Made by a program: the position numbers and the translations under genes. Below the pieces are notes generated by a model, which was not told the DNA's origin, made no database searches, and was given only the letters and a program-made list of their open reading frames with translations. A DNA stretch of 64,000 bases, taken from Utricularia gibba. Taxonomy: Eukaryota; Plantae; Magnoliophyta. How positions within the stretch are numbered: position 1 is the first letter of the stretch; each line of letters opens with the position of its first letter. The stretch is taken from contig NEEC01000009.1 of NCBI GenBank assembly GCA_002189035.1, positions 1 through 64,000 of the forward strand. Reading direction: 5' to 3'. Positions 1 through 64,000 of this stretch are shown here, one piece after another.

Positions 1-3000
1 CATTTAGTTGCTATGATACTTCTGATTCTTGATGCACCATTCCCGTATACCATGTCTCTAGTGGCTATTTGATTCTTTTGCCTTGTATGTTGTTCGCATC
101 AATTTCGAGAACATGAAGCACATTATTAAATGCAGTCACCACGGAATGCCACGTGAGACACTTTTCGTTGTGGCTTTTTTTAATATGTCCACAGTTATCG
201 GACAAACGTAACTCCAAATTATAATACTTGGAGCTCGAAAAGGGCTTCCCAACACTGTGCTATGAAGAGCAAGGATCTGCATGTTATGCAAGAGGTGCTT
301 CGCGGACCAGGATGTGCGACGTAGTCATTTCATTGCGCATCATCATTCGGGGTGCATCCTAAAAATCACACGTGCACGGGATTCATTAAAAAAAATATTT
401 ACGCATATCCAGAGTGTATAACAGTGTTGGGATAAGTGATGCCACGAAATTCATGATGTAGCATGTGACTTTTTTCCAACTTGATCGCATAGTAGATGAA
501 TTCTGACACCATATGTTTTGGCTTTTGATTGATGCATTTAGTTGCTATGATACTTCTGATTCTTGATGCACCATTCCCGTATACCATGTCTCTAGTGGCT
601 ATTTGATTCTTTGCCTTGTATGTTGTTCGCATCAATTTCGAGAACATGAAGCACATTATTAAATGCAATCACCACGGAATGCCACGTGAGACACTTTTCG
701 TTGTGGCTTGTTTTTAATATGTCCACAGTTATCGGACAAACGTAACTCCAAATTATAATACTTGGAGCTCGAAAAGGGCTTCCCAACACTGTGCTATGAA
801 GAGCAAGGATCTGCATGTTATGCAAGAGGTGCTTCGCGGACCAGGATGTGCGACGTAGTCATTTCATTGCGCATCATCATTCGGGGTGCATCCTAAAAAT
901 CACACGTGCACGGGATTCATTAAAAATAAATATTTACGCATATCCAGAGTGTATAACAGTGTTGGGATAAGTGATGCACGAAATTCATGATGTAGCATGT
1001 GACTTTTTTCCAACTTGATCGCATAGTAGATGAATTCTGACACCATATGTTTTGGCTTTTGATTGATGCATTTAGTTGCTATGATACTTCTGATTCTTGA
1101 TGCACCATTCCCGTATACCATGTCTCTAGTGGCTATTTGATTCTTTTGCCTTGTATGTTGTTCGCATCAATTTCGAGAACATGAAGCACATTATTAAATG
1201 CAATCACCACGGAATGCCACGTGAGACACTTTTCGTTGTGGCTTGTTTTTAATATGTCCACAGTTATCGGACAAACGTAACTCCAAATTATAATACTTGG
1301 AGCTCGAAAAGGGCTTCCCAACACTGTGCTATGAAGAGCAAGGATCTGCATGTTATGCAAGAGGTGCTTCGCGGACCAGGATGTGCGACGTAGTCATTTC
1401 ATTGCGCATCATCATTCGGGGTGCATCCTAAAAATCACACGTGCACGGATTCATTAAAAATAAATATTTACGCATATCCAGAGTGTATAACAGTGTTGGG
1501 ATAAGTGATGCCACGAAATTCATGATGTAGCATGTGACTTTTTTCCAACTTGATCGCATAGTAGATGAATTCTGACACCATATGTTTTGGCTTTTGATTG
1601 ATGCATTTAGTTGCTATGATACTTCTGATTCTTGATGCACCATTCCCGTATACCATGTCTCTAGTGGCTATTTGATTCTTTTGCCTTGTATGTTGTTCGC
1701 ATCAATTTCGAGAACATGAAGCACATTATTAAATGCAGTCACCACGGAATGCCACGTGAGACACTTTTCGTTGTGGCTTGTTTTTAATATGTCCACAGTT
1801 ATCGGACAAACGTAACTCCAAATTATAATACTTGGAGCTCGAAAAGGGCTTCCCAACACTGTGCTATGAAGAGCAAGGATCTGCATGTTATGCAAGAGGT
1901 GCTTCGCGCGGACCAGGATGTGCGACGTAGTCATTTCATTGCGCATCATCATTCGGGTGCATCCTAAAAATCACACGTGCACGGGATTCATTAAAAATAA
2001 ATATTTACGCATATCCAGAGTGTATAACAGTGTTGGGATAAGTGATGCCACGAAATTCATGATGTAGCATGTGACTTTTTTCCAACTTGATCGCATAGTA
2101 GATGAATTCTGACACCATATGTTTTGGCTTTTGATTGATGCATTTAGTTGCTATGATACTTCTGATTCTTGATGCACCATTCCCGTATACCATGTCTCTA
2201 GTGGCTATTTGATTCTTTTGCCTTGTATGTTGTTCGCATCAATTTCGAGAACATGAAGCACATTATTAAATGCAGTCACCACGGAATGCCACGTGAGACA
2301 CTTTTCGTTGTGGCTTGTTTTTAATATGTCCACAGTTATCGGACAAACGTAACTCCAAATTATAATACTTGGAGCTCGAAAAGGGCTTCCCAACAGTGTG
2401 CTATGAAGAGCAAGGATCTGCATGTTATGCAAGAGGTGCTTCGCGGACCAGGATGTGCGACGTAGTCATTTCATTGCGCATCATCATTCGGGGGTGCATC
2501 CTAAAAATCACACGTGCACGGGATTCATTAAAAATAAATATTTACGCATATCCAGAGTGTATAACAGTGTTGGGATAAGTGATGCCACGAAATTCATGAT
2601 GTAGCATGTGACTTTTTTCCAACTTGATCGCATAGTAGATGAATTCTGACACCATATGTTTTGGCTTTTGATTGATGCATTTAGTTGCTATGATACTTCT
2701 GATTCTTGATGCACCATTCCCGTATACCATGTCTCTAGTGGCTATTTGATTCTTTTGCCTTGTATGTTGTTCGCATCAATTTCGAGAACATGAAGCACAT
2801 TTTTAAATGCATCACCACGGAATGCCACGTGAGACACTTTTCGTTGTGGCTTGTTTTTAATATGTCCACAGTTATCGGACAAACGTAACTCCAAATTATA
2901 ATACTTGGAGCTCGAAAAGGGCTTCCCAACAGTGTGCTATGAAGAGCAAGGATCTGCATGTTATGCAAGAGGTGCTTCGCGGACCAGGATGTGCGACGTA

Positions 3001-6000
3001 GTCATTTCATTGCGCATCATCATTCGGGGTGCATCCTAAAAATCACACGTGCACCGGATTCATTAAAAATAAATATTTACGCATATCCAGAGTGTATAAC
3101 AGTGTTGGGATAAGTGATGCCACGAAATTCATGATGTAGCATGTGACTTTTTTCCAACTTGATCGCATAGTAGATGAATTCTGACACCATATGTTTTGGC
3201 TTTTGATTGATGCATTTAGTTGCTATGATACTTCTGATTCTTGATGCACCATTCCCGTATACCATGTCTCTAGTGGCTATTTGATTCTTTTGCCTTGTAT
3301 GTTGTTCGCATCAATTTCGAGAACATGAAGCACATTATTAAATGCAATCACCACGGAATGCCACGTGAGACACTTTTCGTTGTGGCTTGTTTTTAATATG
3401 TCCACAGTTATCGGACAAACGTAACTCCAAATTATAATACTTGGAGCTCGAAAAGGGCTTCCCAACAGTGTGCTATGAAGAGCAAGGATCTGCATGTTAT
3501 GCAAGAGGTGCTTCGCGGACCAGGATGTGCGACGTAGTCATTTCATTGCGCATCATCATTCGGGGTGCATCCTAAAAATCACACGTGCACGGGATTCATT
3601 AAAAATAAATATTTACGCATATCCAGAGTGTATAACAGTGTTGGGATAAGTGATGCCACGAAATTCATGATGTAGCATGTGACTTTTTTCCAACTTGATC
3701 GCATAGTAGATGAATTCTGACACCATATGTTTTGGCTTTTGATTGATGCATTTAGTTGCTATGATACTTCTGATTCTTGATGCACCATTCCCGTATACCA
3801 TGTCTCTAGTGGCTATTTGATTCTTTTGCCTTGTATGTTGTTCGCATCAATTTCGAGAACATGAAGCACATTATTAAATGCAGTCACCACGGAATGCCAC
3901 GTGAGACACTTTTCGTTGTGGCTTGTTTTTAATATGTCCACAGTTATCGGACAAACGTAACTCCAAATTATAATACTTGGAGCTCGAAAAGGGCTTCCCA
4001 ACACTGTGCTATGAAGAGCAAGGATCTGCATGTTATGCAAGAGGTGCTTCGCGGACCAGGATGTGCGACGTAGTCATTTCATTGCGCATCATCATTCGGG
4101 GTGCATCCTAAAAATCACACGTGCACGGGATTCATTAAAAATAAATATTTACGCATATCCAGAGTGTATAACAGTGTTGGGATAAGTGATGCCACGAAAT
4201 TCATGATGTAGCATGTGACTTTTTTCCAACTTGATCGCATAGTAGATGAATTCTGACACCATATGTTTTGGCTTTGATTGATGCATTTAGTTGCTATGAT
4301 ACTTCTGATTTTGATGCACCATTCCCGTATACCATGTCTCTAGTGGCTATTTGATTCTTTTGCCTTGTATGTTGTTCGCATCAATTTCGAGAACATGAAG
4401 CACATTATTAAATGCAATCACCACGGAATGCACGTGAGACACTTTTCGTTGTGGCTTGTTTTTAATATGTCCACAGTTATCGGGACAAACGTAACTCCAA
4501 ATTATAATACTTGGAGCTCGAAAAGGGCTTCCCAACACTGTGCTATGAAGAGCAAGGATCTGCATGTTATGCAAGAGGTGCTTCGCGGACCAGGATGTGC
4601 GACGTAGTCATTTCATTGCGCATCATCATTCGGGGTGCATCCTAAAAATCACACGTGCACGGATTCATTAAAAATAAATATTTACGCATATCCAGAGTGT
4701 ATAACAGTGTTGGGATAAGTGATGCCACGAAATTCATGATGTAGCATGTGACTTTTTTCCAACTTGATCGCATAGTAGATGAATTCTGACACCATATGTT
4801 TTGGCTTTTGATTGATGCATTTAGTTGCTATGATACTTCTGATTCTTGATGCACCATTCCCGTATACCATGTCTCTAGTGGCTATTTGATTCTTTTGCCT
4901 TGTATGTTGTTCGCATCAATTTCGAGAACATGAAGCACATTATTAAATGCAGTCACCACGGAATGCCACGTGAGACACTTTTCGTTGTGGCTTGTTTTTA
5001 ATATGTCCACAGTTATCGGACAAACGTAACTCCAAATTATAATACTTGGAGCTCGAAGGCTTCCCAACAGTGTGCTATGAAGAGCAAGGATCTGCATGTT
5101 ATGCAAGAGGTGCTTCGCGGACCAGGATGTGCGACGTAGTCATTTCATTGCGCATCATCATTCGGGGTGCATCCTAAAAATCACACGTGCACGGATTCAT
5201 TAAAAATAAATATTTACGCATATCCAGAGTGTATAACAGTGTTGGGATAAGTGATGCCACGAAATTCATGATGTAGCATGTGACTTTTTTCCAACTTGAT
5301 CGCATAGTAGATGAATTCTGACACCATATGTTTTGGCTTTTGATTGATGCATTTAGTTGCTATGATACTTCTGATTCTTGATGCACCATTCCCGTATACC
5401 ATGTCTCTAGTGGCTATTTGATTCTTTTGCCTTGTATGTTGTTCGCATCAATTTCGAGAACATGAAGCACATTATTAAATGCAATCACCACGGAATGCCA
5501 CGTGAGACACTTTTCGTTGTGGCTTGTTTTTAATATGTCCACAGTTATCGGACAAACGTAACTCCAAATTATAATACTTGGAGCTCGAAAAGGGCTTCCC
5601 AACACTGTGCTATGAAGAGCAAGGATCTGCATGTTATGCAAGAGGTGCTTCGCGGACCAGGATGTGCGACGTAGTCATTTCATTGCGCATCATCATTCGG
5701 GGTGCATCCTAAAAATCACACGTGCACGGGATTCATTAAAAATAAATATTTACGCATATCCAGAGTGTATAACAGTGTTGGGATAAGTGATGCCACGAAA
5801 TTCATGATGTAGCATGTGACTTTTTTCCAACTTGATCGCATAGTAGATGAATTCTGACACCATATGTTTTGGCTTTTGATTGATTCATTTAGTTGCTATG
5901 ATACTTCTGATTCTTGATGCACCATTCCCGTATACCATGTCTCTAGTGGCTATTTGATTCTTTTGCCTTGTATGTTGTTCGCATCAATTTCGAGAACATG

Positions 6001-9000
6001 AAGCACATTATTAAATGCAATCACCACGGAATGCCACGTGAGACACTTTTCGTTGTGGCTTGTTTTTAATATGTCCACAGTTATCGGACAAACGTAACTC
6101 CAAATTATAATACTTGGAGCTCGAAAAGGGCTTCCCAACACTGTGCTATGAAGAGCAAGGATCTGCATGTTATGCAAGAGGTGCTTCGCGGACCAGGATG
6201 TGCGACGTAGTCATTTCATTGCGCATCATCATTCGGGGTGCATCCTAAAAATCACACGTGCACGGATTCATAAAAATAAATATTTACGCATATCCAGAGT
6301 GTATATAACAGTGTTGGGATAAGTGATGCCACGAAATTCATGATGTAGCATGTGACTTTTTTCCAACTTGATCGCATAGTAGATGAATTCTGACACCATA
6401 TGTTTTGGCTTTTGATTGATTCATTTAGTTGCTATGATACTTCTGATTCTTGATGCACCATTCCCGTATACCATGTCTCTAGTGGCTATTTGATTCTTTT
6501 GCCTTGTATGTTGTTCGCATCAATTTCGAGAACATGAAGCACATTATTAAATGCATCACCACGGAATGCCACGTGAGACACTTTTCGTTGGCTTGTTTTT
6601 AATATGTCCACAGTTATCGGACAAACGTAACTCCAAATTATAATACTTGGAGCTCGAAAAGGGCTTCCCAACAGTGTGCTATGAAGAGCAAGGATCTGCA
6701 TGTTATGCAAGAGGTGCTTCGCGGACAGGATGTGCGACGTAGTCATTTCATTGCGCATCATCATTCGGGGTGCATCCTAAAAATCACACGTGCACGGGAT
6801 TCATTAAAAATAAATATTTACGCATATCCAGAGTGTATAACAGTGTTGGGATAAGTGATGCCACGAAATTCATGATGTAGCATGTGACTTTTTTCCAACT
6901 TGATCGCATAGTAGATGAATTCTGACACCATATGTTTTGGCTTTTGATTGATGCATTTAGTTGCTATGATACTTCTGATTCTTGATGCACCATTCCCGTA
7001 TACCATGTCTCTAGTGGCTATTTGATTCTTTTGCCTTGTATGTTGTTCGCATCAATTTCGAGAACATGAAGCACATTATTAAATGCAATCACCACGGAAT
7101 GCCACGTGAGACACTTTTCGTTGTGGCTTGTTTTTAATATGTCCACAGTTATCGGACAAACGTAACTCCAAATTATAATACTTGGAGCTCGAAAAGGGCT
7201 TCCCAACAGTGTGCTATGAAGAGCAAGGATCTGCATGTTATGCAAGAGGTGCTTCGCGGACCAGGATGTGCGACGTAGTCATTTCATTGCGCATCATCAT
7301 TCGGGGTGCATCCTAAAAATCACACGTGCACGGGATTCATTAAAAATAAATATTTACGCATATCCAGAGTGTATAACAGTGTTGGGATAAGTGATGCCAC
7401 GAAATTCATGATGTAGCATGTGACTTTTTCCAACTTGATCGCATAGTAGATGAATTCTGACACCATATGTTTTGGCTTTTGATTGATTCATTTAGTTGCT
7501 ATGATACTTCTGATTCTTGATGCACCATTCCCGTATACCATGTCTCTAGTGGCTATTTGATTCTTTTGCCTTGTATGTTGTTCGCATCAATTTCGAGAAC
7601 ATGAAGCACATTATTAAATGCAATCACCACGGAATGCCACGTGAGACACTTTTCGTTGTGGCTTTTTTTAATATGTCCACAGTTATCGGACAAACGTAAC
7701 TCCAAATTATAATACTTGGAGCTCGAAAAGGGCTTCCCAACAGTGTGCTATGAAGAGCAAGGATCTGCATGTTATGCAAGAGGTGCTTCGCGGACCAGGA
7801 TGTGCGACGTAGTCATTTCATTGCGCATCATCATTCGGGGTGCATCCTAAAAATCACACGTGCACCGGATTCATTAAAAATAAATATTTACGCATATCCA
7901 GAGTGTATAACAGTGTTGGGATAAGTGATGCCACGAAATTCATGATGTAGCATGTGACTTTTTTCCAACTTGATCGCATAGTAGATGAATTCTGACACCA
8001 TATGTTTTGGCTTTTGATTGATGCATTTAGTTGCTATGATACTTCTGATTCTTGATGCACCATTCCCGTATACCATGTCTCTAGTGGCTATTTGATTCTT
8101 TTGCCTTGTATGTTGTTCGCATCAATTTCGAGAACATGAAGCACATTATTAAATGCAATCACCACGGAATGCCACGTGAGACACTTTTCGTTGTGGCTTG
8201 TTTTTAATATGTCCACAGTTATCGGACAAACGTAACTCCAAATTATAATACTTGGAGCTCGAAAAGGGCTTCCCAACACTGTGCTATGAAGAGCAAGGAT
8301 CTGCATGTTATGCAAGAGGTGCTTCGCGGACCAGGATGTGCGACGTAGTCATTTCATTGCGCATCATCATTCGGGGTGCATCCTAAAAATCACACGTGCA
8401 CGGGATTCATTAAAAATAAATATTTACGCATATCCAGAGTGTATAACAGTGTTGGGATAAGTGATGCCACGAAATTCATGATGTAGCATGTGACTTTTTT
8501 CCAACTTGATCGCATAGTAGATGAATTCTGACACCATATGTTTTGGCTTTTGATTGATGCATTTAGTTGCTATGATACTTCTGATTCTTGATGCACCATT
8601 CCGTATACCATGTCTCTAGTGGCTATTTGATTCTTTTGCCTTGTATGTTGTTCGCATCAATTTCGAGAACATGAAGCACATTATTAAATGCAATCACCAC
8701 GGAATGCCACGTGAGACACTTTTCGTTGTGGCTTGTTTTTAATATGTCCACAGTTATCGGACAAACGTAACTCCAAATTATAATACTTGGAGCTCGAAAA
8801 GGGCTTCCAACACTGTGCTATGAAGAGCAAGGATCTGCATGTTATGCAAGAGGTGCTTCGCGGACCAGGATGTGCGACGTAGTCATTTCATTGCGCATCA
8901 TCATTCGGGGTGCATCCTAAAAATCACACGTGCACGGGATTCATTAAAAATAAATATTTACGCATATCCAGAGTGTATAACAGTGTTGGGATAAGTGATG

Positions 9001-12000
9001 CCACGAAATTCATGATGTAGCATGTGACTTTTTTCCAACTTGATCGCATAGTAGATGAATTCTGACACCATATGTTTTGGCTTTTGATTGATGCATTTAG
9101 TTGCTATGATACTTCTGATTCTTGATGCACCATTCCCGTATACCATGTCTCTAGTGGCTATTTGATTCTTTTGCCTTGTATGTTGTTCGCATCAATTTCG
9201 AGAACATGAAGCACATTATTAAATGCAATCACCACGGAATGCCACGTGAGACACTTTTCGTTGTGGCTTGTTTTTAATATGTCCACAGTTATCGGACAAA
9301 CGTAACTCCAAATTATAATACTTGGAGCTCGAAAAGGGCTTCCAACAGTGTGCTATGAAGAGCAAGGATCTGCATGTTATGCAAGAGGTGCTTCGCGGAC
9401 CAGGATGTGCGACGTAGTCATTTCATTGCGCATCATCATTCGGGGTGCATCCTAAAAATCACACGTGCACGGGATTCATTAAAAATAAATATTTACGCAT
9501 ATCCAGAGTGTATAACAGTGTTGGGATAAGTGATGCCACGAAATTCATGATGTAGCATGTGACTTTTTTCCAACTTGATCGCATAGTAGATGAATTCTGA
9601 CACCATATTTTTGGCTTTTGATTGATGCATTTAGTTGCTATGATACTTCTGATTCTTGATGCACCATTCCGTATACCATGTCTCTAGTGGCTATTTGATT
9701 CTTTTGCCTTGTATGTTGTTCGCATCAATTTCGAGAACATGAAGCACATTATTAAATGCAATCACCACGGAATGCCACGTGAGACACTTTTCGTTGTGGC
9801 TTGTTTTTAATATGTCCACAGTTATCGGACAAACGTAACTCCAAATTATAATACTTGGAGCTCGAAAAGGGCTTCCCAACAGTGTGCTATGAAGAGCAAG
9901 GATCTGCATGTTATGCAAGAGGTGCTTCGCGGACCAGGATGTGCGACGTAGTCATTTCATTGCGCATCATCATTCGGGGTGCATCCTAAAAATCACACGT
10001 GCACGGGATTCATTAAAAATAATATTTACGCATATCCAGAGTGTATAACAGTGTTGGGATAAGTGATGCCACGAAATTCATGATGTAGCATGTGACTTTT
10101 TTCCAACTTGATCGCATAGTAGATGAATTCTGACACCATATGTTTTGGCTTTTGATTGATGCATTTAGTTGCTATGATACTTCTGATTCTTGATGCACCA
10201 TTCCCGTATACCATGTCTCTAGTGGCTATTTGATTCTTTTGCCTTGTATGTTGTTCGCATCAATTTCGAGAACATGAAGCACATTATTAAATGCAATCAC
10301 CACGGAATGCCACGTGAGACACTTTTCGTTGTGGCTTGTTTTTAATATGTCCACAGTTATCGGACAAACGTAACTCCAAATTATAATACTTGGAGCTCGA
10401 AAAGGGCTTCCCAACACTGTGCTATGAAGAGCAAGGATCTGCATGTTATGCAAGAGGTGCTTCGCGGACCAGGATGTGCGACGTAGTCATTTCATTGCGC
10501 ATCATCATTCGGGTGCATCCTAAAAATCACACGTGCACGGGATTCATTAAAAATAAATATTTACGCATATCCAGAGTGTATAACAGTGTTGGGATAAGTG
10601 ATGCCACGAAATTCATGATGTAGCATGTGACTTTTTTCCAACTTGATCGCATAGTAGATGAATTCTGACACCATATGTTTTGGCTTTTGATTGATGCATT
10701 TAGTTGCTATGATACTTCTGATTCTTGATGCACCATTCCGTATACCATGTCTCTAGTGGCTATTTGATTCTTTTGCCTTGTATGTTGTTCGCATCAATTT
10801 CGAGAACATGAAGCACATTATTAAATGCAATCACCACGGAATGCCACGTGAGACACTTTTCGTTGTGGCTTGTTTTTAATATGTCCACAGTTATCGGACA
10901 AACGTAACTCCAAATTATAATACTTGGAGCTCGAAAAGGGCTTCCAACACTGTGCTATGAAGAGCAAGGATCTGCATGTTATGCAAGAGGTGCTTCGCGG
11001 ACCAGGATGTGCGACGTAGTCATTTCATTGCGCATCATCATTCGGGGTGCATCCTAAAAATCACACGTGCACGGGATTCATTAAAAATAAATATTTACGC
11101 ATATCCAGAGTGTATAACAGTGTTGGGATAAGTGATGCCACGAAATTCATGATGTAGCATGTGACTTTTTTCCAACTTGATCGCATAGTAGATGAATTCT
11201 GACACCATATTTTTGGCTTTTGATTGATGCATTTAGTTGCTATGATACTTCTGATTCTTGATGCACCATTCCCGTATACCATGTCTCTAGTGGCTATTTG
11301 ATTCTTTTGCCTTGTATGTTGTTCGCATCAATTTCGAGAACATGAAGCACATTATTAAATGCAATCACCACGGAATGCCACGTGAGACACTTTTCGTTGT
11401 GGCTTGTTTTTAATATGTCCACAGTTATCGGACAAACGTAACTCCAAATTATAATACTTGGAGCTCGAAAAGGGCTTCCCAACATGTGCTATGAAGAGCA
11501 AGGATCTGCATGTTATGCAAGAGTGCTTCGCGGACCAGGATGTGCGACGTAGTCATTTCATTGCGCATCATCATTCGGGGTGCATCCTAAAAATCACACG
11601 TGCACGGGATTCATTAAAAATAAATATTTACGCATATCCAGAGTGTATAACAGTGTTGGGATAAGTGATGCCACGAAATTCATGATGTAGCATGTGACTT
11701 TTTTCCAACTTGATCGCATAGTAGATGAATTCTGACACCATATGTTTTGGCTTTTGATTGATGCATTTAGTTGCTATGATACTTCTGATTCTTGATGCAC
11801 CATTCCCGTATACCATGTCTCTAGTGGCTATTTGATTCTTTTGCCTTGTATGTTGTTCGCATCAATTTCGAGAACATGAAGCATTATTAAATGCAATCAC
11901 CACGGAATGCCACGTGAGACACTTTTCGTTGTGGCTTGTTTTTAATATGTCCACAGTTATCGGACAAACGTAACTCCAAATTATAATACTTGGAGCTCGA

Positions 12001-15000
12001 AAAGGGCTTCCCAACAGTGTGCTATGAAGAGCAAGGATCTGCATGTTATGCAAGAGGTGCTTCGCGGACCAGGATGTGCGACGTAGTCATTTCATTGCGC
12101 ATCATCATTCGGGGTGCATCCTAAAAATCACACGTGCACGGGATTCATTAAAAATAAATATTTACGCATATCCAGAGTGTATAACAGTGTTGGGATAAGT
12201 GATGCCACGAAATTCATGATGTAGCATGTGACTTTTTTCCAACTTGATCGCATAGTAGATGAATTCTGACACCATATGTTTTGGCTTTTGATGCATTTAG
12301 TTGCTATGATACTTCTGATTCTTGATGCACCATTCCCGTATACCATGTCTCTAGTGGCTATTTGATTCTTTTGCCTTGTATGTTGTTCGCATCAATTTCG
12401 AGAACATGAAGCACATTATTAAATGCAATCACCACGGAATGCCACGTGAGACACTTTTCGTTGTGGCTTGTTTTTAATATGTCCACAGTTATCGGACAAA
12501 CGTAACTCCAAATTATAATACTTGGAGCTCGAAAAGGGCTTCCCAACAGTGTGCTATGAAGAGCAAGGATCTGCATGTTATGCAAGAGGTGCTTCGCGGA
12601 CAGGATGTGCGACGTAGTCATTTCATTGCGCATCATCATTCGGGGTGCATCCTAAAAATCACACACGTGCACGGATTCATTAAAAATAAATATTTACGCA
12701 TATCCAGAGTGTATAACAGTGTTGGGATAAGTGATGCCACGAAATTCATGATGTAGCATGTGACTTTTTTCCAACTTGATCGCATAGTAGATGAATTCTG
12801 ACACCATATGTTTTGGCTTTTGATTGATGCATTTAGTTGCTATGATACTTCTGATTCTTGATGCACCATTCCCGTATACCATGTCTCTAGTGGCTATTTG
12901 ATTCTTTTGCCTTGTATGTTGTTCGCATCAATTTCGAGAACATGAAGCACATTATTAAATGCAATCACCACGGAATGCCACGTGAGACACTTTTCGTTGT
13001 GGCTTGTTTTTAATATGTCCACAGTTATCGGACAAACGTAACTCCAAATTATAATACTTGGAGCTCGAAAAGGGCTTCCCAACAGTGTGCTATGAAGAGC
13101 AAGGATCTGCATGTTATGCAAGAGGTGCTTCGCGGACCAGGATGTGCGACGTAGTCATTTCATTGCGCATCATCATTCGGGGTGCATCCTAAAAATCACA
13201 CGTGCACGGGATTCATTAAAAATAAATATTTACGCATATCCAGAGTGTATAACAGTGTTGGGATAAGTGATGCCACGAAATTCATGATGTAGCATGTGAC
13301 TTTTTTCCAACTTGATCGCATAGTAGATGAATCTGACACCATATGTTTTGGCTTTTGATTGATGCATTTAGTTGCTATGATACTTCTGATTCTTGATGCA
13401 CCATTCCCGTATACCATGTCTCTAGTGGCTATTTGATTCTTTTGCCTTGTATGTTGTTCGCATCAATTTCGAGAACATGAAGCACATTATTAAATGCAAT
13501 CACCACGGAATGCCACGTGAGACACTTTTCGTTGTGGCTTGTTTTTAATATGTCCACAGTTATCGGACAAACGTAACTCCAAATTATAATACTTGGAGCT
13601 CGAAAAGGGCTTCCCAACAGTGTGCTATGAAGAGCAAGGATCTGCATGTTATGCAAGAGGTGCTTCGCGGACCAGGATGTGCGACGTAGTCATTTCATTG
13701 CGCATCATCATTCGGGGTGCATCCTAAAAATCACACGTGCACGGGATTCATTAAAAATAAATATTTACGCATATCCAGAGTGTATATAACAGTGTTGGGA
13801 TAAGTGATGCCACGAAATTCATGATGTAGCATGTGACTTTTTTCCAACTTGATCGCATAGTAGATGAATTCTGACACCATATGTTTTGGCTTTTGATTGA
13901 TGCATTTAGTTGCTATGATACTTCTGATTCTTGATGCACCATTCCCGTTACCATGTCTCTAGTGGCTATTTGATTCTTTTGCCTTGTATGTTGTTCGCAT
14001 CAATTTCGAGAACATGAAGCACATTATTAAATGCAATCACCACGGAATGCCACGTGAGACACTTTTCGTTGTGGCTTGTTTTTAATATGTCCACAGTTTA
14101 TCGGACAAACGTAACTCCAAATTATAATACTTGGAGCTCGAAAAGGGCTTCCCAACACTGTGCTATGAAGAGCAAGGATCTGCATGTTATGCAAGAGGTG
14201 CTTCGCGGACCAGGATGTGCGACGTAGTCATTTCATTGCGCATCATCATTCGGGGTGCATCCTAAAAATCACACGTGCACGGGATTCATTAAAAATAAAT
14301 ATTTACGCATATCCAGAGTGTATAACAGTGTTGGGATAAGTGATGCCACGAAATTCATGATGTAGCATGTGACTTTTTTCCAACTTGATCGCATAGTAGA
14401 TGAATTCTGACACCATATGTTTTGGCTTTTGATTGATGCATTTAGTTGCTATGATACTTCTGATTCTTGATGCACCATTCCCGTATACCATGTCTCTAGT
14501 GGCTATTTGATTCTTTTGCCTTGTATGTTGTTCGCATCAATTTCGAGAACATGAAGCACATTATTAAATGCAGTCACCACGGAATGCCACGTGAGACACT
14601 TTTCGTTGTGGTTTTTAATATGTCCACAGTTATCGGACAAACGTAACTCCAAATTATAATACTTGGAGCTCGAAAAGGGCTTCCCAACACTGTGCTATGA
14701 AGAGCAAGGATCTGCATGTTATGCAAGAGGTGCTTCGCGGACCAGGATGTGCGACGTAGTCATTTCATTGCGCATCATCATTCGGGGTGCATCCTAAAAA
14801 TCACACGTGCACGGGATTCATTAAAAATAAATATTTACGCATATCCAGAGTGTATAACAGTGTTGGGATAAGTGATGCCACGAAATTCATGATGTAGCAT
14901 GTGACTTTTTTCCAACTTGATCGCATAGTAGATGAATTCTGACACCATATGTTTTGGCTTTGATTGATGCATTTAGTTGCTATGATACTTCTGATTCTTG

Positions 15001-18000
15001 ATGCACCATTCCCGTATACCATGTCTCTAGTGGCTATTTGATTCTTTTGCCTTGTATGTTGTTCGCATCAATTTCGAGAACATGAAGCACATTATTAAAT
15101 GCATCACCACGGAATGCCACGTGAGACACTTTCGTTGTGGCTTGTTTTTAATATGTCCACAGTTATCGGACAAACGTAACTCCAAATTATAATACTTGGA
15201 GCTCGAAAAGGGCTTCCCAACACTGTGCTATGAAGAGCAAGGATCTGCATGTTATGCAAGAGGTGCTTCGCGGACCAGGATGTGCGACGTAGTCATTTCA
15301 TTGCGCATCATCATTCGGGGTGCATCCTAAAAATCACACGTGCACGGGATTCATTAAAAATAAATATTTACGCATATCCAGAGTGTATAACAGTGTTGGG
15401 ATAAGTGATGCCACGAAATTCATGATGTAGCATGTGACTTTTTTCCAACTTGATCGCATAGTAGATGAATTCTGACACCATATTTTGGCTTTGATTGATG
15501 CATTTAGTTGCTATGATACTTCTGATTCTTGATGCACCATTCCCGTATACCATGTCTCTAGTGGCTATTTGATTCTTTTGCCTTGTATGTTGTTCGCATC
15601 AATTTCGAGAACATGAAGCACATTATTAAATGCAATCACCACGGAATGCCACGTGAGACACTTTTCGTTGTGGCTTGTTTTTAATATGTCCACAGTTTAT
15701 CGGACAAACGTAACTCCAAATTATAATACTTGGAGCTCGAAAAGGGCTTCCCAACAGTGTGCTATGAAGAGCAAGGATCTGCATGTTATGCAAGAGGTGC
15801 TTCGCGGACCAGGATGTGCGACGTAGTCATTTCATTGCGCATCATCATTCGGGGTGCATCCTAAAAATCACACGTGCACGGATTCATTAAAATAAATATT
15901 TACGCATATCCAGAGTGTATAACAGTGTTGGGATAAGTGATGCCACGAAATTCATGATGTAGCATGTGACTTTTTTCCAACTTGATCGCATAGTAGATGA
16001 ATTCTGACACCATATGTTTTGGCTTTTGATTGATGCATTTAGTTGCTATGATACTTCTGATTCTTGATGCACCATTCCCGTATACCATGTCTCTAGTGGC
16101 TATTGATTCTTTTGCCTTGTATGTTGTTCGCATCAATTTCGAGAACATGAAGCACATTATTAAATGCAGTCACCACGGAATGCCACGTGAGACACTTTTC
16201 GTTGTGGCTTGTTTTTAATATGTCCACAGTTATCGGACAAACGTAACTCCAAATTATAATACTTGGAGCTCGAAAAGGCTTCCCAACAGTGTGCTATGAA
16301 GAGCAAGGATCTGCATGTTATGCAAGAGGTGCTTCGCGGACCAGGATGTGCGACGTAGTCATTTCATTGCGCATCATCATTCGGGGTGCATCCTAAAAAT
16401 CACACGTGCACGGGATTCATTAAAAATAAATATTTACGCATATCCAGAGTATATAACAGTGTTGGGATAAGTGATGCCACGAAATTCATGATGTAGCATG
16501 TGACTTTTTTCCAACTTGATCGCATAGTAGATGAATTCTGACACCATATGTTTTGCTTTTGATTGATGCATTTAGTTGCTATGATACTTCTGATTCTTGA
16601 TGCACCATTCCCGTACCATGTCTCTAGTGGCTATTTGATTCTTTTGCCTTGTATGTTGTTCGCATCAATTTCGAGAACATGAAGCACATTATTAAATGCA
16701 GTCACCACGGAATGCCACGTGAGACACTTTTCGTTGTGGCTTGTTTTTAATATGTCCACAGTTATCGGACAAACGTAACTCCAAATTATAATACTTGGAG
16801 CTCGAAAAGGGCTTCCCAACAGTGTGCTATGAAGAGCAAGGATCTGCATGTTATGCAAGAGGTGCTTCGCGGACCAGGATGTGCGACGTAGTCATTTCAT
16901 TGCGCATCATCATTCGGGGTGCATCCTAAAAATCACACGTGCACGGGATTCATTAAAAATAAATATTTACGCATATCCAGAGTGTATAACAGTGTTGGGA
17001 TAAGTGATGCCACGAAATTCATGATGTAGCATGTGACTTTTTTCCAACTTGATCGCATAGTAGATGAATTCTGACACCATATGTTTTGGCTTTTGATTGA
17101 TGCATTTAGTTGCTATGATACTTCTGATTCTTGATGCACCATTCCCGTACCATGTCTCTAGTGGCTATTTGATTCTTTTGCCTTGTATGTTGTTCGCATC
17201 AATTTCGAGAACATGAAGCACATTATTAAATGCAGTCACCACGGAATGCCACGTGAGACACTTTTCGTTGTGGCTTTTTTTAATATGTCCACAGTTATCG
17301 GACAAACGTAACTCCAAATTATAATACTTGGAGCTCGAAAAGGGCTTCCCAACACTGTGCTATGAAGAGCAAGGATCTGCATGTTATGCAAGAGGTGCTT
17401 CGCGGACCAGGATGTGCGACGTAGTCATTTCATTGCGCATCATCATTCGGGGTGCATCCTAAAAATCACACGTGCACGGGATTCATTAAAAATAAATATT
17501 TACGCATATCCAGAGTGTATAACAGTGTTGGGATAAGTGATGCCACGAAATTCATGATGTAGCATGTGACTTTTTTCCAACTTGATCGCATAGTAGATGA
17601 ATTCTGACACCATATGTTTTGGCTTTTGATTGATGCATTTAGTTGCTATGATACTTATGATTCTTGATGCACCATTCCCGTATACCATGTCTCTAGTGGC
17701 TATTTGATTCTTTTGCCTTGTATGTTGTTCGCATCAATTTCGAGAACATGAAGCACATTATTAAATGCAATCACCACGGAATGCCACGTGAGACACTTTT
17801 CGTTGTGGCTTGTTTTTAATATGTCCACAGTTATCGGACAAACGTAACTCCAAATTATAATACTTGGAGCTCGAAAAGGGCTTCCCAACAGTGTGCTATG
17901 AAGAGCAAGGATCTGCATGTTATGCAAGAGGTGCTTCGCGGACCAGGATGTGCGACGTAGTCATTTCATTGCGCATCATCATTCGGGGTGCATCCTAAAA

Positions 18001-20580
18001 ATCACACGTGCACCGGATTCATTAAAAATAAATATTTACGCATATCCAGAGTTATATAACAGTGTTGGGATAAGTGATGCCACGAAATTCATGATGTAGC
18101 ATGTGACTTTTTTCCAACTTGATCGCATAGTAGATGAATTCTGACACCATATGTTTTGGCTTTTGATTGATGCATTTAGTTGCTATGATACTTCTGATTC
18201 TTGATGCACCATTCCCGTATACCATGTCTCTAGTGGCTATTTGATTCTTTTGCCTTGTATGTTGTTCGCATCAATTTCGAGAACATGAAGCACATTATTA
18301 AATGCAGCACCAAGGAATGGACACGTAAGACACTTTTCGTTGTGGCTTGTTTTTAATATGTCCACAGTTATCGGACAAACGTAACTCCAAATTATAATAC
18401 TTGGAGCTCGAATAGGGCTTCCCAACAGTGTGCTATGAAGAGCAAGGATCTGCATGTTATGCGAGCGGTGCTTCGCGGACCAGGATGTGCGACATAGTCA
18501 TCTCATTGCGCATCATCATTCGGGGTGCAGCCTAAAAATCACACATGCACGGATTCATTAAAAATAAATATTTACGCATATCCAGATTATATAACAGTGT
18601 TGGGATAAGTGATGACACGAAATTCATGATGTAGCATGTGACTTTTTTCCAACTTGATCGCATAGTAGATGAAGTCTGACACCATATGTTTTGGCTTTTG
18701 ATTGATGTATTTAGTTGCTATGATACTTCTGATTCTTGATGCACCATTCCCGTATACCATGTCTCTAGGGGCTATTTGATTCTTTTGCCTTGTATGTTGT
18801 TCGCATCAATTTCGAGAACATGAAGCACATTATTAAAAGCAGTCACCACGGAATGCCTCGTGAGACACTTTTCGTTGTGGCTTGTTTTTAATATGTCCAG
18901 AGTTATCGGACAAACGTAACTCCAAATTATAATACTTGGAGCTCGAATAGGGCTTCCCAACAGTGTGCTATGAAGAGCAAGGATCTGCATGTTATGCGAG
19001 CGGTGCTTCGCGGACCAGGATGTGCGACGTAGTCATTTCATTGCGCATCATCATTCGGGGGCATCCTAAAAATCACACGTGCACCGAATTCATTAAAAAT
19101 AAATATTTACGCATATCCAGAGTGTATAACAGTGTTGGGATAAGTGATGCCACGAAATTCATGATGTGGCATGTGACTTTTTTCCAACTTGATCGCATAG
19201 TAGATGAAGTCTGACACCATATGTTTTGGCTGTTGATTGATGCATTTAGTTGCTAGGATACTTCTGATTCTTGATGCACCATTCCCGTATACCATGTCTC
19301 TAGTGGCTATTTGATTCTTTTGACTTGTATGTTGTTCGCATGAATTTCGAGAACATGAAGCACATTATTAAATGCAATCACCACGGAATGCCACGTGAGA
19401 CACTTTTCGTTGTGGCTTGTTTTTAATATGTCCACAGTTATCGGACAAACGTAACTCCAAATTATAATACTTGGAGCTCGAATAGGGCTTCCCAACAGTG
19501 TGCTATGAAGAGCAAGGATCTGCATGTTATGCAAGAGGTGCTTCGCGGATTAGGATGTGCGACGTAGTCATTTCATTGCGCATCATCATTCGGGGTGCAT
19601 CCTAAAAATCACACGTGCACGGGATTCATTAAAAATAAATATTTACGCATATCCTGAGTGTATAACAGTGTTGGGATAAGTGATGCCACGAAATTAATGA
19701 TGTAGCATGTGACTTTTTTCCAACTTGATCGCATAGTAGATGAAGTCTGACACCATATGTTTTGGCTTTTGATTGATGCATTTAGTTGCTATGATACTTA
19801 TGATTCTTGATGCACCATTCCCATACACCATGTCTCTAGTGGCTATTTGATTCTTTTGACTTGTATGTTGTTCGCATCAATTTCGAGAACATGAAGCACA
19901 TTATTAAATGCAATCACCACGGAATGCCACGTGAGACACTTTTCGTTGTGGCTTGTTTTTAATATGTCCACAGTTATCGGACAAACGTAACTCCAAATTA
20001 TAATACTTGGAGCTCGAAAAGGGCTTCCCAACAGTGTGCTATGAAGAGCAAGGATCTGCATGTTATGCAAGAGGTGCTTCGCGGACCAGGATGTGCGACA
20101 TAGTCATCTCATTGCGCATCATCATTCGGGGTGCATCCTAAAAATCACACGTGCACCGGATTCATTAAAAATAAATATCTACGCATATCCAGATTATATA
20201 ACAGTGTTGGGATAAGTGATGCCACGAAATTCATGATGTAGCATGTGACTTTTTTCCAACTTGATCGCATAGTAGATGAAGTCTGACACCATATGTTTTG
20301 GCTTTTGATTGATGCATTTAGTTGCTATGATACTTCTGATTCTTGATGCACCATTCCCGTATACCATGTCTCTAGTGGCTATTTGATTCTTTTGCCTTGT
20401 ATGTTGTTTCCATCAATTTCGAGAACAAGAAGCACATTATTAAATGCAGTCACCACGGAATGCCACGTGAGACACCTTTCGTTGTGGCCCTTTTTTAATA
20501 TGTCCACAGTTATCGGAGAAACGTAACTCCAAATTATAATACTTGGAGCTCGAATAGGGCTTACCAACAGTGTGCTATGA
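1..20580. repeat. Homogeneous tandem satellite array, ~536-bp unit, ~38 copies (continues beyond left edge)
   Basis: CATTTAGTTGCTATG recurs at 1, 535, 1069, 1604. Repeated ORF coordinates step by 536 (5414/5950/6486; 19307/19843/20379). One EcoRI (GAATTC) and one SacI (GAGCTC) site in most units. Confidence 0.99.
349..475 (+). pseudogene. Degenerate 5S rRNA-like segment plus T-run terminator (representative; one per unit)
   Basis: GGGTGCATCCTA..CAC..TGCACGGGATTCATTAAAA..TTTACGCAT..CAGTGTTGGGATAAGTGA..GAAATTCATGATGTAGCA is colinear with plant 5S (GGGTGCGATCATA..CAC..TGCACCGGATCCCATCAGAA..GTTAAGCGT..TAGTACTAGGATGGGTGA..GGAAGTCCTCGTGTTGCA). About 57% by hand, ~120 nt, T6 at 470-475. Reference recalled from memory. 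Confidence 0.75.
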
Positions 20581-20612
20581 AGGGCTTACCAACAGTGGGC
20601 TTATCATCATTC

Positions 20613-20738
20613 GGGTGCAGCCTGAAAACCACACGTGCACCGGATTCATTAAAAATTCGAAACTTATGTATAACTGGAGCATAATAGTGTTGGGATAAAT
20701 GATGCCACGAAAGTCATTATGAAAAATGTTACCTTTTT
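20613..20738 (+). pseudogene. Older degenerate 5S rRNA-like segment
   Basis: About 65/119 identities to plant 5S by hand with ~3 gaps. Keeps TGCACCGGAT, TCG, TGG, TAGT, AAGTC. T5 at 20734-20738. Confidence 0.75.
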
Positions 20739-21136
20739 CCAACTTGATCCCTTTGCAAATGAAGTTTGATACCATATGTTGTGGTTGTTGATCGATGCAA
20801 TTTGTTGTTGTGACACTTCTAATTCTTCGTGCACCATACCCATCTACCATTTCTCTTGTGGCTCTTTTATTCTTCAGCCGTGTATGTGGTTTGCATCAAT
20901 TTCGATAATGAAAAACACATATTAAGTGCAGTCACAACGGAATGACACTTGAAGCACTTTTTGTTGTGCCTTCTTTTTTCTATACCCATTTTTATCGGAC
21001 CAACGAAAGTCCAAAGTATAACACGTGGAGCTCAAATAGGGCTTCCCAACGCTGTGCTATGAAGCTGCACGTTTTGGAAGATGCGTGTTGCGGACCGGGA
21101 TGTGTGACGTAGTCACTTCGTTGCGCATCCTCATTC

Positions 21137-21262
21137 GGGTGGCGCATGAAAATCACTCTTGCACCAGATTCATTAAAAATTCGAAATTTATGTATAACTG
21201 GAGTATAATAGTGTTGGGATAAATGATGCCACGAAAGTCATGATGAAAAATGTGACTTTTTT
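21137..21262 (+). pseudogene. Terminal degenerate 5S rRNA-like segment
   Basis: GGGTGGCGCATGAAAATCACTCTTGCACCAGATTCAT...; C at -1, GCGC at -14 to -11; T6 at 21257-21262. Confidence 0.7.
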
Positions 21263-22647
21263 GATTGCATTTCGTGCACAAAGCATCAGGCTTCCAACAG
21301 CAAAACTCACTCTTATGATTCTGTTTGTTGCAATGCTTACATGTATTTGTGGTTGAAGTCCAACAATCTTCACTCATGTGGTGGGATTTATCACAATATC
21401 TACAATTCTGATTACCTATGGTTGAAGTTGGGATTGATGTTGTTGATGGTTTGTTGGCTTGTGACTTCACATCCTTGACATTGTCAGGTGCACCTGAGTT
21501 TATATTCATATTCTGCATTTTGGTGAGTAGCATAGCTTCACCATAAGTTTTCTCAACCTCATAACCATTTCTTAGTTCCAATCTCTTTTGTATAGATTGC
21601 AACTCATTCATGAACTCTCTAAATGTTGGGTCTAGAGCAACAAGATATTCAGGATATAGCTAATGAAGCTTTTCTTCAATAATGTCAAGGATTTTTATTT
21701 CTATCTCAAGTGAACATAGCTTTGGCTCGAATCTTGCTGGTAGGCTAATGATTGCCTTGCTAATCACCTTTTTATCCTCAAGTTTTTCCCCCAATCCTCG
21801 AATCTCTTTCACAAGCTTCGCAGTACGTTCATAATACACTTGTATAGTTTTATTGTCTAACATTTTGGTTTCTCTCAAAATCCTCCAACTTGTTTTTTCA
21901 TATTATCTCTCTGAGTTTGGCATCACCTTCATAATGGGATTTGAGAGTATCCCATATTTCTTTCACTGATTGACAGTCTGCAATATCATTAAACAGATGT
22001 TCAGAGAAGACTTGATATAATGCATCCATTCCTTCATCTTTTCTCTGTTAAAGATATTCAGCTTCCTCTTGCTGTTCTGATGTGGATTTGCTTGTTATTG
22101 TAATAGCCGGTATCTCCCTTTCAACAACATCCCAAATCTTTCTAACTCGAAGGTAGCTACGTATCTTTTTGACCCAACTTCCATACTTAGAAGCATCAAA
22201 CATTGGAGGTCCTCCACCAAATGCCATCATAGCCACCGTTTGACAAGCTTCATGTTGATACTTGGTAAACCACTAAGTAAAAAACATTGAACGGTAAATA
22301 AAATACTGATACGAACACAGGTTTGAGAACCTTACTGTTCTGATACCATGTTGATCCAAGAAAGATACAGTCTTGGTAAGGAACAAAGGGATAATGATTA
22401 TGAGATCATCTTGGATGAAAAACGACTTATGAACAATAAAAATGACTGAAAACCTAATTGACACGTGTTCCTAATAGGGTTTATATATACCCATTACCTA
22501 GTCTACCCAAAAGTGGGCCAGAATCATTTAAAACACACAAAAACCCCAAAAAGTCAAACCCAACATTTTTTAACTGAAACATGACTTTATGACACAAGAT
22601 TAGTGCTTCTAATCACCTTCAAGCTTTGGATTGAAGCTGATCTCCAA
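21263..22647 (-). mobile_element. Ty1/copia 5' fragment (LTR, PBS, broken gag), truncated inside gag
   Basis: LTR 22349-22647, PBS-Met-like rc of GTTCTGATACCA at 22337-22348, gag pieces (PPMFDASKYGSWVKKIRSYLR; CCHC knuckles). Confidence 0.92.
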
Positions 22648-22649
22648 TA

Positions 22650-23035
22650 GACTATTTTTTAGAAAGATGGTTTTCTTTATAGAATAGATAGGTTGTGCAT
22701 TCCTTCTTGTTCCATATGTGATTTGATTGTTAGAGAAGCGCATGGTTGTGGACTAATGAGACATTTTGGTGTTAAGAAGACTCTTGATACTCTAACTCAA
22801 CATTTCTTTTGGCTACACATAAGAAGGGATATTGAAAGAATTTGTGATAGATGTATTTCTTGTAAGAAGGCTAAATCTACCACTGCCCTTAATGGTTTAC
22901 CTCGTTCCCAACCATGGGTGGACATTTCTATAGATTTTGTTTTAGGCTTACCTCGTACCCAAAGGGAAATTCAATTTTTGTTGTTTTGGACAGATTTTCA
23001 AAGATGGCACACTTTATTACTTGTCACAAAACTGA
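22650..23035 (+). mobile_element. CRM-type gypsy integrase fragment
   Basis: [20 protein letters not shown]...CDRCISC (HHCC region) and [14 protein letters not shown]; homologous to 39290-39690. Confidence 0.9.
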
Positions 23036-26000
23036 TGAATTTCCAACACCTTCAAGTTGATGAATTTCCATGCCTAAATAATAGGACATCATTCCAAGGT
23101 TAGTCATCTTGAATTCATTTTTGAGTAGAGCTTTGAATTCCTCAATCTTCCTTTCATTACCCTGAAGATAGTTATCCATGCATTCATTCCATGCTCTAAG
23201 AGCTTGCTTCAACCCATAGAGAGATTTCTTTAGCTTCAATACCTTGTCTTCATGACCTGACACTTCGAAGCCCTTTGGTTGTTCAACAAAAACAACCTCC
23301 TCCAACACACCATTCAAGAACGCAGTCTTGACATCCATGTGATGCACTTTCCATCCATGAGCAGCTGAAATGGCAATAAGTACTTTAATCGTGTCAAATC
23401 TTGCTACTGGTGCAAAAATCTCATGAAAATTTATTCCTTTGATTTGACTATATCCCTTGGCTACTAATCTAGCCTTATATTTGTTGATAGAACCATCTGC
23501 ATTCATCTTGGTTTTGAATAACCATTTGAGGCCAATAGGTTTGAAACCCCTATCCTAGGGTTTATCAACTAACTCCCATGTTTCATTTTCAAGTATAGAA
23601 TTCATTTCTTCCTTCATGGCCTCTCTCCATTTCGGATTTTGTACAACCACTTCAAATGATGTTGGATCTCCTGTCAATAATCCAGCCAAAATATCAGCTA
23701 CAGCATCTTGGACATCACCATTCAACTTGGAGAAACTTATTATAGGAGCTTTGTTTCTTTTGCTTCTTCTAATGTCAGTAACATGACAATCTTCATTATC
23801 TATTGAATCTCTGATGTTTTTGCGTTTCCTCCTTTGCCAATCACGATCAGATGGGTAATAATCTTCATCATCACTATCAGGTTCCTCTCCATCAGATTCA
23901 TCTATTGATGAGTCTTCTGCATTCGTGCCTTGCTCCTCTTCTGGGATTTCGAAATTCCCATCTGAATGCAGATCATTGGCCTGATGAGATTGTCCATATA
24001 GGGGTTCAGAGTTTCATTCTGAATTCTCATTGGACGAGTCATCTTGATTTGTTACCTTCTCCTCCTCTGGAGCTGGAAAATTCTCATCCGAATACTGATC
24101 ATTTACTTGATTTGAGTCTTCATGAACGAGTTCTGAAGTTTCTTGGTTTGTTGAATTCCTGGAAGAGAAGTTTTGAGGCATGTGTGTCCAGAGGTCTCCT
24201 TTCCCATGGGTGCTATACCTTCCATGACTTTTATGAGCTTCTGCATCATTCAGAGAAATGCAATCATCAATTAAAGTATAACTTGCACCTTCATCAAAAG
24301 TGACATCATGGCTGAAGATAAATTTCTTCTGTTGAGGTAGATAAACTTTATATCCCTTGGTAGCATTGCTATAACCAACAAATACACCAGATACAGATTT
24401 CTTATCAAGTTTTCCTCGTTTTTGGTCTGGTACATGAGTAAAACACAGACTACCAAAGATTCTGAGATGATCAAACTTTTTAATATAAACATGTCATTTT
24501 TCATGCGCAGTTTTTCCGCTAATCGCCCTTGAGGGAAGCAAGTTCAATAGATATACAGATGTAGATACCGCTTCAACCCAGAAATTCACAGGAAGATCTT
24601 TCTCAAACAATAGGCATCTTGACATATCAAGGATTGTTCTGTTTCTCCTTTCACATACACCATTCTGTTGTGGAGAATATGGTACGGTGAATTGATGCAT
24701 GATTCCCTCATTTTCACAGAACATTCTCATGCTATTATTGTAGAATTCGCCTCCATTGTCTGATCTAATCATCTTCAAAGAGCATCCACTCTGATTCTCA
24801 ATCATCACTTTAAATTTTCGAAAGATATGAGGAACTTCTGACTTGCTTTTATGAAAGTAAACCCAACAATAACGTGAATAATCATCAATGAATGTAACAA
24901 AATATCTACTCCCCCCTAATGAACATTCCTTAAATGGTCCACAAACATCTGTATGCACAAGCTCTAATTTCTCCTTTGCTACTGAATCACTAGAATAAAA
25001 GGGCTTTCTACACTGTTTACTTTGATGACACACTTCACATATGGCATTAGCAAACTTGATGTCTTTCAATTCCAGTACTTCCTTATTCTTCTACAATATT
25101 TTCAGATTGTTGAAGCTATAGTGCCCAAAACGTTTGTGCCAAAGGCTGCTTTGATCCTGAAGTGAGAAAATACAACTTTTATGATCACTGACCATGATTT
25201 GGTAGAGGTTGTAGGTGGTCAACACAGCATGGAATTCAATCTTCGTTTTTGGATCAGCAACCTTAACTTTAGTGGTAATACCACCAGCATCCTTCATCAG
25301 CTCAATGTCAAAACCTTGCCTGCTCAATTGGCCAAAGCTCAACAGGTTCTGTTTGAGGTTTGGTGAATAATAAATGTCATCAACTTGAACAATTCCTTAT
25401 TTTAGCAAGATTAAAATGCTTCCTTTGCCCACAATGCCAATATTTTCACCAGTGCACGTGCTTACCTCCTTCCCAATCCTTTCAAGCTTGAGAAATGACC
25501 TTGTATCACAACATACATGATAGGAGGCACCAGAGTCCAAGTACCAACCTTTAGCATCTGAGGCTACTGTCATTAGAGCACACTCATACTCAAAAGGATC
25601 TTCAAAAGATATTTCTGGCTCATCTTCAAAGTAGGTAAAGGATGCATGTGATTTCTCTTCCCTGGATGTAGGCTTCTTGTTATGTTCAACTTTTATTGGA
25701 TTTGACATTCCACATACCTTGTCAAGATGGCCTCTTTGATTGCATTTCGTGCACAAAGCATCAGGCTTCCACCAACAAAACTCACTCCTGTGATTCTGTT
25801 TGTCGCAATGCTTGCAAGCATTTGTGCTTAAAGTCCAACAATCTTCACTCTTATGGTTGGATTTGTCACAATGCCTGCACTTCTGATTGCCCATCATTGA
25901 TGTTGGGATTGACGTTGGTGATTGTTTGATGGCTGTTGACTTGACATCTTTGACATTGTTAATTGCAACTGAGGTTATATTCATATTCTGCATTTTGGTG

Positions 26001-26821
26001 AGGAGAGCAGCTTCACCATAAGTATTCTCAACTTCATAATCATCTCTTAGCTCCAATCTCTTTTTTGTAGATTGCAACTCAATCATGAACTCTCTAAAGG
26101 TTGGCTCTGGTGTAACAGGATATTCAGGATACAGCTGATCGAGCTTTCCTTCAATAATATCAAGGATTTTTCTTTCTATCTCAAGTGCACATAACTTTGG
26201 CTCGAATCTTGCAGGTAGGCTCATGATTGCCTTGCTAATCACCTTTTGATACTCAAGTTTTTCCCCAATCCTCGAATCTCCTTCACAGGCTTCGCAGTAC
26301 GTTCATAATAGACTTATATGATTTCATTATCTAACATTTTGTTCGTCTTAAAGTACTCCAGCTTGTTTTTGCATAATATCTCTCTGAGTTTGGCATCGCC
26401 TTCATAATGGGATTTGAGAGTATCCCATATTTCTATTGCTGATTGACACTCTGCAATATCATCAAATAGATGTTCAGAGATGGCTTGATACAAGGCATCC
26501 ATTGCTTCATCTTTTCTTTGTTGAAGATAATCAGCTTCCTCTTATTGTTCTGATGTGGATTTGCTTGTTATTGTAATCGCCGGAAACTCCCTTTCGACAA
26601 CATCCCAAATCTTTCTGACCCGCAGCTAGCTGCGCATCTTTTTGACCAAGCTTCCATACTCTGAACCATCAAATATTGGAGGTCCTCTACCAGATGCCAT
26701 CATAGCCACCGCTTGACAAACTTTGGGTTGATACTTGGTAATCCACCAAGTAAAAAACGCTGAACAGTAAATAAAATACTGAAACGAACACAGGTTTGAG
26801 AACCTTACTGCTCTGATACTA
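23036..26821 (-). mobile_element. pol: Ty1/copia internal region (gag-PR-IN-RT), both ends truncated, stops and RT deletion
   Basis: ORFs 25397-26242 (gag, WYLDSGAS protease), 24494-25069 (integrase), 23024-23506 (RT lacking the YVDD segment seen at 58592-58725). PBS-like at 26810-26821. Confidence 0.95.
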
Positions 26822-26830
26822 TGTTGAAAT

Positions 26831-27228
26831 ACAGGATCCGATGAACTTCAGCAAAGCCAAACACATAAGAATAAAGTATCATGTCATAAGGAATTTTATA
26901 AAGGAGAAGAAGATTAAAGTGCAGTATGTTGAGAGTGGGAATCAGCTTGCTGATGGGCTCACCAAAAGTTTGAATAGAGTTCAGTTTGAACTAGCAAGGA
27001 AGAACATGAATCTCATAACTATGGAAGACTTTCTCAAGTTGGGAGATCTCAGTCTGGGAGGAAGTGTTGGAGATCAGCCTCAATCCAAAGCTTGAAGGTG
27101 ATTGAAAGCACTAATCTTGTGTCATAATGTTATATTTCAGATAAAAAGGTGTTAAGTTCGAGCATGGAAGTATTGGATTCGAGTTGTTGGGCTTTTTGTG
27201 TGTTTTCAATGATTGTGGCCCACTGTTG
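26831..27228 (+). mobile_element. Inverted copia 3' fragment: RNase H end, PPT, partial LTR
   Basis: KAKHIRIKYHVIR..NQLADGLTK; PPT TGGGAGGAAG; LTR starts TGTTGGAGATCAGCC at 27065 and breaks at ~27228. Confidence 0.9.
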
Positions 27229-27468
27229 AAATTCAGGATCCGATGGGTCGGGCGAGCATACACGTGAAGTTCAAGTATACAAGAAACGTGGATCACAATA
27301 GAAAAGATTAGGACCAACCAATTACTTGTAATATGTAGTTTCTTATATACTAGACTATTCCACTTTCATTTTCCGATGCATCTCCTTGTTTTTTCCTTTT
27401 TTTTTTAACTGAAACTCAAACCAGAATGAAACCCATCTTGGCCACCCAAGCTGTGCCGTGAGGCAAAC

Positions 27469-27803
27469 GCTCTGATACCATGTTGTTGCAAGAAAAATAG
27501 AGTCTTGGGAAGTAACAAAAAGGTAATACTTATGAGATCACCTTGGATTAAAAACGATTCATGAACAATAAGAATGACCAAAAACCTTATTGACACGCAT
27601 TCCTAATAGGGTTTATTTATACCCAATACCTAGATTACACAACAGTGGGCCACAATCATTGAAAACACACAAAAAGCCCAACAACTCGAATCCAACACTT
27701 CCATGCTCGAACTCAACACCTTTTTATCTGAAATATAACATTATGACACAAGATTAGTGCTTTCAATCACCTTCAAGCTTTGGATTGAGGCTGATCTCCA
27801 ACA
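27469..27803 (-). mobile_element. Copia LTR (323 bp) with PBS-Met
   Basis: GCTCTGATACCA 27469-27480; LTR TGTTG...CCAACA 27481-27803. Confidence 0.92.
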
Positions 27804-29536
27804 CTTCTTTGTGTGAAAAGTCCAGCAGGGCACGTCCTTCTGATCTTGGTGTTTCAATTCTATTTAGAGTCCCTAAAATCCTCCTTTCAAAAGCTAAATG
27901 ATTCTCTTCCAAGGATTAGGTTCCCTTGTTGGTCGGTTTCCAAACAAGTATTCCCTTTCGAAGTGCATAGAGTGCTCAATGTTCCTTCTCTATGTGCTAT
28001 GTGAACATATGATAGGAAATGGAGAGGAGTGTGGACCCACACTCCTAGCAACATGGTTTTAACCATGGAATTCATGGCTAAATATGTCAAACTTGTCTGA
28101 GGCATTCCTATGGGATAAGCCAGTTGTTATGGTCTGTGACATCAATTGCTGGGGTTTAGCATAGTACCTCTCTAATGATCATGGTTATGTATGAAATCAA
28201 TAAGGGATGGAGCCCACACCGGTATGGGGGTTGTTTTTATTAACCAATGAAGATGAAGCAAGTGCTATCTAAAGGAAGGACCACATGGCAACCTCAGGAT
28301 AGAGGGTATGCTGACTCATGGAGTCTCTTAAGTTCTGGAGGATAGAGTTGCTTTGAGTTGTTGAGGAGATACCTTAGGAAGTAGAGTTGTGGAAGGAAGG
28401 GGGTGTTAGAGCTAAAGAGGAAGGAATTTCGTGGAATTAGCCATAAGAAAGGGATTACTTCTGTAGGAAGGTAAGTGGGATGAGTGCTACTGTTTTTAGA
28501 AGCATGTCTTGATGCTTCTCTGGAACATATGTGATTAATTGACTATGTGTTATTATATGTTGTCTTAGAAAGATTTCTTTCATGTTTTCATTAACCCGTT
28601 TTTCTTCCCTGTTCTTCTTTGTGTGAAAAGTTCAGCAGGGCACGTCCTTCTGATCTTAATGCTTCAAATCTATTTAGAGTCCCTAAAATCCTTCTTTCAT
28701 AACCTAATTTCTTATTTTCCAAGGATTAGGTGCCCTTGTTGGTCAGTTTCCAAACAGGTATTCCCTTTTGAAGTGTATAGAGTGCTCAATGTTTTTCCCT
28801 ACGTGCTATGTGAACTTATGATAGGAAATGGAGAGGAGTGTGGACCCACGCTCCTAGCAACATGGTTTTAACCATGGGATTCATGGCTAAATATGTCAGA
28901 CATGTCTGAGGCATCCCTATAGGGTAAGCCAGATAAGAAAGGCCAGGGAGCACGTTATATGCATGCTATGGTCTGAGTTTAGAGGTGGTGTTCGGTTGGT
29001 GGCTCTTCTGAACACTGCTAAAGGACTTAGGCAATACATGACCCATTTCCTAAGATCTGGAGGTGATGCCTAAGCTGAAGGGTCAAGGGGATTGGGCAAA
29101 GATAGAGAATGGGACTCACTACTTGGATATGTGCTTGGCTTTGAGATTTTATGCTCAAACACTCTTTCTTCACTTCATGCACGTTTATCTTTTACCAAAC
29201 TTCAGTAGCATGACCACTTCATGTTTTAACTTGTTCCAGGTGTAGAGGGGAATGGCTGAAGGTCTGGTGGTCAACCAAACTAGAGGTTTTCCCATAGAAG
29301 TTGTGGCATGTCGTGAATAGCTGTTGAAACCTTAGCTATGTTGTGAGGAATGTGCTAAGTAGGCTGGACGTAGTTACTTTTGCATGTTTGAACGGTTGTG
29401 AGTTAATATATATGTAGCCAACTTAATGTTATTTCTCCATGCTACAAAAGGGGTTAAGTAGCCTTGAGTCCTAACGTTTGATGGGGTTTGGCAATCATGT
29501 CTCATGCCTCTTGGGCCCTAGGCATGGGTCCTGACA
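27804..29536 (+). mobile_element. Large gypsy (Tekay/Del-like) LTR ~28125-29536, preceded by a partial duplicate (27804-28123, similar to 28614-28931)
   Basis: Ends GGGTCCTGACA; reverse-complement homologue at 53532-54895 sits next to a PBS. Clade inferred from the terminus only. Confidence 0.7.
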
Positions 29537-29539
29537 CAA

Positions 29540-31556
29540 TGGAGAAGTTGTTAGTGAAGATGATCATGATCTCGTGGAGACAGAAGGTGAATTGAGTAAT
29601 AAGGATGATTTGCCTTTCTCTGGAAAAGTCTGTCACTCGAAGTACACTTAACATTGGAGTGAAGCATGATGATAATTAAAGGGAAAATATATTTCAAACA
29701 GGGTGCAGCCTGATTATTAATGGATGTAGTTGCACTAATGTTGCCAACAAAATCTTGGTATAGAAATTAAAACTACCAACTATGAGGCATCTCAAACCCC
29801 TACGATTTGCAGTGGTTCAACAAAGAAGGTGAGGTGAAGGTGACAAAACAAGTGCTTGTGGCATTTTCCATTGGGAAATATGAAGATAAAGTCCTATGTG
29901 ATGGTGTCCTTATGGTTGTTAGTCGCATTCTTCTTGTGAGGCCTTAAGAATATGATAGAATAGCATTCCATGATAATATCAAGAACAAGTATTCGTTCAG
30001 CTATATTGACGCTCTATCACACTTGCTCTATTATGTAAAAAACAGCCACATGAAGATCAACTGAGAATTCTTAGTAATGTCAAAGCCCTCAATAGTGCTA
30101 ACAGAAAGCACAAGAAGGTCATGTCTAAAGGAGATGAGATGAGTGGAGAAGAACAAAAAAGAGAGTGGAGTGAAAATGAGTGAAAAAAAGATTCGAAAAA
30201 GTCGAGATAAAAGAAGAGATGAGTAGGAAATGAGTGGGAAAAAGAGTGAAATAAAGTACAAAACATGAGAGTACTAGAAATTGAGAGAAAGAATTAGATT
30301 CTCCTAGCAAGCCCAAGTGAGATTAGACATTCACCTTCATGCTAGGCAAACACTCCCTCCACTTATATACAAGGATGAAGTTCCAAGTTTCTCTAAAAAT
30401 ACTTCACCCATTCCATCATGTATTTTGTCTCTCTTACAGATATCTGAAGATATATTTCCGGAAGAACAAGATAAGCACCTCCCCTTAGATGGATTGAGAA
30501 CCAAATTGACCTTGTGCCTGAAGCACAAGTCCCAAACCAACCAATATACTGAGCCAATCAGAAGGAGACCTTGTGCATGAGAGCATGAGCGCTTGCTCTT
30601 TGCCGATATTATTGGTTCCTGAGTCTGATAGAACTTGCAGTATGTGCATTGATTGTCACGCGATCTACAACATCAGCTTAGAATGAAGGAATGATGAGCC
30701 CCAGGAAGATAATGAAGTGTATTTAAAGAATGATGAGAAGTTTGTCCAAGTATAAACATTAGAGACAAAGATGATTCCAACGGGACCAATGACTAGGACC
30801 AAGAGCAAGATGCTTGAATATACACTTAAGGCTCTACTCAATACAATTGGAATCAAACATGGTCTTGAAGACATCCCATCAACATAGCTCAGCTACTTGA
30901 AGATGGATTTATCTTAGAGCATTGGGCTTGTTGTTTGGACCAATTAATGTTAGAGCCCAATCATAGAGAATAAATACTCTAAAATTGTACTCTTTAAGGA
31001 CTTTTAGTCATTTTCATGTATGTTGTGAGGATTCTCTTCTTCTTTGAGTGCTTGTACACTCTTCACTTATCAATCTTTGAGCTTATGGCGTCCTAGGATT
31101 ATCACTTCCAATCCCTTCTCTTTTCTGAAGTGTGGCTCCTAATTTTCTTTGTTTCGAAGTCTAGTTGCAAGATATTCATTCTCTTGAGGGTAGACTTGGG
31201 TGGGATATTTTCTAAGCTTCAAAATCACCTTTTGTTCGTGGGTTGCTAATCTCTTTAGATTAGAGGGTCACATCAAGGAACGTGATAAATGGAAAAGCAC
31301 TTTTAAAACTAAGTTTTTTTTCTATGAGTGGGTTGTTATGCCTTTTGATTTAGCTTCGTAGTTTTTTTATTTGGATGATATTCTTAGAGTATTGAGGAAG
31401 ATGTTGGAAATTTGAAGGATGTGTTAAATGTTCTTAGAAAGAGAAGTTGTTTGCTAACAACATGTAGGTCCACTCCACATTCAATATTGCTGACTGAGTT
31501 CCTTGTGATGTAGATGGTGACGATTCAGGGATGAATCGGCTAAAAGAAGGAGGGGA
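29540..31556 (+). mobile_element. Degenerate CRM gag/protease/RT and integrase-end fragments
   Basis: Colinear with 37230-38470; RT (RMKEGDEWK-like) split by a solo LTR; PPT AAAAGAAGGAGGGGA before 31557. Confidence 0.85.
30692..31275 (+). mobile_element. CRM solo LTR (type A) with 5-bp TSD AGGAA
   Basis: TGATGAGCC...CACATCA; AGGAA at 30687-30691 and 31276-31280. Confidence 0.95.
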
Positions 31557-32443
31557 TGATGATATCATGAATGATATATATGATCTGAATGAACATATAG
31601 GATAGTAGATCAATAATGCCTCATTGATTTCAATTGAGCCAATCACAAGAAATAATCAAGAGACGCTTAAGGGCTTTTGGGCCAATCAATAAATCTTTGG
31701 GGTGTTTGACATAGAGTTCAACTTTCTTAAAGTGGACCAACTTGATTACAGGAGGCTCATTACTCCCAAATACATTATTACTCTTACTTTTCTTGTGAAA
31801 AGGCCCAATCTTTCATCTATATAAGAAAGCAATTACTCTTGTTTTGAACAACTTTGATTGTAATCACTTTTAACAACAATTCTCCTTCCTTGAATTCTTG
31901 TATAAATTAGATTTATCAAACCTTAATTGTGGTGTGTAGTATATGGTTTATCACTCCCAATTCTTTCATTGATTCAATGAGTGTGGTTGTTGGAAATCAG
32001 CCTCAATTTAGAAATTGAAGGTGATTGGAAGCATTAATTTTGTGTCATAATGTCATGCTTCAGATAAAAAAGGTGTTGGTTTCGAGCATAGAAGGGTTGG
32101 GTTCGAGTTGTTAGCCTTTTTGTATGTTTTCAATGAGTGTGGTCCATTGACGGTTAACCTACGTATTGGGTATATATAAACCCTATTATAATTGCGTGTC
32201 AACATGTTTTTCGGTCATTCTTATTGTTCATAAGTCATTTTTCATCCAAGGTGATCTCATAAGCATTACCCCTAAGTTACTTATCAAGACTCTATCTTTC
32301 TTGCATCAACAGTGGTACCATTTCATATTTTGGGTTGCAATGATCTTTTAATGGTTGAGGGCCAACTTCTTTTCCTTGTAGGATTGATTCTTTTCAACCA
32401 AGATCGGGTTTTCCAATCATTTGTTGATTGGAGGCCAAATCTT
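31557..32443 (+). mobile_element. CRM-type LTR (type B) interrupted by a copia solo LTR
   Basis: TGATGATATC start after PPT; homologous to 33664-34151 and 55846-56348. Right end approximate. Confidence 0.8.
31988..32311 (+). mobile_element. Copia solo LTR with TSD GTGGT
   Basis: TGTTGG...CATCAACA; GTGGT at 31983-31987 and 32312-32316. Confidence 0.95.
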
Positions 32444-32499
32444 GATGTAGGATATGTTGAAAGAGTAACGGGTGGACACACACGTGAATACAAGGAATT

Positions 32500-34611
32500 T
32501 ACTATGATTTTAAAGATATTTATCTTTCATGTGAAAATAAACCTCTTGAAAACTTTCACGAGCAAGATGATTTTCTTTTCATAACGAACAGATTATGCAT
32601 TCCTCAATATTCAATTCGTGAGTTTTTAGTAAAAGGGGCTCATAGTGGTGGTCTAATGGGGCATTTTGGAGTCATCAAGACGTTGGACATACTTCAACAA
32701 CAGTTCTATTAACCACACATGAGAGGAGATGTGGAAAGAATCTGTGGAAGATTTTTGGTGTGCAAGACAGCCAAATCAAAATAAATTTCTCAAGCACTGT
32801 ACACTCCTCTTCCTACTCCTCTTTACCCTTGGATTGATCTTTGTATGAATTTTGTTTTAGGATTACATAAGACTCAAAAAGGATTGGATTCTATATTTGT
32901 AGTCGTAGACAAATTCTCCAAGATGCCACATTTCATCCCTTGTCACAAGACTGATGATACTTCGCATGTTGCCGATCGTTAGTGATCGTGACACAAAGTT
33001 TATCAGCCACTTTTTGCTTACACTTTGGAGTAAGTTGGGAACAAAACTTCATTTCTCTACCACTTGTCATCCCCAAACTGATGGACAAACCAATGTAACT
33101 GAACCCTAGCTACCTTACTTTGAGCCATCATCAAAAACAATATTAGAGCATGTGAAGATTGCGTACCTCATGTTGAGTTTGCATATGATAGAGTGGTACA
33201 CTCTTGCACTCGTTGTTTTACTTTTGAAATTGTGTATGGTTTTAATCCTAGAGCACCTATAGACTTGTTGCCCCTTCCATCTTATGAATTTCATAGTTTT
33301 GATGGTGCTAAGAGACTAGATGCTATCAGAACACTACATGAGAAGGTTTGAAATCAACTGGAAGCCAAAATAAGGAGTATGTAGTTAAAACGAATAAATA
33401 TAGTAAAAAAGTTACTATACAATCAGAAGATTGGGTTCGGGCACATTTTCGAAAAGATATATTTCCAATGAAAAGACATTCAAAGCTTTCACCAAGAAGA
33501 AATGGACCCTTTTAAGTAATTGAGAAAATTAATGACAATGCTTATAAGATTGATGTTACAGGTGAGTATTCGGTCAACTCCTTATTCAATATTGCTGACT
33601 TTATTCTTTGTTTATTGAGAAAAACAAGGCTATATCTGCTAAAAGAAGGGGGGGGGGGGGGGATGATGAGATCATAGATGCTATAGATGATATGAATGAA
33701 AATAAAGGACAGAAGATTAATAATTCTTCATTTATTTCAATTGGACCAATCACTAGTTCAATAGCAAAAAAGAATCAAGAGATGCTTAAGGTCCTATTGG
33801 TCAATCAACCAAGCTATGAGGTGTTTGACATAGAATTCAACCTTCTCAAAGTGGACCGACTTGATTAGAGAAGATCCATTACTCCCAAATATAATTATTA
33901 CTACGTTTCTTATAAGCTATGAGGTGTTTTGAACAACTTTAATGGTTATCACTTTTGAGAGCAATTCTCCTTCTTTGAGTTCTTGTAAAACTTCAGACTT
34001 AAAAAGTCTCGCTTGTGGTGTCTAGTATGTGCTTCCTTTATCACCCTCAATTCCTTCCTTTATTCTGTGAGTATGGTTTCATTTCAAAGGTTGGGTTGCA
34101 AGAATTTTTCAATCCTTGAGGTCCAACATCTTTTCCTCGAGGGTTGTATCATGCTCCTATCATCCTTTTGAGATTAATGAATCATGTTCTTAGGTGTTTT
34201 ATAGGAAGATTCGTAATTCTTTATTTTGATAATATTCTGATCTATTGCAAGAGTATCAAGGAACATGTGGGACATTTGAAAAATGTGTTACATATTATAA
34301 AAAAATAAAAGTTGTTTGTTAACATTAAAAAGTGTGTGTTTTGCACAAATAGTATCTCTTTTCTTCGATATGTTGTAAGTGGTGTAGGAGTAGTTGTGGA
34401 TGAAGATAAAATTAGAGCAATCAAAGAATGGCCAACACCTACATCATTTGGTTTAGCAACATTTTATAGACGGTTTTTTTAAGGGATTCAGCTCTATAAC
34501 AGCACCTCTCACAAAATTGATTAAGAAAAATCATGTATTTCATTAGGGAGACGAGCAGCAACATGCCTTCAAACAACTAATAGATAAGCTTTGGTCAACA
34601 CCTCTCCTAGC
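32500..34611 (+). mobile_element. Degenerate CRM integrase, PPT, type-B LTR (33664-34151) and RT remnant
   Basis: DNA homology to 39270-40440 and 38330-38790; poly-G PPT ~33640-33663; GPITSSIAKK motif in the LTR frame. Confidence 0.82.
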
Positions 34612-36262
34612 TGATGAGCCCCAGGAAGATAATGAAGTGTATTTGAAGAATGATGAGGAGTTTGTTCAAGTGAACAAATTAGAAAGAAAGATGATTCCAC
34701 CAGGACCAATGACTAGGAGCAAGACAAAGATGGTTAAAGATACACTTAAGGGTCTACTCAATACCATTGGAATCAAACATGGGCTTGAAGACATCCCATC
34801 AAAAGAGCTCAACTACTTGAAGATGGACTTAACTTAGAGCATTGGGCTTGTTAGACTTTTCTATTTCATTTAGTTTGGACTATGTAATGTTAGAGCCCAA
34901 TTCTAGAGTATAAATACTCTAGAGATGTACTAATTCAGGATCTTTGGTCATTTTATGTATCTTGTGAGGATTCCCCTCTCCTTTGAGTGCTTGAACACTC
35001 TTAACTTATCAAGCTTTGAGCTTGTGGCGTTCTAGGATTATCACTTCCAATCAATCTCTCTTTTCTGAAGTGTGGCTTCTAATTTTCTTTGTTTCGAAGT
35101 CTGGTTGCAAGAGATTTATTCTCTTGAGAGTAAACTTGGGTGGGTTCTCTTCTAAGCTTCAAAATCACCTCTTTTTTGTGGGTTGCTAATCTCTATAGAT
35201 TAGAGGGTCACATCATTTTGGTATCAGAGCTTTGGGTTCCTTATAATTATTATTATCCAGTTCTTGTTTGAGTTCTTCCATTCCTGCCTATTCAAAAAAA
35301 AAAAAAAAAAAAAATCGTTCAAGCCAAGTCCTTATTACTTTTGGCTTTAGTACAAAAAAAAAAGGGAGGTTCACGGGAAGTTGATTGAAGAAGAGCTCGA
35401 AATTGAGTGTCAATTGAATAGCAAGAACACATTGAATATCATTTTCAAGTGTGCAAGAGGATAAGGAGTGTGAAGGTGAACATCCATTACCCATCACTGT
35501 CATCCATTATTATGTATGTTTAAATTGTGGCCCACCTCTCTACTTTTCCTATTCCACCAACCAACCACTTTATTGTTGTTTTTCTTATGTTCAATTCCCA
35601 TCCCCTGTCCCCTGTCATTCACGTGTCCCCACCTTTCCATTTGACTATTCTCTTTGTTGATTGCCCATTCCTGTATTTCTATAGTTTAGCAAGCAACACA
35701 TTTCGTGTCTAGTTCTCTATTCTCTGATTTCATCTGTTCTTACCTTGTTGTCCATCCTTCCTATTCATCTATTCCAACAAGCAACCAAATTAATTTAAAC
35801 ACTTCCCTTTGTCTCCATCTTGAGACTATTAATACTGCCACCCTCACCTAACTCCATCATTATACTATAATCAATACCAATCTGTAAGTGATTAATTCGT
35901 TAGATGCCATGAGAACAAGCATGATGACATTAAAGAGTGCATCAAGGACTTGAAGCTTGAGTATTGAGTGGTAAATCTTGTGTGTGTTTCTTTGTTCTTT
36001 TTAGTTTATTCTCTTTTCTTCCTTCCTGCTCGTTTTCTTTTGTCCAGTATTTAGGATGTCAAATTCCAGAAGTGAGCATGAAAAGGATGACTCACCGGAT
36101 GGGAGGTTCACTTTGAAAGCTATGCAACAGGAGTTCACTAGATTGCATCGCATTCTGGAAAACATAAATGTCAGGCTTGATGAACACGAAAATTCTTTGC
36201 AAAATGTTGCAATAGCATGAAGACAAGATAATTATACTGCTGGAAGGGGTCGAGGTAGTCAA

Positions 36263-37395
36263 TTGCATCAACGCATCAACACTGAACATGACTTAAGTGA
36301 TCAACGAAGTGCAAGGACTGTTGGAAGAAGAGATCGAACCCTGAATACTGATGAAGAAGATGACTACATTGAACATAGTGAAAATGATTTTGTGCATGGG
36401 GATACAAGAAGATTTCGAGATCAGGGAGGTAGAAGAGACGGAGGAAGAATTGGAAAGGATGTTAACAACATCAAGATGAAGATACCTCAATTTCAAGGAA
36501 AGAATGATCCAGATGCATATCTCCAGTGGGAAACAAGAGTAGAACATGTCTTTGATTGCAACAATTTTTTTGAAGAAAAGAAAATCAGATTGGCCTCCAT
36601 GGAATTTAGTGACTATGCTGTAATTTGGTGGGATCAATTGGTAGCTAAAAGAAGGATTGACTCTGAAGAACCAATTTATACTTGGGCCGAGATGAAAAGA
36701 GTTATGAGGAGGCGGTTTGTTCTAAACCATTACCAAAGAGATGTTTATCAACGTTTGCAAAATCTCAAGCAGGGCTCAAGGCCAGTGGAGGAATATTGGC
36801 AGGAAATGGAGATTTTAATGATTAGACCTCATGTTCAGGAAGATAGAGAAGCAACTATGGCTAGGTTTCTTCATGGGATGAATAAGGAGATTGCAAATAT
36901 TATGGAGCTTCATCACTACATTGAGATGGAGTACATGATTCATATGGCCACAAAGGTTGAGAAACAACTATCTAGCAAGAGTTTCGCAAGAGATTTCAAC
37001 AAGAGGACTTCTGGTTCGAAATTTGGGGGCACCAATGAGATGATGGAGAGAAATAAAGGAAGTCATCCATGGAACACTTCAAATTCGACATCCAATCAAG
37101 TTCCAAGCAAGGGGAGCGAACAACACCTCCAAAGGGAACTACCAGAAACATAAAATGTTTCAAATGCTTGGGACTTGGACATATTGCTTCTGAATGCCCA
37201 AATAAACGAGCAATGGTGATTAGGGGCAATGGCGAAGTTGTTAGTGAAGATGATGATGATCTAGTGGAGACAGAAGCTGAAGTGAGTGATGAGGATGAAT
37301 TGCCTGTTTCTAGAGAAGTATTAGTCACTCGAAGGACGCTTAACATTGGGGTGAAGGATAATGATGAGCAAAGGGAGAACTTGTTTCAAACCTGA
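36263..37395 (+). pseudogene. gag: CRM gag (frameshifted; CCHC CFKCLGLGHIASEC)
   Basis: ORFs 36263-37153 and 37069-37395 overlap in different frames. Confidence 0.9.
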
Positions 37396-38797
37396 TGCTT
37401 TGTTAATAGGAAAGTTTGCAGCCTGATTATTGATGGAGGTAGTTGCACCAATGTTGCTAGCAACATCTTGGTGGAGAAATTGGGACTACCCACCGTGAGG
37501 CATCCTAAGCCTTACAATCTGCAGTGGTTCAATGAAGGAAGTGAGGTAAAGGTTACCAAACAAGTGCTTGTGACGTTTTCCATAGGGAGATATGAAGATG
37601 AAGTCCTATGTGATGTTGTTCCTATGCATGCAAGCCATATTCTTCTTGGGAGACCTTGGGAGTGAAAACATGAGAGTTTTAGAAATTGAGAGAAAGAATG
37701 AGAGTCTATTAGCAAGGCCAAGTGAGATTAGACACTTACTTCATGCTAGGCAACCATTCATTCTACTCATGTATAAGGATGAAGTTCCTACTTCACCTAA
37801 CCATGCTTCATCCATTCCATCTTGTGTTGTGTCTCTCTTACAGGTATATGAAGATGTTTTTCCAGAAGAACTTCAAGGCTTACCTCCCCTTAGAGGGATT
37901 GAGCATCAAATTGACCTTGTCCCTGGAGCACAACTCCCAAACCGACCAGCATACCCAGCCAATCCAGAGGAGACGAAGGAAATACAAAAACAAGTTGAGG
38001 AATTGGTGTCTAAAGGATTTGTGCGTGAGAGCATGAGTGCTTGCTCGGTGCCGGTGTTATTGGTTCCAAAGTCTGATGGAACTTGGCGGATGTGCACTGA
38101 TTGTCGCGCCATCAACAACATCACAATCAAGTATAGACATCCTATCCCTAGACTTGAAGATATGCTTGATGAATTGCATGGTGCTTGTGTTTTTAGTAAG
38201 ATTGATTTGAGAAGTGGATATCATCAGATTAGAATGAAGGAAGGTGATGAGTGGAAAACTGCTTTTAAAACTAAGTTTGGTTTGTATGAGTGGGTTGTTA
38301 TGCCTTTTGGGTTAACCAATGCTCCTAGCACCTTTATGAGATTGATGAATCACGTTCTTAGGCCTTTTATAGGTAGATTTGTTGTTGTTTATTTTGATGA
38401 TATTCTGATCTATAGTAAAAGTATTGAGGAACATGTAGGGCATTTGAAAGATGTGTTAGATACTCTTAGAAAAGAGAAGTTGTTTGCTAATATCAAAAAG
38501 TGTGTCTTTTGCACAAATAGTGTCTCTTTTCTTGGATATGTTGTAAGTAATGCAGGAGTAGCTGTGGATGAAGAGAAAGTAAGAGCAATCAAAGAATGGC
38601 CAACACCTACATCAGTGGGTGAAGTTAGGAGTTTTCATGGTTTAGCAAGTTTCTATAGACGGTTTGTTAGGGACTTCAGTTCTATAGCAGCACCCCTCAC
38701 CCAGTTGATCAAGAAAAATCATGCATTTCATTGGGAGATGAGCAGGAACATGCTTTCAAACAACTCAAGAATAAGCTTTGCTCAACACCTCTCCTAG
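37396..38797 (+). pseudogene. pol: CRM protease and reverse transcriptase (interrupted)
   Basis: SLIIDGGSCTNVAS at ~37410-37460; [23 protein letters not shown] in ORF 37592-38797. Confidence 0.93.
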
Positions 38798-40482
38798 TAC
38801 TTCCAAATTTTTCTGATACTTTTGAAATTGAATGTGATGCATCAGGTTTAGGGATTGGTGCTGTGTTGATGCAAAAGGGACGTCCACTTGCTTATTTTAG
38901 TGAGAAGCTTCATGGTGCCACCCTCAACTATCCAACATATGACAAAGAGTTGTATGCGTTGGTTAGAGCTTTGGAGACATGGCAGCACTACTTATGGCCT
39001 AAGGAGTTCGTGATACACACTGATCATGAGTCTCTCAAACATTTGAAGGCTCAAGTAAAGCTGAATAGAAGACATGCTAAGTGGGTGGAATTCATTGACA
39101 CATTCCCATATGTGATCAAATACAAGAAAGGTAAGGAGAATGTGGTTGCTGATGCTTTATCTCGAAGGTACACTCTCTTAGCCAATCTTGATGCAAGAAT
39201 TCTTGGATTTGCTTCCATCATTGACTTATATGTTCATGATCACGATTTTAGGGATATTTATAAGGCATGTGAACTTGCTACATCTGGACTATTCTTCAGG
39301 AAAGATGGTTTTCTTTATAGGAAAGATAGGCTGTGCATTCCTTCTTGCTCCATACGTGATTTGATTGTTAGCGAAGCTCATGGTGGGGGACTAATGGGAC
39401 ATTTTGGTGTTAAAAAGACTCTTGATACTCTCACCCAACATTTCTTTTGGCCACACATGAGAAGGGATGTTGAAAGAATTTGTTCTAGATGTATCTCTTG
39501 TAGGAAGGCTAAATCAACAACTGCCCCTAATGGTTTGTATACTCCACTCCCTACTCCTTCCCAACCATGGGTGGACATTTCTATGGACTTTGTTTTAGGC
39601 TTACCTCGTACCCAAAGGGGTAGAGATTCAATTTTCGTTGTTGTGGACAGGTTTTCAAAGATGGCACACTTTATTCCCTGCCATAAAACTGATGATGCAT
39701 CTCATGTGGCTGATCTCTTCTTTAGGGAAGTTGTTAGACTTCATGGTATGCCCCTAACTATTGTCTTTGATCGAGATGCAAGGTTTCTTAGTCACTTTTG
39801 GAGAGTTCTTTGGAGTAAACTTGGCACTAAGCTGTTATACTCAACAACATGTCACCCTCAAACCGATGGGCAAACTGAGGTAACTAATCGCACACTTTCT
39901 ACCTTACTTAGGATTATGATTAAATCAAATCTTAAGACTTGGGAGGAATGTTTGCCACTTGTTGAGTTTGCTTACAATAGAACCATGCATCTGACTACTA
40001 AATTATCTCCATTTGAAGTCGTTTATGGTTTTAATCCTCTTACACCTTTGGATATGTTACCTTTGCCTTGTGATGAGAAAGTTAGTTTAGATGGCAAGAA
40101 GAGAGCTGATGCAATCAGAAGATTGCATGAAAAGGTGAAACAACAGATTGAATGCAACAATGCAAAGTATGCATCAGCAGCAAACAAGGGCAGATGCAAA
40201 GTTGTATTTGAACCTGGAGATTGGGTTTGGCTTCATCTTAGGAAGGAGAGATTTCCCACAAAGAGAAAGTCCAAACTTCTACCTCGTGGAGATGGCCCTT
40301 TCCAAGTTGTTGAGCGCGTTAATGATAATGCGTACAAGCTAGATTTACCAGGTGAGTATTCTGTTCATTCAACTTTCAATGTTGCTGATTTGTCTCTTTT
40401 CGACATGGATACAGATTCAGGGACGAATCTTCCTAAAGAAAGGGGGATGATGAGCCCCAGGAAGATAATGAAGTATATTTAA
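38731..40482 (+). CDS. pol: CRM RNase H and integrase; frameshifted just before the LTR-encoded C-terminus
   Basis: ECDASG, TDHESL, ADALSR; HHCC; DFV / DRD / QTE catalytic triad; GPF motif. Confidence 0.93.
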
Positions 40483-41051
40483 AGAATGATGAAGAGTTTG
40501 TTCAAGTGAACACATTATAAACAAAGATGATTCCACCAGGACCAATGACTAGGAGCAAGACAAAGATGGTTGAAGATACACTTAAGGGTCTACTCAATAC
40601 CATTGGAATCAAACATGGGCTTGAAGACATCCCATCAAAAGAGCTCAACTACTTGAAGATGGACTTAACTTAGAGCATTGGGCTTGTTAAACTTTTCTAT
40701 TTCATTTAGTTTGGACTATGTAATGTTAGAGCCCAATTCTAGAGTATAAATACTCTAGAGATGTACTAATTCAGAATCTTTGGTCATTTTATGTATCTTG
40801 TGAGGATTCCCCTCTCCTTTGAGTGCTTGAACACTCTTAACTTATCAAGCTTTGAGCTTGTGGCGTTCTAGGATTATCACTTCCAATTAATCTCTCTTTT
40901 CTGAAGTGTGGCTCCTAATTTTCTTTGTTTCGAAGTCTGGTTGCAAGAGATTTATTCTCTTGAGGGTAGACTTGGGTGGGTTCTCTTCTAAGCTTCAAAA
41001 TCACCTCTTTTTTGTGGGTTGCTAATCTCTATAGATTAGAGGGTCACATCA

Positions 41052-41443
41052 AAGGAAGAACATGAATCTCATGACTATGGAAGACTTTCTCAAGTTGGGA
41101 GATCTCAGTCTGGGGGGAAGTGTTGGAGATCAGCCTCAATCCAAAGCTTGAAGGTGATTGTAAGCACTAATCTTGTGTCATAATGTTATATTTCACATAA
41201 AAAGGTGTTGAGTTCAAGCATGGAGGTGTTGGATTCGAGTTGTTGGGCTTTTTGTGTGTTTTCAATGATTGTGGCCCACTGTTGGGTACTCTAGGTATTA
41301 GGTATATATAAACCTTACTAGGAATGTATGTCAATTAGGTTTTCAGTCATTCTTATTGTTCATAAGTCGTTTTTCATCCAAGGTGATCTCATAAGCATTA
41401 CCTTTTTGTTACTTCCCAAGATTCTATTTTTCTTGCGACAACA
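41052..41443 (+). mobile_element. Copia 3' end: RNase H tail, PPT, LTR 41121-41443
   Basis: TGGGGGGAAG then TGTTGGAGATC...GACAACA. Confidence 0.92.
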
Positions 41444-41448
41444 CCTTC

Positions 41449-43774
41449 ACATCACAAGCACCTAGGTTTTTTTGTTCAACTCTGATCCACTATACTCATA
41501 TTTTTGTGTTTGACTTGGATGTAAATTAGGTTTATAAATTTATTTCATAGAAGATTTGGCAATTTTAATGACATTGGTAAATTATTTGTTTATGAAATTG
41601 ACACTGTTTATGAGGCGCTGTGTTTGATTGTTTTGTGATTCAATTGATGCATTCGCATTTTTTTTGGTACAAGTGATCTTGTTTTGCATCCAAAAATCGA
41701 GTTATCAGTAACAACCGCACAAAAGTGAGAGAAGCAACAAGGTTGATAAGGCTCCCTATTGCAACTCAAGTTAATTTTTTCATGGCAGAACAAATGAAGA
41801 CCTTGAATGAGCTTGACGCAGCTGACCATATGTAAAGGGGGTTGTACATCAGGTTTTCTGATGATACAACCAATGAATTGAAGCCTACGATAATCAATTT
41901 TCTGCCTAAGTATTATGGAAAGGTGGGAGAAAATTCACATGAACATCTTGACAATGTCACTACTCTTTGGACCTCTTTTAAGAGTGTTGAGATGACTGAG
42001 GATGCCATCTGTTTGAGGGCATTTCAATTTACATTGGAGGGGAGTGCAAGCATCATAAACTGGTGAGGGATGAAGAAGGTATTTGTTAGCAAGTATTTTC
42101 CTGCTTCTAAGGCTGCAGGGATAAGAAAAGAGATCAGTTACATACCACGGATCGTTTTTAATCAAGTGGCGAGTCTCTATATTAATATTGGGAGCGTTTT
42201 AATCATCTTCTTTTATCCTGTCCATACCACGGATTTCATACCAATACATTGGTCAAATATTTCTATTATGAACTGCTCTATACTGATAGAGGAATGGTAG
42301 ATTCTACTGTAGGGGGATTTTTAAGAAAAAAAAAGACCCCAACCAAAGCTCTTGCATTGCTTGAAGAGTTGGCTGAGCACTCCAAGCATATCATCAGAAA
42401 GCAAGCTTCGAACAACAGAGTTTATGAGCTGGAGTGCAAGCCAAAACCATCAGAAAGTGAGCTCACGAAGAATGTTGCTGCAATGTCTAAGATGATGAAG
42501 GAGCTATTTTTATTCCAAGCTAAAAATATGTCATACGGGAACTATCGCAGACTTGGACATCTTGCTGATAAATATCCAGAGGTGTTTCAAGAGGAGCACA
42601 TCAAGGCTAAGGGGGATTCACAACTTCAACTCAAAGGAAAATATGACCCATATTTGATCACTTACAATCCAGTTTGGAGGAATCACCCAAACTTTCGTTG
42701 GAACAAAAGTGATAATATGTATAAGGGAGAAAGTTCAAACATGGGGCTACAAAATTTCCAGCAGAATTTTCAAGAGCAGCAACAACGTTCATTTCAGGCT
42801 CCACCATTTCAAAAACAAGTCCATCAATCTGAGTATCACAATAATGTTGGAGGAAATTGTGGGAATGCTTTAGAAGAAATGCTAAAAGTGTTTATGGTGC
42901 ATTCAACCAAAAATGAAGTGGATAATCGACAAGCCATCAAAAATATGGAGACTCAATTGACTCAATTAACACTGGAGTTTGGAGAAATAAAAAAGAAAGG
43001 AGAACCAACAACATCATATTAAAATGCTAGTGGAAGATTGAATTGCAGCACCATGACATTGAGGGATATAAACGAGAAACAAGACAGGAATTTAGTCCAA
43101 TTTGGGACTAAGACAGATGGGAGGAAGGAATTTCATGTTGCGGTTGAAAACAAAGAAGATGTGATGCTTCATTGGAATCCTACAGAAGTGAAGATCACTC
43201 TACCCCCTTTTTTTGTAAGTTGGAGACAACAGAAGAACAAGATGAAAAGGAGAAGATTTTGAAGGTCTTGGGTAATACTCAACTTAATTTGAATATTGTG
43301 GACTACATTTCCATGGTGCCATAAAGTGTAAAATATTTGAAGCATCTTTGCATGTCCAAGTCCATGATGAAGCAAAAAGTAAAGGTATTTTTAAGTGAGA
43401 GTTGTTCAACCTTTCTCATCCAAAAATTTTCAAAAAAATGTAATGATCCAAGTACATTTTTTATTACTTGCAAGATTGGATATTTGAATACTAGGAGAGC
43501 TATGGTTGATTTTTGGCTGATTTAAAAAACCTGTTTTTTACTATTTATTGTCTTTCTACATAAAATTGTTGAGCTGTCTTAATCTTAGTTTAGACTAAAT
43601 TTTTTAATCGCTACATCCACTAAATGCATCAATTTTCACATCACAAGTACCTAGCTCCTTGTGTTTGATCCTGATCTACTATACTCATATTTTTGTGTAT
43701 GATTGGATATAAAAAATTAGGTTTATAAATTTATTTTATAGAAGAATTTTCAATTTTAAAGATATTGCTAAATT
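41449..43774 (+). mobile_element. Degenerate Athila-like gag region, bracketed by two copies of a ~130-bp LTR-end-like sequence (41449-41583, 43638-43774)
   Basis: NELKPTIINFLPKYYG..ICLRAFQFTLEGSA; QKFSKKCNDPSTFFITCKIG resembles the Athila gag-protease boundary. Confidence 0.7.
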
Positions 43775-45179
43775 TTTCACGTTGGTAAGTCAAAAGAGAC
43801 AGAAAATCTGTGCAAAGGTTACTTTTCAACAAAAGTAGTCTTTTGAAAAGATAAAATCTCAAGCAGAGATCTTCCTTCTAGAAGCCCATGAAAAAGACAG
43901 AGAGATATAGCGAACATGAAGGACCAGAGAGCAAGGAGAGTGGTTTCTATTGATACTTTATTTTCATTTTCTGCCAGCCTCCAATCTATGTCTCTAGACC
44001 TTATTTTCGCTCAGAACCTCCAAATTCAGCAAATCTAAAGCCCATTGAACATCTTGATACTTTTATTTTTTGTTTTCTGCACTTCCATTTTTATTGAACT
44101 TGCATTTTTTACGTTCTTGGTGCTTTGTAGTGAACAAGAAACATCTTGTAAACCCTATCTTAGCTTATGAACAAGTTTGTGTTTAAGATTTTCATGTTTG
44201 GTTTTAAGTTTAATATGTTATTTACTATTTCCGCAACCCTTTACTCTATTTTTGGGCATGATAAAACTACATTAAAGCCTAACAACTCTTTTGAGTGACA
44301 CAAGAGCCAAATCCTTGTGTAAAACCCAGCAAAATCATCTATGCTTTGCGTTTTCTGCACCTTCTTGTTATTTTTTGTGCTCGTTAACCTTTGCAACTTG
44401 TTTATTTCAATGGCTGTTATTTTATGTCTCACGTGCATAAAAGCTAAACCCCCTAGAAGCCCCCCCTGTTTTCAGTAAAGGAATGCAAGAAATTACAACC
44501 ATTTATTGTGGATTCAACCCTTATTTGCCAAATTACATTAATTTCTATGATTTGTATAGTAGAATAGATAGGTTTATAATTTTCTTTTGATGCGTTGAAC
44601 ATGCTACACCACGACATTTAGTACCAAGTTACAATGTGCATCAAGTATTGATCTCTGGAGTTTGATTTTTATAAAAAGATGTTTTATGCTAACCTTTCAC
44701 AAATTGTCACGATTTCATTAGAGGGGTTTTAAAATGTTGAAATAGGAAATGAGACATAAGTAATGAACCTTGATTACAATTCCTAGAAAAAAATCCATTT
44801 TCTTCTTTGTCTCTCATTGCTTTGGCTTTCACTAGTTCCTCATGAATAATTGTTTATAGAAGTAATGAATAACTTAATCTCCCTTATGTTCTTTTAAAAG
44901 GAGGCATGGGAATAACCTTATGTGATTCTCCCTTGAATAATTAAGAAGCCAAGAGGATTGCCATTGATTGTCATTAAAACTGAATTATACGCATGTACCC
45001 AGCTGTCGCCATTGATCAATGGCCTAGATACGAGGTCACTAGTCCTCAATGCATTTCTAAGTTGAGGCCACTCCCTAACTAGTGTGATCTAGTGAGAACC
45101 TACCCTTATGCCATCCACTAACACTACATGACCAACAAATTATATACAGTTTTATTCAAAGTTTGAAGTTGCTAAACTT

Positions 45180-45510
45180 AGCATATAGTTCATTCTCTCT
45201 CAAGTGTTGTAGAATTATCCTCAAATGATTCTCATGTTGTTTCTTTTTGCTAGACTATATAAAAATATCATCAATGAATACCACAACAAATTGATCCAAG
45301 TAAGGCTTGGAAGCATAGATCATCAATTCAATGAATACCACTGAGAGTATTTCTCAACTCGTAATGTTGTCTTCAACACATCTTCTTCATTCAACCTTAA
45401 TTGTTGTTATCTCATTGACTTTCCAACTTAGGAAATTGTAGCTCCTTACACCTGATCAAGTAAATCATCGATTCTAAGGGATTCTTATTCTTTGTCAGTA
45501 CCTTATTGAC
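45180..45510 (-). pseudogene. Gypsy RT remnant
   Basis: Reverse complement reads LDQFVVVFIDDIFI*SSKKKQHENHLRIILQHLRE. Confidence 0.75.
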
Positions 45511-46541
45511 TTCCCAATAATCATGCGACAACCTCTGTTGCGTGTCTTTTTATCAACAAATTTTAATTAGAAAAATGTAGAACACAAATAAAACTCAATT
45601 AAAACTAGTAAAATTAATAGATAAAATACAAGATTTAGGATAATTACCCTAAACTAAATAAAAATCGAAATCTCACATTATAGACTCCTAATTAGATACA
45701 GTTCTAATCACATTTAAATATAAAAACAACCTAAGAAATAATAAGAAAATGACACTTAACATATTCCTCCACACTGAAATCATGCTTGTCCTCAAGTATG
45801 AAAACAGATAGAGAATCCATAGCTCTGATAGTACCTAACTCATGATGCACGACTAAGGTAACCCATCCCTATCTAACTGCATGTATCACCTTTTATTTCC
45901 TTCCAAACTCTTCAAATCAATTTGAAGAATGCTATTCAAACAACACAATCAGGGAAAGAGACAGTTCGGGATAGCTCTCTAATTTCATAAGTTTGGGCCA
46001 CAATGACTTATTCCTCTTTCTCACTTATCTCTCTTTTTTTTTTTTTTTTTTTGAAGATGGACTCCCGCTTTGGGGAAGAGTTGTTGGGATTACGAAACGT
46101 TATTCGTGGTTCATAAGTAAAGTTCGCGTCGTTCACGATTTCGCTAGACAATTCTTACCTTTGGCATCCTTGTTTTTTTTTTTTTTTGAGGGTTCATTGG
46201 GCCATGGATATACAACAAAAACATGTGAGAGCAATCCTAAGCAAGTCTTAACCCTAATGCATGTCATAAAAGCAAGATATTTAGAGTAGGGAAAAATCTA
46301 GAAGGTTTCGTAGCAGCAAGATAAGTCTAAGCACCCTAATCATGAAGCATGCATAAGGAATATCGAAGCATAGATGTCATCTAACCTAGGAAGCATGATA
46401 TCGGGTAGACTCATAAGATAAAAACGGACGAAAAATTTGTCCAAATACGGTAATAAAAGATAGTTCAATCGATAGAAAATGGCTCCTTCCCCACACTTAA
46501 TTCTGAGGATGTCCTCATCATCAAGCATGGTGGAGGGTACC

Positions 46542-49443
46542 TTAGTGATGACGCGGTAGAGAGGTGATCAGGGTGTCCAATTTGGACGACAGTGTGGTGA
46601 TCTGGCGCTGCAGATCCTGAAGAGCCAGCAGGACGGTGTGTTTATCTGGAGATGTAGGGGCAGTCGTGATAAACGAAAAATTATGCAATGTTGTTAAATA
46701 CAAATTTTCCTATCAAATAAATTTATAACCTAATACACATTAAAACATAATACAATTATCAGCATAGTGATTAAGGTCGAACACGAAGAGCAAGTGCTTG
46801 CTATGTAAAAGTTGATGCATGAAACTAGTGTCACGTTGATAAAATTGATCTTAATTAGGACTAAGGATAGAATGCAGTAAAGAAAAGTAACAAGTTTGGA
46901 TTCGGTAGTTTCTGGAATGGAATGGGTGATGCCTTGAGACTCTTAGGGGATGTATGCCTATCACTAAACAAGCTTACATAAATAAAAAATCATACAACTA
47001 ACTCACAAGATCTAGGTCTATCCGGATTCTTGTTTTTCCCCCTAATCTTTGGTCTACCTCTAATTAGGGTTGTTAGTTGGGTTTCACTACCTCCCCCTCC
47101 TAGATCTATCCTGGTTTGCTAAGAAAGTAGTGTGACTTATGATTTATTAGGTTTAAGGATGGATTAGCATATTTCTCCCCTCTTCACCCCAAGGCATCCC
47201 CCTCTAAGTGCTTAGCTACTTATGGGAATGGAAAGTAAAACATCTTCATAGCTGATACTAAGCATCATCCTGGCTACAAATGCTTAACAACGACGAGTAA
47301 TATAAAGCAGAAGTTGGAAAGACACTTTATTCATACAGGAAATCCAAATCTAGTGTTAGCTAGGAACAGTAAGCATCAAGAACTAAATTAAATCTTCAAA
47401 GAGAAGCTGTGTTCTTATGGTTCGTCGCTTCCTTTCCTCTTCTATCCTAGAAAATATCTCTAGAAACTTGCTCGTGAGTCTCCAATGGGAGATCTGCCTT
47501 CTCTCTCATCTTTCCTCCTTTTTTGTCCAAAATCTCCCCTTTTCCTCCTTGGATTTTGTGTATACCACTTTTCAGACTTTTAGACTCATCTTGTGCCACT
47601 TCACTATGCATATTCGGCTCCTTGGGATTCTTGTTGCAACCTGTACTGCATTGCTCGAGTAAAACTATTAAAAGGTTGAGACTAAATCGTAGATTTAGTC
47701 CCAACTAAGACTAAAATAACACAATTGCGGTATTTATGCGCAAAAATATAAAACTAGGTAGTAAAACTAAATTTTTGTAGCACAATATGAATCCTTTCCA
47801 TGCACTCAATCATTTAAAAATATGTGTTATTAAGTCGCCACGGGAACTTCAGAGGAGTCACCGTATGGATCTACAATGGTGTGCGGCATCACGGTGGTCT
47901 TACTCTTCGTCCCGGCTTGGACAAAATCGGCACGGCCTCCAGCTTCCTGGAGGTAACTACACTGAAAAAGGTCAACTAAATCAAGGTACCGGAAATGGGC
48001 GTCTACCTTGGGTGTGCTGGCAGTGAGGTCCACGTTAAGGTGCATCGCGAGCTTGGTGATGAGTGATGCGAATGGAAGCACTCGTTTGCTGTGCGATGCC
48101 ACACGATTCATGTGCGTGGCAATCCACCAGCCAAGGTTGATCGGGATCTTTTTTATCATGGCCCAGAGGAAGAACACTACCACCTTGGAGACCACACTGG
48201 TGCCTTGGCGAGTGGCAGAATAGCATCCTCGAAGATACCTGTTCAAAACTAACAGTGCAGGGACCCTCAAGTGATGAGGCTTGAGTTTGGAACTAGGAAA
48301 GGGTGGTTCACACACAGACATGTAACCATAAGCACTATGAACATCAAATGATGGGGGATAATCACAGCAAGCTTGCAAATATCGAGCACAAGTAAGTTCA
48401 TCCTCAGAAACAAAACCAAGAGCAACATTAAAAACATTAACAGAAAGCTCAAAGTCATTTCCACCCAAATGAAAGGAAATGAGGGGTTCAGCAATAGGGT
48501 TCCCTTCCACATCATCAAAAGCAAAGGTAGCATAAAATTCAAAGACCAATTTCGGAAAAACAGGAAGATCAATCTCTAAAAAATGACACCATTCAGGTGA
48601 AAACTCAAACATGCGATTAACATCATGCGTCAAATTCAAATGAGCTAACGTTGGAGCATGCATACGGAAAGCAAACAAGATGCGGCGACTTGTTAAAGCG
48701 GTAAAAAGGGCTTGGGATTTTTTATTGGGAAACCTGACAGTGTCCCGGAGTTGGGTCCAGGCAGGAGACTCCAACAAACGGTCCCCCCAGAACTTTTGTC
48801 GCCCTCGTTGTCCTTTTCCATGCTGCCTGCTTGTTTGGCCAACGTTGATGGCCTGCTCCCCGTCTTGGAACGTTAGTGGTGGTCCTTCGTTAGCGGCTCC
48901 CTGCATTTCTGCAATCCACAAATCTACTTCAGATTCAATATTATCATCCTCACCTTCCCCTTCCTCATGGGGTGAGCGTCTGTTTGCAGTAGTTGATGGG
49001 CTGGACGCCTCGTCCACTTTAGGTTCTTCTTCTTCTTTCTCCAAGCCGTCCAGTCGGAAATCTTCGTCGGAGCTATCGTTATGAGTCTGGGTTGCAACTA
49101 GGTCTTGCTCCGGTGTCTCCACAGCAACAGGTTCTAGTGTGGCTTCTCTCTCTGGGGTTGCAGCGGGCATTTCCTGGTCTGCTGAAGAATCCTCATCTTT
49201 CCATGGAAGGTAGAAAACAGGAGGGAGTTCGGCTAAAGGTACTGGTGAAAACAGTGGAGAAATCTCCTAGGATGAAGCTTCCAGTGGAAGCACAGACTGG
49301 CGTTTGTGAGGTCTGGGTGAGGGTGAAGCAGAACGCTGTCAGTTCCTCCGTGATGGACCTTCAGTGACGGCCTGGCGTTGCCTAGCTGTGTGGGGTTTCC
49401 TAATAGGGGTTCGAAGAGATGAAGTAGAGCATGTTCGCTTCAT
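46542..49443 (-). pseudogene. Athila env-like/ORF2 (plant transposon protein, Transposase_32-like), split by the solo LTR
   Basis: 446-aa core 47830-49170 (PKLVFEFYATF..ISFHLGGNDF..FFLWAM..PINLGWWI..LPFASLITKL). Extends upstream to ATG at 49443 through two stops, and downstream in frame across the TSD to TAA at 46542. Confidence 0.8.
46667..47832. mobile_element. Solo LTR (1,166 bp) with TSD AGTCG, inserted in the env-like ORF
   Basis: TGATAA...TTATTA termini; AGTCG at 46662-46666 and 47833-47837. Confidence 0.88.
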
Positions 49444-52400
49444 GGCTGTGGGTTACGATGGGTCACAAGGTGAGGAAGAAGGTAAACTGGAAATTGGCAG
49501 AAGTGGGGAATGTCTTACGGAAAAGTGGGGAAAGTGATAGAAGTAGTGGTGTGAATGGGGAAATAGGTAGTTATGGTGAGAGAAGAGTCTCAAGGAGGAT
49601 AATCATGAGAGGAAAGGAAAGCAAAATTAGGCTTGGCCTGAGGAATTTCACTTGTCTCCTTCTCTTGAACAGCTTCAAGTGGCTTAGGAACATCATTTTG
49701 GTGAGTCATCTAGATCGTCACCAATGATTTCTTCATCAACATCTGAATCACTGTCTATGACCTCCAGCTCTTTTTCTTCGGACCTATCTACCTTGTTTGT
49801 GAACCATGGGTAAGGGTCTGGTAGGTTAGTTCCAATTCTCAACGAGATGGCATTTATGTGCTCTGGATTCTGCACTGGTTGTGATGGCAATCCTCCCTTT
49901 GTTTCCAAACGGTTCATTGCTTGTGCAAGCTGAGTAATCTGGCCCTTCATGTCCTTCTGTTCAGCATGCATTTTCGAGGTGCGTTCCGCAAGAGATTTGA
50001 CCACGGCCTCTAAACTGTGATTTGGTTGGTATGGAACCATGTGTTGTTCTGGAGGTCCGGTTATCTACAATGGTTGAGGTGGTCCAATGATAGTCTTCTG
50101 AGGAATACCAGGTGGGTTTCCTAATGATGGTGCTTGACCAGGGGGTGTTGGTTGTCTCCAGCGAAAACCTGGATGGTATCTTCGAGGCATTTGATAATTT
50201 CCATAGTTGTACGTCCCCACCTTGGTTCTGATAAAAGTCATTGACTTATTCCAATGGCATTTCAGGAACTCTCGATCCAGAGTCAAAGTGAGATGGCGTA
50301 GAAGGTGAGATTCTTTGATATCCTTCCCTTTGTTGAAGGAAGGCTTGAAGACCAAACTTCAACGTGTCGCTCATTGTTGCAAGTTGAGCCAATACTTCTA
50401 AGTTGTCCACTCCATAGACCGCTTTTGCCGTTCCAACGTTTCCACCAGATGGTTTATAGGAGTTGTCATAACGATTGGCTGTGGAATAGGAATTAGCAGC
50501 CATTTGTTCAATGAGTATGCGGGCATCAGCACTGTGACAGTTCGCTAATAATGATCCACATTACAAGCGGCATCCATCTGTCCTCGAATCATAGGAGTCA
50601 ATCCTTCATAGAAGTGCTGCAAGATCTGGTCTTCAGTGAGTTCATGCTGAGGGTAGGAGTTGCAGATTCAGTTGAAACGATCATAATACTCCTGCAAGTT
50701 TTCTACTTCGCTCTGCATCATGGTTGTTAAGGCTCTCCTTCCGCCTGAAGCTCTTCCAAGTGGTGCATGGCGATCCAACGACTTTTGAACCATCTGATCC
50801 CATGTGGCGATAGATGAAGGGGGAAGTCCATAGCGCCACTCTAAAGCTCGTTAAGTGAGACTGAAAGGAAACACTCTAAGTTTGACTTGATTCTCCGTGG
50901 CTCCCTTGGGGCGCATGGATGCACAAGCCGTGTACAACTCACGTAGATCATGGTTAGGGTCGTCATTTTCCCTTCCAGCAAACTTTGGAAGCGTCTGAAA
51001 TAAGTAAGGACGTAGCTCCTAGTCTTCTTCTCCATCAAAGATGATGCATAAGGGGCGGTCTGAGTGATTTGCAATGATTGCTTCCTTGATGGTCCGTAGC
51101 GCTGGTCCACGGTTAGCGGGAAGTAACTGGGAAGTTTCCATGAGATTGTTCTCCCTGGGTCTTAGGCTCTACTGGTACTCCAACGGGTACATGTGTTGCC
51201 ATGATATCTCTTTTTAGAAAGAAAGGTTCGTTCCACCTCTTGGTCCAAAGGATATACAACTTCTCGATAAGATCTCACGCTTGGACAAGCCCTTAGTGGA
51301 CCTGGCTGCATAAAAAGATAAAAACAGAGCAGAAACGGAAACAAGAAAAGAAACAACAAGGAAAAGAAAGAAAAAAAGAAAAAGAAAAGAAGGCAAAAGG
51401 GAAAAATAAAATGACACTCACACACACAACACCAAACACAAAAAAAAATTCAACTCCCCGTCAACAGCGCCAAAAATATGATGCTTGTCGATTTCACAAC
51501 AAATTTTAATATTTTTAAAACTCGTAAAACACAAAAGCGTAGTACGGCTGTCGAACACAGGGAATTGTAAACGGTTTTGAAGGTAAGAGGTGTGAAAAAC
51601 GTTGGTGATTAAGTTTGAATAAGGAAATAAGAGGGTTTTGAACAGACAACTGAAATAAACGTAAGCGATGAACCTTAAATAAAGTAAATGTTCCTGGGTT
51701 TGGAATCATGTCTAGCTATGTTTGTTGCATCTTCACTCTTCTCTGGTCCTATCGAGTACTCGGTTATAGGAGTAAAGAATTGCCTACCCTCCCTTACACT
51801 CTCTCGCAAGAACACACGGGAATAGCCCGAACGTGATAATAAGAGGTCCTTCCAGCATACCCTCACGGCCGAATTGATCTTGAGGTACGGACACAGACAA
51901 AACGTTGTCTTCCTCCTTCCAACAGGGCTCGAGTTGGTGCATTCCACTTTACTCCTCTCCAAAATCCGCGGGTAGTGATCAGCTAACCATGAACCTAGAA
52001 TAAAGGGACAGTTACAGAAAGACTGCAACATAGTTCCGTGAAAACATACGAAACCCGTTCGAATTCAAAGAAAATGTGAAGATAAGCTAATGAAACGTAG
52101 AGGAAAAATCATCTAGAGATAGAAAAACAAAAGTGAAAACTAAACTAACTACTACTTTTCATATGAACCGAACTCCCACTTCAATGAGGGTCTGAGATTT
52201 CGTGTCCTTGTGATTTTGCTGAATTTGGGATGACTTGCAAGCAATGTCTGACACTGCATGCTAATGATGTTGCCTGTCAGAGACTCCTATGTTAAGCGTT
52301 TGCAGTCTTCCGGAAATAAAGGGAATGTTAGCTGGGGAAGATCAAATTTGTCGCCATCTGATGTCCTCTTTCTCTCACCTCCTGCCACATGTGCATTTCT

Positions 52401-52573
52401 AGAAAAACTCAATTAAAACTAGTAAAAATAATAGATAAAATACAAGATTTAGGATAATTACTCTAAACTAGATAAAAACCCAAATCATAAATTATAGACT
52501 CCTAATTAGACACTTCTAATCATATTTAAACATAAAAACAACCTAAGAAATAATACGAAAATGACACTTAACA

Positions 52574-53397
52574 TCGATCATGAGTGATGCCTAGTAACAT
52601 ATCATGATCTCCAATATGTCAAAATAATAGGTGAACTGATTGAGTCTTTTCATGACCATCCATCATGCAATGAACAACTTTCATCATACTTATATTTCAT
52701 TCAATACCATAAAATGGGTGTATGTCTTTTCTGATGTATCGTACTTATAATTGCATTTAAACACTAAATGACCTCAAAGACTTTGAGTGTCATTATGCTG
52801 GGCCCAAGACTAACTGATAGGGTTTGATACAATTACTTGAGATAATATCTCATAGCTAACATAAGTGATGAATTTTTAATTGATCAATTAACTATCTTCA
52901 ATCTCAATGAGTCCCATTAGTAATGAACGAAAATGCGAGCTTCAGATCAAGATAACTTTGTTGATCTCAAATCTTAACTTACTTGCACGGCTGTCATATT
53001 TGAGATCTTGCTACTAACACTTAGTTAGGTTCTCATAGTAGTATCTCAAAGATGAGTCATCCAATGAATCAATTCTCTAATCGACACCCACGCATTGTTT
53101 CTAGTAATCTCATTACATCAATTGTGAGAACCATTGCCTAAACAATTTAAGGAACTCAATGTGTGCCAGCCTATCCGTATTTGTGATATCCTCATTTCAC
53201 AAACACTCTAGCCAGGGAGTTTTTAACTTGAACATAAATGCTTGAAAATCTCACATTATAATCTCATCATAATTTCTACAGCACATAGATCAAGTAGAAG
53301 ATTTTATAAATGATATAATTTTGATCATAATTCAAAGTAAATATCAAAAGATAAGATTTACCCATAAGTTGATTGTCTTAGAACACATACACCAACA
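52574..53397 (-). mobile_element. Partial copia (Angela-like) LTR
   Basis: Reverse complement begins TGTTGGTGTATGTGTTCTAAGAC; clade from terminal resemblance only. Confidence 0.45.
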
Positions 53398-53516
53398 ATC
53401 AAAGCATAGGGCTGATGCTCCTAAAAGCCCTACAATGATTCGTGCACATAATAATCCATAGGGCTTTCTCTAATAAAAAGCCCTATGAGTGATCAACCAA
53501 AGGACCTAATAAACTT

Positions 53517-54895
53517 GCTTTGATACCACAATGTCAAGACCCATGCCTAGAACCCAAGAGGCATGAGACATGACTATCAAGTCCCATCTAATATTAGGAC
53601 TTTAGGCAACTTAACTCTTATATAATATAGGGAAATAGCAGAAAGTTGTTACATATACATTTACTCATAATTGCACTAACATGGATAGGAAATATGTCCA
53701 ACCTACATAGCACGCATCTCATAATATAGCTAAAGTTCCTATAGCTATTCAAAGACTTCTCGTAATTGGACAGTCATACTCCTATTTTGATTGATCACCA
53801 GACCTTCAACTATTCCCTACCACATCTAGAACAAGTTTAAAATATAAAGTGATCATGCTACTATAATTTGGTAAAACATGAACATGTATGAGGAAAATAA
53901 AGAGTGTTTGAGCATCATATCTCAAGAACAAGCACATAACCATATTGTTATTCCCATAAACTATCTTTGCCCAAATCCCTTGATCCTTCGACTTAGGCAT
54001 CACCTCCAAATGTTAGGAGTTGGGTCGTGTATTGTCCAAGTTTAGGAGTAGTAATCAAAAGAGCCACCAACTAACCATCACATACAAACCTAGACCATAT
54101 CATGCATAAACATGTTCCCAAGTCTTTCTTATTTGACTTATCCCATAAGAATGCCTCAAACATATCTGACATAATTAGCCTTGAATTCCATGGTTAAAAC
54201 CATGTTGTTAGGAGTGTGGGTCTACACCTCTCATCATTTTCTAAGGTATGATCACATAGCACATAAACCAGGCCATTGGAATAATTCTAACACTTCAAAA
54301 TGGTAAAACAAATTTTGAAAACATCAACAAGCAAAAGGTTCTAAATTGTCAAGGCTACTTCAAAAGGAGTTCTAAGGACTCTAAACGAATATTCAAACAC
54401 TAAAAACCAAAAGGACATGCCCTATGGAATTTTAATAAAATGAAGAACCAAGAAGGAAGATTGATTTATAATACAGGGAAGAAAACCCTTCAAAACAAAA
54501 GAAAAAAACACAGAAGCATGTAGTCACATATGTTCTAGATAAGCATGAAAAACATGCTTCTTAAATCAAATAATAGCACTCATCCCACTTACTTTAATCC
54601 CTGCAAAACACCCCTTTCTCATAGCTAAACCCGAAAAAATCTCTTTCTTTTGAGTTGTGTCCTCTAATTTCTTCCCTCTAAAACTCTGGTTTTTAAGGTT
54701 TTCCTCAAAACACACTCAACACCAGTTAAGGTTTCCATGTGGCTTTGCCTTTAGATAACATTTGCATCACTTCTATTAGTTGTTGAAAATAGTCTCCATA
54801 CTGATGTGGATACTTCCCCTTGATTCTATCCATAACTATGACAATTCGAGAGATATTATGCTTAAGGATAGCAATAGAGATTGCAGGCCGCTATA
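53517..54895 (-). mobile_element. Tekay/Del-like 5' LTR with PBS-Met
   Basis: GCTTTGATACCA 53517-53528; LTR from 53532; homologous to 28125-29536. Confidence 0.75.
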
Positions 54896-55845
54896 GCTCA
54901 ATGGAGAAATTGATTTCACTAAGGAGCGAAAAAAAAGAGTGATTACAGGTTGTGCATAGAATGTAGAATGGATTTCTTCTCAAATGCTCTCCTATTATAA
55001 GAGAGGCTCAACTGACCGATTTCTGAGATTGTCAACTAGTTTCTGCACCTAGCAGGGTATGCCGATCTCACATAAATCCTCTTGACAGATAACCACCATC
55101 TACTCTGATCTCTTGCAGTTTGACAGCTTTGTAGTGTCTGTAAAAACATATGGGGTTTGACATTATCCTTTTCTTGTCCCTGCAGGCATGCATGTGTTTT
55201 TTTTGAGTATCAAAGTTCGATTTATGGCCGCTAGTCGATATCATCTAGGTCTATCAGCTCGATGTGGGGCTACGTCCTGTCGTTCATGGAACTACACTCA
55301 ACTATACACTCCTTGCCTTGCTCTTTCATTTGAAAATGAAGAAAGGAGGCTTTGCCCCAGCTATTGCTATCCTTGAAAAAGAAAAAGAGCTCTTGAAGGA
55401 AAGGCTCATTGAGAGCCAATTGGTTCCTCTCCCTTTAGGTCAAGTTCTTCAAACATTTGTTGATGGTATGAGGTATTCGAACCTAATGGTCGATGCATAT
55501 AAAAGACCAATAGCCTGATGTCAACTTCTAGTTCCTTTATAAAGAGACATCTTAAAGATCATATTTGAAAAAAGATTCTGATCATTCCATCATTCTCGTT
55601 AAGAGCATAACCAAAATAGCATAAATTGAGCAGTAGGCCCAACGCGACTAACAGATAATCCAACACTTTACTCTCTTTATATAAGACCAGGAGTCACTTT
55701 CATATGCCCTCTTGACAACATACATTCAGAAGACTACAACCAATATAGGTCCATCCAAAATGCGTTGCTCCCATCTCGTTTCTATACTCTTTAGGTAAAC
55801 TTCACTTGATAGGTTTTGAGATGAAGGGTCACTGAACTAGTGTTT

Positions 55846-56348
55846 TGATGAGATCATGGATACTACAAATTATCCCAATGAAGATAAAGGACACAAGATC
55901 AATAATACTCTATTAAATTCAGTTGGCCCAATTACTAGATCAAGAGCAAGAAGGAATCAAGAATTGCTTAAGAGCTTATGGGCCAATCAACCAAGCTATG
56001 AGATGTTTGGCATGGAATTAAACATTCTCAAAGTGGATCAATTTGATTAGAGAAGGCCCATTATTATCACAACTTTTATTCTAATAAGGCCTAATCCTTC
56101 AGCTATATAAGAAGGCCTTACTCTTATTTTTGACAACTTTGATTGTAATCAATTTTGAGAGCTATTCTCCTTTCTTGAGTTCTTGTAGAACTTCAGACTT
56201 ATCAAGTCTTGTGAGTGTGGTACCATTTCATAGTAAGGTTTTCAAGGATCATTCAATCCTTGAAGTCCAACTTCTTTTTCTTGGGGGATTGCTTCTTTTC
56301 AACCAAGATCTAGTTTGCCAATCACTTGTTGATTGGAGGGTCGTATTA
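55846..56348 (+). mobile_element. CRM type-B solo LTR
   Basis: TGATGAGATC...GTATTA; flanks TGTTT/GGTTT (4 of 5 match); encodes GPITRSRARR. Confidence 0.82.
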
Positions 56349-56589
56349 GGTTTGATTCAAATCGGAAATGTACAATCTTTTCTGGGTAATGGGTAAGTTT
56401 CTCAACTCATTTATTCCTTACTCACTATACAACTAGTCAAAACAAAGGAGCTTTTTCGCCACTTCATAGCAAGTAGGCCTACCTTGAATAAGCAAAAGAA
56501 TGGTAAGCACTCCTAACCCCCGAAGACATTCAAAAGAAGAAGGGAAAGGCACAACATGCAAACCACCCTAGAACTTAATTCTTAGAATG

Positions 56590-57200
56590 TGTTGTTGCAA
56601 GAAAAATAGAGTCTTGGGAAGTAACAAAAAGGTAATGCTTATGAGATCACCTTTGTCAAGCTCAAAGGGATAATCCTAGAAAAGGGATAATCCTAGAATG
56701 CCACAAGCTCAAAGTTTGATAAGTTAAGAGTGTACAAGCACTCAAATAGGAGGAGAATCCTCACCACATACATGAAAAATGACTAAAAGTCCAGAAATAG
56801 AACATCTTCAACAATCTTTGTCTTGCTCCTAGTCATTGGTCCTGGTGGAATCATCTTTGTTTCTAATGTGTTCACTTGGACAAACTCCTCATCATTCTTC
56901 AAATACACTTCATTATCTTCCTGGGGCTCATCATCCCCCCCTACTTTAGGAAGATTCGTCCCTGAATCTGTATCCATGTCGAAAAGAGACAAATCAGCAA
57001 CATTGAAAGTTGAATGAACAGAATACTCACCTGGTAAATCTAGCTTGTATGCATTATAATTCACGCGTCAACAACTTGGAAAGGGCCATCTCCACGAGGT
57101 AGAAGTTTTGACTTCCTCTTGGTGGGAAATCTCTCCTTCCTGAGATGAAGCAAAACCCAATCTCCAGGTTCAAATATAACTTTGTGCGTATGATTAACAA
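56590..57200 (-). mobile_element. Copia LTR stub (56590-56653) joined to a CRM 3' fragment (partial LTR to 56933, PPT, integrase end)
   Basis: ORF 56783-57064 runs from integrase through the PPT into GPMTRSKTK; 16-bp tandem AAAGGGATAATCCTAG near 56664-56697. Confidence 0.85.
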
Positions 57201-57591
57201 GTATTCAATAACAGCTTCAAGAATAAGCATTCTTTCACTTATAGTGCACACTTAATGAGATAAGCTCCTGAGTCTCTATGGGAGGCACATACGATGCAAG
57301 TGAGAATCTTAAGTGATGCTAGAGCACTATATGGAGTGAATGGGAATTGTGAAGACGAGGTTCTTAATATTGTTGATACAAGAAAAAGAGAGTCTTGGGA
57401 AGTAACAAAAAGGTAATGCTTCTGAGATCAATTTGGATGAAAAACGAATCATGAACAATAAGAATGACCAAAACCCCATTGACACGCATTCTTAGTAGGG
57501 TTTATATATACCCAATACCTAGGTTACCCAACAGTGGGCTACAATTATTGAAAACACACAAAAAGCCCAACAACTCGAATCCAACACAAGA

Positions 57592-59200
57592 TTAGTGCTT
57601 CCAATCACCTTCAAACTTTGGATTGAGGCTGATCTCCAACACTCCCCCCAGACCGAGATCTCCCAACTTGAGAAAGTCTTCTATAGTCATGAGATTCATG
57701 TTCTTCCTTGCTAGCTCAAACTGAACTCTGTTCAAACCCTTTGTGAGCCCATCAGCAAGCTGATTCCCACTCTCAACATACTGCACTTTGATCTTCTTCT
57801 CCTTGATGTAATTCCTTATGACATGATACCTGATTCTTATGTGCTTGGCTTTGCTGAAGTTCGTTGGATCTTTGGCAATGGAGATTGCAGCTCGATTATC
57901 CATAAGCAGATGTGTAGGTTCCTTTTGTATGAATCCAAGTTCGTTTAGCATCTGCCTCAACCAAACACAATAGTTCGAAGCATGTGCTGCTGAGATGTAT
58001 TCTGCTTCAGGTGTTGATTGTGGTACCACTTTTTGTTTCTTCGAAAACCAGACTATAGAGGTCTTATTTAAGAAGAAGAGTGCACCAGATGTGTTCTTGC
58101 TATCTTCAGCCATACCATAATCACTATCTGAGTAGCCTCTAAGTTTCAAGACTGGTTTTTCACCTTCATAGGGATAGAACAATCCGAAATCAGTAGTAGA
58201 TTTTATGTACCTGAAAGCTCTTTTCACAGCTGCCATGTGAGTTGTTGTTGGTTTGTTGAGGAAGCGAGATAAGACATTTACACAAAAACACAAGTCAGGC
58301 CTTGTATGCTGGAGATAAATGAGGCTTCCAATCATACTTCTATAAGTAGTGGCATCCACATTCTTTCCCTGATTGTTCTCTCCAATCACTTGTTTGTAAT
58401 CCAAAGGCGTTTTTGAAGGATTGTCATCTTTGAACCCAAACCTTTCAAGAAGTTCATTACAGTACTTTTTCCGAGATATGAATGTTCCAACACCTTCAAG
58501 TTGATGAATTTCCATGCCTAGATAGTATGACATCATTCCAAGGTCAGTCATCTTATTTTTCAGCAGAGCTTTGAATTCATCAATCTTACTTTCATTACCT
58601 GAGGTAATCATAAGATCATCCACATATAACCTAATAAATAAACGATCATCTTCTTTTCCTTTAACATATAGTGAGTAATCACTATATGTTTTTCTGAAAC
58701 CAATACCAAGAATAAAGTTATCCATGCGTTCATTTCATGCTCTAGGAGCTTGCTTCAACCCATAGAGAGATTTCTTTAGCTTCAATACCTTGTCTTCATG
58801 ACCTGACACTTCGAAGCCCTTTGGTTGTTCAACAAAAACAACCTCCTCCAACACACCATTCAAGAACGCAGTCTTGACATCCATGTGATGCACTTTCCAT
58901 CCATGAGCAGCTGAAATGGCAATAAGTACTTTAATCGTGTCAAATCTTGCTACTGGTGCAAAAATCTCATGAAAATTTATTCCTTTGATTTGACTATATC
59001 CCTTGGCTACTAATCTAGCCTTATATTTGTTGATAGAACCATCTGCATTCATCTTGGTTTTGAATAACCATTTGAGGCCAATAGGTTTGAAACCCCTATC
59101 CTAGGGTTTATCAACTAACTCCCATGTTTCATTTTCAAGTATAGAATTCATTTCTTCCTTCATGGCCTCTCTCCATTTCGGATTTTGTACAACCACTTCA
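57592..59200 (-). pseudogene. pol: Copia RT and RNase H (stops and frameshift)
   Basis: [49 protein letters not shown]. Confidence 0.95.
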
Positions 59201-60039
59201 AATGATGTTGGATCTCCTGTCAATAATCCAGCCAAAATATCAGCTACAGCATCTTGGACATCACCATTCAACTTGGAGAAACTTATTATAGGAGCTTTGT
59301 TTCTTTTGCTTCTTCTAATGTCAGTAACATGACAATCTTCATTATCTATTGAATCTCTGATGTTTTTGCGTTTCCTCCTTTGCCAATCACGATCAGATGG
59401 GTAATAATCTTCATCATCAGTATCAGGTTCCTCTCCATCAGATTCATCTGTTGATGAGTCTTCTGCATTCGTGCCTTGCTCCTCTTCTGGGATATCGAAA
59501 TTCCCATCTGAATGCAGATCATTGGCCTGATGAGATTGTCCATATAGGGGTTCAGAGTTTCATTCTGAATTCTCATTGGACGAGTCATCTTGATTTGTTA
59601 CCTTCTCCTCCTCTGGAGCTGGAAAATTCTCATCCGAATACTGATCATTTACTTGATTTGAGTCTTCATGAACGAGTTCTGAAGTTTCTTGGTTTGTTGA
59701 ATTCCTGGAAGAGAAGTTTTGAGGCATGTGTGTCCAGAGGTCTCCTTTCCCATGGGTGCTATACCTTCCATGACTTTTATGAGCTTCTGCATCATTCAGA
59801 GAAATGCAATCATCAATTAAAGTATAACTTGCACCTTCATCAAAAGTGACATCATGGCTGAAGATAAATTTCTTCTGTTGAGGTAGATAAACTTTATATC
59901 CCTTGGTAGCATTGCTATAACCAACAAATACACCAGATACAGATTTCTTATCAAGTTTTCCTCGTTTTTGGTCTGGTACATGAGTAAAACACAGACTACC
60001 AAAGATTCTGAGATGATCAAACTTTTTAATATAAACATG

Positions 60040-62256
60040 TCATTTTTCATGCGCAGTTTTTCCGCTAATCGTCCTTGAGGGAAGCAAGTTCAATAGATAT
60101 ACAGATGTAGATACCGCTTCAACCCAGAAATTCACAGGAAGATCTTTCTCAAACAATAGGCATCTTGACATATCAAGGATTGTTCTGTTTCTCCTTTCAC
60201 ATACACCATTCTGTTGTGGAGAATATGGTACGGTGAATTGATGCATGATTCCCTCATTTTCACAGAACATTCTCATGCTATTATTGTAGAATTCGCCTCC
60301 ATTGTCTGATCTAATCATCTTCAAAGAGTATCCACTCTGATTCTCAATCATCACTTTGAATTTTTGAAAGATATCATGAACTTCTGACTTGCTTTTAAGA
60401 AAGTAAACCCAACAATAACGTGAATAATCATCAATGAATGTAACCAAATATCTACTCCCCCCTAATGAACATTCCTTAAATGGTCCACAAACATCTGTAT
60501 GAACAAGCTCTAATTTCTCCTTCGCTACTGAATCACTGGTATAAAAGAGCTTTCTACACTGTTTACCTTGATGGCACACTTCACATATGGCATTAGCAAA
60601 CTTGATGTCTTTCAATTCCAGTACTTCCTTATTCTTCTGCAATATTTTCACATTGTTGAAGCTATTGTGCCCAAAACGTTTGTGCCAAAGGCTGCTTTGA
60701 TCCTGAAGTGAGAAAATACAACTTTTATGATCACTGACCATGATTTGGTAGAGGTTGTAGGTGGTCAACACAGCATGGAATTCAATCTTCGTTTTTGGAT
60801 CAGCAACCTTAACTTTAGTGGTTATACCACCAGCATCCTTCATCAGCTCAATGTCAAAACCTTGCCTGCTCAATTGGCCAAAGCTCAACAGGTTCTGTTT
60901 GAGGTTTGGTGAATAATAAATATTATCAACTGGAACAATTCCTTCTTTTAGCAAGAGTAAAATGCTTCCTTTGCCCACAATGCCAATATTTTCACCAGTG
61001 CACGTGCTTACCTCCTTCCCAATCCTTTCAAGCTTGAGAAATGACCTTGTATCACAACATACATGATAGGAGGCACCAGAGTCCAAGTACCAGCCTTTAG
61101 CATCTGAGGCTACTGTCATTAGAGCACACTCATACTCAAAAGCATCTTCAAAAGATATTTCTGGCTCATCTTCAAAGTAGGTAAAGGATGCATGTGATTT
61201 CTCTTCCCTAGATGTAGCCTTCTTGTTATGTTCAACTTTTATTGGATTTGACATTCCACATACCTTGTCAAGATGGCCTCTTTGATTGCATTTCGTGCAC
61301 AAACCATCAGGTTTCCACCAACAAAACTCACTCCTGTGATTCTGTTTGTTGGAATGCTTGCAAGCATTTGTGCTTAAAGTCCAACAATCTTCACCCTTAT
61401 GGTTGGATTTGTCACAATGCCTGCACTTCTGATTGCCCATCGTTGATGTTTGGATTGACGTTGGTGATTGTTTGATGGCTGTCGTCTTGACATCCTTGAC
61501 ATTGTTAATTGCACTTGAGGTTATATTCATATTCTGCATTTTGGTGAGGAGAGCAGCTTCACCATAAGTTTTCTCAACTTCATAACCATCTCTTAGTTCC
61601 AATCTCTTTTCTGTAGATTGCAACTCAATCATGAACTCTCTAAATGTTGGCTCTGGTGTAACAGGATATTCAGGATACAGCTGATGGAGCTTTCCTTCAA
61701 TAATGTCAAGGATTTTTCTTTCTGTCTCAAGTGCACATAACTTTGGCTCGAATCTTGCAGGTAGGCTCATGATTGCCTTGCTAATCACCTTTTGATCCTC
61801 AAGTTTTTCCCCCAATCCTCGAATCTCCTTCACAAGCTTCGCAATACGTTCATAATAGACTTGTATGGTTTCATTGTCTAACATTTTGTTCCTCTCAAAG
61901 TCCTCCAGCTTGTTTTTGCATAATATCTCTCTGAGTTTGGCATCGCCTTCATAATGGGATTTGAGAGTATCCCATATTTGTTTTGCTGATTGACACTCTG
62001 CAATATCATCAAATAGATGTTCAGAGATGGATTGATACAAGACATCCATTGCTTCATCTTTTCTCTACTGCAGATACTCAGCTTCCTCTTGCTGTTCTGA
62101 TGTGGATTTGCTTGTTATTGTAATAGCCGGAATCTCCCTTTCAACAACATCCCAAATCTTTCTATCCCGAAGGTAGCTGCGCATCTTTTTGACCCAGCTT
62201 CCATACTCTGAACCATCAAATATTGGAGGTCCTCTACCAGATGCCATCATAGCCAC
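60040..62256 (-). pseudogene. gag: Copia gag-protease-integrase (one TAG at ~62065)
   Basis: PIFDGSEYGSW; zinc knuckles; WYLDSGAS; WHKRFGH..CEVC; HTDVCGP, RSDNGGEF, ERRNR. Confidence 0.95.
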
Positions 62257-62830
62257 CGCTTGACAAGCTTTGGGTTGATACTTGGTAATCTACCAAGTAA
62301 AAAACGCTGAACGGTATATAAAATACTGAAACGAACACAGGTTTGAGAACCTTACTGCTCTGATACCATGTTGTTGCAAGAAAAATAGAGTCTTGGGAAG
62401 TAACAAAAAGGTAATGTTTATGAGATCATCTTGGATGAAAAACGACTCTTGAACAATAAGAATGACCGAAAACCTAATTGACACGCATTCCTAGCAGGGT
62501 TATGACACAATCATTGAAAACAGTGGGCCACAATCATTGAAAACACACAAAAAGCCCAACAACTCGAATCCAACACTTCCATGCTCGAACCCAACACCTT
62601 TTTTTATCTGAAATATGACATTATGACACAAGTTTAGTTCTTCCAATCACCTTCAAGCTTTAGATTGAGGCTGATCTCCAACATTTAGTACCTTCAGAGT
62701 ATCTGACGAATATACCAGCCGACGAACGTTTATCCAGCTTAGACCGCAACTCAGCTGGCACTAGAGTGTATGCTACTGATCCGAATACCCTGAGGTGACC
62801 AACAGCTTGTTTCCTACCATGCCAAACTTC

Positions 62831-63353
62831 TTATGGTGTTATGCCATGCAAGCTGCTTGATGCAATCCAGTTTTGCACATAAACAGCTGTTGCCACTGCT
62901 TCACACCAGAATTGTTTGGGTAGCCTCTTTTCTAGAAGTAAGCAACAATCCATGGCCATGATCACTCCATTTTTCCTTTCCACTACACCATTTTGTGGTG
63001 GTGAGTATGGCACCGTGGTATGGTGTTCGATCCCTTCCTTTCTCAGCTCATCTTTGAAGAGGGTAGAGTTCTCCACCATTATCTGTCCGGAGACACACCA
63101 TCTTACAGCCAGAACTCTTCTCAACTAAGGCTTTATAGTTGAGGTAGTTTTCCAGAGCTTGGCTTTTGTATTTCATAAAGAAAATCCAGCAATATCGAGA
63201 CATATCATCAATAAAAATTATGAAATACCTGCTGCCACCCAGTGATTCTACTCTCATAGGGCCACATATGTCAGAATGCACTAGCTCTAGATGTTTTTCA
63301 GCCCTGAACCGAGCTTGATGTGGATAAGGAACCTGCTTCATCTTACCTTGCAA
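62831..63353 (-). pseudogene. Integrase fragment of a different copia family
   Basis: LELVHSDICGP, LRTDNGGE, TVPYSPPQNGVVERKN; sequence distinct from the main copia. Confidence 0.85.
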
Positions 63354-63882
63354 ACAAATGGCAAAGCAATTTGGTTTTTTAATTTCAAAAGCAATCTAAT
63401 TTTCTAGTATACAAACCATCGGCTTTTCCTGTCAATAAGCAATCTTTTTTTCATTATCAAAATCTACATTTTTAAAGTATCAAAAGTAATCTCTATCAGA
63501 TATTGTTCCTATTATTCTTTTTACATATTTCTTACTTATCATCAAATGATAAATGGAAATTCTAAAAATCGTTGCAATAAAATCAAATTTCTTTATTAAA
63601 ATAAATTTATAAGCTCTAATCTACACAAAATACAAATTCAAGAAACTTTTATAGTTCATTTCAGGGTCGATCAAGGAACCCATTGATACTTGAAAAGTGT
63701 CTTCTACAATGCATGATCGCAGAATAAATGTCACTTTTAGTCTAGGTTCAAATTTTTTTTAGGCATGTTTAAAACATAAAATCAACCTACTCAAGTTAAA
63801 TAAAGTTAATGGGCCATGATTTCCTTGTTCACTAGTAGTACTTTTATTTTGAGTAGGCCCATTTCTCTAACTATATAAGAAG

Positions 63883-64000
63883 TGATGTAACCCTCTAATA
63901 TATAGAGATTAGCAACCCATGAACAAGAGGTGATTTTGAAGCTTAGAAGAGAACCCACCCAAGTCTACCCTCAAGAGAATCAATCTCTTGCAACCAGACT
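63883..64000 (-). mobile_element. 3' end of a CRM type-A LTR (runs off window)
   Basis: Reverse complement of the LTR end ...TAGAGGGTTACATCA. Confidence 0.88.

Follow-up and report, generated by a model that had tools for sequence, protein, structure and literature searches.

A plant satellite repeat of ~535 bp that probably arose from a decayed 5S rDNA array

The first 21,262 nt of the window (the whole stretch of 64,000 nt of DNA that was analyzed) are made up of 40 tandem units of ~535 bp each, arranged head-to-tail, and each unit carries a segment of ~120 nt that is colinear with plant nuclear 5S rRNA. Since an eroded 5S copy is found in every repeat, the repeat most likely grew from an old 5S gene array. 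Specifically, we propose that an old nuclear 5S rDNA array decayed and that its subsequent amplification and homogenization gave the satellite, a reading to which we assign a probability of roughly 0.6. The gene is still recognizable at the poorly homogenized edge of the array and nearly erased in its interior, and the standard covariance model for 5S rRNA does not detect the copies that remain. Below, we describe the layout of the array, the alignment of the segment with 5S genes and its significance, the pattern of decay, and the rival origins against which the 5S-array origin has to be weighed.

Results

Array layout and homogeneity

The unit length is given by 39 anchor starts between positions 1 and 20315, which are spaced by 530–538 bp. 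This spacing delimits 38 interior units of 530–538 bp (1..20314, plus strand) with 95.7–100% identity to their consensus. The interior units differ by ~1.2% (interior identity ~99%), with the last four differing from the rest by ~3.2%. The start of the window cuts the array, which therefore probably continues upstream. No higher-order periodicity was found in the array, and Tandem Repeats Finder (TRF), when run on the window, did not call it because the longest period considered by TRF is 500.

The array ends in two divergent terminal units, here called edge units. According to sequence comparison with the interior type and edge unit 2, edge unit 1 (20315..20797, plus strand) is a chimera: the interior type accounts for the first 270 nt (95.6%), ~51 nt are deleted upstream of the 5S-like segment, and the segment itself is of the edge type, being 90.5% identical to that of edge unit 2. 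The latter (20798..21262, plus strand) has 81% identity to the interior type and ends in a T-run, where the array abuts a partial copia-type element from the gag side (21260..22650, minus strand), which was identified by alignment to a second copy from 25728 onward and by Pfam hits on neighboring ORFs. The junction lies inside the T-run, and TTT is common to both sides.

One 5S-like segment per unit

The 5S-like segment begins ~350 nt into each unit (350, 884, 1419, and so forth up to 20129) and aligns with 5S with 3–6 gaps and an identity of 60–62% of the aligned columns, equivalent to 55–58% of 119 nt. In an example interior copy at 3563..3683 (plus strand), 5S positions 1–115 fall at 3563–3677, with 69/112 identical and 16 of 34 base pairs retained. 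The best-preserved copy, that of edge unit 1, extends together with its T5 from 20613 to 20738 (plus strand; 5S positions 1–110 at 20613–20721), and contains GCACCGGATTC, TTCGAA, and an A-box to C-box spacing of 18 nt, a distance that is 20 nt in the interior units. The segment of edge unit 2 occupies 21137..21262 (plus strand) including its T6, and 5S positions 18–110 correspond to 21154–21245. There is exactly one 5S-like segment per unit, and the spacer contains neither a second 5S-like piece nor an internal repeat.

Directly 3' of the segment, where the pol III terminator would lie, a run of five or six T residues is present in 40/40 units (T6 at 3684..3689, plus strand, in the example unit). 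Of 107 genes in real plant 5S loci, 85 have a TTTT that begins 0–3 nt past their end. Box C is found as GGATAAGTGA or GGATAAATGA, with GGATTC at the BamHI site; the eroded box C at 3642..3654 (plus strand), GGGATAAGTGATG, agrees at 10 of 13 positions with the box C pattern that PMC7215508 gives for Cassandra/5S. An earlier note on this DNA, made from the sequence alone, had described a homogenized array of ~536-bp units, each with ~120 nt colinear with 5S at 55–57% identity and with few gaps, a T5-6 run at the terminator position, GGATAAGTGA as box C, and GGATTC in place of the BamHI site, all of which agrees with our measurements. The edge of the array retains older states. It had also pointed to a C at -1 and GCGC at -14 to -11. 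These letters are indeed present, and the edge units have C at -1 and GC at -12/-11, but as a promoter signal they are weak, their PWM score ranking in the top 3–33% of random positions depending on unit and register. The weakness of these upstream promoter remnants counts against an origin from a 5S array.

The ~535-bp period falls inside the 290–1010 bp spacing of the real plant 5S arrays that were fetched. It is also compatible with tandem arrays of the retroelement Cassandra (377–537 bp, PMC7215508), which likewise counts against a 5S-array origin. A comparison of the 408-bp spacer with 119 plant 5S loci from metagenomes gave no match, which says little because 5S spacers evolve fast; the spacer may well be a former 5S spacer.

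Significance of the 5S match

The alignment with shuffled controls that the earlier note had suggested was carried out with 214 real plant 5S genes as queries, with reversed queries and real DNA as further controls. The edge units exceed dinucleotide shuffles under every scoring scheme (0 of 500 shuffles reach their score), with z ~4 for plain scoring and z of 11.3 (unit 1) and 9.3 (unit 2) for a transition-aware matrix. For the interior units, the outcome depends on the scoring, with z of 4.7 for the transition-aware matrix, 2.6 for +5/-4, and -0.6 for +1/-1. The transition-aware matrix was picked after inspection of the data, although its null was calibrated under that matrix as well. Under this matrix, the median local scores against the 214 genes are 18.1 (interior), 23.8 (edge unit 1), and 22.0 (edge unit 2), compared to 10.4–11.5 for reversed queries (maximum 16.5) and a maximum of 16.75 for the remaining 43 kb of the window, the real-DNA control; the edge units lie above all 228 real-DNA tiles. 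For 214/214 queries, the signal is present in the forward direction only and disappears when the query is reversed or reverse-complemented.

A search with nhmmer using a plant 5S profile found edge unit 1 with E = 7e-4 when 4.3 kb were searched and 0.021 for the whole window, and edge unit 2 with E of 0.014 and 0.4, respectively, while on the window the interior units gave E ≥ 1.4. The segment of edge unit 1 furthermore matches many real 5S genes in blastn (E = 7.6e-4), and each half of the gene is significant by itself (z of 3.9 each). Where transition-aware scoring is set aside, the homology of the interior units follows from the 81–82% identity between their 5S-like segment and that of the edge units. 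The matches thus support, above chance, that the segment is homologous to the region coding for 5S, strongly for the edge units and directly for the interior units with transition-aware scoring only.

Loss of structure and constraint

A search of the window with Rfam RF00001, also suggested in the earlier note, returned no 5S match at the gathering score of 38 bits (real plant 5S genes score 63–112 bits), and neither did searches of 1–1700 and 20500–21320 at E ≤ 10; the only matches in the Rfam runs were noise matches to snoRNA and miRNA models. The segment keeps 13–16 of 34 canonical pairs, where a real gene has 32 of 34 and ~38% are expected at random, and the three-way junction with helices I–V is unable to pair. 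Its minimum free energy of -21 kcal/mol (z of +0.7, or +0.72 for the interior segment at 3563..3683, and 0.0) is no better than that of shuffles, compared to -44 kcal/mol and z of -1.8 for a real gene. Positions 50–97, from A-box to C-box, are only 52–56% identical to 5S, such that the internal control region (box A, intermediate element, box C) is not intact; for the interior unit and for edge unit 1, positions 1–49 are 61–63% identical. Moreover, segment and spacer have diverged at an equal pace (81.6 vs 80.8% identity). Together, these observations support a non-functional 5S-like copy that evolves without constraint. The earlier note had anticipated the eroded box A, a helix II unable to pair (1–2 of its 7 pairs are kept), many G>A and C>T mismatches, and the failure of rRNA annotators to see the repeat. 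The covariance model is indeed silent even at E ≤ 10.

Age and pattern of decay

The whole unit occurs in tandem in four runs from other organisms, at ~88–97% identity. Nine sites set all four of these runs apart from the interior type, and at 7 of the 9 edge unit 1 shares the base of the runs. These outgroup variants also restore a 5S-like C at 3591 and lack a 2-nt insertion between the boxes. In the comparison with 5S, 41 difference columns are common to the interior and both edge lineages, and most of the decay is therefore older than the present variants. Where interior and edge types differ, one state matches 5S at 9 of 18 sites, no more than chance.

G>A and C>T changes make up 37–51% of the mismatches to 5S, with ~23% expected from composition. 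The earlier note had linked such changes to the decay of methylated repeats, an explanation that three findings leave without support: transitions and transversions are about equally frequent among the differences from 5S, the unit shows no loss of CpG (20 observed vs ~21 expected), and C>T and G>A do not dominate the recent changes within the array.

Alternative origins

Among the rival explanations, an origin from a Cassandra-type retroelement, that is, a tandem element whose LTR contains a 5S-derived domain and whose array has since decayed, is disfavored and in our judgment unlikely. Cassandra does build long tandem arrays with periods in the range given above, and its 5S domain, which has its own terminator, is only 51–59% similar to 5S (PMC12486564). 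The satellite resembles these arrays (Kalendar et al. 2020, PMC7215508; PMC12486564) in having a 5S-like domain and a terminator once per unit, the units of Cassandra measuring 377–537 bp, and a 5S similarity of just 50–60%; it differs from them in that no primer binding site (PBS), polypurine tract (PPT), or LTR termini were found, and in that its promoter region is no better kept than the rest. The methionine-tRNA PBS, TGGTATCAGAGC, does not occur in 1–21262 at up to 2 mismatches, whereas the flanking LTR elements have exact ones. The best PBS-like match is on the minus strand, at 9 of 12 positions, which is chance level, and the ancestral form is no better. In edge unit 1, the minus-strand PBS-like motif reads TGGTATCA; it was considered and rejected, as its older state matches at 9 of 12 positions, a match expected by chance about once per three units. 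Searches for a Cassandra-like PPT and for TG...CA LTR termini or a terminal inverted repeat gave at most 8–9 of 12 matches to published grass motifs, which may not be those of the host, and the sole purine run of at least 9 nt in the unit is the complement of the T-run. Finally, identity to 5S in the 5' half is here flat or higher relative to the A-box to C-box region, while in Cassandra the latter is the better kept part, at 76–80% (PMC12486564). The hallmarks of Cassandra may nevertheless have decayed, and the published figures come from grasses. No Cassandra elements, defined by an exact 5S word and a PBS within 500 nt, were present among the 119 fetched loci.

It is improbable that a single 5S copy, as an orphon or pseudogene, inserted into unrelated sequence and that the composite was then amplified, in which case only the 120 nt would be of 5S origin and the layout would be coincidental. 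The 5S-like segment is the only part of the unit that matches anything 5S-related, and the upstream promoter remnants are weak, as such an event would predict. However, it would leave unaccounted for the T-run at the terminator position, the C at -1 and GC at -12/-11 of the edge units, and a period typical of plant 5S arrays, and there are no poly(A), target-site, or transposable element features to mark an insertion. Nor were tRNA-like features found in the unit.

Chance resemblance between an AT-rich satellite and 5S is very improbable and, for the edge units, largely refuted: although +1/-1 scoring and nhmmer leave the interior units within noise, Rfam gives no 5S match, and the best-working scoring was selected post hoc, the edge units beat every shuffle control and all real-DNA tiles, the 5S queries score forward only, the alignment is full-length, near gapless, and ends at the T-run, and the outgroup variants are closer to 5S both at 3591 and between the boxes.

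Discussion

Descent from a decayed 5S rDNA array would imply the following course of events. To begin with, an old copy of the 5S gene, together with the terminator and probably also the spacer belonging to it, would have become non-functional. The dead copy would have gathered ~40% substitutions, among which GC-to-AT transitions are overrepresented. The decayed unit would then have been amplified and kept uniform, presumably through unequal crossing-over and gene conversion, although the order of decay and amplification may have been different. Homogenization would be efficient inside the array and weak at its edge, which would explain why the last two units retain older bases and why one of them is a recombinant.

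Functional plant 5S arrays (such as loci L003, L021, L063, and L066) share with the satellite the head-to-tail arrangement, a similar unit length, and one gene-length segment per unit followed by a T-run. They differ in that their genes score 63–112 bits with RF00001 and form 32 of 34 pairs, whereas the satellite obtains no score and forms 13–16. Satellites derived from 5S are already on record from a plant as well as from frogs and fish, and the repeat is therefore not a new kind of element. The B chromosome of Plantago lagopus is reported to be enriched in a 5S rDNA-derived satellite (Kumke et al. 2016, as cited in PMC6934454 and PMC12692304), which, like the present repeat, is a plant satellite attributed to 5S rDNA that has expanded into long arrays. 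In the present repeat, the gene part is ~40% diverged and invisible to Rfam, and the repeat adjoins ordinary retrotransposons and is common to several related organisms. In animals, the 5S-related satellites PcP190 of hyloid frogs and 5SHindIII of Hoplias malabaricus (PMC11675491, PMC4201667; Martins 2006 and Vittorazzi 2011, via PMC12692304) are likewise composed of tandem units with a ~120-bp region resembling the 5S transcribed region plus a variable region, and persist across related species. Their units are much shorter (~190 bp in PcP190), and the 5S-like region of PcP190 is described as highly conserved, unlike the segment studied here, which drifts like spacer. On account of its size (528 bp), the khipu satellite of Phaseolus was compared and rejected: by eye, its published units look unrelated, and four 10–17-nt words of our unit occur nowhere in the supplements of the khipu paper. 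Six 15–19-nt words of the unit searched in literature text gave no match.

The array provides a sequence-resolved case of a housekeeping gene array that dies and is recycled into satellite DNA. It also exposes a blind spot of annotation, in that standard tools fail to detect the 5S origin; with no Rfam match, repeat annotation would label the repeat an orphan satellite, and given the ~40% divergence, it would presumably also escape 5S mapping with probes. There is a slim chance that the satellite, with its origin in ribosomal genes, is an overlooked chromosomal landmark of centromeres or pericentromeres, present in arrays of tens of kb next to retrotransposon-rich DNA and shared with related species. 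The putative centromeres of Utricularia gibba are described as being without satellite repeats, at least in the account that PMC8333044 gives of the genome paper. If the DNA is from Utricularia gibba, the repeat bears on this published statement of satellite-free centromeric regions, and the satellite would be a ready target for FISH and ChIP.

Architecture of the satellite array and its border

The satellite occupies positions 1–21262 of the window, where exact-anchor spacing places 39 unit starts between 1 and 20315 at intervals of 530–538 bp, and alignment adds one 5S-colinear segment per unit, as the earlier note had described. Multiple alignment yields a consensus of 536 bp, to which 38 units are 95.7–100% identical. 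The pairwise difference among these interior units is ~1.2%, which bears out the claim that the array is homogenized. Single-base indels account for 78 of the 178 differences among them (window 1–20314), and errors in the long-read consensus, instead of true variation, may explain these indels. The final four interior-type units are ~3.2% different from the others, and no higher-order period was seen when the interior units were compared. Many interior-unit indels fall in homopolymer runs, for example the T-run and an A-run at unit position 390–400. The window start cuts through the array, and no satellite copies were found in the remainder of the window.

The array ends in two divergent units. 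Edge unit 1 (20315–20797) is a chimera of the interior and edge types: over its first 270 nt it follows the interior type (95.6% identity), and its last part, including the 5S-like segment, is 90.5% identical to edge unit 2. It also carries a ~51-nt deletion just upstream of the 5S-like segment, including a local duplication of GGGCTTACCAACAGTG. Edge unit 2 (20798–21262) and the interior type share 81% identity. The downstream end of the array lies within a T-run (21259–21262), where it meets a copia-type fragment in its internal portion, on the gag side; TTT is common to both sides of the junction. This copia-type stretch, which comprises the gag side, the PBS, and part of an LTR, is present in two minus-strand copies, at 21253–22650 and 25728–27800, which are 85–91% similar and ~4.5–5.1 kb apart. 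Because the first copy breaks off precisely at its junction with the satellite, the border is a rearrangement breakpoint, not a clean insertion. Elsewhere the window contains elements of the copia and gypsy types, plus a Transposase_32 ORF. A gypsy-type element at 36263–40482, possibly young, has long uninterrupted reading frames for gag, RT, RNase H, and integrase, and its methionine PBS at 35219–35230 is exact. A copia-type element at 57592–62368 (minus strand) carries a 669-aa ORF for gag, protease, and integrase together with a fragment of RT, and its PBS at 62357–62368 is exact. A 446-aa ORF at 47830–49170 (minus strand) contains the Transposase_32 domain of putative plant transposon proteins.

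Homology of a segment of the repeat unit to 5S rRNA genes

As queries we used 119 loci from metagenome contigs, retrieved by a conserved 18-mer, in which Rfam confirmed full-length 5S genes (63–112 bits); 214 distinct plant-type 5S genes with flanks, extracted from these loci, formed the comparison set. Local alignment to one angiosperm-type gene is colinear in all three kinds of unit, placing 5S positions 1–115 at 3563–3677 in an interior unit, 1–110 at 20613–20721 in edge unit 1, and 18–110 at 21154–21245 in edge unit 2, with 60–62% identity of aligned columns and 3–6 gap columns. Scores were compared with those of 500 dinucleotide-shuffled versions of each unit, searched on both strands. 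For the interior unit, edge unit 1, and edge unit 2, respectively, z was −0.6, 4.0, and 3.2 under +1/−1 scoring, 2.6, 4.4, and 4.1 under +5/−4 scoring, and 4.7, 11.3, and 9.3 under a transition-aware matrix, in which transitions are lightly penalized and the observed score was reached by 0/500 shuffles per unit. The edge units score above shuffles under all three schemes, and the interior-unit match is significant only with the transition-aware matrix.

Other controls agree. Taken as a real-DNA control, 228 tiles of the remaining 43 kb of the window scored 16.75 at most, compared with observed scores of 18.25, 27.25, and 24.25. All 214 forward 5S queries give a signal, with medians of 18.1 (interior), 23.8 (edge unit 1), and 22.0 (edge unit 2), compared with 10.4–11.5 for the 214 reversed queries (maximum 16.5) and 10.2–12.4 for reverse-complemented ones (maximum 15.5–16.5 in the interior unit and edge unit 1, and 21.2 in edge unit 2). 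A profile HMM built from the 214 genes matches edge unit 1 with E=7e-4 in 4.3 kb and 0.021 over the whole window; interior units were not set apart from noise in the window search. Both gene halves of edge unit 1 are separately significant (z 3.9 each), and in blastn searches of all fetched loci the edge units matched 5S genes alone, solely through the 5S-like segment. The alignments, together with the shuffle, real-DNA, reversed-query, and profile controls, show that the segment is homologous to 5S, as the earlier note had proposed. Since the interior units are heavily eroded, their 5S status draws in part on how closely this segment matches that of the edge units (81–82% identity).

Loss of gene function and pattern of decay

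Judged by its sequence, the 5S-like gene copy is dead. When the Rfam consensus structure is mapped onto the segments, 13–16 of 34 pairs are possible, compared with 32 in a real gene and ~13 at random, and helix II keeps 1–2 of 7. The folding energy of −21 kcal/mol is no lower than that of shuffled sequences (z +0.7 and 0.0); a real 5S gene reaches −44 kcal/mol and folds as a three-way junction. Box C has become GGATAAGTGA or GGATAAATGA and the BamHI site GGATTC, and interior units have 2 additional bases between the boxes. The segment also diverges like the spacer, both between interior and edge types (81.6% versus 80.8% identity) and within the array (0.85% versus 0.76% divergence). The satellite is indeed missed by rRNA annotation: the RF00001 search gave no 5S match at gathering score in the window, and none on short stretches even at E≤10.

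The flanking signals held up in part. A T5–6 run directly follows the 5S-like segment in 40/40 units, and in the fetched loci TTTT begins 0–3 nt past the gene in 85/107 genes. In the edge units, C precedes GGGTG, and G at −12 and C at −11 are present; roughly half of the real loci show the same. Scored by a position-weight matrix, the 30 bases upstream fall in the top 3–33% of random positions, depending on unit and register, and the upstream motifs are therefore counted as present but weak.

The mismatches show a substitution bias. G>A and C>T make up 16–19 of the 35–43 mismatches to 5S (37–51%, versus ~23% expected from the two compositions), and transitions are about as frequent as transversions. 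TpG and CpA are in excess. As CpG is not depleted (20 in the unit versus ~21 expected) and C>T/G>A does not dominate the recent changes within the array, deamination of methylated cytosines is no more than plausible as the cause of the old decay.

Age, spread, and probable concerted evolution

Four runs from other organisms (two DNA, two RNA-labelled) contain contigs with the whole unit and tandem joints, at ~88–97% likeness. At nine listed sites, the interior type differs from all four of these runs; edge unit 1 has the base of the four at 7, and edge unit 2 does so at 5 of 7 covered sites. Older states seen in the other organisms include a 5S-like C at 3591, and one organism lacks the two-base insertion between the boxes. 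Concerted evolution would be expected to leave such a pattern, with new variants spreading in the interior and the edges lagging. Unequal crossing-over and gene conversion would have spread variants through the array, as the interior/edge pattern and the chimeric unit suggest. Interior and both edge lineages have 41 differences from 5S in common, so most of the decay is older than the present variants.

RNA-labelled runs under the Utricularia gibba label contain almost no words of the unit. In two from other organisms (X13 and X16; query 3213–3748), the full unit and a tandem joint occur at low depth on contigs of 355 and 568 nt, ~94–96% alike; these may be DNA carry-over or could reflect read-through transcription. 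The repeat is also present in pond metagenomes. Four fetched loci (L096, L065, L066, and L107) are real plant 5S arrays with many copies bearing scattered substitutions and small deletions, including a 10-nt loss in box C in L065, and are natural examples of 5S copies decaying within an array.

Alternative origins and known systems

The serious rival is a tandem array of a Cassandra-type retroelement, which we rate as doubtful. Cassandra arrays have periods of 377–537 bp (PMC7215508), and the Cassandra 5S domain is 51–59% like 5S and has a terminator (PMC12486564). However, the array lacks a methionine PBS with ≤2 mismatches, whereas the flanking LTR elements have exact ones, and no PPT or LTR termini resembling published Cassandra ones were found in the unit. 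A PBS-like word on the opposite (minus) strand, ~25 nt from the T-run (3714–3725; 20763–20774 in edge unit 1), has the sequence TGGTGTCAGAAT in interior units, while the edge unit and other organisms show TGGTATCAAACT; when the older state is used, its 9/12 match is at chance level. The promoter region is no better kept than the 5′ half, the opposite of Cassandra (PMC12486564). Decay could have wiped out such marks, and the comparison was with published Cassandra features. A similarly improbable alternative is the capture of a single 5S copy in unrelated DNA that was then amplified, which would fit a spacer with no match among the 119 fetched loci. Chance resemblance to 5S is unlikely, being opposed by the shuffle, real-DNA, and reversed-query controls.

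In its core the earlier note's reading is upheld, with a repeat that is 5S-derived, dead as a gene, homogenized, and unseen by annotation; its spacer may likewise descend from a 5S spacer. The satellite is a further case of the already described 5S rDNA-derived satellites, which are known from hyloid frogs (PcP190) and Hoplias among animals (PMC11675491, PMC4201667) and which are cited in PMC6934454 and PMC12692304 for the Plantago lagopus B chromosome. A literature text search found no published prints of this unit, nor any literature on satellites of Utricularia gibba. Passages of one account describe putative centromeres without satellite repeats in this species (PMC8333044), and this published lack lends the repeat some local interest.
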